The translations under genes and the position numbers were made by a program. DNA of 64,000 nucleotides from positions 930,001 through 994,000 of the forward strand of contig NIVC01000037.1 in NCBI GenBank assembly GCA_002269645.1. Direction: 5' to 3'. The notes beneath the pieces were generated by a model. It ran no database searches and was not told the origin of the DNA. It saw only the letters and a list, made by a program, of their open reading frames with translations. This DNA is from Macrostomum lignano. Lineage: Eukaryota. Positions 1-64,000 of this stretch are shown piece after piece (within the stretch, counting starts at the first letter, position 1; each line of letters starts with the position of its first letter).

Positions 1-131
1 AGGAGGCGGCGGCGGTGGCGGTGGCCATAGCCGATCCGCTTCAAGGACAGCTCAGTCGGGACGTCAGTCTGCAGTGGACGGCGTCGGCTTTGACATGGAA
101 TCGGCGACCGAGTTTAGCAAAGGAGATGCTG
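1..131 (+). CDS. Partial upstream coding exon, probably of the Hox3-like gene (Gly-rich; GGGGGGGGHSRSASRTAQSGRQSAVDGVGFDMESATEFSKGDA)
   Basis: Frame 2 is open from the window start to a GTAAGT donor at 132 in phase 1. This matches the phase-1 acceptor (TTTCACAG) at 5819 of the homeobox exon. The linkage is inferred from phase only. Confidence 0.5.
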
Positions 132-169
132 GTAAGTGAAGACTTTGAAGCTGCGGAGAGATGGGCGAG

Positions 170-1797
170 AGAGAGAGAAATGCAGGGAGATAACAGAGAA
201 GGGAGATAAGGGAGATAAGAGAGAAATGTAGGGAGATAACAGAAACGCAGGGAGGTAAGAGAGAAATTGCAGGGAGATATGCGAGAGCGAGAGAGAAATG
301 CAGGGAGATGTGCGAAAGAGAGAGAGGAATGCAGGGAGATGCGCGAGAGAGAGAGAGGAATGCAGGGAGATGCGCGCGAGAGAGAGGAATGCAGGGAGAT
401 GCGCGAGAGAGAGAGAGGAATGTAGGGAGATGTGCGAGAGAGAGAAATGCAGGGAGATGTGCAAGAGAGAGAAATGCAGGGAGATGTGCGAGAGAGAGAA
501 ATGCGGGGAGATGTAGGGAGATAAGAGAGAAACGCAGGGAGATAAGAGAGAAACGCAGGGAGATAAGAGAGAAGCGCAGGGAGATAAGAGAGAAACGCAG
601 GGAGATAAGAGAGAAACGCAGGGAGATAAGAGAGAAGCGCAGGGAGATAAGAGAGAAACGCAGGGAGATAAGAGAGAAGCGCAGGGAGATAAGAGAGAAA
701 CGCAGGGAGATAAGAGAGAAGCGCAGGGAGATAAGAGAGCAACTCAGGGAGATAAGAGAGCAACGCAGGGAGATAAGAGAGAAACGCAGGGAGATAAGAG
801 AGAAACGCAGGGAGATAAGAGAGAAACGCAGGGAGATAAGAGAGAAACGCAGGGAGATAAGAGAGAAACGCAGGGAGATAAGAGAGAAACACAGGGAGAT
901 AAGAGAGCAACGCAGGGAGATAAGAGAGAAACGCAGGGAGATAAGAGAGAAACGCATGGAGATAAGAGAGAAACGCAGGGAGATAAGAGAGAAGCGCAGG
1001 GAGATAAGAGAGAAGCGCAGGGAGATAAGAGAGAAGCGCAGGGAGATAAGAGAGAAGCGCAGGGAGATAAGAAAGAAACGCAGGGAGATAAGAGAGCAAC
1101 GCAGGGAGATAAGAGAGCAACGCAGGGAGATAAGAGAGCAACGCAGGAGATAAGAGAGAAGCGCAGGGAGATAAGAGAGCAACGCAGGGAGATAAGAGAG
1201 CAACGCAGGGAGATAAGAGAGAAACGCAGGGAGATAAGAGAGCAACGCAGGGAGATAAGAGAGCAACGCAGGGAGATAAGAGAGCAACGCAGGGAGATAA
1301 GAGAGAAACGCAGGGAGATAAGAAAGAAACGCAGGGAGATAAGAGAGCAACGCAGGGAGATAAGAGAGCAACGCAGGGAGATAAGAGAGAAACGCAGGGA
1401 GATAAGAGAGAAACGCAGGGAGATAAGAGAGAAACGCAGGGAGATAAGAGAGAAACGCAGGGAGATAAGAGAGCAACGCAGGGAGATAAGAGAGAAACGC
1501 AGGGAGATAAGAGAGCAACGCAGGGAGATAAGAGAGCAACGCAGGGAGATAAGAGAGCAACGCAGGGAGATAAGAGAGCAACGCAGGGAGATAAGAGAGC
1601 AACGCAGGGAGATAAGAGAGAAGCGCAGGGAGATAAGAGAGCAACGCAGGGAGATAAGAGAGAAACGCAGGGAGATAAGAGAGAAACGCAGGGAGATAAG
1701 AGAGCAACGCAGGGAGATAAGAGAGCAACGCAGGGAGATAAGAGAGAAACGCAGGGAGATAAGAGAGAAACGCAGGGAGATAAGAGAGCAACGCAGG
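170..1797. repeat. Purine-rich minisatellite, 21-bp unit GCAGGGAGATAAGAGAGAAAC (degenerate 170-520, regular 520-1797)
   Basis: Tandem units are directly visible; they give the 7-aa periodic ORFs (LSYLPAF / REIREKR). Confidence 0.97.
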
Positions 1798-3334
1798 AAG
1801 AAAGAATTCGGAGTCAGAGAAAGAAACGCGGGCAGATACGGAGAGAGATAAACGCAGTGAAAGGGCATGAACTGACTGTGTGTGAACAGAGACAGCAAGC
1901 CCCTTTGCTATAATATTTTAACTCCACGCGCGTATCAAAGTCGCAAATGGATGCTCTTCAGGCTGAGAATCGAGCCCAGTCAGTCCCGATGCCTGCGCAG
2001 CATTCAAGCAAGGGGGTGTCAGTGCGGTCCATATTTACAGCGGCCAACTGTGGCACCGAAGAGGGCACTGGGAGATTTACATCCCCGAACTTCTGGCACT
2101 AATAAATTTTCACTGCCTCGGATTCCCAAGTGTTACGACGGGTTGCTGGGATGTACTCCAATCTTCCGACGAAATGTGCTATTGATTTTTAAGCGGCACT
2201 TGGCAAACAATAGAGCCCAAGTCATTAATTAATACGAGCGTAATTACTGATTATGATAGGCGTCACAGAAATCACAATAGTTTTGGCTAATATCTGAGAT
2301 TTCTCCGCGTGCCTCATATGCTATGCCATCGGGAGTTGATTGGGGCGGAAGGTTTAGCGGATGGTGGATCATTTGTCAAATATGAGCCCTCACGCCAGAT
2401 TGAAGATGAAGAGAGAGAGAGAGATGGGGAGAGAAGTCTGGAGGCTGGGGGGGGTATCGGCCCTCTCTCGTGACAAGACCCCGGGAGCTGCCCGCGGTGC
2501 ATCGAAGCAGAGGGGGCGGGGGCGGAAGGGCGGGGCCAGGTTGCCGTGAAGGCAAGCGGCGGCTTTGAAGCGAGCCGCCACTGCTGGCTGTGGGGGAGTT
2601 CAGGAACGGCAAAAACTCCCGTGAGCTGCACCTCTGCGCCAGAGCCACGTGAGCAGCAGGCCCTGCGAGGGAGCTCACCGCGGGGCACCGGGCAGAGGAG
2701 GAGGATCAGGAGAAAGTCAATTAATCTTAGCCGGCCGGTGCACTGGGGAGGGTCCAGGCGGAGGAGGCAGGGATGGAGGGCGGGGAACTGATGATGAATG
2801 ACGGCCGAAGCTTCGCTTTTGTCTGTCTGCGGCCGCGGCGGCAGGAGCAAAGCAGACGAGGAAAATGGGAAGGAAGAGGCTGTGAGGCTGGGTTGGCGGG
2901 GGGGGTATAATTTCTGTTTTGCATATTTTTCATGATGCCGAATCTACAGAAGAAGAATGGCCGCCACCTCTCCCCCCCCTCTCATCGGAGCCGAGAATTC
3001 GCGAACGAGGAGGAGAGCTCGCGGCTCTCGAGCTCCGCCTCGGATGGCCAGGCGGGCCTGACAGAGGCGGCTCAGCGGCCGACTGGGTGGAGATTGATGA
3101 TTCTGCTTCCGTATTCTGCAGCGGCTGCCAGGCAAAGAATTCTCAGCCGCTACCCCCCTTCCCCCAGGGGGGACTTCAGAATCAGCACTGCTAATTCTAC
3201 CTTTGGTTTCCCACCTGCTCAGCTTGGGCCGCAGGAAATGTATAAAATGAAGCTGATGATGGGGTGCTTGCTTTGTTTAGTTGGCCACTGACTTGCTGAC
3301 CAACTCGTTTAGTTGGTGCTCTCTGATTTAACAA

Positions 3335-3975
3335 AGTGGCACCTCTGAGGGCTCAAAGTGGCATTCCCGACTGACACAAAGTGGCACCTCTGAGGGTTCA
3401 AAGTGGCAATTCCCGACTGACACAAAGTGGCCACCTCTAAGGGCTCAAAGTGGCAATTCCCGACTGACACAAAGTGGCCACCTCTAAGGGCTCAAAGTGG
3501 CATTCCCGACTGACACAAAGTGGCCACCTCTAAGGGCTCAAAGTGGCATTCCCGACTGACCAAAGTGGCCACCTCTAAGGGCTCAAAGTGGCATTCCCGA
3601 CTGACACAAAGTGGCATTCCCGACTGACACAAAGTGGCATTCCCGACTGACACAAAGTGGCATTCCCGACTGACACAAAGTGGCATTCCCGACTGACACA
3701 AAGTGGCATTCCCGACTGACACAAAGTGGCATTCCCGACTGACACAAAGTGGCATTCCCGACTGACACAAAGTGGCATTCCCGACTGACACAAAGTGGCA
3801 CCGCTGTGGGCTCAAAGTGGCATTCCCGACTGACCAAAGTGGCACCTCTGAGGGCTCAAAGTGGCATTCCCGACTGACCAAAGTGGCACCTCTGAGGGCT
3901 CAAAGTGGCATTCCCGACTGACACAAAGTGGCACCTCTGAGGGCTCAAAGTGGCAATTCCCGACTGACACAAAGA
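3335..3975. repeat. Minisatellite, 23-bp core CACAAAGTGGCATTCCCGACTGA with longer composite units at both ends
   Basis: Direct tandem periodicity of 23 nt. Confidence 0.95.
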
Positions 3976-5439
3976 CTCTTGTGCTGATAAATTGTGCCGC
4001 AACAAATATCTGAATATTTCAATCTCATTATTAGCATTGGATCAGGGGAATCTGTACGCACATAAAGTTGGTCTGCCTCCCCATAAATACCATATTGCAT
4101 TTATCAGTTGGTAGCAAGGCTGCTTATTCCAACCGCAATAAATTCAAGATTCTCTCGCTTAAAACGATAATTATAGTTCAGCGCGGCATCGACAGCGCCA
4201 ACAGCCTCGGCAACAAACTGGAAAAATGGGGAGGGGGCTGCTCCATCTTCTCCGGGAACGAGAGGCTGGATGGCTGCAGCCGAATCAGGTCTGGGGGTCA
4301 TAAATAACTCAGAGAGGAGAGGGGGCGGCAGCGGCGCACCTTGCCAGAGCCTTCATCTTGGCCAGCTAAGGGAAAAGTCTTGCCGCGCTTTGCCTTGACT
4401 GCATGGCAAACTGTTGTGAAGTCAAGCAAAATTTATTAACCTTCATGGATTCTGGCTGCGGGTTGATGTAGCTTACGCTCGTAGTTTCCTGGCAACTATT
4501 AGAATAGTTCAACTGTCCCACAACTAGTAAGGATAATTGGATAAAAATTAAATTCACTTATTTTATTGATTAGATTTTTTATTTTTCAGTCTAATTTAAG
4601 TATGTCATTCTATCGCAACACCCCAGATGTTTTTTTTAGATTGGAAATGCAAAATTGCATATCAACAAACAAAAACCAAAGTTCCCTGACCTTCAAGATA
4701 ACTTCTTTTGATGCAAAAATATGAAAGCGATTTAAATCTGGCTTCAGAATCCTGGAATTTTAGAATTGCTTTCAATTTAAAAAACAACCCGCGGCCCCCT
4801 CTACCGTTACAAAATCGAAATTCAAGCGCCCATGCCACTTCGAAGTGCGGGTTGCCATGCGGCCAATACGGAAAAGATTAAGGCGGAGGAAATGATAGAT
4901 GCCGGTGTCAACCTTGATTGCAGTCGCTACCTCCCCTTCCCTCCGACCTCACGGGGTTTGAAGTCGAGTTTTGCTTCCGCAGTAGTCAGCCGTGCGCATC
5001 GCAGCTGCTGCTGTACACTACGTGTGCGATTGTGCAGTCCGATAGCCACCACAAGACAATACACAGCTAACTTACTATCAGGGGCAAAGTTTTAAAGAGG
5101 CCACGCAAACAGCTGCTGTGCTTAATTTTCCAACTGATATTTTCCTGTCAAATGTGCGGATTGGAGGAGAGGCGGAAAGGAGATTAGGGAACCTATAGAA
5201 TGAGAGGGTAATTGCAACCCAGGAAACATCCACTATGCATGCAGGCGGAGGCACTTTGCGACACCACAGCTCCACTTCAAACTGTCGATTGTTTGTAGCT
5301 TATGGACACCTCGCTACACTGCAGTTGCTTGGCTGATTGGCCCTAGCTAGAAGCAGCGAGAGACGGCTTAGATACTGAAGTCATGAAAAGTTTCTTGCGC
5401 CAGACTATACTCACAAGTATAGTACGAAAATCGGGCTTG

Positions 5440-5525
5440 GGCCATCCAAGACACAGAGAGGGTACATATGCCTGACGGTCAGAAAGTCAGGCCCGCTGGA
5501 CACCTTTTGCGAGTGTGTGCTTGTG
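5440..5525 (+). mobile_element. Degenerate partial copy of the tRNA-derived SINE (central domain)
   Basis: CCAAGACACAGAGAGGGTACATATGCCTGACGGTCAGAAAGTCAGGCCCGCTGGACACC aligns to the SINE copy at 29358-29420. Confidence 0.6.
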
Positions 5526-5819
5526 TACGTATCTAATTCCTCTCGTGAGCTGACTAACTAACACCTACTGAAGCTGGCCAATTTAAAAAAAACTAATTAT
5601 ATACTTTGTGCATCATCTGTCATGTGCAACCCAGAGGCATTGCCTATTGTTCTACAATAAAAAACTAAGAGAAAAATCAGAAAATAGCGATTGGTGAAGC
5701 CATAAGTCACAGGGGGTAGTCATCTTTGCCTTTGCGTCACCTTTGCTTTCGCCTCTGGGTGAGTATTCGCATCGCATTAACTTCGCATCGCCAACGCCTT
5801 CAATCCGAAAATTTCACAG

Positions 5820-6682
5820 ACTCGGCCATCGGCTCGGCATCGAAGCGGATTCGCACGGCCTACACAAACGCGCAGCTGGTCGAGCTTGAGAAGGAGTTCC
5901 ACTTCAACCGCTACCTGTGCCGGCCAAGACGCATCGAACTGGCCAATTCGTTGAGTCTCAGCGAGCGCCAGATCAAGATCTGGTTTCAGAACCGGCGCAT
6001 GAAGTACAAGAAGGACCAGAAACTGGTCAGGGAGCAGGACATGCGGCTGCGGCACCTCAGACAGGCCGACGGGCCGCCCCATCTTATTAAAGAGTAAGTA
6101 GAAATATCGGAATTAAATGACCGTTTCAGCTACTAACAGTAGCGGATGCGTAAGTAATGCCATTAATCGATTATTAATAGACTGGTAGAAATTGCATTAA
6201 ACTATATTAACAAGTTGTATGAAATTTATACCTAGCTTTATGCAAAAAACTGGATCCAGCTATAAAAGTGCTAAAGCTGTCATTAAGCAGCCAATTTTTT
6301 AAATATGCACATATGCTGTAGGCCCTGAAGCAAAGTTGAACAGGACAAGTCACGTCACAATCAAAGAAATCCAAAGAAAAGTTCAATTTGCCGTCTCCTC
6401 TGCAGAGAGAAGTACATGCACATCGCTGGAATGATACCGATTGCTTATCCGGGCTGCGAGCAACAGCAGCAGCAGCAGCAGCATCAGCAGCATCTTCAAC
6501 AGCAGCCGGAATTGACCGAGTGCGGCAGTCCCGAAGCTGGGGCCACTGACTATCAGCCGATTCTGTGCCCAACTCAGCAGCACGACTTGATGGCGCCTCA
6601 GCAGCAGCATGCTAGGCAGCAGTTCTTCCCTCTGCACCTGCAGGAGTCTCGAGACGGCAAGCAGTCAGCCGGTTACTTGCAC

Positions 6683-6713
<31 letters not shown>

Positions 6714-6748
6714 CAGGTCAGCAGCAGTTCCGACTTCCTTTTGTTTAA
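5820..6748 (+). CDS. Hox3: Hox paralog-group-3 homeodomain protein; exons 5820-6093 and 6406-6748 (polyQ-rich C-terminus)
   Basis: Homeodomain [60 protein letters not shown] has PG3 hallmarks ([21 protein letters not shown]...KYKKDQK). The donor GTAAGT at 6094 (phase 2) matches the acceptor CTGCAG at 6405, and the frame runs EEKYMHIAG... to TAA 6746-6748. Confidence 0.9.
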
Positions 6749-7121
6749 GTCATTTCGTGCGGAGTGTGGACCCTGTCTCTCTTTTGCTTTATTAAAAGAA
6801 ATGTGTTTGTTAATATTCGTACATACTTAAGGTCTTTGATATAAAAATTCTACCTGTGCAAATATATAGTCACGCTGTACAACTTCATCTACTTACAATA
6901 TTTCTTATAAAGTTAGTTGTACTGGGCAGTGGTGGTATTTAATCATCGATATAAAATGTAGATTAATTAAACAGTACTGGATTATATGCATGAATTAATT
7001 ACTGCTGCTTATCGAACGCGTAAAACCATATAATATTGTGCAATATTCTAAGCTGTTTTAACTTCATTGATGCTTTAAAAAAACCTAGCTTATCTAATGC
7101 ATTTTTCTTGTTCGTTCAAAC

Positions 7122-7570
7122 CACAAGAATAACTAGAATAACTAGATGGGCCACTATTTGAGTGTAAGCTACTTTCAGCTCAGTAGTTAAGTTAAACAGA
7201 AGCATTTTAATGTATTTTTAAAGCCAAGGCTCAGTTATTGACTCTTGCCCCCCGCTCCCAGCTTAAACCCTCCAACTGAGCCTTTCCACACTACCCCCCG
7301 CCCCGCCCCAATTTTTATTGCTTTTCTCGGAATTCCAGACTAAAGCTGCCATGTACATTTCAGTGGACTGGCTAATGTACATTATTGCTGAACCAATTAG
7401 CAAGTTGTTTACGCCTGCAAGCTTGGGCTTCTAAACTTATCAAAGTCATTTCAGCTGCCTTTTTTTATAGAATAGCTTATGTATTCTTCTTTGCTACTGA
7501 ACTGAAGTAGAAAGCTGTTTTACTAAGTATATATGCCCCAGTAGCCCATCTAGTCATTTTAGCATCTGTG
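7122..7570. mobile_element. hAT-type MITE, copy 1 (imperfect TIRs CACA(A)G...CTGTG, 8-bp TSD GTTCAAAC)
   Basis: TSD at 7114-7121 and 7571-7578; alignable over its whole length with 30138-30577. Confidence 0.85.
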
Positions 7571-7989
7571 GTTCAAACAAAGGGGTACTGCACGTACGAG
7601 CTACTATTTAACGAAAATTTAATTCATGCAGCTGTGCTGTCAGGCGGTAACCAAATCGTTTGTTCAAATTCAGTCATATATGTTATCGTACAACGCAGAA
7701 TTATAAACTCTGAATTCGCTGTCGATAATTTAATAAAATAAATAGCAAATCATTTCAGACATCGTATAAAGTATAGCTCACAACACTTGAAAGTTGAGCA
7801 TCAGAATCTTTATTTCTCTATAACAGATAAGAAGATTATAAAGACACTGCGCATTGCGCAATTGTGTAGTAATTATATACTCTGAAGTCTGACCCCTCAT
7901 TTTATTTCTGCAGGTATCAAGCTAAAGTTCGTACTAACAGCGGAAGTAGTTAACAAAGCACTTTTTAGACCAGGATTCGTTTGGTTAAA

Positions 7990-8346
7990 CCAACAGTAAT
8001 AATAATTGCAGAAGGGCTGCGCAGCACCCTGGCGCAACGCCTTCGGCGACATCGTCCCACAAGCAGCGCTGCACGGCAATTCTGCCGCATGCGGATGCTG
8101 TACGCAGGCACGCAACTCATACACACGCTCACACAGGGTGTACAGCAGCCCTGACTTTCTAATCATCAGGCATGTACACTCTGTGCCTCTGGGGGTTGGC
8201 CATCATGGCTGTGAATCGCGCACGACAACCCCTGGCCATATTTTGTACAAGCTCGAAATGAATGTGATCGCGCACTGAATCAAATCAAGGGTCGCGGCGC
8301 GAGAGTCAGGATTGTTTACTGCTGAGCTGCTCTGGTTATAATACCC
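7990..8346 (-). mobile_element. tRNA-derived SINE copy
   Basis: The reverse complement aligns to 29260-29590: tRNA-like head (GCTCAGC...GACTCTCGCGCCGCGACCC), shared central domain and ATT-repeat tail. Confidence 0.75.
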
Positions 8347-8688
8347 TGTTAGCCAGCGATGCGTGATGTAATATTCTGTACAATTTAGTGAAACATCGCT
8401 TGTATGTAAATCATTCCGAAACAAAGATGCTGATCAAACACTTCTTCTGACCGAAATGGGTAGAAATTTATGGGAATCATTCCTGATTTAGATTACTTAT
8501 CAGCAGCAGTTGCAATTTAATCGTTAAAAAGGGATCATTAATTGCTGTTGCAGTACGAATTCGGTTGATGTGACCTGTATTTATCTAGATTGGTCAACAT
8601 ATTCTATATACCTAGATGTGTCCACAGATTCTATATCTCCCCGCTTCTTCACTGTGGTCCCACATATATGTGGCTATTGTGAGGACAG

Positions 8689-9752
8689 ATTGTGAGGACG
8701 TATTGTCAGGACGTGCCAAAGCAGCTGAATTCCGCCGTCATGGCGATATACCGTGATACAAAAGCTGCTGTTTCAACACCGGACGGCCTATCGGACTTCT
8801 TTGAGACATCCTCCGGGGTGCTTCAGGGAGATACGCTTGCGCCGTTCCTGTTCGTTCTGGTGCTTGACTGGGTGCTGCGGACCGCTCTTCCTACCAAACG
8901 ACAACGGCTTTCTGCTGCGGCGACGCGTGGGTCGACGTCAACCGGAGAGTCTGCGGCTCAGTGTGCTTGGCTACGCCGTCGATCTCGCCCTGCTGTCCTC
9001 AACGGTCCAGGGCGCCCAGCTACAACTGGACAAGCTAGTTGCTGTTGTGGCGAGCTTCGGCCTGGTGGTCAACACGCAGAAGACCGTCGTGCTCTGCGTG
9101 CCGGACGATATCGAGGTTGCGATCTTGTGCCGAGGCGCTGATGGACAGGCGACAGAGCTTCCGCGTTGTCAGCAGTTCATCTACCTCGGCGGTCTGGTTC
9201 CCGGCGTCCGCGAGGATTTGCGGCGTCACCGCGTGCTTGCCTGGGCTGCCTTTTGTTCTGTGAGGGCAGTCCTGCAGTCCGAGGCCTTACCTGACCTCCA
9301 GAGGGCGGCGTTGTTCCAGGCGGTGATCGAGACCGTCCTGCTGTACAACGCCGAGACCTGGACGCTGACGGAGTCGCTCGAACAACAAATTGACGCGGCG
9401 CACGCTGGCCTGCTGCTCGCCGCCCTCAAGATCGGCTACGAGCGAGTGACCAACGCGGCTTTGTATCGCCGCGCCGGCCTGGTCCGTCCAAGCGACCTGT
9501 TGCGCCGTCAGCGACTCCAGCTGGCAGGCCACATCATCCGCGCCGAGTCGTACTGCCCCGAGCCGGTGCAGGAAGTGCTGCTGCTAACGCTGCAGGCACC
9601 CTACCGGCGGGAGCAGGCCCGCACACGGCGTTTCGTCGACTGCCTCATAGACGGACGCCGGCGCCCCGGATTCGGCCGGCGGCGTGGCGTTCATTCGCGA
9701 CCTGGCTTTGAAGCGCGCCCTGTGACGCTAACTGTGTATTATATTGTTGTTG
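8689..9752 (+). mobile_element. 5'-truncated RTE-clade non-LTR retrotransposon (frameshifted RT C-terminal half)
   Basis: RT motifs GVLQGDTLAPFLF and degenerate YADD (GYAVDLALL), plus LLYNAETWTL typical of RTE. It has a (TTG)n tail and a 12-bp TSD TTGTGAGGACAG at 8677-8688 and 9753-9764. Confidence 0.9.
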
Positions 9753-12399
9753 TTGTGAGGACAGTAGTAATTTGAGTATGCAATAAATTCTTATCAGTAT
9801 ATGTAAATAAATTGAAGAGAAACATAACGTATTGTCTGTACTAGCCACCGAATTCAAAGCAGTTTTTTTTCAGAAAGAGACTTAAAAACAAGACAGAGTT
9901 GCACCCGATGTCATCCGGATCGGGAGAATAAATTAGGTGCCTTTTTTATATCGGCGAGCTTTAAAAGTTAATTTGTAAGGGGGCGGGCCCTGAGCATACT
10001 GTTACATCTCAACAACAAGTGTATGTTTTGAGGGTTTCCGCGCCCTGTAACAATTTTTTTAAATTAATTTTCTCTCACAGTTGCTTTATTTGTGATTCGC
10101 GCAATTTCAGCAGGGGCAATATATGTTGAGTGAAATTTGTGTTAAAATACTGAAAACATACAGTGGTACTTGTGTAAAGTAGCGAGTGGCAAAAATATGA
10201 GGAAACAGAAATTATAATTTATTTACTGACGCGGCTCTCATAAATTGAGAGTCAGCCTTTTGACGGGGCTTACTTATTTTAATATTAAATAAACAAATAA
10301 TTACCATGCGGTGAGGGTTTTGTTGTATATTTTAGCTGTAAATGAACTTTTAGAAGCTATTTATAACATATAAAATTTATCAATTACCGAGAGCGTTTTG
10401 AAATAAAAGTTCTTTTATTTTATATTTTCGAGGAACGGGACACTTTAAATTCCTACTAGTACTACGGATCTAGAATTTCGTTAATCAAGGTAGTCAATAG
10501 TCTTCGAACTCGAAGACGCTTGAGCTTGAGCATGCTCGGCCTTCTTATCCCTATTGATCTATTTAATTGATTATTGATTTGAGCACTAATCCAAACTAAG
10601 GACTACTTCAGTAGAAGGACGAGAAACTACGTTTCTTGGAAATATAGGAAGCAGGTTTTAACTAAAAATGCATTATACTAAAGTAAAGACAATGGAGGTT
10701 TTCATTTTTTATTTCATTTAAAAGTGGGAATGCAGAATGATATAGCTTGAAAGCTTTGTCTTTGGCATTAAGTCTATTAGTCAGGTGGTAGAATTAGTCA
10801 GTTTTCAGTCAGTGTAGAGCAGAGCAGATGCATTACTCCATTAGGCTTAGACATAACTCAAACAACTCATTTACTTACCAGGGTAATGGATGCCAAAAAC
10901 TGTGCTTTTTTAAGAACCAGTTAATAGTTTTAAAAACTGGTTTGCTCATCAATTTTTTTAAAAGAACTAAATATGCATAGAACTTATATACTATTATATA
11001 TTTGCCTTATTTTTAATGTTTATCTATTGCTGCTTAAAGCATGTTATTTTTCTTAACAACTATCTAACTAATTAATAATAATGTTGTCAGTTTTGCAAAT
11101 AATGTGATTATATGAACTTTTATAACTTTATAATAATAATCAGTTTGTGTGTAGGCCTAAAATGTCCTGCATAGACATTTTTTTGCATTTGAAGTTTTTT
11201 TAGGCTAGGCCAAATGACAATAGAAAAATTAGCATTTTTACTATTTTTTGCAAGAGAACAAAACTTTGTTTAAATTTTTTACTTTTGTTTTCTTTTTTCT
11301 TGTTTTATTATACAAAATGGCATACAAACAAGAGGAAACAATGGTCTCTTTACTAGATCTTTCCACAACCCTAATAACGGTACTAATGGTTTAGATAAAT
11401 GGCAAGAATAAATACCTTGTCATCTAATTAGTATTAATTAGATGGGCATTTTTGCGATTATACTAATAGAGAAAAAAAGCCTAAAAACTAAAGAATATTT
11501 AATTGGAGTTAAATTGAAGCAGTAAGTGGGCGCAAGGCCCAAACTAAAATATTTATACTAGACAAACTTTGGGGGTTAAGCCTATAATAATGAGAGGGTT
11601 GGAGTGTGCGACTGAAGAGAAAGGCAAGAATAGAGAGCCAATCAGAAGGCAGCAAGGGAAAGAGATAGGAATAACAAGATTGAGCTAGACAGAGAGAGAA
11701 AACAGAATAAACAGAGAAAAATGAAGGTGAACTAAGAAATGACTAGGAACATTGCAACAACAACTTAACAGTAGGAATACCAAGCCATTTTTCCGCCCAT
11801 CAAACTACCAAGTCCCCCCTTGACAATTTTTTTTGTCAAAAAAATTCGCATCAAGGTATCCATAGTCACTTGGTGTCATCTGTTGAAGGAGCCGACAGTG
11901 TCGAGATGATGATAGAATGCTTGAGAGACTAGTTGAGGATGTCTAGCAGTTGAGGCTTGCCCACTATCAAGGCTTGATTGGTGAAACTCGAGAAATTTGC
12001 ATCAAGGTGTTTATAGTCACCTGGTGCCACCTGTTGAAGGTCTAGAAGCTCTGTCTCGGTGAAGGCCAGTAACCAACAAAGTCAGAACTAATGCAGACAC
12101 ATGTGTTCGACATGTTGATGAAATTTGGAGGCTTGGCAAGGCTGCATTGAGGCGCAGTGCTAATTGGTACATAGAGGTGTACTGAATACACTGGCGCTTA
12201 TAGGAAAGATCTGACCTTTTGGCAGAATTGTCAAATATCTCGATGGTCCAAAGGGCTGGCGATTGGATTCTTGTTTGAGAAGGTGTGCAACAAAAAGTTA
12301 GCCTGTGTTCTTGAATTTTGTGTGCCTGCGTTGCTCTGTTCCAGCATAGCAAAAAAATTGTTAGGGGGTAGGGAAATTTCCCCCCCCCTCTTGGTAGTT

Positions 12400-13762
12400 C
12401 TACTGTTAATCTGAGCTTCTTCAGAGACAAGATTTAATGCTCTGCATTGACAGTTGTGTTTGGCTCTAGAAAGTTGATAGTCAGAAGGCCATGGCAATCA
12501 AAAAAGTAGCAGCATCAGCTTCTGGCAATGAACTTCTTGATAAGTCTTGATTGGAGGGTTGGAACCCCTTATCACCCAGACCTTTGACTCTTCTTTTGTT
12601 GGGGGGTCAAAGTGAGGCAGCCAGGTTTCATCAACTGTGACAATGAGCTGTCAAAAGGCCTCCTACCTGCCTCACTCTTTGAGAAACCTGAGATTGCTCT
12701 TGTACATGTTCTGTTGCTGTGCTTTTATCTCCAGGGTGAGAAGCCTTGGAACCCACCTGGCACTGAGCTTGATAAGATCTATGCTGCATATGCAATGATG
12801 AACTATGGACTTTGGCATATCTAGTCTATTAACAATTTCCCTGATGGTAAGGCAAGCATCGTCTTCAAACAGATCTAAAATTCGATTGCTCAAAGTTTGC
12901 TCAAAGTTTGCCCTAATGGTAAGGCAAGCATCGTCTTCAAACAGATCCAAAATTCAATTGCTCAAAGTTTGCTCAAAGTTTCGTCACCTGTGACAATGAG
13001 CTGTCAAAAGGCCTCCTACCTGCCTCGCTCTTTGACAAACCTGAGATTGCTCTTGCACATGTTCTGTTGCTGTGCTTTCATCTCCAGGGTGAGAAGCCTC
13101 AGAACCCACCTGGCACTGAGCTTGATGAGATCTATGCTGCAGATGCAATAATGAACTATGGACTTTGGCATATCTAGTCTGTTAACAATTTCCCTAATGA
13201 TAAGGCAAGCATCGTCTTCAAACAGATCCAAAATTCGATTGCTCAAAGTCTTGGATGTGGACATCCTTGGCTGACCACATTTTGGCCATGCCGTCACATT
13301 GGTTCAACCAGCCTCAAACTCTTCAATCTACCAGTAAATCGTGCTCTTGATCACTGTGTGCTATTTATGGATATACTGCAGTTTACTTAAAATCTCCAAT
13401 CCATTGTGTCCAAGGCTCCATAGAGTAAAAATGGCATGGTACTACCCCTTTTTTGAGTGGATGTCAAACATTTTGGCACAAACTTTGTTGCTTCAGAAGT
13501 GCAAGTTGACAAGATGTCTGGCTTAGCTGTGCCATCCATGTAAAGCTTAGTATCAGCTGGCTTTAATGATGCTGCATATGTTCATAGTTTTGGTGTTCAG
13601 CCCATAGACATGCGTTACTATATCTTATCTTATTAACATAATTCAAAATGTATTGCATAGATAGATAAAGCCACTTTAATGAAATGTCAACGTCATTTAT
13701 GTATCTGACTCTAGCTATGAACTATGTTGAAAAGTCCCACTACTTTTTGGACACCCCTTGTA
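12400..13762 (-). mobile_element. Degenerate mariner element with internal duplications; one TIR retained
   Basis: KLSARWVPRLLT (WVPHEL-like motif) occurs twice, with an HTH region LTIREIVNRLDMPKSIVH and a catalytic-region remnant FDPQTKEESKVW...FFDCHGLLTINFLEPNTTVNAE. A TIR-like TACAAGGGGTGTCCAAAAAGT ends at 13762. The block ~12635-12905 is duplicated at ~12988-13250. Confidence 0.8.
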
Positions 13763-14149
13763 AATCAGTTTTTTGGTCAAAAGGATCATAGTCCTAATGT
13801 AAATTTCCCATAAAGAAACCTAAAATATTTCTTTCATAAAAATAGAATAACTTTTTTATTCCTCAACCAAATTTAACAAATGAGGCCATTTTAGACTTCT
13901 GTCACTTAGATCTATCTAGCTAAAAAATAAAAATTATAGAAATATAAAATTTCAAGATCTCACTGGAGTCCCTAGATATAGCATTCTTGTTTTCATATAA
14001 AATATTATACAAATTACATGAATAATTGCAAACTAATTGGACTTAAGAATGAAAGGAAATATATTGAAATCTAGGCTGAAGTCTTAGATTGTAGATAAAA
14101 CAGGTGCCTAATAGTTCCTACTATTTAGTAGGCTTGCTTTAGCATGCCT

Positions 14150-14609
14150 AGCTCTACCACCCAGTAACAATGATAGTAAACAAGCATTCTTAGACTTGGT
14201 AAACATCCTGACAAATAAGCGCAATTGCCTGTCAGGTGATATGATCAGAGCAGCCTTGCAAGTAAAGTACAACCTCAAATCAGCAATAAAGCTTAAGCTA
14301 TAGCTTCAATTTTAGCAAATCACTTATTGTTGTTGCATGAACTGCATCCCAACATTATAGGCAAAGAGAATGCAAATGGCATGCTTTAGAAGCAGAGGAA
14401 AATATTCAGAAGAGGTGAGAATTAGAGGAGGCCTAACATCAATGCCTGCAAGCAGAGATTTGGAAGGCCAAAGAGCAGCAGCAGAAGAAAAAGAACTGAG
14501 TAAACAAGAGGCTACTGCCACTGCTATGCTGCAGGTGTATCAAGAAGCAACGAAAAACATTCAACAGCTGCGCAAGGGTCTTGCTGCCAGTGCTAAGAAG
14601 CAAAAGTAA
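14150..14609 (+). pseudogene. Degenerate hAT transposase C-terminal (dimerisation domain) fragment
   Basis: The translation PSNNDSKQAFLDLVNILTNKRNCLSGDMIRAALQVK resembles the hAT motif PxSNAxxERxFS...RNxL. In-frame stops are present. Confidence 0.55.
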
Positions 14610-15879
14610 CTTTGTGTAACTTTGTGAACATGTGAGACTGTCACACTAGATACCATCCCAAATAGCTACCCATCCTTTCCTGCCTAGAGTTAGGCAAGGC
14701 CATTTAATATTCAAGCAATTTAATTTATAAGTTTCATTTCATATTTTTATTTCTATTTTAAAGTTTTATATTTTTCTCATAATTGTAGGTTTCTTGTCTA
14801 TCCTTGTTGAAATTTTCAATCTTCTACAAAATCTTGTAATAAAATCTGCCATTGTACTTTTTTAAAATGCTTAATTAGGCTTCAATTCAATTAGGCTATT
14901 CAGTCAATATTGTAATCATATGTACTTAACTCTTTCTTTGGCTAGACTAAAATAGTCTGAAGTTCAAAAACCTTAAATGTATTCATATCCATCATTAAAA
15001 TATAATTTATATGAAATATAATCTACCAAAATTCTGAAAATGGGTTAGGTGCAAGTGCCATGTCACAAGTTCTTAACACATCTCAAATGAATTAGAACTT
15101 TTTTAGGAAAAAAATCTAGAAATATTCAGGCAAAGACTGCCAAGATAGATTGCTCAGCTAATAAAAAAGCCCCAAAACATCCAGTTTCAAAGCAAGAAAT
15201 TTGGAGGAAATTTTTTTCTTGCAGAGGAAACTTTACAGTTAATACCAAGTGGCAACACTATCCCCAAATCATTGCTCCTTAGTGACAAGAGAGACAAGCA
15301 AAATAGCTACATTACAGAAAAAAGGACAAAATATCACATAGACACCTCAACAAATAATGCATTGGAACCCCTGAACTTTAATTCTGTTAGCATAGCTACT
15401 GCAAATCAGATGACCATAGGGGCAAATCAGCTTTATAGAAGCAGCAGTAGCAAGACACTCTAGACAAATAGGCCAGCTATGACCAGTCTATAGAGCAGTG
15501 CCACTATTGCCATCTCCAATGCCTTGCAAGTTGCAGCTAGGTTCTGGTCGATTAGGGCCTGGCATATGGGCAACAGAGCCAGAACTGCTGCTGCTAGGGC
15601 CTGGCTGGTCACCTTCAGGCTGGTGGTCACCATCTAGCTAGTCACCATCCAACTGATCACCATCAAGCTAGTGATCAATTTCTGGCTAATTATCATCAGG
15701 CTAGTGGTCACCATCTGGCTGGTCACCATTAGGCTAGTGATCACCATCTAGCTAGTCACTAGCAGGTGGGTAGTCACTCTCCAGCTGGTCAATGTCCAGT
15801 TGGTTATTGGCAGCAAGATGGTCAGGTGGTCAGGCTAAAGTGCAGCAAGCAAAAAATGGATTGCCACTTGAGCCAGTCT

Positions 15880-16460
15880 ATGCAACACCTTGATAGGGAT
15901 GATTTGCTTACTCCTTAGCAGTTTGTACACCCAACATATTCCAATATTCTTCATGACAGATGGCACCTTTTGCATTCAACAGATCACCTAGCCAAGCAGC
16001 AGCCTTGACATGTTGGCAAAGTAGGTTGAGCACATGCTATGAGTGAGTGATAGGTATTGGTTGATAATGAAGTCGCAGAGGTTGGGATGTGCACTCTTAA
16101 CAAATGTCCTCTAGCAGTTGTGGTACAATTCCTGCTTGCTATTTGTCCTTTCATCGCAATTGTGCACAGAGATTATATCTATGCCTATCTTCTATAGCTA
16201 GAATATCTAGACATACTTGTGAGTACAGTTCAGCTGCTATAGCTTCTGTGCCAAATTGGAGGTGTTGAATATACATTATTTGGGTGCAAAATTGCGTGGA
16301 CTAGAGCAATCATTGCTGCTAGCAGCAGAGGAAGACATGTTAGAAGCCGAGAGTAGTTTGGGATTTCAGCATGGTGAGAAACATCTGACCAGAGACCCAG
16401 TTTCTTCAGCTTAGCCAATAGCCAGGATAGCCTTAGCAACTTGGAACTAGTAGCCATGGA
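15880..16460 (-). pseudogene. Degenerate MULE transposase C-terminal fragment
   Basis: Remnants KLKKLGL and SVHNCDERTNSKQELYHNC*RTFVKSAHPNLCDFI resemble the MULE motif RTNNxxEGWHN...HPNIWxFI. Confidence 0.5.
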
Positions 16461-19104
16461 TGCTAGCTTCCTGATGAAACTCTAAGGAGGTCTTGTAAAT
16501 AGCTAATTCCAAATCAGCCATTAGGCTGGCAGGCTAGAAGCATAATCAGATGTTGTTGAGCTTTGTCCACACCATATAATAGGTATCTTTCAATTTCCCT
16601 ATTAATTGTGCAAAAAATGGAAAGAAGTAGCTACATTTGGTGATGCCAATGGTAAAAAGTTGATAAAAAAGCCTTGGTGTCACATAAAAAGTTCCATTAG
16701 CAAAAACTTAGTTAGCACTTTCTAGTTTATGTAGCAGGATAAGATTGGCAAAAAAGATTGCTGCCTGTCCATTGGCTTGCATGCTGCCTTGGTACACCTT
16801 GCTAGGTACACTGTCAGCGTCATAGTATTGCAAAGTGTTGTCACCATTCAGCATCTGGATAGCAACTTTAATAGAATTAGGAATTCTGGGCTGAATGGTG
16901 CATCTAGCATGGTGTGTTCTGCTCAACCTGTGGGAAAGCCATAGTATCTCGTGCTGGATCCCTGCTTAATACAAGGTCAAACACAGTTCAAAGATGCTTG
17001 GATGGCTGATTCACAATAGCCTTACTGAACTCTTACTTCAATGTGAGGACTCAAAGCTGTTCTTCACTCTGAGGAGCATGGTTGTAGATACTATTAGTGC
17101 TCAGAATGTTGCCATTAAGCACTACATTGGCTTTGCAAGTCATAGTGCAACATTTGAAGTATTCTTTGCCATTGTACTTATGGTTGCCTATAAACAGATG
17201 CCACTTAAAAGGAGTAATCTAGAGCCTCATTGGCTTTCAACAAATTGGAAGGCCATTGTCAATGCAAATCAAGATGTCTATGGCTATACATATGGCAAGG
17301 TGATCTACAAAACAGTGGGGAGAGTGGGAGCAAATTAGGATTTAAACAAATTTAGACAAAATTGGAAATGACAGGACAAAATTTGATCTACAAGTAATAG
17401 TATCCTGCCTACTAGCATGACATTTTATTTTTTTAAGTTTTTCTGAAAAATTGAACTAATTACCAAAAATGTTAAAAGACAGAAAATACTGGAAAGCTTT
17501 TATTACTAAGCTATAGTACTTGATGACTGCTACAAGGTGAAAAAAGATTTCTTTTTAGAATTAGGCTACTTGTTTCATTTCTAATAAGTAAAGAGTACTT
17601 GATAATTTGCAAAAAACAATTACAATTGCCAATGGGGTATTTGAAAAAAATGGACATAAGATAATTTTTTTACCTTTATCATACCTGTGTTTGCAAAATG
17701 TATAAATTAAATATAAAAGGTCAAATAAGCTAAAAATAGGATTCTACCAATGTATAATTAATTAAAGAGAATTGAATTCTATATCAAATTGGCTCAAGAA
17801 TTGCAAATTGTTGCTAATAAAATAATTTATAACTAGGAATGAATGAAGTAATAGAAAAAGTTTTGTCTTTAGGGCACACTAAGACTATTCATTCATTTTA
17901 GGCATAATCACTTTTAGCCCAAAAACACTATTTTCAGATGCCATATTTTTTATTTGACATCCTGGCATCAAAAAAACCAATGCCATAGGACATTCTGGGT
18001 CTAAAAACTAGATATCAAAACCTTTTTAGGGTTTGAGGCATCTATTATTGGTATCAAATTTTGGACCCTAGATGCCATAAAGTATCTGACTTCTAAGAAA
18101 CTCAGCACTAGGACATACTTTAGTCAAGCCAGGTCTAATATATAAGTAATAATAAGAAACTATTAGTCTAAGTAAAAAACTATCCAATTCTCAAATTCAA
18201 GTTAATCTAACACTAATAGCCAATACCTAACCACAAACATAGCCAAAACACAACATAAACTTCAATTCATAAAATTATTATATAATATACAAAAACTAAA
18301 TGTGTCATAGAAATTAAATGGAGCTGCATAGTGAAACTTGGATTCTATTCCTAATATAGCTTATTTGGGCTTATGCACATTGAATTTAATCCAAGATACA
18401 TTTGCCAATGTAACAGAACTTTTGTCTATGGTAGCAAGGCTGGCGCAGTGGCATTTGATTTGGTCCAACAAGCATCAATTTGGTCCAAATGCTTGTGAGC
18501 CAATGGCAAACTCTTGCCTTCTTGCAACTGCCTAAAGGTTGTTGCGCACCGCTGGAGTATTTAGCATCTGTATTCCCGCCTGGCAAATTTTGGCCTTGTC
18601 CTCTGGCAATTCATCTGGCTGCAATTCTGGTTTTCATCTGGGAGTGTAATGTCATTTGAAAACTGGAGAAAAGCTGAAAGTTTTGTCTACAAACCAGACA
18701 AACACGTTTCATGTCTCCAGTTTCATCTGGAATTGAATCCAACATATATCCAAAAATATCTCCAGTTTGCTACCCGAGAAATACTGGAGGATAACTGGAA
18801 AAATATCCAGATTAAAACCAGACAATTGTCCTATTGCAGGCAGTACAGGAGGAATTCTGGATGAAAAGCAGGCCAAATGCGCAAAAGCCATTGTATTTTG
18901 TAACTCAGTCATAGAGTGCATACATAGAACATCTGTCATTTGTTGTCTGATTATATACTAAGGTAAAACGAATAATTTGACTTTACTTTGCTCGTTTATC
19001 AAAGAAATATATTAGACCCTGAAGAAAGCCTCGTTCTAGCTGAAATATTGGTCATTTTCTAGTTTAAGTGTGAAGTAGCTTCCACTTTGTGTGTGGTTTG
19101 TTTT

Positions 19105-19107
19105 ACG

Positions 19108-19177
<70 letters not shown>

Positions 19178-19250
19178 CATCTATTCATCCATCCGTCTAT
19201 CTATCAATGATCTATCTATCTATCAATGATCCATCTATCTATCTATCTAG
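19105..19250. repeat. (TATC)n microsatellite
   Basis: Directly visible. Confidence 0.95.
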
Positions 19251-19914
19251 AGGGATCATTGATGGCAAAAGTGTATAATGCATTCCATTTTGCTACTTGT
19301 ATACACACTGTATAAAAGCATTTATTATAAAAAGAAAGTCACATTATTATTCATCAAATGTGCATTAATAATTGCAACATTCAGAATATTAGCATGGGTG
19401 TATTAGGTAGAAAATCATTTTATTTCGTCGAAGCAAAATAACATTAAAATTATAGCAAAAGGGCTTGTTTAGTAAGACATTATAAACAGCTTTAAACTTA
19501 CTGATATGACATCATGAAGTTTGTGCATAATATATTCACTGGATATGCACTCCCAATTTTTTATTATATAGATGGAGAACTGCATAATATCATTTCAATG
19601 CTTTTGGTGTGATAGCTTAATGTCTTTACAAATTTTGTATCTTTTTTAAAATGGTCAAGTAACTGAAATATGAGACAATCCTATAAATAAAACTGCATAA
19701 CTCATATAGAAGTCGCTTGAGCTGCCAAAACTATTGAAGCAGACAAGTTTTTTAAAGAGAATTACTAGAAAGACGCTGGGTGCTACCTTGTCAAGGGTAC
19801 CCCCACAGCAAGGGTTTTGCTACTCCTTAAAAAGGGGGTCTACTATACCCCAGTATGCTCGCTTTTGGGCTACATAAAAGCTTCTAGTAAAACATAATAA
19901 AAATTTTGTCATGT

Positions 19915-20275
19915 GTCCTGTCAGATTTTAGAGAATGTGATATTTAGGGATTGTGATGTGTCTTGTAAGATGTTAGAGAATGTGATATTTAGGGATTGTG
20001 ATGTGTCTTATAAGATTTTAGAGAATGTGATATTTAGGGATTGTGATGTGTCTTGTAAGATGTTAGAGAATGTGATATTTAGGGATTGTGATGTGTCTTA
20101 TAAGATGTTAGAGAATGTGATATTTAGGGATTGTGATGTGTCTTGTAAGATTTTAGAGAATGTGATATTTAGGGATTGTGATGTGTCTTATAAGATTTTA
20201 GAGAATGTGATATTTAGGGATTGTGATGTGTCTTGTAAGATTTTAGAGAATGTGATATTTAGGGGTTATGATATT
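19915..20275. repeat. 45-bp tandem repeat (AGAGAATGTGATATTTAGGGATTGTGATGTGTCTTGTAAGATTTT), about 8 units
   Basis: 15-aa periodic ORF ENVIFRDCDVSCKML. Confidence 0.95.
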
Positions 20276-20495
20276 TAAGAGTCTATGATGTAGGTTGCTT
20301 TTAGAGAATTTGACTTTTAGGGTTTGTGATAGCGCGCAGATTCCATTGTCATAGTTTTTTTGTTTGAATACTTATGAGTCTGCAAATATAAGGAACAAAT
20401 ATTTAATGGAGAATATTACTAACAAATAACTTCAGCCACTGCTGGTGCGCTCTGTCCACAGCCCAGCTAGGCGCGCCCTGGTTGGCCCGGGCGTC

Positions 20496-20925
20496 ATGCC
20501 AGCTCGGTTACTCATAATGAGTGGCGTCGGTTTAACATTGCTGTATATTCTTTGGCCATTGTTGGCCAATTGGTTGCGCATTGGCGCCGGTGGCTGGCGC
20601 TGGCGCCGGCGGGTTCGTCGGGCGCCGCCTGGGCTAGTTAATTATGGCAATTCCTGCTATGCTAACTGCCTGCTGCAGGTGCGCTATGCAATATGTAGCT
20701 GGAATTCAGATTTGTATTTGCTGAGTTCAGTTACATAACAGCAACAACAAAAACACAACCAGTACCACTAAAAACAAAAACAACAAACAGCAGCAGCACC
20801 ACCTAACAACAACAAAATCATCATCACCACCACCACCACCAACATCAACAACAACAAAAACAACAACAGCAACAATAACAGCACCAGCAGCACAACAACA
20901 ACACCGGCCACACCACCACCACCAC

Positions 20926-20956
<31 letters not shown>

Positions 20957-21046
20957 AACAACACCACCACCACACCACCACCAACAACAACAACAACAAC
21001 AGCAACAACAACAACAACAACACCACCACCACACCACCACCACCAC

Positions 21047-21078
<32 letters not shown>

Positions 21079-21099
21079 ACACCACTACACCACCACCAC

Positions 21100-21130
<31 letters not shown>

Positions 21131-21164
21131 AACAACAACACCACCACACCACCACCACCACCAA

Positions 21165-21196
<32 letters not shown>

Positions 21197-22124
21197 ACAA
21201 TAACAACACCAACAGCACAATATCAACAACAACAATAACAAAACTACCATCACCTCCTCCTCCACAATCACCATCACCACCACCACCTCTACCACCACTA
21301 ACAACAACACCAGCACCACCACAATCACCACCACCACTAATAACAACAGCAACAATAACAAGACACACACATACATGCATGGATGTCTAGTCTGCGACAC
21401 CCGCGTCTGTTGTCCATTCAATAGGAATGAATATTGAATACGAGCTAGAGGTTTGCAAAAGTTTTGAAACCATATGTATTTATTGATAGAACTCTTATGC
21501 TATTGCTGTGTCTGGCGCAGGCCCTGTCCAGCTGCGACGCTTTCTGCGCCGACTTGGCCAGCCGGGTCGCCTGGGCAGCCGACGTCGAGGCCGACAATCC
21601 TTCGGCTACTGCGGGGTTGTCGCTCTCGGTTCAGCTGAATCGCTTACTGGCTGGATTGCGCGGCGAAGGCAGAGGTGAGGGTGATGGCGACGGTGAGGCT
21701 AGACAGGATTCGGGCGAAGTCGATGCTCTAGAATTGTTGAATGCGCTTCGCGACCGCGAATGGGACCGGACGGCCGGGCAGCAGGACGCACACGAGCTGC
21801 TGGCAACCCTGCTGCAGGCGGTCAACGAGGAGCTGCTGCAGGCTGAGCGACTGCGCAGACAGCCGAGCCTCACTACGGCATCGGGTGGGGGGCCGGACTG
21901 GTGAGCTATCCATCTGTCTGTCCATCTGTCTATCTATCTGTCTGTCCATCTGTCTATCTATCTGTCTATCTATCTGTCTGTCCATCTGTCTATCTATCTG
22001 TCTGTCCATCTGTCTGTCCATCTGTCTATCTATCTATCTGTCTATCTGTCTATCTATCTATCTATCTGTCTATCTGTCTATCTGTCTATCTATCTATCTA
22101 TCTGTCTATCTATCTATCTATCTG

Positions 22125-22155
<31 letters not shown>

Positions 22156-22244
22156 GTCTATCTATCTATCTATCCATCTGTCTATCTGTCTATCTGTCTA
22201 TCTATCTATCTATCTGTCTATCTGTCTATCTATCTATCTATCTG

Positions 22245-22275
<31 letters not shown>

Positions 22276-22549
22276 GTCTATCTATCTATCTATCCATCTG
22301 TCTATCTGTCTATCTGTCTATCTATCTATCTATCTATCTGTCTATCTATCTATCTGTCTATCTGTCTATCTATCTGTCTATCTGTCTATCTATCTATCTG
22401 TCTATCTATCTATCTATTTTTCTATCTTTTTTATTTACAATATACCCTGACGAAGACCCGGTTCGGGTCGAAAATTTGATTCTTTTCTTAGAATTAAAGA
22501 AATTGTGAATTTACTTCAACTGTGTGTGTGGTTTTATTTCGCATTATCC

Positions 22550-22598
<49 letters not shown>

Positions 22599-24609
22599 CC
22601 CATCTATCTATCTAACAAAATCAATGGATGATATCAATAGAAACATCTTTGCAGACAGACAGTTTGTAACAAAGTTTCAATTTGAATTGACACAATGAAG
22701 CACTTGCAGATGTATAGTTCGCAGCGAAGACAAAACAAGTTAAAGCAGGTGTTTCAGGTTATTAGCTTCTCATCTTAATATATGTCATTCAATGGAGGCA
22801 AATTGGCCTCTTCAAATTGGACTGTCAGTTAACAGGGCTCCAAAACTTTCCTCTTTAAACAATTTGAGACGCTGCCAATCATTGAAGTGTAAACCTATAT
22901 AAATATTTCTGAGAATTTTCTTGCTAGACACGAAACACGCGTCGCACCCGGCAGCAGATAATATTCACGGCTGTAAGAACCAAGAACCAGGGACTGTCAG
23001 AACCAGGGACTGTCAGAACCAGGGACTGTCAGAACCAGGGACTGTCAGATCCGAGGATGTCAGATCCGAGGATGTCAGATCCGAGGATGTCAGATCCGAG
23101 GATGTCAGATCCGAGGATGTCAGATCCGAGGATGTCAGATCCGAGGATGTCAGATCCGAGGATGTCAGATCCTGAACCTGCCAGATTTGGGACTGTCAGA
23201 TCCGTAAATTTGAGTTGAGGCAGTCAATTATCAATTCAATCGTCAATTCCCGCAGCGTTACACCGGAGGTTATTGAGGTCAACCATCAGCCAGGGCCAAG
23301 TTCGGCAATAGTGTCGCTTCGCTCTCCGCCAGAGCAGCGCTCGTGGGTCCGCTGCGGTCTAACCCAGACCCGGGTAAAATGTCTGGACTGCGGCGTCTGC
23401 TCCCCCGCTAGGCTGGAGGTTCAGCACTGCGTTAGCCTTTGTCTGCCAACTCGCGGCGACGTCCTGCTGTCCAATGGCAGCGGCCCGGTGCCTTTGCAGC
23501 AGCTGCTGTTGCGGGCATTTCGAGTCGAATTAATTCGTCGAGCCCGATGCGATCGCTGCTGCCAACCGGATGATGATCGAACGGTGACTCTGAGTAAAAC
23601 TACTCGATTAGCCAGGTTTGTGTTCGATTTGAATTTTTAACCAGTAGGTTTTCCTTCGATACAGGCCTTAGCAAAGGTTTCTTTTTATACTACTGAGAGT
23701 TCTGGCTTGGTAACAAGGCCTATTTAGTATTTTGCAAGTGTCCTTAGCAACGGCCTTTTTATTGTTTGGGAAGTGTCCTTAGCAACGGCCTTTTTATTGT
23801 TTGGGAAGTGTCCTTAGCAACGGCCTTTTTAGCTTTTGTAAGAGTCCTTAGCAACGGCCTTTTTATTGTTTGGGAAGTGTCCTTAGCAACGGCCTTTTTA
23901 GTGTTTTGGAAGAGTCCTTAGCAACGGAATAGTGTTATTAGCAACAGCCGCTTTTGATTGGGAAGAGTCCTTAGCAACGGACTCTTTAGTGTTTTGGAAG
24001 AGTCCTTAGCAACGACCTCTTCTTGATACTAGGGATAGAGCTTAGCAACGGTCACATCAGGCACTATACTAGGAATACGGCATAGCAACAACTCATCTTA
24101 ATCGTGAAGGTTTAGAAATAACTCAGTGTACATGTCATACAATGGACTTTCCGCTCTTCCGTCCGCCTAACAGAGCCCCGGCAACACTGGTGCTGCACCT
24201 CCAGCGCGCCGCCTGGAGCGCCGCTCACGGCTGCCCGGTGAAGTCCGGCGCCAGCGTAGCCTATCCGCTACTGCTGGACCTGCGCCAGCTTATGCCCGCC
24301 TCGCCGCTGCCTTCGCCGGTGGACACTGAAAGTCCATCGTCTGGCGACGTCGACGACTTTACGTCGATCGTCGAATCGCATCGACAGTCGATTCCGCTTG
24401 CTAACAAGCTCTACCGTCTCGTGGCCGTCATTGTTCACTACGGAGATGACACCAGCGAGGGGCACTACCTGGCCTACCGGTGGCACCGGCCAACCCGGCG
24501 CTGGTGGTGCATCTCCGACGATTCGGTGCTGCCAGTTAGCGAATCCGCCGTGCTGGCTCTGCACGACGTCTACATGCTATTCTATGAGCAGCTTGTTCCA
24601 TCTATCTGA
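20496..24609 (+). CDS. USP30: USP30-like ubiquitin-specific protease with N-terminal membrane anchor; exons 20496-20678, 21521-21900, 23256-23615, 24174-24609
   Basis: N-terminal hydrophobic segment followed by a basic stretch; Cys box [16 protein letters not shown]; QQDAHE; zinc-finger CxxC pairs; His box VIVHYGD...GHYLAY; SDD. All three GT-AG introns are phase-consistent (0, 2, 2). Confidence 0.85.
20737..21362. repeat. (CAA/CAC/CAG)n trinucleotide mosaic filling USP30 intron 1
   Basis: Directly visible. Confidence 0.95.
21905..22615. repeat. (TATC/TGTC)n microsatellite tracts in USP30 intron 2
   Basis: Directly visible (21905-22430 and 22545-22615). Confidence 0.95.
22980..23200. repeat. 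16-bp (CAGGGACTGTCAGAAC) and 15-bp (CCGAGGATGTCAGAT) tandem repeats in USP30 intron 2
   Basis: 5-aa periodic ORF SEDVR. Confidence 0.93.
23730..24095. repeat. ~35-bp minisatellite with CCTTAGCAACGG core in USP30 intron 3
   Basis: Directly visible. Confidence 0.9.
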
Positions 24610-24754
24610 ACCCGCGTCTGCTACTGATTGCCATGGCGACCGGCTGGACGGCCAATAAGTTTTTTATAGTGCTAATTAGTAATCATTATATTCTTCCCTT
24701 TATCTGTCTTCCCTCTCGTCTGTTTGTCCCGGCCCGGCCCCTTTACTCCTCTTG

Positions 24755-25385
24755 CTTCCTTCTCTCCGTCTATCCCCTCCCCTGCCTATCCCCTCCTGTC
24801 TATCCCCTCCCTTGCCTATCCCCTCCTGTCTATCCCCTCCCCTGCCTATCCCCTCCTGTCTATCCCCTCCCTTGCCTATCCCCTCCTGTCTATCCCCTCC
24901 CTTGCCTATCCCCTCCTGTCTATCCTCTCCCCTGTCTATCCCCCTGTCTATCCCCTCCCTTGCCTATCCCCTCCTGTCTATCCCCTCCCCTGCCTATCCC
25001 CTCCTGTCTATCCCCTCTCCTGTCTATCCCCTCCCCTGTCTATCCCCTCTCCTGTCTATCCCCTCCCCTGTCTATCCCTCCCCTGTCTATCCTCTCCCCT
25101 GTCTATCCCCTCCCCTGCCTATCGCCTCCTGTCTATCCTCTTCCCTGTCTATCCCGACTGTCTATCCCCTCCTGTCTATCCCCTCTCCTGTCTATCCCCT
25201 CTCCTGTCTATCCCCTCTCCTGTCTATCCCCTCCCCTGTCTATCCCCTCCCCTGTCTATCCCCTCCCCTGCCTATCGCCTCCTGTCTATCCTCTTCCCTG
25301 TCTATCCCCCCTGTCTATCCCCTCCTGTCTCCTGCCTATCCCTTCCTCTGTCTATCCCCTCCCTCCATCCCCTCCCCTTTTTCCC
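24755..25385. repeat. Pyrimidine-rich minisatellite (CTATCCCCTCCTGT-type units)
   Basis: Directly visible downstream of the USP30 stop. Confidence 0.93.
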
Positions 25386-25887
25386 GTCTGCATAATCCCT
25401 TAAAAACCTCTTGATCCAGACAAATAATCACCCTGATGTGGATGGTGGCTTACTTTCGTACTGCCAATTTTCATATTTTAGTAACTAAATTAGTACATTT
25501 GATTCATTTGCAAAACTGTATGTCACATACGCGCATTATGTACTGAATGTGTACGCCCAAGTCCTTCGTTTTGCCCATTCTGGATGCTCTATTTTTCTAT
25601 TTTGTTCGTTCGATATTACTTGATAAATTATAAGTAGTATTGCAAGAGATAGCAGAAAGAAATTGGATACAAAGCATTTCATATCGCTCCGCCACACGGA
25701 TCGTTAATTCAATAAGCAATTTATTAGCAATGCCGATGTCTTTGCGAGTAGAATGAAGTCATTTTTTTCATATTTACCTGTCCCAGTAATTAGTCCTGTA
25801 CAAAGTATTAATGTGTTGATTTCGGCCATTTAATGTTTACTATGTTGTTTAAACCCCTATTTTACCCGCACGGCTATCTCTCTTATC

Positions 25888-25938
25888 ATCTGTCTGTCTG
25901 TCTCTCTGTCTGTCTGTCTTTCTGTCTTTTTGTCTTTC

Positions 25939-25983
<45 letters not shown>

Positions 25984-26160
25984 GTCTGTCTGTCTCTGTG
26001 TCTGTCTTTCTCTGTCTGGCTGTCTGGCTGTCTGTCTGAGTGTCTGTCTGTCTGTCTGTCTCTGTGTCTGTCTTTCTCTATCTGGCTGTCTGGCTGTCTG
26101 TCTGAGTGTCTGTCTGTCTGTCTGTCTCTGTGTCTGTCTTTCTCTATCTGGCTGTCTGGC

Positions 26161-26209
<49 letters not shown>

Positions 26210-26210
26210 T

Positions 26211-26263
<53 letters not shown>

Positions 26264-26334
26264 GTGTCTGTCTGTCTGTCTTTCTGTCTGTCTGTCTGTC
26301 TCTGTGTCTGTCTTTCTCTATCTGGCTGTCTGGC

Positions 26335-26365
<31 letters not shown>

Positions 26366-26462
26366 GTGTCTGTCTTTCTCTGTCTGGCTGTCTGGCTGTC
26401 TGTCTGAGTGTCTGTCTCCGTGTCTGTCTTTCTCTATCTGGCTGTCTGGCTGTCTGTCTCTC
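25888..26462. repeat. (TCTG)n-derived microsatellite
   Basis: Directly visible. Confidence 0.95.
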
Positions 26463-26687
26463 TCTTGGCCTTCATATCTTTACCTGTCATTTACCGGTTT
26501 CTATCGGTTTTTACCTTCCCGTACTGTATTGATGTGTTGTGTAGGCTGTAAATTCAGACAAGAACGTTCAAAAAAAGAATTTTATATTTAACATACTGCA
26601 TACTCGCATTTACAGTAACTTCACCTTTTTATTTGCTGCGCAAGAAGCCACGAATATCAGAGAATTTCTGCACGAATATCGGCAGCC

Positions 26688-29200
<2,513 letters not shown>

Positions 29201-29259
29201 AGGGCGCGGATTCTGATTGCTCATAAAGAAGTGCGCATAAAAACGTCTAATTTAATGGT

Positions 29260-29590
29260 TGGCTAACCTGATCAGAGTGGTTATTTTTGCTAAGATAAAG
29301 CTCAGCGATAGACGCGTCCGACTCTCACGCCGCGACCCCTGGTTCAAAATTCAGCTCCCAAGGCACAGAGTGTACATGCCTGACGATTAGAAAGTCATGG
29401 CCGCTGTACACCCTGTGTGAGCGTGTGTGTGAGTGCTGTGACTGCGTACAGTATTAGCGGCCTTGTATTGTGCTCAGGAGTCAGCGGAATGGGCAGAATT
29501 GCCGTCAGCGCTGGCTGTGGGACGATGTCTTTGAAGGCATTACGCCAGGGTGCCAGCAAACGTCCTGCAGATATTACTATTATTATTAAT
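29260..29590 (+). mobile_element. tRNA(Glu-CTC-like)-derived SINE
   Basis: The head GCTCAGCGATAGACGCGTCCGACTCTCACGCCGCGACCCCTGGTTCAA resembles tRNA-Glu(CTC) with a B-box-like GGTTCAA. It has a conserved body shared with 7990-8346 and a (TAT)n tail. Confidence 0.75.
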
Positions 29591-30137
29591 ATATGAAAAT
29601 ATAATTAAAGAAAATTTGCTCTGGGCAAGTCACGTGCTTTCATTTGTTGGCCCCAAGATCATATATATATACACATGATGGGCCACTCGTTAACCATTTA
29701 TGTGGCCATAGAAGCTTATAAGAAAAAATTTGCAACTCGCGACAGCGCGAAAGCCATAACTACTGAACTCAATGTCGTCAGTAGTCTGTGCAGTGCATGC
29801 ATCATTCTTAGTTTGTTTGAGTAGCTATTTTTTTAATTCATGAAAATTTCGATCAGATTCTCAAAAAAATAGCGTCTATGTCCTTAAGCTACTGAACTCA
29901 AAATTTAAGCATCCCATGTCGGCTTTTTTCGCACAAGTGACGTGAAACAGCGATCTATGGTTGGCGTCCCTCAGAAAAAAAGTCGTTTATTTCCAGTGAG
30001 ACATCCAGTGGAGTTTGGCCATAGACAAGTGACAAATATTAAGGAAATTCACATTGCTGTTGTCAATTTTTTCCTCACAGCTTGTTGACTTGACTAACTC
30101 AGGTCTGAAAGTTAAGCAGAATTGCGCATGGTTAGAC

Positions 30138-30577
30138 CACAGAATTACTAGATGGGCTACTCAGCACATTTGCGTGTAAGCTACTTTCAGTTCAGTAGCA
30201 AGTTAAACGGAAGCATTTTAATGTATTTTAAAGCCAAGGCTCATTTATTGGCCCTGACCCCCAGCTTAAACCCTCCAACCGCGCCTTTCCACACTGCCCC
30301 CGACCCGCCCCAATTTTTATTGCCTTTCTCGGAATTCCAGCCTAAAGCTGCCATGTACATTTCAGTGGACTGGCCAATGTACATTATTGCTGAGCTGAAC
30401 CAATTAGCAAGTTGTTTACGCCTGCAAGCTTGGGCTTCTAAACTTATCAAAGTCGTTTCAGCTGCCTTTATTTTTATAAAAAAGCTTATGTATTCTTCTT
30501 TGCTACTGAACTGAAGTAGAAAGCTGTTTTACTAAGTATATGCCTGAGTGGCCCATTTAGTCATTTTAGTATCTGTG
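30138..30577. mobile_element. hAT-type MITE, copy 2 (TIR CACAG...CTGTG, 8-bp TSD GGTTAGAC)
   Basis: TSD at 30130-30137 and 30578-30585; homologous to 7122-7570. Confidence 0.87.
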
Positions 30578-31479
30578 GGTTAGACGAAGTTTTGCAGGAA
30601 AGTCATTTAAAAACACTCTTAACTTCTGTAAAGTCCCCTTACTATCAAAGTCTTCAATAAGAGCCTCGTTCTCCCTAATCCCTTCATTTGCTCATTAGTT
30701 AATAATCAACCAATTTAATTGCTATTCCAACCCGGTTTATACAGTTTGCATCGAACTATTCGCAAACTGTCAATTTACTTGTAATAATTAGAATTTCGTT
30801 TGCGCCTCATTGCGACTCAGTATTGCATTGCTCATAATATTCTCATAACAGTCAATGAGACTCCACTTATATCATGCAAGCAAATAAGTGCTGAAAATGG
30901 TATTGTAATTAATCATTTCTACTGCCTTAGAACAATACACGATGTTTTCAGTAGTTAATTTGAATTCCTATCAAATGATTCACTTTTGTCTTGTATAGTA
31001 ATAATTGTTACTAATGTTATGTCTTAATTAATAATGCGATCTAACGGTGCAGCACTTGTAATATGGACTAAACTCTGTTTCCCTTGAAGCATATATAATA
31101 TTACTGTTTAATTGAAAAGTGCCGACTGCTTGCTAAATGATGATTCTGCTGTAAAATCGGATTAAAATCTGTCGCCTTACTCATTCTGTAATTCAACTTT
31201 CATCCTTAAAATATAGCTTTGCTTTGTAAAAATATTGATTTGAACTTTTCGTTTCCTTCCAGCTAATCTTATCGAACGTTTTGGCCGGCCAGCTAAGTTG
31301 CGGAAAGCAATTTTAACTTTGTTTTCGCGACTGATTTCGATAATATAGTGTTGTGTTAAGATTTTGTTTTTGACTGTTTTGTGTTAATATTTTCTTTGTT
31401 TTACTGCTTCTGCTTGGCAATAAATCGTTTTTGTACTTTTACCAAAAAATTGTAACTTTTTTTAATTTGTTTAATCTCT

Positions 31480-32200
31480 TCGATTCGGCTACATGTGTGT
31501 GTATCACGATGGCTGTGATGACGTCAAGTTTGTGTCGGCATTAAAAATACCATACAACATGTACATTATACATGTACATGTGTTTGGACGAAAGAAAAGA
31601 GTGTGGTTCATCCAAGTGTGGGATCTCACACGATTCGATAAGCGGATGGGGCAGACAAGGCACCTGGGTTCGTTTTGAACGGAGCCGGTTAGGGGGCACA
31701 TCGAGTCCAGTTGGTACCGTCTGTGGAGAGCTGGTCAGGTGGGAAAATTTATTAGCTATAGTGCTCTAAGGTGCTACGTGACCAAGCCAATATGATTAGC
31801 GGGGGACAATATGGAGACGAGGATTACCTCGTTAAAACTTGCTACGCGAATGCTGATGTATGTATGTGCTTCAAGGGCCGCATCGCGCGGACATTGCTGT
31901 GAATTGGATAAGCAAGTACCGGCCTGAAGGGACGGAATGGTGACTAAGGGATGTTTGAAGTGTAGGTTGTTGTCCGACAAGATATTTTGGAAACTTTTCG
32001 AACCCGAAAACACTTAACACCTGCCTGCTCTACGGACGGCTGCAAACCGATCTAAGAAATCTGATCCCACCGGCTTTATAGCTTTAACAAACAAACTAAC
32101 TAACTAACTATCTAACTAACTAACTAACTCACTAACTAACTAACTAATTAACTAACTAACTAACTATAACTAACTAACAACTGACTGACTAACTCGTGTT
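31480..32200 (+). mobile_element. Possible retroposon (SINE/LINE 3' end) with (TAAC)n tail
   Basis: A GC-richer island ending in AACAAAC(TAAC)n; no coding similarity recognised. Confidence 0.3.
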
Positions 32201-34027
32201 GCTCAAACTATTGTAAGAGCAAAGTAGGCTTAGAGTTATAGTAAAGTTTTTTAATTATAAATTTTATTCAACAATTGGAGCTTAAAAGACCGAAAAAAGT
32301 ATTTTTTTTGTTAACTTTGTTATACCCTGTTACAGTCACAACAATTTTAAAAAAGCGTGTCCCCAAGTGGGTCTGTATAAAAGCAGGGCACCATTGGCAC
32401 ATTGGACACCCCTTATGTTAACAAAAATCGAGTTTTGATCGTTGTTTTGCTTGTATAAATATACTTTGTCTTCGGATTAAAATGTAAATATTTATTTATA
32501 ATTGCACTTTTTCATATACTTCTAACAACCATAAGATTGGTAGTATCAACAAGTTTTATTCTACATTTAAATTCATTTCTTATCTTGCTTTATTGTCGAA
32601 CTACTTTCGGTACGTCATTTTCATTTACCTAGTTGGTGCACTTACAGAAAACATAGAAACATTAAATGCCGTTTCTTGTCCTCAATAAACGTTGGAAAAA
32701 GTTAGCAGCAGACTAGTTGCAGAATTTTATAGCCGGACATGGCATATTTGACAATTTGCAGCTGCTCTCATCTCTGGCTTGTTTATTGCCTTTCCATAAA
32801 TCAACAGCAATGGTGAATGTGAATCTAATCCTTCTCTCTCTCTCTCTCTTCCATAATGTTAATGTTTGATTTGTTGTTAATATGGACTTTTAAAATCCCC
32901 CGTGTCTTAAATAAAAAAACGAATAATTTTTTAAGTTATGATTTCTATCAAAGTGCAAGTAATTAATGTTTTAAAAACATTTAAACTCAATAAATTATTC
33001 ATTCTATTATCAAATAGAATCCAACTCTAGAATCTTTTTCAAGGAAGGAATACTAACTATCCTTAATATTCAATATGCATGATAATAAAGCAGTGCATTA
33101 CTTTATCAATTTAGAGAATCTAACAAGGAAATAAATATAATTTAGTACAGTACCATTGTAAGCAAAAAACCATAAATTTACAGGTACAATTTTTCGTAAA
33201 GATAGATACAGCTGAAAAATTAAAATTTGACAAAAGAATACCAAAAACACTAAAAATGGGGAGAAAAAGTATAACAAACATTGGCATTAATAAAAAAGTA
33301 ATAAATATTGCAGCTGAGCAAATGAAATTAGCAATTAAACAATGCAATGAGTTAAATGATAAATAACAAAGAAATGCTAAATAACATCTTTTGTTCATTA
33401 TTCATTTGTAACTTTATAACAATAAAAATCATTACCATAAGCAATTGTATGAAAAGTTGCTATTAATAGTCTTATGTACTTTATCTCTACTCTAAGAGCT
33501 AACTTTCTATAAATATATATGATTCCTTGTATAAAACTAGGGATTCTTGCTGCAATATGCATATATCACTCTCTTGACCCAAGAAAATTATTGAAAGTGG
33601 TCAACCAATTAGCACAAGGAAATTATAGACAGGGCTGTAATGGTGCGAGTGGTGTTTCGGCACACCAAGTGAACTTTGTCACTCTAAAAAAATTGCACAG
33701 GTTTGTATTGTTATACATGGGAAAGGGGGTCATTAGGCTAGACATTGACTACTGCAACTCCCCCTGCTTCATGAAGGTTATGGCCTTCTTGGGTCTGTCG
33801 TTGTATTAGCCTACTAACAGGCTACAAGAAAAAGCATCCTCTAATAACTATATGAGCAACTTCTAGTTCTTAGCGTCCCTGGCTGTTGGCTTAAAATAAA
33901 AAATGGACACGCAAACTGTGGTGACTTCAATTAAAAAATTCTAGCTCTGTGCAGAGATTTAGCACAAAGTTAAAACTCTGCATGTAAGCTTTGAATGTTA
34001 TTCTTCAATGTTGCTTAAGCTGCACAA

Positions 34028-37000
34028 CTAAGGTTCCCTGGATTCACTAGATGCATACATCACAATGACAGAGTCTCGCGACAGAGAATCCAAGGGAATC
34101 CCCGCTGGGATGAAGCGAACATGGAAGTCGTCTACTTCGTACACAGTACCGTTTGATGCGAATGCGTAGCAGACGTAGTGCCCCTTGTTGGCCGCTTCAC
34201 CGCGATGCACAACGACGGCTTTTAATCGATAGATTGAGGAACGAAGTGATAAAAAATTTTGGATCATAAGCGGAGCGCGATTTTTTGCTAGGTAAGTTGG
34301 TGTTGCGGATTGCGCCCGATAGATTGAGACACACAGCACCTTCGGTTTGCTGAGTATGGTTGTCTTTTCAACAAGCTGGCCTCCTTTGCACGAAGAACAT
34401 GGGAGTAGTGCACTGCGAGGAGTACTAGAGTGACAAAGTGCACCTTCAATTAAGAGTGAGAGATCTTGTCGATCATCAGTGTTAGAGGGAGCAACTGACA
34501 AGCTGTGTCTCGTTGAAGAAACTGCGGAATGTATTGAATTGCAGCTTTCGCAGTTTGAACTGATGACCGTCTGCAAAAAAATGTTTTCTATATGCAGTCA
34601 AAGGCAAGTGAGTATACATGTAGACAAATCAGAGATTTTGCTTTCACTCTCGTCTAGACTTAAAGGATATTGCATTTACACTCGTACGAGTACTTGTACG
34701 CCAGGGGTCCGCAAAACCATGGCTTTAGGGCCATATGCAGCCCACAAAGCCTTTCTGACCGGCCCTCGGTCCTTTAAAACTTCAAAACAACGATTCGGCC
34801 CGCTCAGGGTTTTTGCCTCTTCTCAGATATTTCTTTTCTCTACTCGCTCTTCTCTCTTCTCTCTTCTTTTTTTCTCTTCTCTTTTCTCCTCTCTGCCTTC
34901 CCCCTCCTCTCTTTTTTACTTCATCTTCCTCTTCTCTCTTCCTATTTATTCCCATGCCTCTCCTTTCTCCTTTCTCTCTCCTCATCTCCTCTCTCTTCTC
35001 TGGCCCGCAGTCATGCATTAGATTCTCTATCTGGCCCTTGATGTAAAAGTTTGCTGATCCCTGATGTACACGCACAATGAGCACTAACGCAATCCGTGAA
35101 AATTGAAAATTTGAAAGAGCACGCGGAATTTTTTACCAAAAAGGCAAATAGGTGCTGAAGTTTTGGCAACTCCAGAATTCGTTCTACTGTTTCGATGACA
35201 CACTTCTGTCTGCTTGGGCTGTCCAGGTCAACTTGCGCGTTATACTTATGAAATGCCAACTGCTGGAGTGTAGCGATCATCGATTGCTCAGCGCGGCCGC
35301 TATTGTCTGTTGCCAGCATCCGACTAATGAGCTGAAGTTCTGGTTCATCGCAGATCGAACTTTTTAAGCACATCGGTTCCAGAGATGCAGCAACAGACTG
35401 AATAGCGGCATTGAACCAGCATGACTCTCCGAAATTCCGGAGTCCTGTAGGAGCCCAGGAATCAGGGACTGGAATCAGATCGCTATTTTTTCGCATCTTG
35501 GGGACTTCATCCGTTTCAGAAATTAGAACTTCATCCAACTGAACACTAATTTTGACAGCAGAAGCTGCAGGACAATTCGGTTCACTGGTAGCACTGCCAC
35601 TTCTACCGTGAACCGTTTTTTGTTCACTGCTGGCAGTCATTGTTCTGGGTTTCTTTGTCTTAGGCTGGACGCTAACATCTGCGTCACAGGCTCTAACGGC
35701 CTTTCTTCCCGATGGCTGCTTGCTACTTCGGCGAATTTTCGTTACTGTCGGTGTGCTTTTTGACACGATCGCTGATTGGTCACCAATTGACAGCTTTGCT
35801 GCCAGCACATGACAACAACGAGGTGAGCTGTTGCAATCACATTTCTCTACTGGATGAAGAGCGACCAGATGATTTCTTTTAAATCCTTCAATAACAAAGA
35901 CTTGCCGAGTAGGAACATGAGTGACTCCATTTTTGTCTAAAATCTCACGTGCCAAGTTGGTGTTGACATTGTGTACAGCATCGCATGATGGTCGCTTAGA
36001 ATTAGTCTTTGCCTGTGTCTTGACTGTCTCGAGTTCACTTAGCGTCCAGTGCGGCTTTGGCACATCTAGCTCTAGAAGCCAAGTGTGCTCTCCAACTTTC
36101 CATTCTCCAGTACCGCATTGAGAACGGCGAAATTCTGCGAGACTGCAACACTGCAGTCTCGTAAGCATAAGAACTAAATCTTCGAGTAGAATCTTCTGCC
36201 AGTCAGCTGTACGCTTTAGAATAGCGTTGTATGACTCGGCTGCATTTGAAAAGCAGCCAGAGTCCGGCTCCAAAAGCCCAGCTTTGTACAGCACGAAAGT
36301 CGCAGCATGTTCTCGAATGTCTGGCACTAAGTGTTCACTGAGATACGCAAAAGCACGAGACTCCCAGGTCTTCTTTAGCTCACAGAGCGTCTCATCAAAT
36401 TCTTCATTGGAGACAGATCTAAGCAGGCGCCACAGGTCGCTGACGTAATTCTTTGTGTCACTGGGGGAAAAACTGTTTCCTTTCAACCACCTTTTCAGGT
36501 CTTGAACTAGGTGGTTCCAATCAAAAAGTTGTACGCAGGATTCGAATGTCTGACTGATAGAGTTAACTATTCCAGGCTCTCTATCACTGACGAAAATGAT
36601 TTTCTTGCTACCTTTATTCAAACCAACAGCTTCGCTTAAAGCGCGCATCAGCTCTATTTGCACCTTTGTGGCGCGTCTGTCGTGAATCAGATGCAAAACT
36701 GGAAACGGATGCCATCCGTTTGCACTGGGAATCATCATTAAAAGCGGAGTGACGTAAAAATCCGTCAAATTGAAGGTTGTATCCACCATGAAGACAACAG
36801 GATCAGGACTTGCGCGCAGAACCAATTTGACGACGTCGATACTTTCTTGAATTCCTTGGATAATCGTAACTTCCGGTATTAGCTGCAGTAGTTTGACACA
36901 GCTAATTTCTTCATTCAAAAGACACACGGCCAAAACCTGGTCATTGTGAATCAGTTGACGCTTGCGTTCGTTGTGCATTGCGTTTCGGACCTGAGAGAGG

Positions 37001-38275
37001 TTGCGCGCATTGGTGACTCCTTCCATATCTTTCGGAACATGGCTTCCAATAGAGTCTTTGTACACCTTGGATGGAAGGTCACTAAAATAATTTATGAAAA
37101 AATTAAATTTATGCAGCGGCCAGGCTTATATTGCGGTAAATAATGCTGTTACTTAATAGTGAAAATGATTTCGTCATTGAGAGCAAGTAAGTCAATTAGC
37201 TTTAGTGTATTCATGTAATTGTTTGTCGTGTCACATGTAACTTTCATTTATAATCAAGTATAGAGGCTCCTTCTTTGCTCTTGCTTATCGATAGTGAGTG
37301 ATGAAACTTCAGAACTTGTATTTTTAAATCGACTGTGACAACAGCCCATGTCTTGTCTAACTTTCCAAGGGAAGGTAATAAAATTGTAGAGATGATCGAC
37401 ACATGCACACAATGATGAGTAGATAGTGAACTTTATGGATTTTATAAAGAGTTGCATACGAGGTTAATTCATACCTGAAGTTCTCTTTGAAATTCTGAAG
37501 TACTGATGGATCCGTTCGCTTGTACTCTGATTTATTGCCTTGGTTACAGTTGCCATGAGGAAATGACTCTGCCAGACTGCTGTCTCCAATGTATTGGACA
37601 ACGATGTAGCGAGTGACCTCAAATGATTGGTATGCTACTTTGCGAAAGCCACCGATGCGGCTTCTGTCGGCACTCATTGAGCTGAAGCGGTAGATTTTGT
37701 ACTTAGCCTGTTCTTTTGATCCCTTTCTGGGCGAAAAGTGTGTGCCATCATAGATCCACCGGTATCCGTCATTACGCCAGTCTATGAAGGAATATAAGAA
37801 TTTTATGCTCTACGTTAATGGATTAGCGTGATGTAGAGACAGTTACTGTAAAGAACACTAGTACATTAAATAATTATAAATTTACCGTCTTCAGTTTTGC
37901 CATCTCGTCTTACGACAAATACGGAATTTCCATGTGGTCGATGCGGCAAATGGTTACAGACTTTGGACTCATCTAGTGTCTGGTACAATTCCTTTACTTC
38001 AGTAAGTGAAAGCCTGTTGGCGCATCTATTGTACACCTAGAATTAAATGCCAAACGGAATGCTGTCATCCGCCATTGTAGAACATAACGCTCGTTCACAA
38101 AATTCCTGATACAAGTTTTCAATTTTTGAAACATTTTTCTAAAAACTGGATCCCCCAAATCCTAAAATCAGCTGCTTTTTCAGTAACTAGTAGCAATTTA
38201 GCTTTTTAAACTTACGGGAGCCGAATCGTTGCCAAGATTTTCAGGTCCTGGTGCTGCCGCTTCAAATGATGTCAT
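34028..38275 (-). CDS. MULE transposase-SWIM-USP (C19 peptidase) fusion protein, 1001 aa; exons 38275-38216, 38036-37886, 37781-37475, 37081-35137, 34570-34028
   Basis: Four GT-AG introns with matching phases (0, 1, 2, 0) give a 3006-nt uninterrupted ORF. Domains: WRKY-GCM1/CG-1-like DDWRNDGYRW...PHGN; DDE core VDTTFNL / VSDRE / WNH / NAAESYN; SWIM CDC...CCHVLA; USP Cys box GLRNFGESCWFNAAIQ; His box VVVHRG...GHYVCY; VDD. Confidence 0.88.
34702..35063. mobile_element. hAT/Charlie-type MITE with CT-rich interior, inserted in intron 4 of the MULE gene
   Basis: TIRs CAGGGGTCCGCAAA / TTTGCTGATCCCTG; degenerate 8-bp TSD TTGTACGC / ATGTACAC. Confidence 0.7.
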
Positions 38276-38340
38276 TTGGCTGAAGAATTTAAAGTTTTTT
38301 TTACGTTTTAGAAGTTTTTGTCTCATTTATTTCTTCATTA

Positions 38341-38520
38341 TCTCTACCTATAAAAATCAAAACTCTGTGTGTCTGTCTGTGTGTGTACACTTTTGATCGC
38401 TATGGACTCCCAAACCACTCAACCAAATGACACCAAATTTTGCACCCACCCTAAACTCACTACGGAGAATGTCTTAGGCTACCTTTAAAATTCCTAATAG
38501 TTTTATAAAAAAAATTCTAC
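38341..38520 (+). mobile_element. Non-autonomous Helitron-like 5' end fragment inside the MULE
   Basis: TCT...TATAAAAAT start, (TG/TCTG) microsatellite and CCCAAACCACTCAACCAAATGACACCAAATTTTGCAC motif, as seen in short Helitron/DINE-like elements. Confidence 0.45.
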
Positions 38521-41500
38521 TTTCCTGTGGAGAAAACCTTGCAAGACAGCGAAGAAAATGTGGCAGATGGGGATTGGCATTAGGAGGGAAGAATTTTAAT
38601 CAGATGTTTTCCATCTATAGATAATAAAATTTAGTACTTTTCAAAATCTTACCAAAAGCGGACACACCCACCATATGGATCTAGCTCTTTGCAACAATGT
38701 ATGAGTTCATACTAATATTCATATATTTCTATACATGTACATTGTGAACTCTTGATTTCTTTTAAGACTATGCTGCCTCTAGAATGGAAATTAATAAAAC
38801 TAGAATCGATACCTTTGTATTAAATAATTCTCAACTTGGGCAAACAGATTATATAAAAATGAAAAGCAATGCACAATTTAAACTTTTGGAGCAGTTACAC
38901 TAAAGAAAATTATTATTTTATAAAATTAAGAGAGGCTAATACAATTAGTAGGGCTTGAATTGAATAATATGCTGTGAAGACTCAAACTTGTAAGCCAAGA
39001 AGTCTAGAATTAGGGTTAGCAATTAGGCAATTAGGCGAACTATATACATTAAGGAATGTGTAGGTATTAAATAAATAAATCATGCAGGTGCTAATAGTAG
39101 CTTAAAACCTATCACTTGGTCCCTTAGAACGCCATAATTTTGGACATTAGAATTAAAAAATAGTGTTTTACTGATTGGGCACTTGTTCTTATTGGAAAAT
39201 TTCTCATAAATATAGAAATATTAATATAAACAATACTAATAAATTTGCCTATTAAAACTTTGTGGCATTCATAGGATTTTAGAAGAAGGAAGTATACCCT
39301 GCAACATACGTGCAGAATATTTATGTGCTAAAGGATTTAGGTCTGAAATAAATAATGACAATAAATGTTATGTGAAGATGGTTTATATGTTGTTTATTCA
39401 AAGCATCACATATAACTTTTCAGTAAAAAGACTTCTTGGTCTGTAAGGTAGATTTTTTACTAATATGCTTGCATTTTTTACCTCATAATTTAAATGAGTA
39501 GCACAATTTCTTAAATATCATGACTTGGCAAATTATGCATAAAAATAAAGGTTTTCTTAAAATTAAAAGGATTGTATATAAAGAAGAGACTGTAATTTGA
39601 ACTTTCACTGAGTAGCTATTCCTTTTTTGTTGGTTGAAATCATACAAAAAGTAATTGAACTAATAAAAGAAGAAGCTTGGAAATTATTAATTTAATCATC
39701 ATCTTACAAAGTAAAAAAAACTTTTTGGGTGCAATTTTTTCATCAAATAATCTGCCAATGTATTAACTTTTTTAATATAGAAATACTTGCAATTTGGAAT
39801 ATCCAAAGTTCGTTCTTCATGAAGTAATCCTAACAGAATAAGTTGTGGTTTTTTGATAAGAGCAGAATGCTTCATTTTATGGAAAATTGAGTTCTGACTA
39901 TTAGTTTGATCATTTCATATATCAGGCATATTTAGCATTAAATCGGTACGCCTGTAGTACAGAACCTTCGGGGTAGTAAAATCACAGTGTAATAGCATTG
40001 CAAGCTGCAGTTTTTGCATGTGCGATTATTTTAAAAAATCGAATGCCAAATTAAACATGTACAAAAAACGATAATACAAAGAATATTTAACAAATCATCT
40101 ATCACGAAAGCAAGGATGTCATTTCTATTATTATCAATTTTTTAAATTATTTAAAAGTATCTCCGCAAGTTTATTCTGCATTTTCATATCTAATTTTGTT
40201 ATAAAAAGGGGTGTCCAATGTGTCCAATGTGCCAGTGCCAGCTTTTATACACACCCTCCCCAAGTTGCCGCGTCGGCCGAGTCCAATTAGGCCTAACCCG
40301 CCAAGTCGAGCGGTAGTGGTCAAGCATTGTAAGTTAGTTGCTATCGTATGTGACTCCTATTGATATTAAGTCGGAATAGTTATACATTTTTGTAAAGCAG
40401 AATATTAGAAGTTCGAAATTAGTCGATACAATTTCCAGACCAAGATTTGTGCCCTTAGGTCGAGATCAGAATATTAAGAATAGGCCTAAGTATCAATTGT
40501 TAATTATCACCGTCATTCTTTAATTCATTTCCTTAAGTCTTATTCAGTAAGTTAATTTGGGCTATTCCAAATCCCCATAGTCCAGATCATGCTGCGTGCA
40601 CGCCAGAATGCTTAGAACCAATGCACGCCGACGCCAAGTAGGCCTATGCACACCGATACTATCACCGATTGCAGTTACAACCATAAAGCACCTTTTTGCA
40701 GTTACAACAATAAAGGACATTTTCTAAAAACCTTTCTTATGAACTTGAGTAAAACTTAACTATCTTAGGACCTTTTCTTAAAAACTTTACTTACAAACTT
40801 GAGTAAAACTTAACTATCTTGACATACCCTCCTATATGCTGTACCTTATATTCCTAACAAACTAATTATCTCTTCCCTTACTGGCCTTATACACATTTTC
40901 CTATTTAGAACCTCCAAAAAACCACTCCTCTATTTTATCCTCTAATTATAACAACACTCCGTGCCAAATAACTTTGGTATATGCTATATCTTCTAAAGAC
41001 AGGCCAAATCCAAAAATGCCCTTTTTATGAAATATAAATAATGCAAAACTTAGGGAAGGAATATAACATTTTTTCTGTGAAATTTTTCCGTGACGGTATA
41101 AATAATTTTTGTTTAGACTAACCCAGTGAAAAAAATGATATGGATTCCATGTGGATTTTTCATATGAAATCCATATGTGCATTTGTCTCCGTCCATCCAT
41201 GTGGAATCAAGATATGGATTCCACATGGAAGATCCACATGGAAGTAATTATGTATTTCACATAGAATCCACATTGTCATTGAGTAAGCAGCCATTATACT
41301 GGTTGCCATAATAAATTGTTGCATCCTAAATCACAAAATAATACCAGATCTTAAAATTTCATACGAACCCCAGATCTCAATACTATATAAAAGAAACTGA
41401 AACACAGATAAAAACACTAGCTATAGCCAAAAATATTTCTGCACAAAAATATATTCAAACAGGATGTCTCAATAAGTAAGGTGTATTTATGTACAGTAGT

Positions 41501-42121
41501 GAGTCACTGGCACACAAAGAATAAAGACACTGATGTAGATATTGATATCTTTAAAGTTGCGCTGCGCATATGATATAATATATAATTTGAAATTGACATT
41601 GTCAATAGCATTAATTAATTAACAATAATATAATGCACCAGAATTAAAACAGTCAGAAACATGCTGCTGCCAATTGCCAGAATGCTGCTTCTTCAGGTCA
41701 GGTGAGCAACCTTAGAAAAGAAAGGGGTTAAATAACAGAATTTTATAACAGATTGATAACAGATTTTGTAATAGATTTTGATAGATTTTGATCATATAAC
41801 AGATTTTGATGACAGAAAAAAATCAGTTTATAACTAAAACTTACCATTGCTTCACAAAAGGTAGCATTCTAGATATTAAATTCAAATTCCAAGTAGCTTT
41901 GCATGCTTCTTCAAAGGCAAGACCAAGGTGACATCCAAGTTTGAGGATGGGCCATGTAATATTAGGCTGAAATGAAATAGAAAAATAATTGTTGCCAATT
42001 AAGATTGGTAGATTATATTGATATAATTCATAAAACTAATTTAAGGATGAATACTTAATAAAGTTTATTTTAAAATTAACTAGGCCTAAGTCCTAGGTTT
42101 ATTTTTTATGCACAGTGTGCG

Positions 42122-42419
42122 CATACATGCGCAACAGTCGGCCGAGTCGGCCAATCCGGCCGACCGATTTGGCAGCCAATCAAGGAAGTCGCAAAAATGC
42201 CCACCCGAAAAATACCAAAGTAGTATTACTAAGTAGCTGACGAGGCATTTTTACCTAATAAGACAGTCATAGTTACTCCTTCCGTTTACCCAAAGTTGCG
42301 TTAATTTTGCTTTAGGGTTTTTATTACATGTAAGTCGCATTTTTGCCCAAAAACTACGTCGCATTTTTGTTAAAACTAAGTCGCATGGCCGACCGAATTT
42401 TGGAGGTTGCGCATGTATG
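42122..42419. mobile_element. hAT-type MITE (298 bp) carrying a 28S rRNA fragment, nested in the EnSpm element
   Basis: Perfect 14-bp TIR CATACATGCGCAAC; perfect 8-bp TSD AGTGTGCG (42114-42121, 42420-42427). Confidence 0.9.
42228..42291 (-). other. Captured 28S rRNA fragment (helix 69-71 region), copy A
   Basis: The reverse complement GGGTAAACGGAAGGAGTAACTATGACTGTCTTATTAGGTAAAAATGCCTCGTCAGCTACTTAGT matches the conserved eukaryotic 28S sequence (recalled from memory) at 51/64 positions ungapped, by hand count. Confidence 0.85.
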
Positions 42420-43989
42420 AGTGTGCGTATGTACCCTAAATTTTAAAATGACACCTTGAAAATTGAAATTAAAAAGTGGATACAGCTTAGGTGCAATCTC
42501 ATTACCTATTTTTCTATTGAAGCCTTATTTGCACTGCCTTTATATTAGAAAAAAATTGTATTCTAAGCCTTAAAATCATAAAACCCTAAAAGTGAGCATA
42601 GGCCCCTAGGGTATGATTTTGCCACTTGTCTCTAGCAAAAAGAAAACCCTACCTAAGTCAATCAATAAAATTACCAATGAAATAATAAGTACAAAAAAAG
42701 TTAATATATGTTTCTATAAATTTAATTTTTTATTTTAAAATTGATTTTAGACTATAAAGTATTTAGGCAATGCAATGCACGTTTTTTATATTTGCTAGCC
42801 TAGTATGATTTAACATTAGGCCTAAGCCTAAATAGCTAGGCCTATGCCCTATGGCTATTAAATACTAGACTTGGCCTAAATCAGATCAAATTTACAATAA
42901 TCATTATTTATTAATAATAGCAACCTTAGGGATCTGCTAGGCTAGCTATGCCAAAAGCAAGTTGCAAGTGTAATTGTAGAATTATTTATTACAAATATTG
43001 TTTTTAAAAATGCAACAAGTCCAAAAGATGCTAATAGGCTTTTTTGAAGAAAATCATAAATTAATAGATTTTTAACAGATTAACTAGATTGACTAGTCAC
43101 AAATCACAAAGTCAAGCTAGTCCCAACCTTAATTAAAATAGGCCTAGCTAGAAGGACCTAAATTGATAGTTATAGGCCTAGCTTAAAATAGGCCTAATAA
43201 GCATACATATAAATAGATAGGTAGGACTAAGAGGAAATTATGAACTTCTAAAGGCCTATTTAAGTTAAAAAAATGAGTAGCCAATCTATGGACATGGCCA
43301 TGGGATTCCTAGAAATTGGATAGGCCTAAATAAATTTATCATGGATTTTACCAAAATTATTAGGCCTATCTATGATAAAATACTGATTTATCTAATTTCT
43401 AATCCCATGGAGGCCATGGTCTTATAAGTTATTGCCTATAGGCTAGGTCTACTAATTTTTTTAAGGTGCTTAAATAGCCATAAACAAGGCAATTTATCTT
43501 TCAAGGCCTTGAACCAAGACATTGACGAATTTAAAAAAGTAATTTAATTTTAAAAAGCACGAAACATTTTTTATTGTTCACTTCTATTTTGTCTATTTTA
43601 ACAAAAAGTGTCCTTTTTTCCGATTATAATTTAGCTTTAAGATATTAATTTTAACTTAAAAGCATATAAATATAATAATTAATTTTAGAAATTTCATAAA
43701 AACGTCTGAATGTGGTGTATCACAGTTTTTTATCGAAGTGGATTCCATGTTGAATCAATATACGCTTATTTCTCATGAATTCCTTGTAAAATCCACATCA
43801 ACATTAGGACAGTAAAAATAAAAAAATAATGCGTAAAAAATACTTTGCATACCATTATGTCATCTTTAAGTCATTAATTTGCAAAAATTAAAGAAACATT
43901 TAAATTCCACATGGCCACGTGGAACCCACGTGGAATCCATGAATCATTTTTCACTGGGAAGGGACATTGCCACTAATATATAATTTTGG

Positions 43990-44585
43990 ATTAAAAATTT
44001 GTATTATTGCACTTGATAAGCCAAGGATTACTGCACTTAGTAAACCAAGGATTATTGCATTTGATAGGCCAATGATTATTGCACTTGATAAATCAAGGAT
44101 TACTGCGTTTGATAAACCAAGGATTACTGCACTTGATAAACCAAGGATTATTGCACTTGATAAACCAAGGATTATTGCACTGGATAAGCCAAGGATTATT
44201 GCACTTAATAAGCCATGGATTATTGCACTTGATAATAAAGAATATTGCATTTGATAAGCCAAGGATTATTGCAATGATAAACCAAGGATTACTGCTCTAG
44301 ATAAACCAAGGATTATTGCACTTGATAAGCCAAGGACTATTGCACTTGATAAAACAAGTATTATTGCACTTGATAAGCCAAGGATTACTAAGTAAACCTA
44401 TTGATACGTTTAAATAGTGCCGTGTCGTTCTTGAGTCCGACCAGCGCTTCCGGCGCGATATCCTTACACTTAATAAACCAAGGATTATTGCACTTGATAG
44501 ACCAATGACTATTGCACTTGATAAACCAAGGATTATTGCACTTGATAAGCCAAGGATTACTGCACTTGATATATTAAATATTATT
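43990..44585. repeat. 24-bp minisatellite GCACTTGATAAACCAAGGATTATT
   Basis: 8-aa periodic ORF ALDKPRII. Confidence 0.95.
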
Positions 44586-46348
44586 GCACTTGATATGCTT
44601 GCTATCCCTATTGGAATAAATGTTAAAAACCCGCGGACGCACGCTTTAGAAAAGAGTCAAACTATTTTACCGCGCTTTAGGATTATTAGAGATGTTCCGA
44701 AAGATCTGCAGTTTCGTCGAAATCAAAATTCGCTAACTTTCCAAAATCAAAATTGAAATTTCCCGAAATCATAATTCAGAAAAACAAAGTTTAGTATGAT
44801 CAACACTCACTTTTTTACTTTTAATTTACTGCTTAAGCAAAAAGTAATACATGTATATGTAGTAGAAAGTAGTTTATTTTTAGCGACTTTTTAAACACTA
44901 CCAAAGTTTTCACTTCTAAATTTTATTTCGAAATTGAAATTTGCTCTAAAAAATTTCAAATTTTGGAAAATTGAAATTGAATTTTCGGAACATCTATAAG
45001 CTTAATAAATTACGAGTGTATAAGCCCCTTCAACAGAGGTATTATACCCATTTCCATGTATATGTATTTGCTAGAGCAGCAGCCAGTAAGAAAGGGCAGC
45101 GCGCGCAGGCGCTGCGCCTGTGCGCGCGCTGCGCTTTAGAAAAATTTCAAAAGTGCGCCGGACACCGTCCGCGGTTTTACAACTTTTTCCTATAGGGCTT
45201 GCTATCTGGCATGATGCTTGCTATCTAGGTAGATGTTTGCTATCTGGGGTGATACTTGCTATGAACATTAGGGGATCCTTGATATCTGTGGTTGCTTACT
45301 TTCTGAGGGGGGTGCTTGCTATCTAGGGAGATGCTTGCTGTCTTGGGAATATTTTCTAATTAGGGGGAGCTATATTTTGTTGTCTATTTGTTAATTTTAG
45401 AGAAAAAGTGATTCATAGCAAACATCTTTGTCCGTGACAATTTTACATAAATAAGGTGATTTTTAAAAGTACAAAGTAAAGCTTTTTTAATTGTTTTCCA
45501 TGAACTATTTTTGCTCTTTTCTTATTAGGCACCCCGAAGGAGGGCTGCACTAGATTGCTAGTAGGCCCCTAATAGCTTCTAGCTAATATTCTGCCATAGT
45601 TATGGCTATAGTATAGCTATAATAAAATTAGTGCCTATGGCAACTATGGATGAATTCAGGTTGTTTTGCCCCTAAACTATCTTAGCCATGGACATTTTGC
45701 CCCCAGACCATTTTGCCCATAACCCAGTTTGGCTATAGGCATTTTAGTGACAAATTGCTTTTGTGACACCCACCAAACTCTATCTCAAAAAAAAAAAAAA
45801 AAACAAATAGAGCTAAAGTAGCAAATAAAAAGCAGCTTTACCTTATAAATACAATAAGTAATATTAAAATTAACATTTAGGTAATAAGCCTAGAACTATA
45901 TTTTCAAAATCCTAGTATTTTAGTTAGCCTGAGTTTTCAAGCTTGCTTTATACAAATAGAAAACTTTGGAAGACTAAAGACTTAGAAGATCATTAGAGCC
46001 ATTGATATGATAAATATGGGTAAAATAATAGAATTAGAAAATGAATGTATTCTGCTAGTTTCAACATTTTGTAAAATGAGCTTTTACGTCCTTGGGGTAA
46101 AGGACTTGTGCAATAGATTTTTGGTGCCATATACACATTATGCTTGGGATAGTATTGGGGCTTGATTAAATTAGGATAAGTATTTTCACTTAATACAAAG
46201 GAAGCTCTTAAGTTCTTCATTGTCAAGTACTAAGCCCTATTGCAGCACATGGCTTAAGTATGCCAGACGCCTACACAACCTGCGCCACGCTGTGAAATGA
46301 CTTACCTATGAAAGAAACCCTAAAGCAAAATTAAACGGCAAACGTTTT

Positions 46349-46412
46349 GGGTAAACGGCAGGAGTAACTATGACTGTCTTATCAAGCCTAAATGCCTCGG
46401 CATCTAATTAGT
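46349..46412 (+). other. Captured 28S rRNA fragment (helix 69-71 region), copy B
   Basis: GGGTAAACGGCAGGAGTAACTATGACTGTCTTATCAAGCCTAAATGCCTCGGCATCTAATTAGT matches conserved 28S at 54/64 by hand count. It sits in a ~160-bp module (46295-46452) shared with the MITE at 42122-42419. Confidence 0.85.
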
Positions 46413-47201
46413 ACTACGCCCGTATTCTATGGGGTAGCATTTTTGCGACTTACCCCTGGTCCACCACCAATGCTGCGCCGCGCAGGCTGATCCACGCCGG
46501 ACGCCGTCCGCCAAAATGCCCATGAGCTGCAATCAGGGTACTAAGTAGATTTTTATGCCCTATATGTTATTGTTGGGATAGTATGGTGTTCTAAGATAAA
46601 TAATCGCAATAAGAAAGCCCCTAGCCTTTGCCACCAATGAAAGCTAAAAGAAAAAAGGAAAAGGAAAAAAGAAAAGAGAAAAAAAGAGTAGAGAAAAGAA
46701 AGAAGGCAATCAACTTAATAGATACAAGTTAAGCACCACAGATATATTCCTGCAGCTAACTATTGGTTAAATATATGTATTTATTTAGTTATTATGTAGA
46801 TTTAATTTTCTATAAATTTTTCTTTTTCTAAAAATATTTTAGAAGGCTTACAATTGATATATTTAATTAACAATTATAAAAACAAATTGTTAATTTTTTA
46901 TTTTTAAGCCCAAAGTTAAAATTTATTTTCATTTAATAATTGATTTGACAAGTCAACCAATTAATCTTCCTAAGCCAAAAAAGTACTATTTTCATTAAAG
47001 ACTATATGCTCATGCTAAATTTATTGATTAGTAGTTTGCAAAAACTTCTATACAAAAATATATATTTCAAATTTAAAAATACCATAGCATGCTAAATATT
47101 AATTGTGAGTAGGTTCTTTCTATATATTTTAAATCAGTCAATATTGTCTCAGATAACTTATTGAGCATTGTCAATTATGTGTATATCTATTAACTTATAC
47201 T

Positions 47202-47918
47202 TAGTGATAGATCAAAATTCAATTTCAATATTCCCAATTTCAAACCTAATTTTGCATCAAAATAATTTTGATTTCAATTTCAAATTTTGAAACTATTCAT
47301 CAAAAATCATTTTAAACTGTTGGTTATGTTTTAACAATTATGCATTTATGACCATGTTATACAAGTAAGAAAATCTGTAGGAAATGAAAGGAAGTGCAGT
47401 TCAAAGACTCAATGGGGAGGCAAGAATTGCCTCTTTCGCAAGAAAAGATTGCGCAGGTCACGCACATTGCTCCAGGTCTTGTGCTGCACCTACCTCAACC
47501 TCCATGGAAGCCCACTGGCTGAATACATCAGCTGTAGAATTTAATTGGTTAAATACTTTTAAAGCCTTAATGAAATTGATATATCTACATATAGATCTCC
47601 AGTTTAAACAGTGGTGAATAATAATACACTTTATATATTCTAAGTATAATGTATAATACAAGCATACACTAGCTTTTTCTATTTCGAAAGTTTTTTAGGT
47701 AAATAATTTCAAGTATTTAGGTTTAAACACCAAAGATATTTTATAGAAAAACATGTAAGCTTGTACAATACAGATGCAAGTTGTTAACTTTTTTTGCATA
47801 ATTAGCAAAAAATTAAAAGTTTGTTTAACTTGAAAAATTTTGATTTCAATTTCAATTCTAAAGAACCTAAAGTTTCAATTTCGATTTCAATAAAAAAAGT
47901 AATTTTGATCCATCACTA
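47202..47918. mobile_element. Non-autonomous hAT element (717 bp) with transposase C-terminal remnant
   Basis: TIRs TAGTGATAGATCAAAATT / AATTTTGATCCATCACTA; perfect 8-bp TSD CTTATACT; minus-strand remnant LNSTADVFSQWAS. Confidence 0.85.
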
Positions 47919-48661
47919 CTTATACTATAAAAAATTTTATTTTAATAATGCCAGCTTTCTAGAACTGGATGAAAGTCTTTTAAAATAAAGAGTGTAAAAA
48001 CTTTTATAATTTAGAATTAAAAGCTTTAAAGGTATTTAGAAATTTACTGCTATTAATCTTAAATTTGATTTTGAATTTTTTGTCTTAATTCTCTATTATA
48101 GATTAAAAGCTTATTTATTTGTCTGTTTTATGTTGAAATAAAAGAAGTTACACATAAATTATAATATAATAACTTATATTATGCCTGTATTTAACATAGC
48201 CAAACTGAAAGCTTCTAAATAAATAGTGCAATCTAAGAAATTACATACTATAATTTTTGCTTAGCCACTTTAAACTAAACATAAAAAAGTGGCATGACAA
48301 TAAAATATTTAAATAAATAAGGTTATTCTGGTTTAGGAATTTAAAAGCAACTTGATTCGTTCCTATTTTATAAAATTTGAGTAATTGCTAGCCAATATGA
48401 GGTCTCTCAAAACTAAATAACAACCTTGTTCCATATTCGTCCTTTCTTAGTATAACTTGTTGCAATTTTCCTTTTATGCTTTGAACGCATCCAGTGAATT
48501 TCTAAAGAAACAGTTTTTCAGGTCTTTCATTAGCACCATTTTTGCAGCTTGCTTCTCAAGGAAGTTCAGACATATTGAAGGCACAGTCTAGGCAGGCCGC
48601 CCGCTTATAGTTAGTAGTATATTAAGAACACAAAGATCTATAAATTATCTCAAGAGTGCCA

Positions 48662-52189
<3,528 letters not shown>

Positions 52190-52192
<3 letters not shown>

Positions 52193-52294
52193 CCGCGGCC
52201 CAGTGGGTCCTCCGCTGGGGGCCGGGGCGGCGGGCGGCGGCACCGGGGAGAGCAGCTTGTGACCGCGGCCGCCGTCGCCACGAGCGGGCTCTGA
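52190..52294 (+). promoter_or_regulatory. Candidate stop-codon readthrough element (UAG-C, 6-nt spacer, hairpin, 33-codon extension to UGA)
   Basis: Stem 52199-52206 pairs with 52212-52219 (7 Watson-Crick pairs + 1 G-U, loop GUCCU). The frame stays open to TGA 52292-52294. Confidence 0.45.
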
Positions 52295-55200
52295 GATGAG
52301 AGGGGGGCCGCAAATGAAGGGTAACGAGAAGCGCGCGATAGAGCTATGGGGTGATTAGATGGATTAAGTTTAGACGTATTTTTATTATCTATCAGTTATT
52401 ATTATTATCAATTATAATTAAAATACTTCTGGGATTCAGTTATGTATTCTTATGGAGTCTTCTCTGGCATTCATTTCCTTGCTTGAATTGTTAGGTTTGT
52501 ATGTTGTGCTTGAATTGTTTGTTGGCTAACTACTGTTAGTAGCTAAAAAGAGTATGCGGGGTCAGCATTGGCTAGGTTAGGTAGATAGCAGGCTTAAAAT
52601 TATATCGATAGTTATTAGGGCGCGCTCTCATTCATTTGCGCTGCTGCCTACTGCCTCTCTCTCTGCCGGAGCAACTGCAACAACACCAGCCAGCAAAGTC
52701 ATCTTGGCTGACTGCCCGCCCGCCTGCCTGCCTGCCTCGCCTTCGCTGCCCCTGATCACCGTTCGTCAGTTTTGTTTGTTCGATCGAAACAAATTGGCGA
52801 TTTGGTCAGCAAGGAGGACCCACTTTGTAATATCCTCGAGTTTTATGGAATGAGTATTGTAATGTGAAGCTTCAAGGTTTTCTCAAGCTTCGGATAACGG
52901 CTGTCTATTATTAACTTACCTGACTGACAGACAAGACAAGCAAGGAATTGACACGAGAACTCTGTATATTTTTAACTGACCTAATTTTGATTTAACTTTT
53001 TTTTCCGACTGCAGTTCTGTAATTTTTTGAAATAATACTGTCTAAATTCCTTTATTTCTATCCGGACAGTTTTAAAAGAATTAATATTTAAGAAAAAACA
53101 AGTTAAAATATAAATAAAGCGGGCTTTATATTGGGTCTATAAATAACGCAAAACGGCCCTTTTCGGGACTCGTATTAAAACAAATTAACTATGCGATGCA
53201 CACTTAAACATTGTATTCCTGTTCTCGCTTAATACCGTAATTCAATGTTAAAGGTAACCATTATTAATTGTAAAACTATTGTGTGTGTTGGTTTTTTATT
53301 ACAATATCAATTGTTTGTTTTCCAATGTAATCCTATTTGACTATATAATTAATATTTCACCATGTAGCAGTCGCTGTCAAAAGTTGTGGTTATTTTTCCC
53401 TTTTCTATTGTGTTTCAAGCCCACTGAAATCCCGATAACTTATTTCCGATACGCTTAAACTATCATTGATCGCATCAAAAACGTAATCGTTCTACATAAT
53501 CTAAAATAATTTTAATGTTTTTGTTTTAACTGGCTGTCAATTTTTTTTTGTTCCAACATTGTTCATTCGAAATTGCAGTCCCCATCGCTTTGCCGCATAG
53601 CAACGATATTTTCATTGCCTTGGTAACGAACCAAGTCAACAGAACTAAGCTGGTTTTTTATCGTTAGCTATGCGGCGAAAAACATGCTGCTCGCGAACTT
53701 GGCGCACTGTTTGTGCAGTGCGTGCTTATTCGACATTACTCCAGTTATTATGAATTAAGACTACTGTTGCTTTAAAGTTTAAAAAAGTTTGGAAACGGAC
53801 TAACTACAGCGTACAACCGACCCGCTTCACCTACTCCGCTTGCGTAAACTGTGCCGCTCTTTGCTTTATTTTCTGGTGGTGTTTCAATCAATTTTAATCA
53901 TCGCACTCACTCATACTGCTATGCATACGAGCGTACCGTAGATCTGACTGTAAGGTCTGATGCTGGAAGGGAAGTTGATTTAAATATAACACGGAGCACG
54001 TATGGAGTCTGTCGCTTAGACACAGATGTGGCTGCACTTGATAGCCCAGTTGATTAAGCTATTGATCAGTTTGGTTGAAAAAATGTTATTAGACTTTTAG
54101 TTAGTCAATTATTTCTGTTAGTCAAGTCGGGTACTGTCGGGTAAGCGGAACAAACAAATCCAAGGATATATGAATGGATGCGAACTGTCGTGGGATTGCA
54201 CATCATTTTACCTGCTATTTTTATTAAAATCCGCTGTAGAGCTGCTTTCAGAATCAGGAGTGCTTTCTGTTTTTTGGTCTTCGCAAGAGTTCCCAATGAG
54301 CGAGACTGTTCAGACCATGGATGAAGGGATAACATGGATTGCTCATCTGAAATGCGTCCATGGTCAATTCGGCTGATGAAAAATAAAACAGATATAAAGA
54401 TTTTCCGGACATTATTTGCGTTCTCCTGGATTTTATTTGGTAAAAACCAATAATATGCGGTAAAATCTGTTTATCTATGGTTTATATAGATTAAACGCCT
54501 TTTCGGGAGCTATTACCCCGTAGGATTTGACTCCAAGTCCAAGTTTCAGATGAGCAATCCATGTTATTCCTTCATCCATGGCTCAGACTAAATATCACTT
54601 GGGATATCGCGAAAATTTGGCCGTTACGTGTACGATCACACAGCGCTTCAGAGTTAGATCTACCTGACTTATTCAATTGCATTCTGATGTTCAGAGATTA
54701 TATAACAGTTTTTTAGTTGCTCTAAGGCCTTTTCGTATCGCTTGTTCTGGTTCTAGAACCAGATCCATATTGCAAAGTATAACTTTTTGACTCCTAAACT
54801 AAAGGGATATAAGTGCTTTTAAGTTGTAATTATTGAATGGAAATAGCCAAGAAAGTGAAAAATCGTGCAAAATGAGGCTGTTAGGGCAGTCAAACATTCA
54901 ACAAAGTTAAATAATTATACTGCTTTTTTCTTGGAAGATCCACACCGATTCTGGTTCTGGAATTGTGAAAAGCCCGTTCCTTTTTGTTTAACCTATTGTC
55001 TGAAAGATAGCGCTAATTTGAACTGGAATGGTGGATCGCGCGGTGGGTGATCGCGCGCGCGTATCAATTGACTCGTCCGCCCTCAAACAAAAATTGGTAA
55101 AACGACAATAAATCCTGAATCCAATCCAGGCTACTCGAATCAAATGCCTGAATCAAATGTCTAAGTTTGTTCTTAAATTAATCTTGTCTAAAGACGTAAT

Positions 55201-55671
55201 TGCAGCAATTTCTAATTAGGCCTAATTAACTCATTTATTATTATTTATATTACAAATTATTTATATTAGGCCTAATTAACTCATTTATTATTATTTATAT
55301 TTGTAATATAAAGGATTGATTTTTACTAACCTAGTCTAGAAATCTTAAAAAATCGGCTAGGCCTAGTGCTGATCTAATCCAAACAGTAGGTCTAGTCTAT
55401 GTTTAGAACACAATCCAAATAACAATATTGAGTTAAGTTTAAAAGATAAATGACAAAGAAGGAATCTCAAAGTTGAAGTGAAGATAGGCCAAACACTAAC
55501 ATCTTGTTAAAATTAATATATAGTAATATACAGCTATTTTAAGTCTACTAATTTTAGATCTAGTTATACATTGTTAGAATTGATTTGAATTTTTTGTGCA
55601 CTAAATTGCTCTAATAAATATCTACTAAACTGTTATAAAAATAAAAATTATTAAAATATAATAGGCCCAGT

Positions 55672-56281
55672 GGCAATCTTTTACTTTACTGCGTTTAATT
55701 ATTTTTCACTTTTCTTTCTCATTTCTGCCAACTTACTGATGGCTGGAAGGCCCTCTGCGCCCACTATGATTGTGCCCATGGCCAATCTAAGGCCAGCATG
55801 GTGGAGCGTGGCACCAACAAGGCCATGATGGTGCCTGTGCCAAGCCGCGATGCTGCTACGCTGCTAGGGCCTACCAATCATCCAGCAGCACATTCTTCCA
55901 GGCACTCGGATTATTACTGATAGATGGCAGGCCTACAATGGCTTGCAGAACCATGATGTTGTGAATCATTGACTCCATTTTGCTGACCCTAATGACCTAT
56001 CAATCCACACAAATACCATTGAGAGGTCGTGGGCCCATGTCAAGGCAAAGTTTTGGGGTGATGCATGGCACTTCCGAAGCTCTGTTTGAAAGCCATCTCA
56101 GCGAGTATCTCTAGCCTAGAAAGGAGTTTGGCAACTTCCTGTACTGGGTGGCTCATTATTACTGACTAATTGACTTACCTGACACTTAAATACACTTACC
56201 TTTTATCCTCCTACCATCTTTATGTTCTGAAATTTAAAAAGAACCATTAAAAAATTAAACACAATAAAGTAAAAGATTGCC
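55672..56281 (+). mobile_element. Internally deleted Merlin (IS1016/ISXO2-like) DNA transposon, 610 bp
   Basis: TIRs GGCAATCTTTTACTTTA(C/T)TG(C/T)GTTTAATT; perfect 8-bp TSD GGCCCAGT; transposase remnant MVERGTNK...PIIQQHILPGTRIITDRWQAY...VNH...IHTNTIERSWAHVK, with a frameshift and stops. Confidence 0.88.
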
Positions 56282-58664
56282 GGCCCAGTCAATATTAAAT
56301 CCTATAAATTGAAATTATTAAGCCTAAAAGCTATAGCTATAGACTTTACAATAAGACAAAACTCAAAATTTGCTTAATTGCACTAGACTGACTGATTCTT
56401 CTTTAGGGTCTTTTTGTTTTAGCTAGAGGTCAGATGGGATCCCAATCCTGATCCCAAAATCCCACCTCCTGGGATCCTGAGGAAAATTATATTCCCATGG
56501 GACCAGGATCCCAACCCTAAAAACATGAGAATTGAGAACAGGTCTTTTGATCAAAAGTTTTTAAAATTAGGCCTAGTGATTACTTAAATGTTAACAAAAT
56601 AGCAAAATCAATAGCAATTAACTTGTATTCATTACATTATTTCTTTGTTCATTACAAAACTTTGCATCAATTTTGTTATTATAAGGTAATCTTCTAGTTT
56701 ATTGCATTAAATCATTTTTTTTAGTTAACTCTTTAGACTTTAGCCAATGTATTGATTTTGTAATGGTTAGAACACCTAGAGTGCCTACTACAATTGTCTC
56801 TAAAGCCAACCTAAGGCTGACTGCTAAGCTCATTGACATCAATATTAACTTATAAGAGCTTGTGCCACTGATGGCCAATGAGATATTGACTATTTGCTAG
56901 TTGGCTATATATGGACTCTTAAGAAATTATTCTTGGGTCTATAAATGATGTCCTAAAACTCTAGCCATGCAATAACAGTAACAAGGTGAAGCCCAGTTTA
57001 TTGATAGCTATTGCTAGTCATGTCTTAGGCTACCTTGTGTCCTATTTTATTCCACTTATTTAATTATCTATGTGAAAAAAATGAAAAATAAATTAATGTA
57101 GCAAACTAGATTGCCAAATATAGTAATAGTATTTGTTAATTGATTATATAATCTCCTTTATCAGTTAGGGGTAGATCTAAAGAAAAGGGGAGGCAAGGAG
57201 GCCATGGCCCCTTTCCTTAGCCATGGCCAATAAATATAGGCCATAATTGTTTGGCCCATGACTATACTATGCGAGGTCTATTTTGGTCTATTTTTCAATA
57301 TTGGGTTATAATGCTTGGTATAGCTTGGTCCTTCCCTCTAAATTTTTTTGGATTTGCCCTTTGCTCTCTTTATATTGATTATACCTTGGCAATAGTTAAC
57401 CCTATCGCAGCCCATGGCTTAGGTATGCTAGATGCCCACCCTAACTACACCACAGTGGCACCCAAAGAAGGATAATAGACTATGGGGGGTGGTGCTTCAC
57501 TTTGCCACACTACGCTGCATCTCTTACCACTTTGCCATGCCATGCCTCCTGTTTCTAGATATATATATATATATATAAAATAGAGTAAAATAAAGAGTCT
57601 TCAGTTAAATACCAAAATTCTAAATATAGTGTAGATTACCTAGACATCAATATCTAAATATACTAAATCTCTAATATTTTAAGCATACTAAATTTAAAAT
57701 AATCAAATTAGTGCCAAAAATTCAACTCATTTTAGTGCCACCCATATTAAGAGATTTTGGAAAAATGATACACCCCAAAAATTTCAATGTTTTTTACAAA
57801 TTAAAGGTTGTGATTTTTAACAACAGGTGCACAAACTTTATTATTGTTATTTTTTATATGTACAAAAAGAATGGCTATTTTTAGTTTTTTAGCTTTGTCT
57901 TATTTAAGTATTTAGCTTTATTAGTGATTAGTGATTAGCAAATGACATTGGCAATAATTTTCACAATCACAATCATAATCATGCTTGACAAAAATTAAAT
58001 CACAAAATTTTATGCACGTGCATAGCATAATAAAGGTGTTTGTCTAACCTCTATGCTAAACTATAAAAAATTTTGTATACCAACATATATGTGCAACCTT
58101 ATGAATTACTTAGTAGTCACCTGACTACTATTCTGTCCAATAGTGACTTACTTGTGTGTGTTGCCAATAGAAATGGCCAGGTGAATCCCTAGGTTGCACT
58201 CAAGCATGTATACCAACCCAAAAATCAAAGCTAAAAGCTAAAACAAAAAATGGTAGTATAGTAACACATTTTCAATAGACATTCATTAATGTTTTGCAAG
58301 CATAGTTTCATAGAAACATTAGCTAGTTTTTAGCAATATAACAAAACATTGTGTACTATGAAATTTTTATGCAATTATTGCATAATTGTTAAATAGTATC
58401 AATGCAACATATAAAACAAAAAGCATCAAGTAAATTAACCTATATAGTCACTAACACTCCAGCATACAGTATAACTAAGCACCAAAGTGTAGAGTATTAA
58501 AAATGCAATAAAAATAAGAATATTAATTTTTCTTCTAAGATTTTTTTTTTCAAAAGAAGCATGCCACCTATAGCAACTGTAAATATTTTGTTTCAGCTAT
58601 TTTTAGCCAGCAGTTTCAGAGAAATTAGCAATCTAGTTTTTAATTAGAGAACACAAGTGTATAC

Positions 58665-59712
58665 ATGGCTTCCGCTGCCTATCGAGTGCTGGTGTACGGC
58701 GGTCGTGGCGCCCTTGGCAGCCAGTGCGTGGCCAAGCTGCGCTCAGCTGGCTGCTGGGTTTGCACTGTGGATCTGCAGCACAATGACCAATCGGACGCTT
58801 GCATTGTGGCGCCACGATCTGCTCAGTCGCTAACCGAACAGGAGGCCGCCGTGATGTCCTCGGCTGGCATTATTGACGGCCTGTCACCGCACAGTCTCGA
58901 TGCCATCCTATGCGTTGCTGGCGGCTGGGCTGGCGGCAATGCAGCTAGCAAGAATTTTGTGCGCAACTGCGAATTGGTGAGACGCTGAACTGCTCCATAT
59001 TCATTAATTATAATGGGTCTCCGATTCATCGTTATACAATCTTCACCATTCTTGACAGAGAACTAAATCATCCGAGATTCGCTTCCAAGGTCATTTGAGA
59101 ATCGCCCCAAGCTTTCAATCAGCCAGACAGACAGACACAGACAGACAGACATAACTACATACCGGTATAGCAGAGAACAGAATAGCTCCGATTTTGTGAA
59201 CGACTAACCCTCTTAACGCCGGTAACCAATGAGATTCAGAGAATTGCTCATAGAATGTCCTCAAATCCTCCCAACCTCTCCAGGTGCTGCAGCAGTCCAT
59301 ATGGAGCAGCATTATTGCCGCCCGTCTGGCCAGCCGCTACCTCCGCCCAGGGGGTCTGCTGACGCTGTCCGGCGCACAGGCCGCGGCCTCCGGTGGCGCC
59401 ACTCCCGGCATGATTGGCTACGGCCTGGCCAAGGCGGCCGTCCATCAGCTGACCGCTTCTCTGGCCGCGCCAAAATCCGGCTTGCCCGAGGGCGCCACCG
59501 TGCTGGCTCTGCTGCCGGCTACGCTTGACACGCCGGCGAATCGGCGAGCAATGGGCGACGCCAAGGCTAGCGGATGGACGCCGTTGGAGTTCGTGGCCGA
59601 CCTGCTGCACAGCTGGCTGGTTGACAAGGACGCCAGACCGCCGTCAGGCAGTTTGCTAGCGTTGGTGACGCGGGACTCCGTCACCGAGGTGAAGCCGGTG
59701 ACGGCCGCTTAA
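58665..59712 (+). CDS. QDPR: Dihydropteridine reductase (SDR family); exons 58665-58976, 59284-59712
   Basis: VLVYGGRGALG, DAILCVAGGWAGG, TPGMIGYGLAKAAVHQL (YxxxK) and LDTPANR are characteristic of QDPR. The intron is phase 0. Confidence 0.95.
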
Positions 59713-59756
59713 CTGCTTAACGGCTGGTTATGTGACCGCCTTGAATAGGGGAGGGG

Positions 59757-60250
59757 GTTGTGAACGCTGTGAATAGGGAATCGTGAGTTTTGTTACCGCT
59801 GTGAATAGGGAATCGGGGGTTTTGTGACCGCTGTGAATAGGGAATCGTGAGTTTTGTTACCGCTGTGAATAGGGAATCGGGGGTTTTGTGACCGCTGTGA
59901 ATAGGGAATCGTGAGTTTTGTTACCGCTGTGAATAGGGAATCGTGAGTTTTGTTACCGCTGTGAATAGGGAATCGGGGGTTTTGTGACCGCTGTGAATAG
60001 GGAATTGTGGGTTTTGTGACCGCTGTGAATAGGTGATCGGGTGTTTTGTGACCGCTGTGAATAGGGAATCGTGAGTTTTGTTACCGCTGTGAATAGAAGA
60101 TCAGGGTGTGTGACCCCGTGAATAGGGAATCGGGTGTTTTGTGACCGCTGTGAATAGGGGATCGGAGTTCGTGTGACCGCTGTAAATATGGGATCGTGGG
60201 TTTTGTGACCGCTGTGAATAGTGAATCAGGGGTTGTAAGATCGGTGTGAA
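59757..60250. repeat. 32-bp minisatellite (CTGTGAATAGGGAATCGTGAGTTTTGTTACCG) just after the QDPR stop
   Basis: Directly visible. Confidence 0.95.
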
Positions 60251-60714
60251 TAGAGGAGCAAAGTGTGTGACCAATGTGAAGTGTGGATGGGGTTAGTTTT
60301 TTTATATTTCATATATTATACTCCAGTCTCCAGGGAGCTCTATAGCGGAGCTGAACTGATTGATTCAAGCATTCATTCATTTTTTAACTCTAATATTCAT
60401 CCAAATAGTTATAAATATTGTTTACAATTTTCATTATCGAGTTAATTCGACAATAATTTCATCCAGACAGTAATTCATTGTTATTTTTCATATTCATTAA
60501 TTCATTTTTCGCTACTTTTGAGTCGTATATATTCACTGCTGGAGTGTTGGAGTAGCTTATACTCTGGCAGCAGTTAATAAACATTCAAGCTTTTTACACT
60601 TTTGTAAGCTTGTCTGTTTTTTACTCAAATACCCTAGATGGTGTTAGTATTTGACGAAGTTTAAACTTCATCCTCATTTTTAAACTAACTTATTGATGAA
60701 TACTAGTTCTATGA

Positions 60715-61350
60715 CCCACCAAATGACCTATTGGGTTTCTACGACTCACCAAATGACCGTTGGTTTTTGCTGACCAAATGACCGATAAGGTTTTAGGGTG
60801 ATTGGATGAGCCACCAGATGACCAATAAGGTAGCTGTATGAGTTACCAGATGACCAATAGGGTAGCTGTATGAGCCACCTGATGACCAATAGGGTAGCTG
60901 TATGAGTTACCAGATGACCAATAGGGTAGCTGTATGAGCCACCTGATGACCAATAGGGTATCTGTATGAGCCACCTGATGACCAATAGGGTTAGCTGTAT
61001 GAGCCACCTGATGACCAATAGGGCTAGCTATATGAGCCACCAGATGACCATTAGGGTAACTGGATGAGCCACCAGATGACCAATATAGTGTAGCTGTATG
61101 AGCCACCAGATGAACAATATAGTGTAGCTGGATGAGCCACCAGATGAACAATATAGTGTAGCTGGATGAGCCACCAGATGACCAATATAGTGTAGCTGTA
61201 TGAGCCACCAGATGAACAATATAGTGTAGCTGGATGAGCCACCAGATGACCAATATAGTGTAGCTGGATGAGCCACCAGATGACCAATATAGTGTAGCTG
61301 GATGAGCCACCAGATGACCAACAGGGTAGCTGGATGAGCCACCAGATGAC
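60715..61350. repeat. 32-34-bp minisatellite (GAGCCACCAGATGACCAATAGGGTAGCTGTAT) upstream of SUB1
   Basis: Directly visible. Confidence 0.95.
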
Positions 61351-61396
61351 CGATCCCCGTCAACATTGCAGTGCGATCCCTCGAAGGCGCCCCGGC

Positions 61397-61771
61397 ATGT
61401 CAGACTCGGACAGCTCGTCTCTCTCATCGGTTGAAGACGAGATCAAGCCAAAGCCGCCGGCCGCCAAGAAGGCCGCCGCCACCGGAGGGGCCAACAGCAA
61501 GCAGCAGGCCAAGGCCGGCGACAAACGCAAGCGCCCGGCCAACAGCGACAACGAGGACCCGGACGAGAAGCGCGTTACTATTGGCAACCGTCGCTTCGTG
61601 TCTCTAAGCAATTTTCACGGCCGATTTTTTGTTGATATTCGCGAATTCTACGAGGACAAGAGCTCGGGCGAGCTGAAGCCCGGCAAGAAGGGCATCGCCC
61701 TAACCTTGGAGCAGTGGGACAATCTTAAGCGCAAGATTGACGCAGTGGACAAGCTGATCAAGGATGCTTAA
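61397..61771 (+). CDS. SUB1: PC4/SUB1 transcriptional coactivator, 124 aa, single coding exon
   Basis: Ser/acidic and Lys-rich N-terminus; PC4 domain IGNRRFVSLSNFHGRFFVDIREFYEDK..GELKPGKKGIALTLEQW. Confidence 0.93.
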   Translation: MSDSDSSSLSSVEDEIKPKPPAAKKAAATGGANSKQQAKAGDKRKRPANSDNEDPDEKRVTIGNRRFVSLSNFHGRFFVDIREFYEDKSSGELKPGKKGIALTLEQWDNLKRKIDAVDKLIKDA

Positions 61772-62639
61772 CCTGGCCACTGTTATTAGGTGAACTGCAA
61801 GCTCTTCAGTTGGTTGTTGCCAATTAAAATAATGTCATAAATCATTCGCAATCGGCCGGTCGTTTTCAATATTTCGGCATTTAGCTTATCGCAAATAACA
61901 CGGTGAATTAATGTTTTAAAATTCGTTCGTTTGGCCAGCTGTGTGACAGCGCGAATTGAGAAGCAAATAAAAAAGCTGCTTTAATAAACCAATCGTGTGT
62001 TGGCAGTGATTACTTAAGCCGCAGTCGTTCATTTCCTATCATAAATTGTGGCTTTGATTAAACAGATTCTTGTATTTAATTTATTCAAGTTTCAGTCTCT
62101 TGAAGGCTGTTTTCGTTAGCAATAAAAATTGTCTGGTTTTGCGCACTATATACTCTTATATTACTTATAGTAGTAAAGAGGCTTGTAACAAGAGGTTTAA
62201 CTACAGCCAACAACAAATAACAATGAATCGCGCCAATTATCATAAATATTTTTGTTTTTTACACATAAAAGTGCCAGGATACACGAGTAAAGATGCTATA
62301 CAAAGTGGGCAGTAAAAATACGTCAGGCAATGTGTGTGTACGCTGAACATAAAAATGCATTACAATGTTAGTATAATTTTTTATTCGGATCGAACAGTTT
62401 TGCTAAATAAGCGTGGGAAGAAACGAAGGTAGCTACTCACGACAATTTGTACATATATATTATTCTTAATTCTACAGTAATCTTTAGACAATATATGGAC
62501 GAACAAAGCAGGTGTGTGTCACGAGGGCATTTATTGCGTTGTACTTTTGTCTATCAGATTAACTGCCAACCACCAAATCAATCAGTTTGATCTTTGTAAA
62601 ATCTGCTGAGCGTTGCGACAAGCGTGGCTGGTCAATACT

Positions 62640-63245
62640 ATCAGTCAGTGTACATTGGGGGCTGGTCAGGACTATCTGTACATTACGGGGTGGGGCAGGA
62701 AGGGAAAGTTAAATCAGTGCACATAGCGGGGGCGGGGCGGGAAGGGACAATCAGTGTACATTGCGGGGGCGTGAAGGGACGATCAGTGTACATAGCGGGG
62801 GTGGGGCGTGAAGGGACAATCAGTGTACATTGCGGGGCGGGCGGGAAGGGAAAATCAGTGTACATAGTGGGGGCGGGGACAATCAGTGTACATAGCGGGG
62901 GCGGGAAGGGACAATCAGTGTACATAGCGGGGGCGGGGCGGGAAGGAAAAATCAGTGTACATAGCGGGGCGGCCGAGCGGGGCGGGAAGAGACAATCAGT
63001 GTACATAGCGGGGGCGGGAAGGGAAGGGACAATCAGTGTACATAGCGGGGGCGTGAAGGGACAATCAGTATACATAGCGGGGGCGTGAAGAGACAATCAG
63101 TGTACATAGCGGGGGCGGGCGGGAAGGGAAAATCAGTGTACATAGCGGGGCGGGGCGGTAAGAGACAATCAGTGTACATAGCGGGGCGGGGCGGGAAGAG
63201 ACAATCAGTGTAGATGGCGGGGGCGGGAAGGGAAAATCAGAGTAC
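62640..63245. repeat. G-rich minisatellite (ATCAGTGTACATAGCGGGGGCGGGGCGGGAAGGGACA-type, variable length)
   Basis: Directly visible. Confidence 0.93.
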
Positions 63246-63252
63246 ATTGCGG

Positions 63253-63641
63253 CTACACATCCGGCAGCTCAGTATCCATACTGGCCCTCGAGTACACAAT
63301 GTCCCATCGGTAGGGGAATCGCGAACAGCAGAATCTGAAGCAATTAACGCAGTAGCCCTCATGGAACGGATTGTAGGTCTCGGCCAGGTGCTTGAGGTAG
63401 CTGATCCGCTCGCGGGAGACTCGCTCCCAGGTGGTGGTGTTGCTGCAGGCCAGGTAGCAGTGGAACATGGTGAGGAAAGCCAGCGGCAGGCCAGTCAGAA
63501 CCAGCACCAGCATGTCCGCCGTATAGGCCCAGTTGGCCGCCAGCCAGCTGAGGGCACTCGTCCTGGTGTGAATGGACCGCCTGTGGAGCGGATCCGAGTG
63601 ATCGGGGAGATAAGACTGAGTGAGTCCGGGACAGTGCAAGG
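63253..63641 (-). CDS. Last exon of a DHHC palmitoyltransferase (ZDHHC12-like); 5' exon boundary uncertain (63615 or 63641)
   Basis: A TM helix followed by SNTTTWE (TTxE motif), RISYL, YNPFHEG (PaCCT-like) and NCFRFCC...W; stop at 63253-63255. Confidence 0.78.
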
Positions 63642-63667
63642 CTCGCAGAGACGGATGGAAAAACAAA

Positions 63668-64000
<333 letters not shown>

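What the first reader, a model, noticed from the sequence alone, without database searches (positions are those of the whole stretch)
32369..40257. Intact Mutator-like transposon encoding a transposase fused to a USP (C19) deubiquitinase
Seen in sequence: TIRs, an 8-bp TSD and five phase-matched exons give one 1001-aa ORF. It runs DNA-binding domain (DDWRNDGYRW...PHGN) - DDE core (VDTTF, VSDRE, WNH, NAAES) - SWIM - basic NLS-like linker (KIRRSSKQPSGRK, PKTKKPR) - USP domain. The USP Cys box (GLRNFGESCWFN) lies in exon 4. It is joined across the 35136-34571 intron (LFAFL|TVISSNCESC) to the zinc-ribbon CxxC pairs, the His box (VVVHRG...GHYVCY) and the catalytic Asp (VDD) in exon 5. The ORF track shows these as unrelated pieces. 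Established knowledge: MULE and related DNA transposons are known to carry Ulp1/C48 SUMO proteases and OTU-type proteases. I am not aware of a described MULE family with a USP/C19 protease fused to the transposase. Inference: the element may carry its own deubiquitinase, to protect the transposase from proteasomal turnover or to strip H2A/H2B ubiquitin or ubiquitin-dependent silencing marks from its chromatin.
Basis: partly seen in the sequence, partly recalled or inferred. Interest (0 to 1): 0.88.

Follow-up and report, generated by a model that had tools for sequence, protein, structure and literature searches.

The report
Flatworm Mutator transposon carrying a USP protease
This is a structurally intact jumping gene (a Mutator-like DNA transposon, probably in the flatworm Macrostomum lignano) whose transposase ends in a ubiquitin-specific-protease domain exactly where its relatives carry a SUMO-type (Ulp1) protease, which argues that these transposons need a ubiquitin-family "eraser" enzyme, whatever its fold.

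Summary
The element lies on the minus strand at 32369-40256. It has ~63-68-nt imperfect TIRs and a perfect 9-bp (not 8-bp) target-site duplication, ACTTGGGGA. Five GT-AG exons give a 1001-aa ORF. Pfam UCH (PF00443) scores 51 bits (cut-off 23.9) over aa 718-978, across the exon 4/5 junction. Cys727, His952, Asp968/969 and two CxxC pairs are present.

A 52%-identical homologue (L001) has the same intron positions. A 27%-identical one (L002/P0072) has SWIM, linker and USP in one uninterrupted ORF. A Macrostomum lignano UniProt protein (P0002) uses the exon 2/3 and 3/4 junctions.

The transposase is a MULE by transitive homology. Its own PF10551 hit is sub-threshold, but relatives at E 1e-50 to 1e-75 pass. 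The new point is that the clade's usual architecture is WRKY/CG-1-like DNA-binding domain, DDE, SWIM, then Ulp1/C48 (26 of 150 representatives), often with PHD (14). Only three lineages carry USP there, so this is a C48-to-C19 module swap.

I found no paper describing a MULE-USP fusion. Ulp1/OTU-bearing transposases and one IS5-like transposase+C19 protein (Trichomonas) are known. Verdict: new variant of a known kind. Function is inferred, mobility and copy number untested.

The parts
40257..40265 (-). Target-site duplication, 5' copy (ACTTGGGGA on the minus strand)
   Evidence: Identical 9-mer abutting both TIR ends
40189..40256 (-). 5' terminal inverted repeat (starts GGGTGTGTATAAAAGC; contains GTGTCCAAT x2.3)
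38276..40188 (-). AT-rich non-coding 5' region (putative promoter/5' UTR); no ORF with homology
   Evidence: ORF list and tblastn; composition
38216..38275 (-). Exon 1 (aa 1-20, ATG at 38275); least certain exon
   Evidence: GT donor, phase 0. Exon 2 has no Met and a stop lies upstream in frame. Lies in the unconserved leader of relatives
37886..38036 (-). Exon 2 (aa 21-70): first part of the WRKY/CG-1-like DNA-binding domain
   Evidence: Junction 2/3 is used in P0002, a M. lignano UniProt protein
37475..37781 (-). Exon 3 (aa 71-172): DWRNDGYRW...PHGN core of the DNA-binding domain
   Evidence: AF2 pLDDT 86; best folds are WRKY/NAC DNA-binding domains. Conserved in L001
35137..37081 (-). Exon 4 (aa 173-821): DDE core, SWIM, linker and the N-terminal (thumb/Cys-box) half of the USP domain
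   Evidence: 684-aa ORF; homologues; Pfam
36100..36834 (-). DDE catalytic core (aa 256-500): D273 (36783-36781), D339 (36585-36583), D-x-x-H motif DWNH (36522-36511), E455 (36237-36235)
   Evidence: Motif positions. D339, WNH and E455 are invariant in the 3-sequence alignment, which lacks D273's region in P0072. Relatives pass Pfam MULE
35809..35841 (-). SWIM-type zinc finger CxCx5CxH (aa 587-597)
   Evidence: P0019 SWIM 17.8 bits
35671..35745 (-). Conserved basic linker (aa 619-643, K.RRSSKQ.SG.K...CDADV), shared with C48-type relatives; NLS-like
   Evidence: Alignment A1. Relatives' alignments run to query aa ~655-681
35137..35454 (-). USP domain, exon-4 part (aa 716-821): Cys box GLRNFGESCWFN (35445-35410), catalytic Cys727 (35421-35419), Q-K-C-V-I-E in place of the QQDxxE motif (35208-35191)
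34571..35136 (-). Intron 4 (GT..AG) inside the USP domain; contains a GA/CT-rich low-complexity block (34831-35001)
   Evidence: Same intron position in L001; absent in L002
34028..34570 (-). Exon 5 (aa 822-1001 plus stop): USP fingers/palm with CESC (34552-34541), CSSC (34399-34388), His box with His952 (34180-34178), Asp968/969 (34132-34127)
32432..34027 (-). AT-rich non-coding 3' region; no minisatellite
32369..32431 (-). 3' terminal inverted repeat (reads GGGTCTGTATAAAAGC inward on the + strand)
32360..32368 (-). Target-site duplication, 3' copy

Best explanation
The locus is one insertion of an autonomous-type Mutator-like element (MULE), 7,888 bp long, very probably in the genome of the flatworm Macrostomum lignano.

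Its single five-exon gene encodes a 1001-aa transposase with these parts:
- an N-terminal WRKY/NAC/CG-1-like beta-sheet DNA-binding domain, which presumably reads the TIRs;
- an RNase-H-like DDE core (D273, D339, D-x-x-H, E455);
- a SWIM zinc finger;
- a conserved basic, NLS-like linker;
- a complete USP/C19 cysteine-protease domain with an apparently intact catalytic triad and zinc-ribbon cysteines.

The element belongs to a large MULE clade whose ordinary members carry a Ulp1/C48 (SUMO-type) protease, often followed by a PHD finger, at this same C-terminal position. In this lineage and two others the C48(+PHD) module has been replaced by a USP module. The nearest solved USPs are USP25/28 and USP36.

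Shown here: the anatomy, the homology relations, conservation of the fusion across lineages whose synonymous sites are saturated, and retention of the catalytic residues.

Inferred: the protease is an active isopeptidase that the transposase carries to its own DNA or chromatin. There it would remove ubiquitin or a ubiquitin-like modifier. My preferred targets are chromatin or repair/silencing factors around the element, because the swapped-out module includes a histone-reading PHD finger. Second choice is the transposase itself. Either way the effect would be to favour expression or transposition.

Confidence in the anatomy and the module-swap reading is about 0.9. Confidence in enzymatic activity is about 0.6, and in any one named substrate 0.3 or less.
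For: TIR and 9-bp TSD boundaries.

Gene model: 1001-aa GT-AG spliced ORF. Junctions 2/3 and 3/4 are used in a M. lignano UniProt protein that is 100% identical over 202 aa. The 3/4 and 4/5 intron positions and the downstream USP exon are conserved in L001 at 52% identity. L002/P0072 has SWIM-linker-USP in one ORF.

USP domain: UCH Pfam 51 bits for the window protein and 57 bits for P0072. A profile of the three USPs hits USP28/25/36 at E about 1e-10, with the Cys and His boxes aligned.

Selection: synonymous sites are saturated, yet codon positions 1/2 keep 0.56-0.79 identity against 0.33-0.38 at position 3, in both the core and the USP part.

Clade: 1418 homologues at E<1e-3 and 441 at E<1e-10. 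Relatives pass Pfam MULE and carry CG-1, Peptidase_C48 and PHD. Among 150 representatives, 26 have C48, 14 have PHD and 3 have USP-like sequence; two of those three are transposase fusions and the third (P0033) is a gopher tandem-USP artefact. Window+L001 sit among C48 lineages in the core tree.

Origin of the USP module: the TE-borne USPs are reciprocal best matches, at 41.5/42.4 bits against 33.5 or less and 22.5 or less for any solved USP. The module is not a copy of the neighbouring host USP gene.

DNA-binding domain: AF2 model pLDDT 86, top folds WRKY/NAC.

Literature: Ulp1(+PHD) on Mutator transposases and OTU/Ulp1 on Ginger/Helitron are documented, with a proposed link to ubiquitin/SUMO pathways (PMC2836005).
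Against: - No transcript data were examined for the exon 4/5 junction or exon 1.
- The window protein's own MULE and SWIM Pfam scores are below threshold.
- Only one copy is visible. Its TIRs are about 81% identical with indels. The exact exon-4 ORF is not on record elsewhere. Current mobility and copy number are therefore unknown.
- The AF2 model of the USP domain failed (pLDDT 38), so triad geometry and the ubiquitin-binding surface are unverified.
- The canonical QQD Asp is replaced by Cys in all three TE-borne USPs, so activity or specificity may be atypical.
- The core tree does not unite the USP-bearing lineages (9/100).
- No enzymatic or genetic evidence exists for any function.
Confidence: 0.8

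Rival explanations
1. The USP-fold domain is not a deubiquitinase. It would be a SUMO- or other Ubl-specific isopeptidase, as USPL1 is (my recollection), and would do the same job as the Ulp1 domain it replaced.
For: It sits exactly where relatives have Ulp1/C48. It is very divergent from cellular USPs, with no word-level hits and a best PDB score of 33.5 bits. All three TE-borne USPs replace the Asp of the QQD motif with Cys. From memory, that Asp lies in the region that contacts the Arg-rich tail of ubiquitin.
Against: USPL1 does not appear among the PDB hits; the nearest are ordinary ubiquitin-specific USP25/28/36. The zinc-ribbon fingers that grip ubiquitin's body look intact (CxxC x2). 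The USP7 contact residues are recalled from memory and were not checked.
Confidence: 0.2
2. The protease acts mainly in cis on the transposase. It would remove ubiquitin from the transposase itself, protecting it from proteasomal turnover, rather than acting on chromatin or repair factors.
For: Covalent tethering makes the transposase the nearest substrate. Auto-deubiquitination is common among USPs (general knowledge). This lineage lacks a chromatin-reading PHD domain.
Against: In relatives the equivalent protease comes with a PHD finger, which points to chromatin. SUMO proteases, the ancestral module, are not primarily anti-degradation enzymes. No data exist either way.
Confidence: 0.25
3. 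The USP part is a passenger: a host-gene fragment captured Pack-MULE-style, or a chimeric reading of two unrelated genes, with no role for the element.
For: MULEs are known for capturing host gene fragments (PMC6446971 abstract). The domain contains an intron, as a DNA-level capture would. A host USP gene lies 8 kb away.
Against: The fusion, its frame, its catalytic residues and even the intron position are kept in lineages with saturated synonymous divergence. The fusion is also present at 27% identity in a single ORF. The neighbouring host USP matches only at the His box, at 17.5 bits.
Confidence: 0.04
4. The locus is a fossil or a domesticated single-copy gene that no longer transposes; the intact ORF is kept for a host function.
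For: Only one copy is seen in 64 kb. The TIRs are about 81% identical. Database clusters for P0001, P0002 and P0072 have one member each. One C48-type relative on a long contig has no detectable TIRs.
Against: A perfect 9/9 TSD and recognisable TIRs at both ends argue for a fairly recent insertion. A 7.9-kb unit with long AT-rich non-coding arms is typical of an autonomous MULE. One 64-kb window says nothing about genome-wide copy number.
Confidence: 0.2
5. The element belongs to another superfamily with SWIM-type transposases (Zisupton/KDZ) rather than Mutator.
For: The protein's own MULE Pfam hit is below threshold.
Against: The TSD is 9 bp. Relatives at E 1e-50 to 1e-75 pass Pfam MULE, and one also hits Transposase_mut. 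The D-x-x-H motif and a WRKY-like N-terminal domain are MULE traits.
Confidence: 0.02

Closest known systems
Ulp1/C48-bearing Mutator transposons (Repbase MuDR families of Hydra and lancelet; plant KI-MULE/VANDAL-type and melon/rice MULEs), some with a PHD finger
   Same: Same superfamily and, for the animal relatives found here, the same clade and domain order: WRKY/CG-1-like DNA-binding domain, DDE, SWIM, basic linker, then a C-terminal cysteine isopeptidase of the ubiquitin/Ubl system (PMC2836005).
   Different: The protease here is USP/C19 (papain-like thumb-palm-fingers fold with a zinc ribbon), not Ulp1/C48. There is no PHD finger. No Peptidase_C48 signal is present in the window protein.
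Rehavkus elements (Repbase; treated as a MULE outgroup in PMC6446971)
   Same: 9-bp TSD, TIRs, one long transposase ORF. The PHD finger seen in many relatives of this clade is the Rehavkus hallmark.
   Different: The window protein has no PHD finger, and the element has no minisatellite before the 3' TIR. No Rehavkus reference sequence was available to test direct homology.
Ginger1 and Helitron elements with OTU or Ulp1 domains
   Same: A transposase or Rep/Hel protein extended by a ubiquitin/Ubl-system cysteine protease; the same functional puzzle (PMC2836005).
   Different: Different transposase superfamilies (integrase-like DDE; HUH/helicase) and different protease folds (OTU, C48).
Trichomonas vaginalis XP_001314237.1: transposase_11 (IS4/IS5-type) + Peptidase C19, as cited in PMC2836005 from Gladyshev & Arkhipova 2009
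   Same: The only published precedent I found for a C19/USP domain joined to a DNA transposase.
   Different: Unrelated transposase family, a protist host, and described as a protein architecture rather than a TIR/TSD-bounded element. I could not read the original paper.
Cellular USP25/USP28 and USP36 catalytic domains
   Same: Best sequence matches. Shared features are the C-W-F Cys box, an 'AN-GHY' His box and a (D/N)D third catalytic motif. L003, a stand-alone USP25/28-like protein, shares CWFN.
   Different: Only about 20-30% identity. The USP25/28 regulatory regions are absent. The QQD Asp is replaced by Cys. The domain is short, about 285 aa.

Membership tests
Mutator/MULE superfamily | DDE transposase homologous to MURA (Pfam MULE PF10551 / Transposase_mut) | tested here: met
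   The window protein's own hit is sub-threshold (14.1 bits against 27.6). Homologues at E 1e-50 to 1e-75 pass PF10551 (P0004 33.2, P0005 32.8, P0015 36.0, P0019 35.0 bits), and P0019 also hits Transposase_mut. Membership is by transitive homology.
Mutator/MULE superfamily | Target-site duplication of about 9 bp (8-11) | tested here: met
   Perfect 9-bp ACTTGGGGA at both ends. MULE groups in PMC6446971 Table 1 mostly list 9 bp.
Mutator/MULE superfamily | Terminal inverted repeats bounding the element | tested here: met
   ~63-68-nt TIRs, about 81-94% identical by segment.
Mutator/MULE superfamily | [C/D]-x-x-H motif between the second Asp and the Glu of the DDE triad (a trait I recall from the superfamily literature) | tested here: met
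   D360-W-N-H363 lies between D339 and E455. WNH is invariant in the three USP-bearing sequences.
Mutator/MULE superfamily | N-terminal WRKY-GCM1-type DNA-binding domain | tested here: inconclusive
   AF2 model pLDDT 86. The top Foldseek hits are AtWRKY18 and NAC DNA-binding domains (probability 0.97-1.0, TM 0.63 normalised to the WRKY target), but E is about 0.01 and none reaches 1e-3. Pfam CG-1 passes threshold in relatives (P0005, P0022, P0023, P0070) but not in the window protein. No conserved zinc ligands are evident.
Mutator/MULE superfamily | Demonstrated excision/transposition | not testable with these tools
   Needs genome-wide copies, insertion polymorphism or an excision assay.
USP / peptidase C19 | Pfam UCH (PF00443) above the gathering score across the whole domain | tested here: met
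   51 bits against 23.9, profile positions 1-241 of 254, aa 718-978. P0072 scores 57.2 bits.
USP / peptidase C19 | Cys box with catalytic Cys and upstream Asn; His box (GHY); Asp/Asn third residue | tested here: met
   GLRN722FGESC727WFN, KGH952YVCY and VD968D969 align with the USP36/USP28 catalytic motifs. They are conserved in P0072 and, for the Cys box, in L001.
USP / peptidase C19 | Zinc-ribbon 'fingers' with two CxxC pairs | tested here: met
   CESC 828-831 and CSSC 879-882. L001 has ICEVC...CANC. P0072 has cysteines at corresponding positions.
USP / peptidase C19 | Canonical QQDxxEF motif | tested here: not met
   Q798-K-C800-V-I-E803 here. All three TE-borne USPs have Cys where cellular USPs have Asp (compare USP28 and L003). 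I treat this as a variant feature, not a disqualifier, because Pfam and the triad criteria are met.
USP / peptidase C19 | USP fold and isopeptidase activity | not testable with these tools
   AF2 with a 3-sequence alignment failed (pLDDT 38). Activity needs biochemistry.
Ulp1-bearing MULEs (KI-MULE and similar) | Peptidase_C48 domain in the element's protein | tested here: not met
   No C48 hit in the window protein even at E<=1. It is present in 26 of 150 relatives.
Rehavkus | PHD finger in the transposase | tested here: not met
   No PHD hit in the window protein. It is present in 14 of 150 relatives.
Rehavkus | Minisatellite before the 3' TIR | tested here: not met
   TRF and the direct-repeat search find none inside 32369-34028. 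The (TAAC)n at 32085-32194 lies outside the element.
Zisupton / KDZ | 8-bp TSD and a KDZ-type transposase | tested here: not met
   The TSD is 9 bp and relatives are Pfam MULE. Zisupton's 8-bp TSD is stated in PMC12730594.

The most novel reading that the evidence does not exclude
Ubiquitin-family deconjugation is a required, interchangeable module of this MULE clade. A transposase-tethered isopeptidase would be needed to neutralise SUMO- or ubiquitin-dependent silencing or repair signalling at the element. The USP here would be a fold-swapped functional replacement of Ulp1, possibly itself SUMO- or other-Ubl-specific. If so, this is a natural 'domain-swap experiment' that makes the long-unexplained role of proteases in DNA transposons directly testable.
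Probability: 0.2. Interest if true: 0.8.

Novelty: new variant of a known kind. Interest (0 to 1): 0.58.

Why it matters
Cysteine proteases of the ubiquitin/SUMO system (Ulp1, OTU) have been noted on Mutator, Ginger, Helitron and other transposons for about twenty years. No function has been demonstrated for them.

This clade offers a clean comparison. The transposase scaffold and the insertion point in the protein are the same, but two unrelated protease folds occupy that point: C48 in most members and C19 in a few.

That pattern says selection acts on having an isopeptidase there, not on one fold. It also supplies matched pairs for experiments on activity, specificity and the effect on transposition or silencing. 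The host, Macrostomum lignano, is a flatworm in which transgenesis works (PMC5730564 abstract).

The element also adds a USP-type enzyme to the list of accessory domains carried by MULEs. Finally, it shows that the N-terminal DNA-binding domain of this animal MULE clade is what Pfam calls CG-1, the CAMTA DNA-binding domain. That hints at a transposon link for CG-1.

Tried and rejected
Searches and models that led nowhere:
1. The word-indexed homologue search was used three times, with the full protein, a 3-sequence profile and the USP domain alone. It returned one hit, one hit and none, and did not even recover P0072 or P0002. All family-level conclusions therefore rest on the exhaustive HMMER search.
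2. An exact look-up of the exon-4 ORF to count copies found nothing on record.
3. A metagenome scan with USP-specific patterns found only L003, an ordinary stand-alone USP25/28-like gene. A viral-contig scan found nothing.
4. AF2 of the USP domain gave pLDDT 38, so I ran no fold search on it.
5. I looked for TIRs around two C48-type relatives. L004 has none detectable and the L005 contig is too short. Their transposon status rests on the literature and on multi-copy clusters.

Hypotheses rejected:
6. Zisupton/KDZ, because of the 9-bp TSD and the MULE homology.
7. Rehavkus membership, because there is no PHD finger and no minisatellite.
8. Recent capture of the neighbouring host USP gene, because only the His box matches.
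9. P0033, the third 'USP' hit, is a low-quality pocket-gopher tandem-USP prediction, not a transposase.

Other limits:
10. dN/dS could not be computed because dS is saturated. I used codon-position identities instead.
11. The NJ tree cannot decide between one and two acquisitions of USP.
12. Two literature hits for 'UCH' + 'MULE transposase' were false positives caused by the author name Uchida.

Full report

Yes. The feature lies on the minus strand.

The inverted-repeat finder links the two ends of the interval: arms 32369-32387/40238-40256 at 89%, 32392-32409/40220-40237 at 94% and 32387-32431/40189-40233 at 80%. A gapped alignment shows these are one terminal inverted repeat of about 65 nt with three small indels. 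It starts GGGTGTGTATAAAAGC at one end and GGGTCTGTATAAAAGC at the other. One indel comes from a 9-bp GTGTCCAAT motif that has more copies in the 5' TIR.

The terminal 16-mer occurs only at these two places in 64 kb, against 0.16 expected in shuffles. The TIRs are the only part of the element that matches anything else in the window.

Directly outside both TIR ends lies the same 9-mer, ACTTGGGGA on the minus strand (40257-40265 and 32360-32368).

The exons are 38275-38216, 38036-37886, 37781-37475, 37081-35137 and 34570-34028.

**2. Is the gene model right?**

Three independent lines support it.

- P0002 is a UniProt protein of Macrostomum lignano (A0A1I8H148, "CG-1 domain-containing protein"). 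It is 100% identical over 202 aa and crosses the exon 2/3 and 3/4 junctions exactly as modelled. This also identifies the probable host.
- L001 is a 3-kb contig from a Logan assembly of a sequencing run. It encodes a 52%-identical homologue with introns at the same 3/4 and 4/5 positions. Its downstream exon continues the USP domain through both CxxC pairs.
- L002 is an ENA contig encoding P0072, 27% identical. Here the SWIM finger, basic linker and complete USP domain lie in one uninterrupted 729-aa ORF. So the two halves that intron 4 separates in the window are one domain.

Between the window and L001, synonymous sites are saturated (third-position identity 0.33-0.38). First and second positions keep 0.66/0.79 identity in the DDE core and 0.56/0.61 in the USP part. 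Both modules have therefore been under purifying selection, with the USP part evolving about twice as fast (dN 0.60 against 0.33).

Exon 1 is the weak point. An upstream Met is required because exon 2 has none. But exon 1 falls in the unconserved leader of relatives. I examined no RNA data.

**3. What are the domains?**

*USP domain.* Pfam UCH (PF00443) scores 51 bits against a cut-off of 23.9, covering aa 718-978 and profile positions 1-241 of 254. All significant PDB matches are USPs. A profile of the three TE-borne USP sequences hits USP28, USP25 and USP36 at about 1e-10, with the Cys and His boxes aligned. The oxyanion Asn722, Cys727, His952, Asp968/969 and the two zinc-ribbon CxxC pairs are all present.

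One canonical motif differs. Where cellular USPs have QQDxxEF, all three TE-borne USPs have Q-x-C-x-x-E.

*Transposase core.* The protein's own Pfam MULE (14.1 bits) and SWIM (10.6 bits) hits are below threshold. The exhaustive HMMER search finds 1418 relatives at E<1e-3 and 441 at E<1e-10. Full-length relatives at E 1e-50 to 1e-75 pass PF10551. D273, D339, the D-x-x-H motif (DWNH 360-363) and E455 are in place.

*N-terminal domain.* The region of aa ~21-175 (DWRNDGYRW ... PHGN ... RTxPSVL) is shared by 75 of the 150 representatives. Pfam labels it CG-1 in relatives. With a 37-sequence alignment AF2 gives a confident model (pLDDT 86, pTM 0.77). Its best structural matches are the WRKY18 and NAC DNA-binding domains (probability 0.97-1.0, but E only about 0.01). 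That fits the WRKY-GCM1-type DNA-binding domains usual in MULE transposases. I rate this membership feature inconclusive rather than met.

**4.

The closest full-length relatives, at about 30% identity, have the same N-terminal domain, DDE core, SWIM finger and basic linker. They then carry a Ulp1/Peptidase_C48 domain, often followed by a PHD finger (P0004, P0005, P0013, P0019 and others).

Among the 150 best representatives, 26 have C48 and 14 have PHD. Nearly all proteins with a tail of 290 aa or more after the SWIM finger carry C48. USP-like sequence occurs in only three representatives. P0001 (the L001 lineage) and P0072 (L002) are transposase fusions like the window's own protein. The third, P0033, is a low-quality pocket-gopher tandem-USP prediction unrelated to transposases.

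Homology between the window protein and C48-type relatives runs to about aa 655-681, and the USP domain starts near aa 716. So the two protease types occupy the same slot.

In an NJ tree of the core, window+L001 (100/100 bootstraps) sit among C48-bearing lineages. P0072 does not join them (9/100), but distances exceed 1.4 and deep nodes are unreliable.

The USP domains themselves point to a common origin:
- They are reciprocal best matches. Window to P0072 scores 41.5 bits against 33.5 or less for any solved USP. P0072 to window scores 42.4 bits against 22.5 or less.
- They share the CWFN Cys box and the Asp-to-Cys change.

I therefore read the USP as an ancient replacement of the Ulp1(+PHD) module. 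It was probably acquired once, from a USP25/28- or USP36-like host gene. Two acquisitions are not excluded.

It is not a copy of the host USP gene that lies at 21.4-24.6 kb in the same window. That gene is a genuine USP (Pfam UCH 78 bits) but matches only at the His box, at 17.5 bits.

**5. How it most likely works**

Shown:
- a TIR/TSD-bounded unit;
- a single gene with an apparently complete DDE transposase;
- a covalently attached USP domain with an intact catalytic signature, conserved under selection in diverged lineages.

Inferred:
- The N-terminal domain binds the TIRs and the DDE core cuts and pastes the element, giving 9-bp TSDs.
- The basic linker (KIRRSSKQPSGRK, PKTKKPR) helps nuclear import.
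- The tethered isopeptidase removes ubiquitin or a ubiquitin-like modifier at the site of action.

The module it replaced pairs a SUMO-type protease with a histone-reading PHD finger. For that reason I favour chromatin-bound silencing or repair factors as substrates. Stabilising the transposase itself is the second choice.

A further possibility, at about 0.2, is that this USP fold is specific for SUMO or another Ubl, as USPL1 is (my recollection). The Asp-to-Cys change in the QQD motif may bear on this. From memory, that motif contacts ubiquitin's Arg-rich tail; I did not check this.

Bao, Kapitonov and Jurka proposed that such proteases link transposition to ubiquitin/SUMO-regulated DNA repair (PMC2836005). 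Nothing here discriminates between these options.

**6. Comparison with what is known**

- Ulp1 domains, with or without PHD, on Mutator transposases are documented for Hydra, lancelet and plants. OTU or Ulp1 occur on Ginger1, and OTU on Helitrons (PMC2836005).
- The survey of MULE diversity by Dupeyron et al. lists the accessory motifs OTU, SET, PHD, FLYWCH and SWIM by group. The word "ubiquitin" never appears in it (PMC6446971).
- A 2026 arthropod MULE survey and a broad DDE screen likewise mention no such domain.
- The one precedent I found for C19 with a transposase is a Trichomonas protein that combines an IS4/IS5-type transposase domain with Peptidase C19, cited in PMC2836005. I could not read the original.
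- The remaining literature searches found no MULE-USP description.
- Repbase and Dfam could not be queried.

Rehavkus (9-bp TSD, PHD finger, minisatellite) resembles the PHD-bearing relatives. This element has neither the PHD finger nor the minisatellite. Zisupton is excluded by the 9-bp TSD and the MULE homology.

**7. Verdict**

The finding is real and well read. It is a new variant of a known kind: a protease-bearing MULE with C19 in place of C48, not a new class.

Its value lies in the natural module swap, which makes the function of transposon-borne ubiquitin/Ubl proteases experimentally approachable in a transgenesis-capable flatworm.

Open points:
- transcript proof of exon 1 and the 4/5 junction;
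- copy number and current mobility (single copy here; TIRs about 81% identical; the exact ORF is not on record elsewhere);
- the fold and substrate of the USP domain (AF2 failed);
- whether USP was acquired once or twice.

Interest 0.58.

Noticed in passing
window 21464-24609 (+): A host USP gene, GC-rich and multi-exon. Pfam UCH scores 78 bits on the His-box exon and 26.5 bits on an upstream exon. It lies 8 kb from the element but is not the source of the element's USP, since only the His box matches.
   Followed up: yes
window 26688-29200 (+): A nuclear-receptor gene. The zf-C4 DNA-binding domain is split over two exons and is followed by a ligand-binding-like region. Its exons are interrupted by (GTCT)n-type microsatellites that read as CLSV repeats.
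   Followed up: partly
window 50141-51911 (+); 61334-61771 (+); 59284-59712 (+); 63253-63714 (-): Ordinary host genes: eRF1 (domains 2 and 3), a PC4/Sub1 coactivator, a short-chain dehydrogenase-like exon (sub-threshold Pfam hit, looks DHPR-like by eye) and a DHHC-like ORF. The host exons are about 50-55% GC, while the element and the intergenic DNA are 31-35% GC.
   Followed up: partly
window 8692-9775 (+): An ORF that looks like a reverse-transcriptase fragment by eye, suggesting a non-LTR retrotransposon remnant. Pfam gave no hit at E<=1e-3 for 8753-9775.
   Followed up: partly
window 1-1900; 20700-22500; 24600-26600: Long tandem or microsatellite arrays that produce spurious long ORFs in several frames (LSYLPA..., CLSV..., poly-L/V/C).
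   Followed up: no
window 34831-35001 (inside intron 4): A GA/CT-rich low-complexity block of about 170 bp (periods 5, 7, 15 and 48). It accounts for much of the 566-bp intron. L001's equivalent intron is about 200 bp and lacks it.
   Followed up: partly
window 32085-32194: A (TAAC)n microsatellite of 28 copies, 175 bp outside the 3' TIR. It is not part of the element.
   Followed up: yes
P0002 (M. lignano UniProt A0A1I8H148) against window exon 4, near 36865: The database protein leaves exon 4 after ...LQLIPE, at an internal GT (GAA|GTTACG), and ends PCL*. This is either a short isoform containing only the DNA-binding domain or a gene-prediction artefact.
   Followed up: no
P0070 (1394 aa) and P0118 (934 aa): These proteins carry 4-6 tandem copies of the CG-1/WRKY-like N-terminal domain and no transposase core (P0070 scores CG-1 137 bits). 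They may be domesticated arrays of the DNA-binding domain. The CG-1 (CAMTA) domain may share ancestry with MULE DNA-binding domains.
   Followed up: partly
L004 8001-11000 (ENA ERZ26052287): A C48-type relative (P0022, 999 aa, single exon) on a 69-kb contig has no detectable TIRs within 8 kb on either side. It could be a domesticated or old copy.
   Followed up: partly
L002 1-470: Upstream of P0072, the transposase N-terminal part is broken by at least two frame changes or stops, so that copy is probably degraded even though its SWIM-USP ORF is intact.
   Followed up: partly
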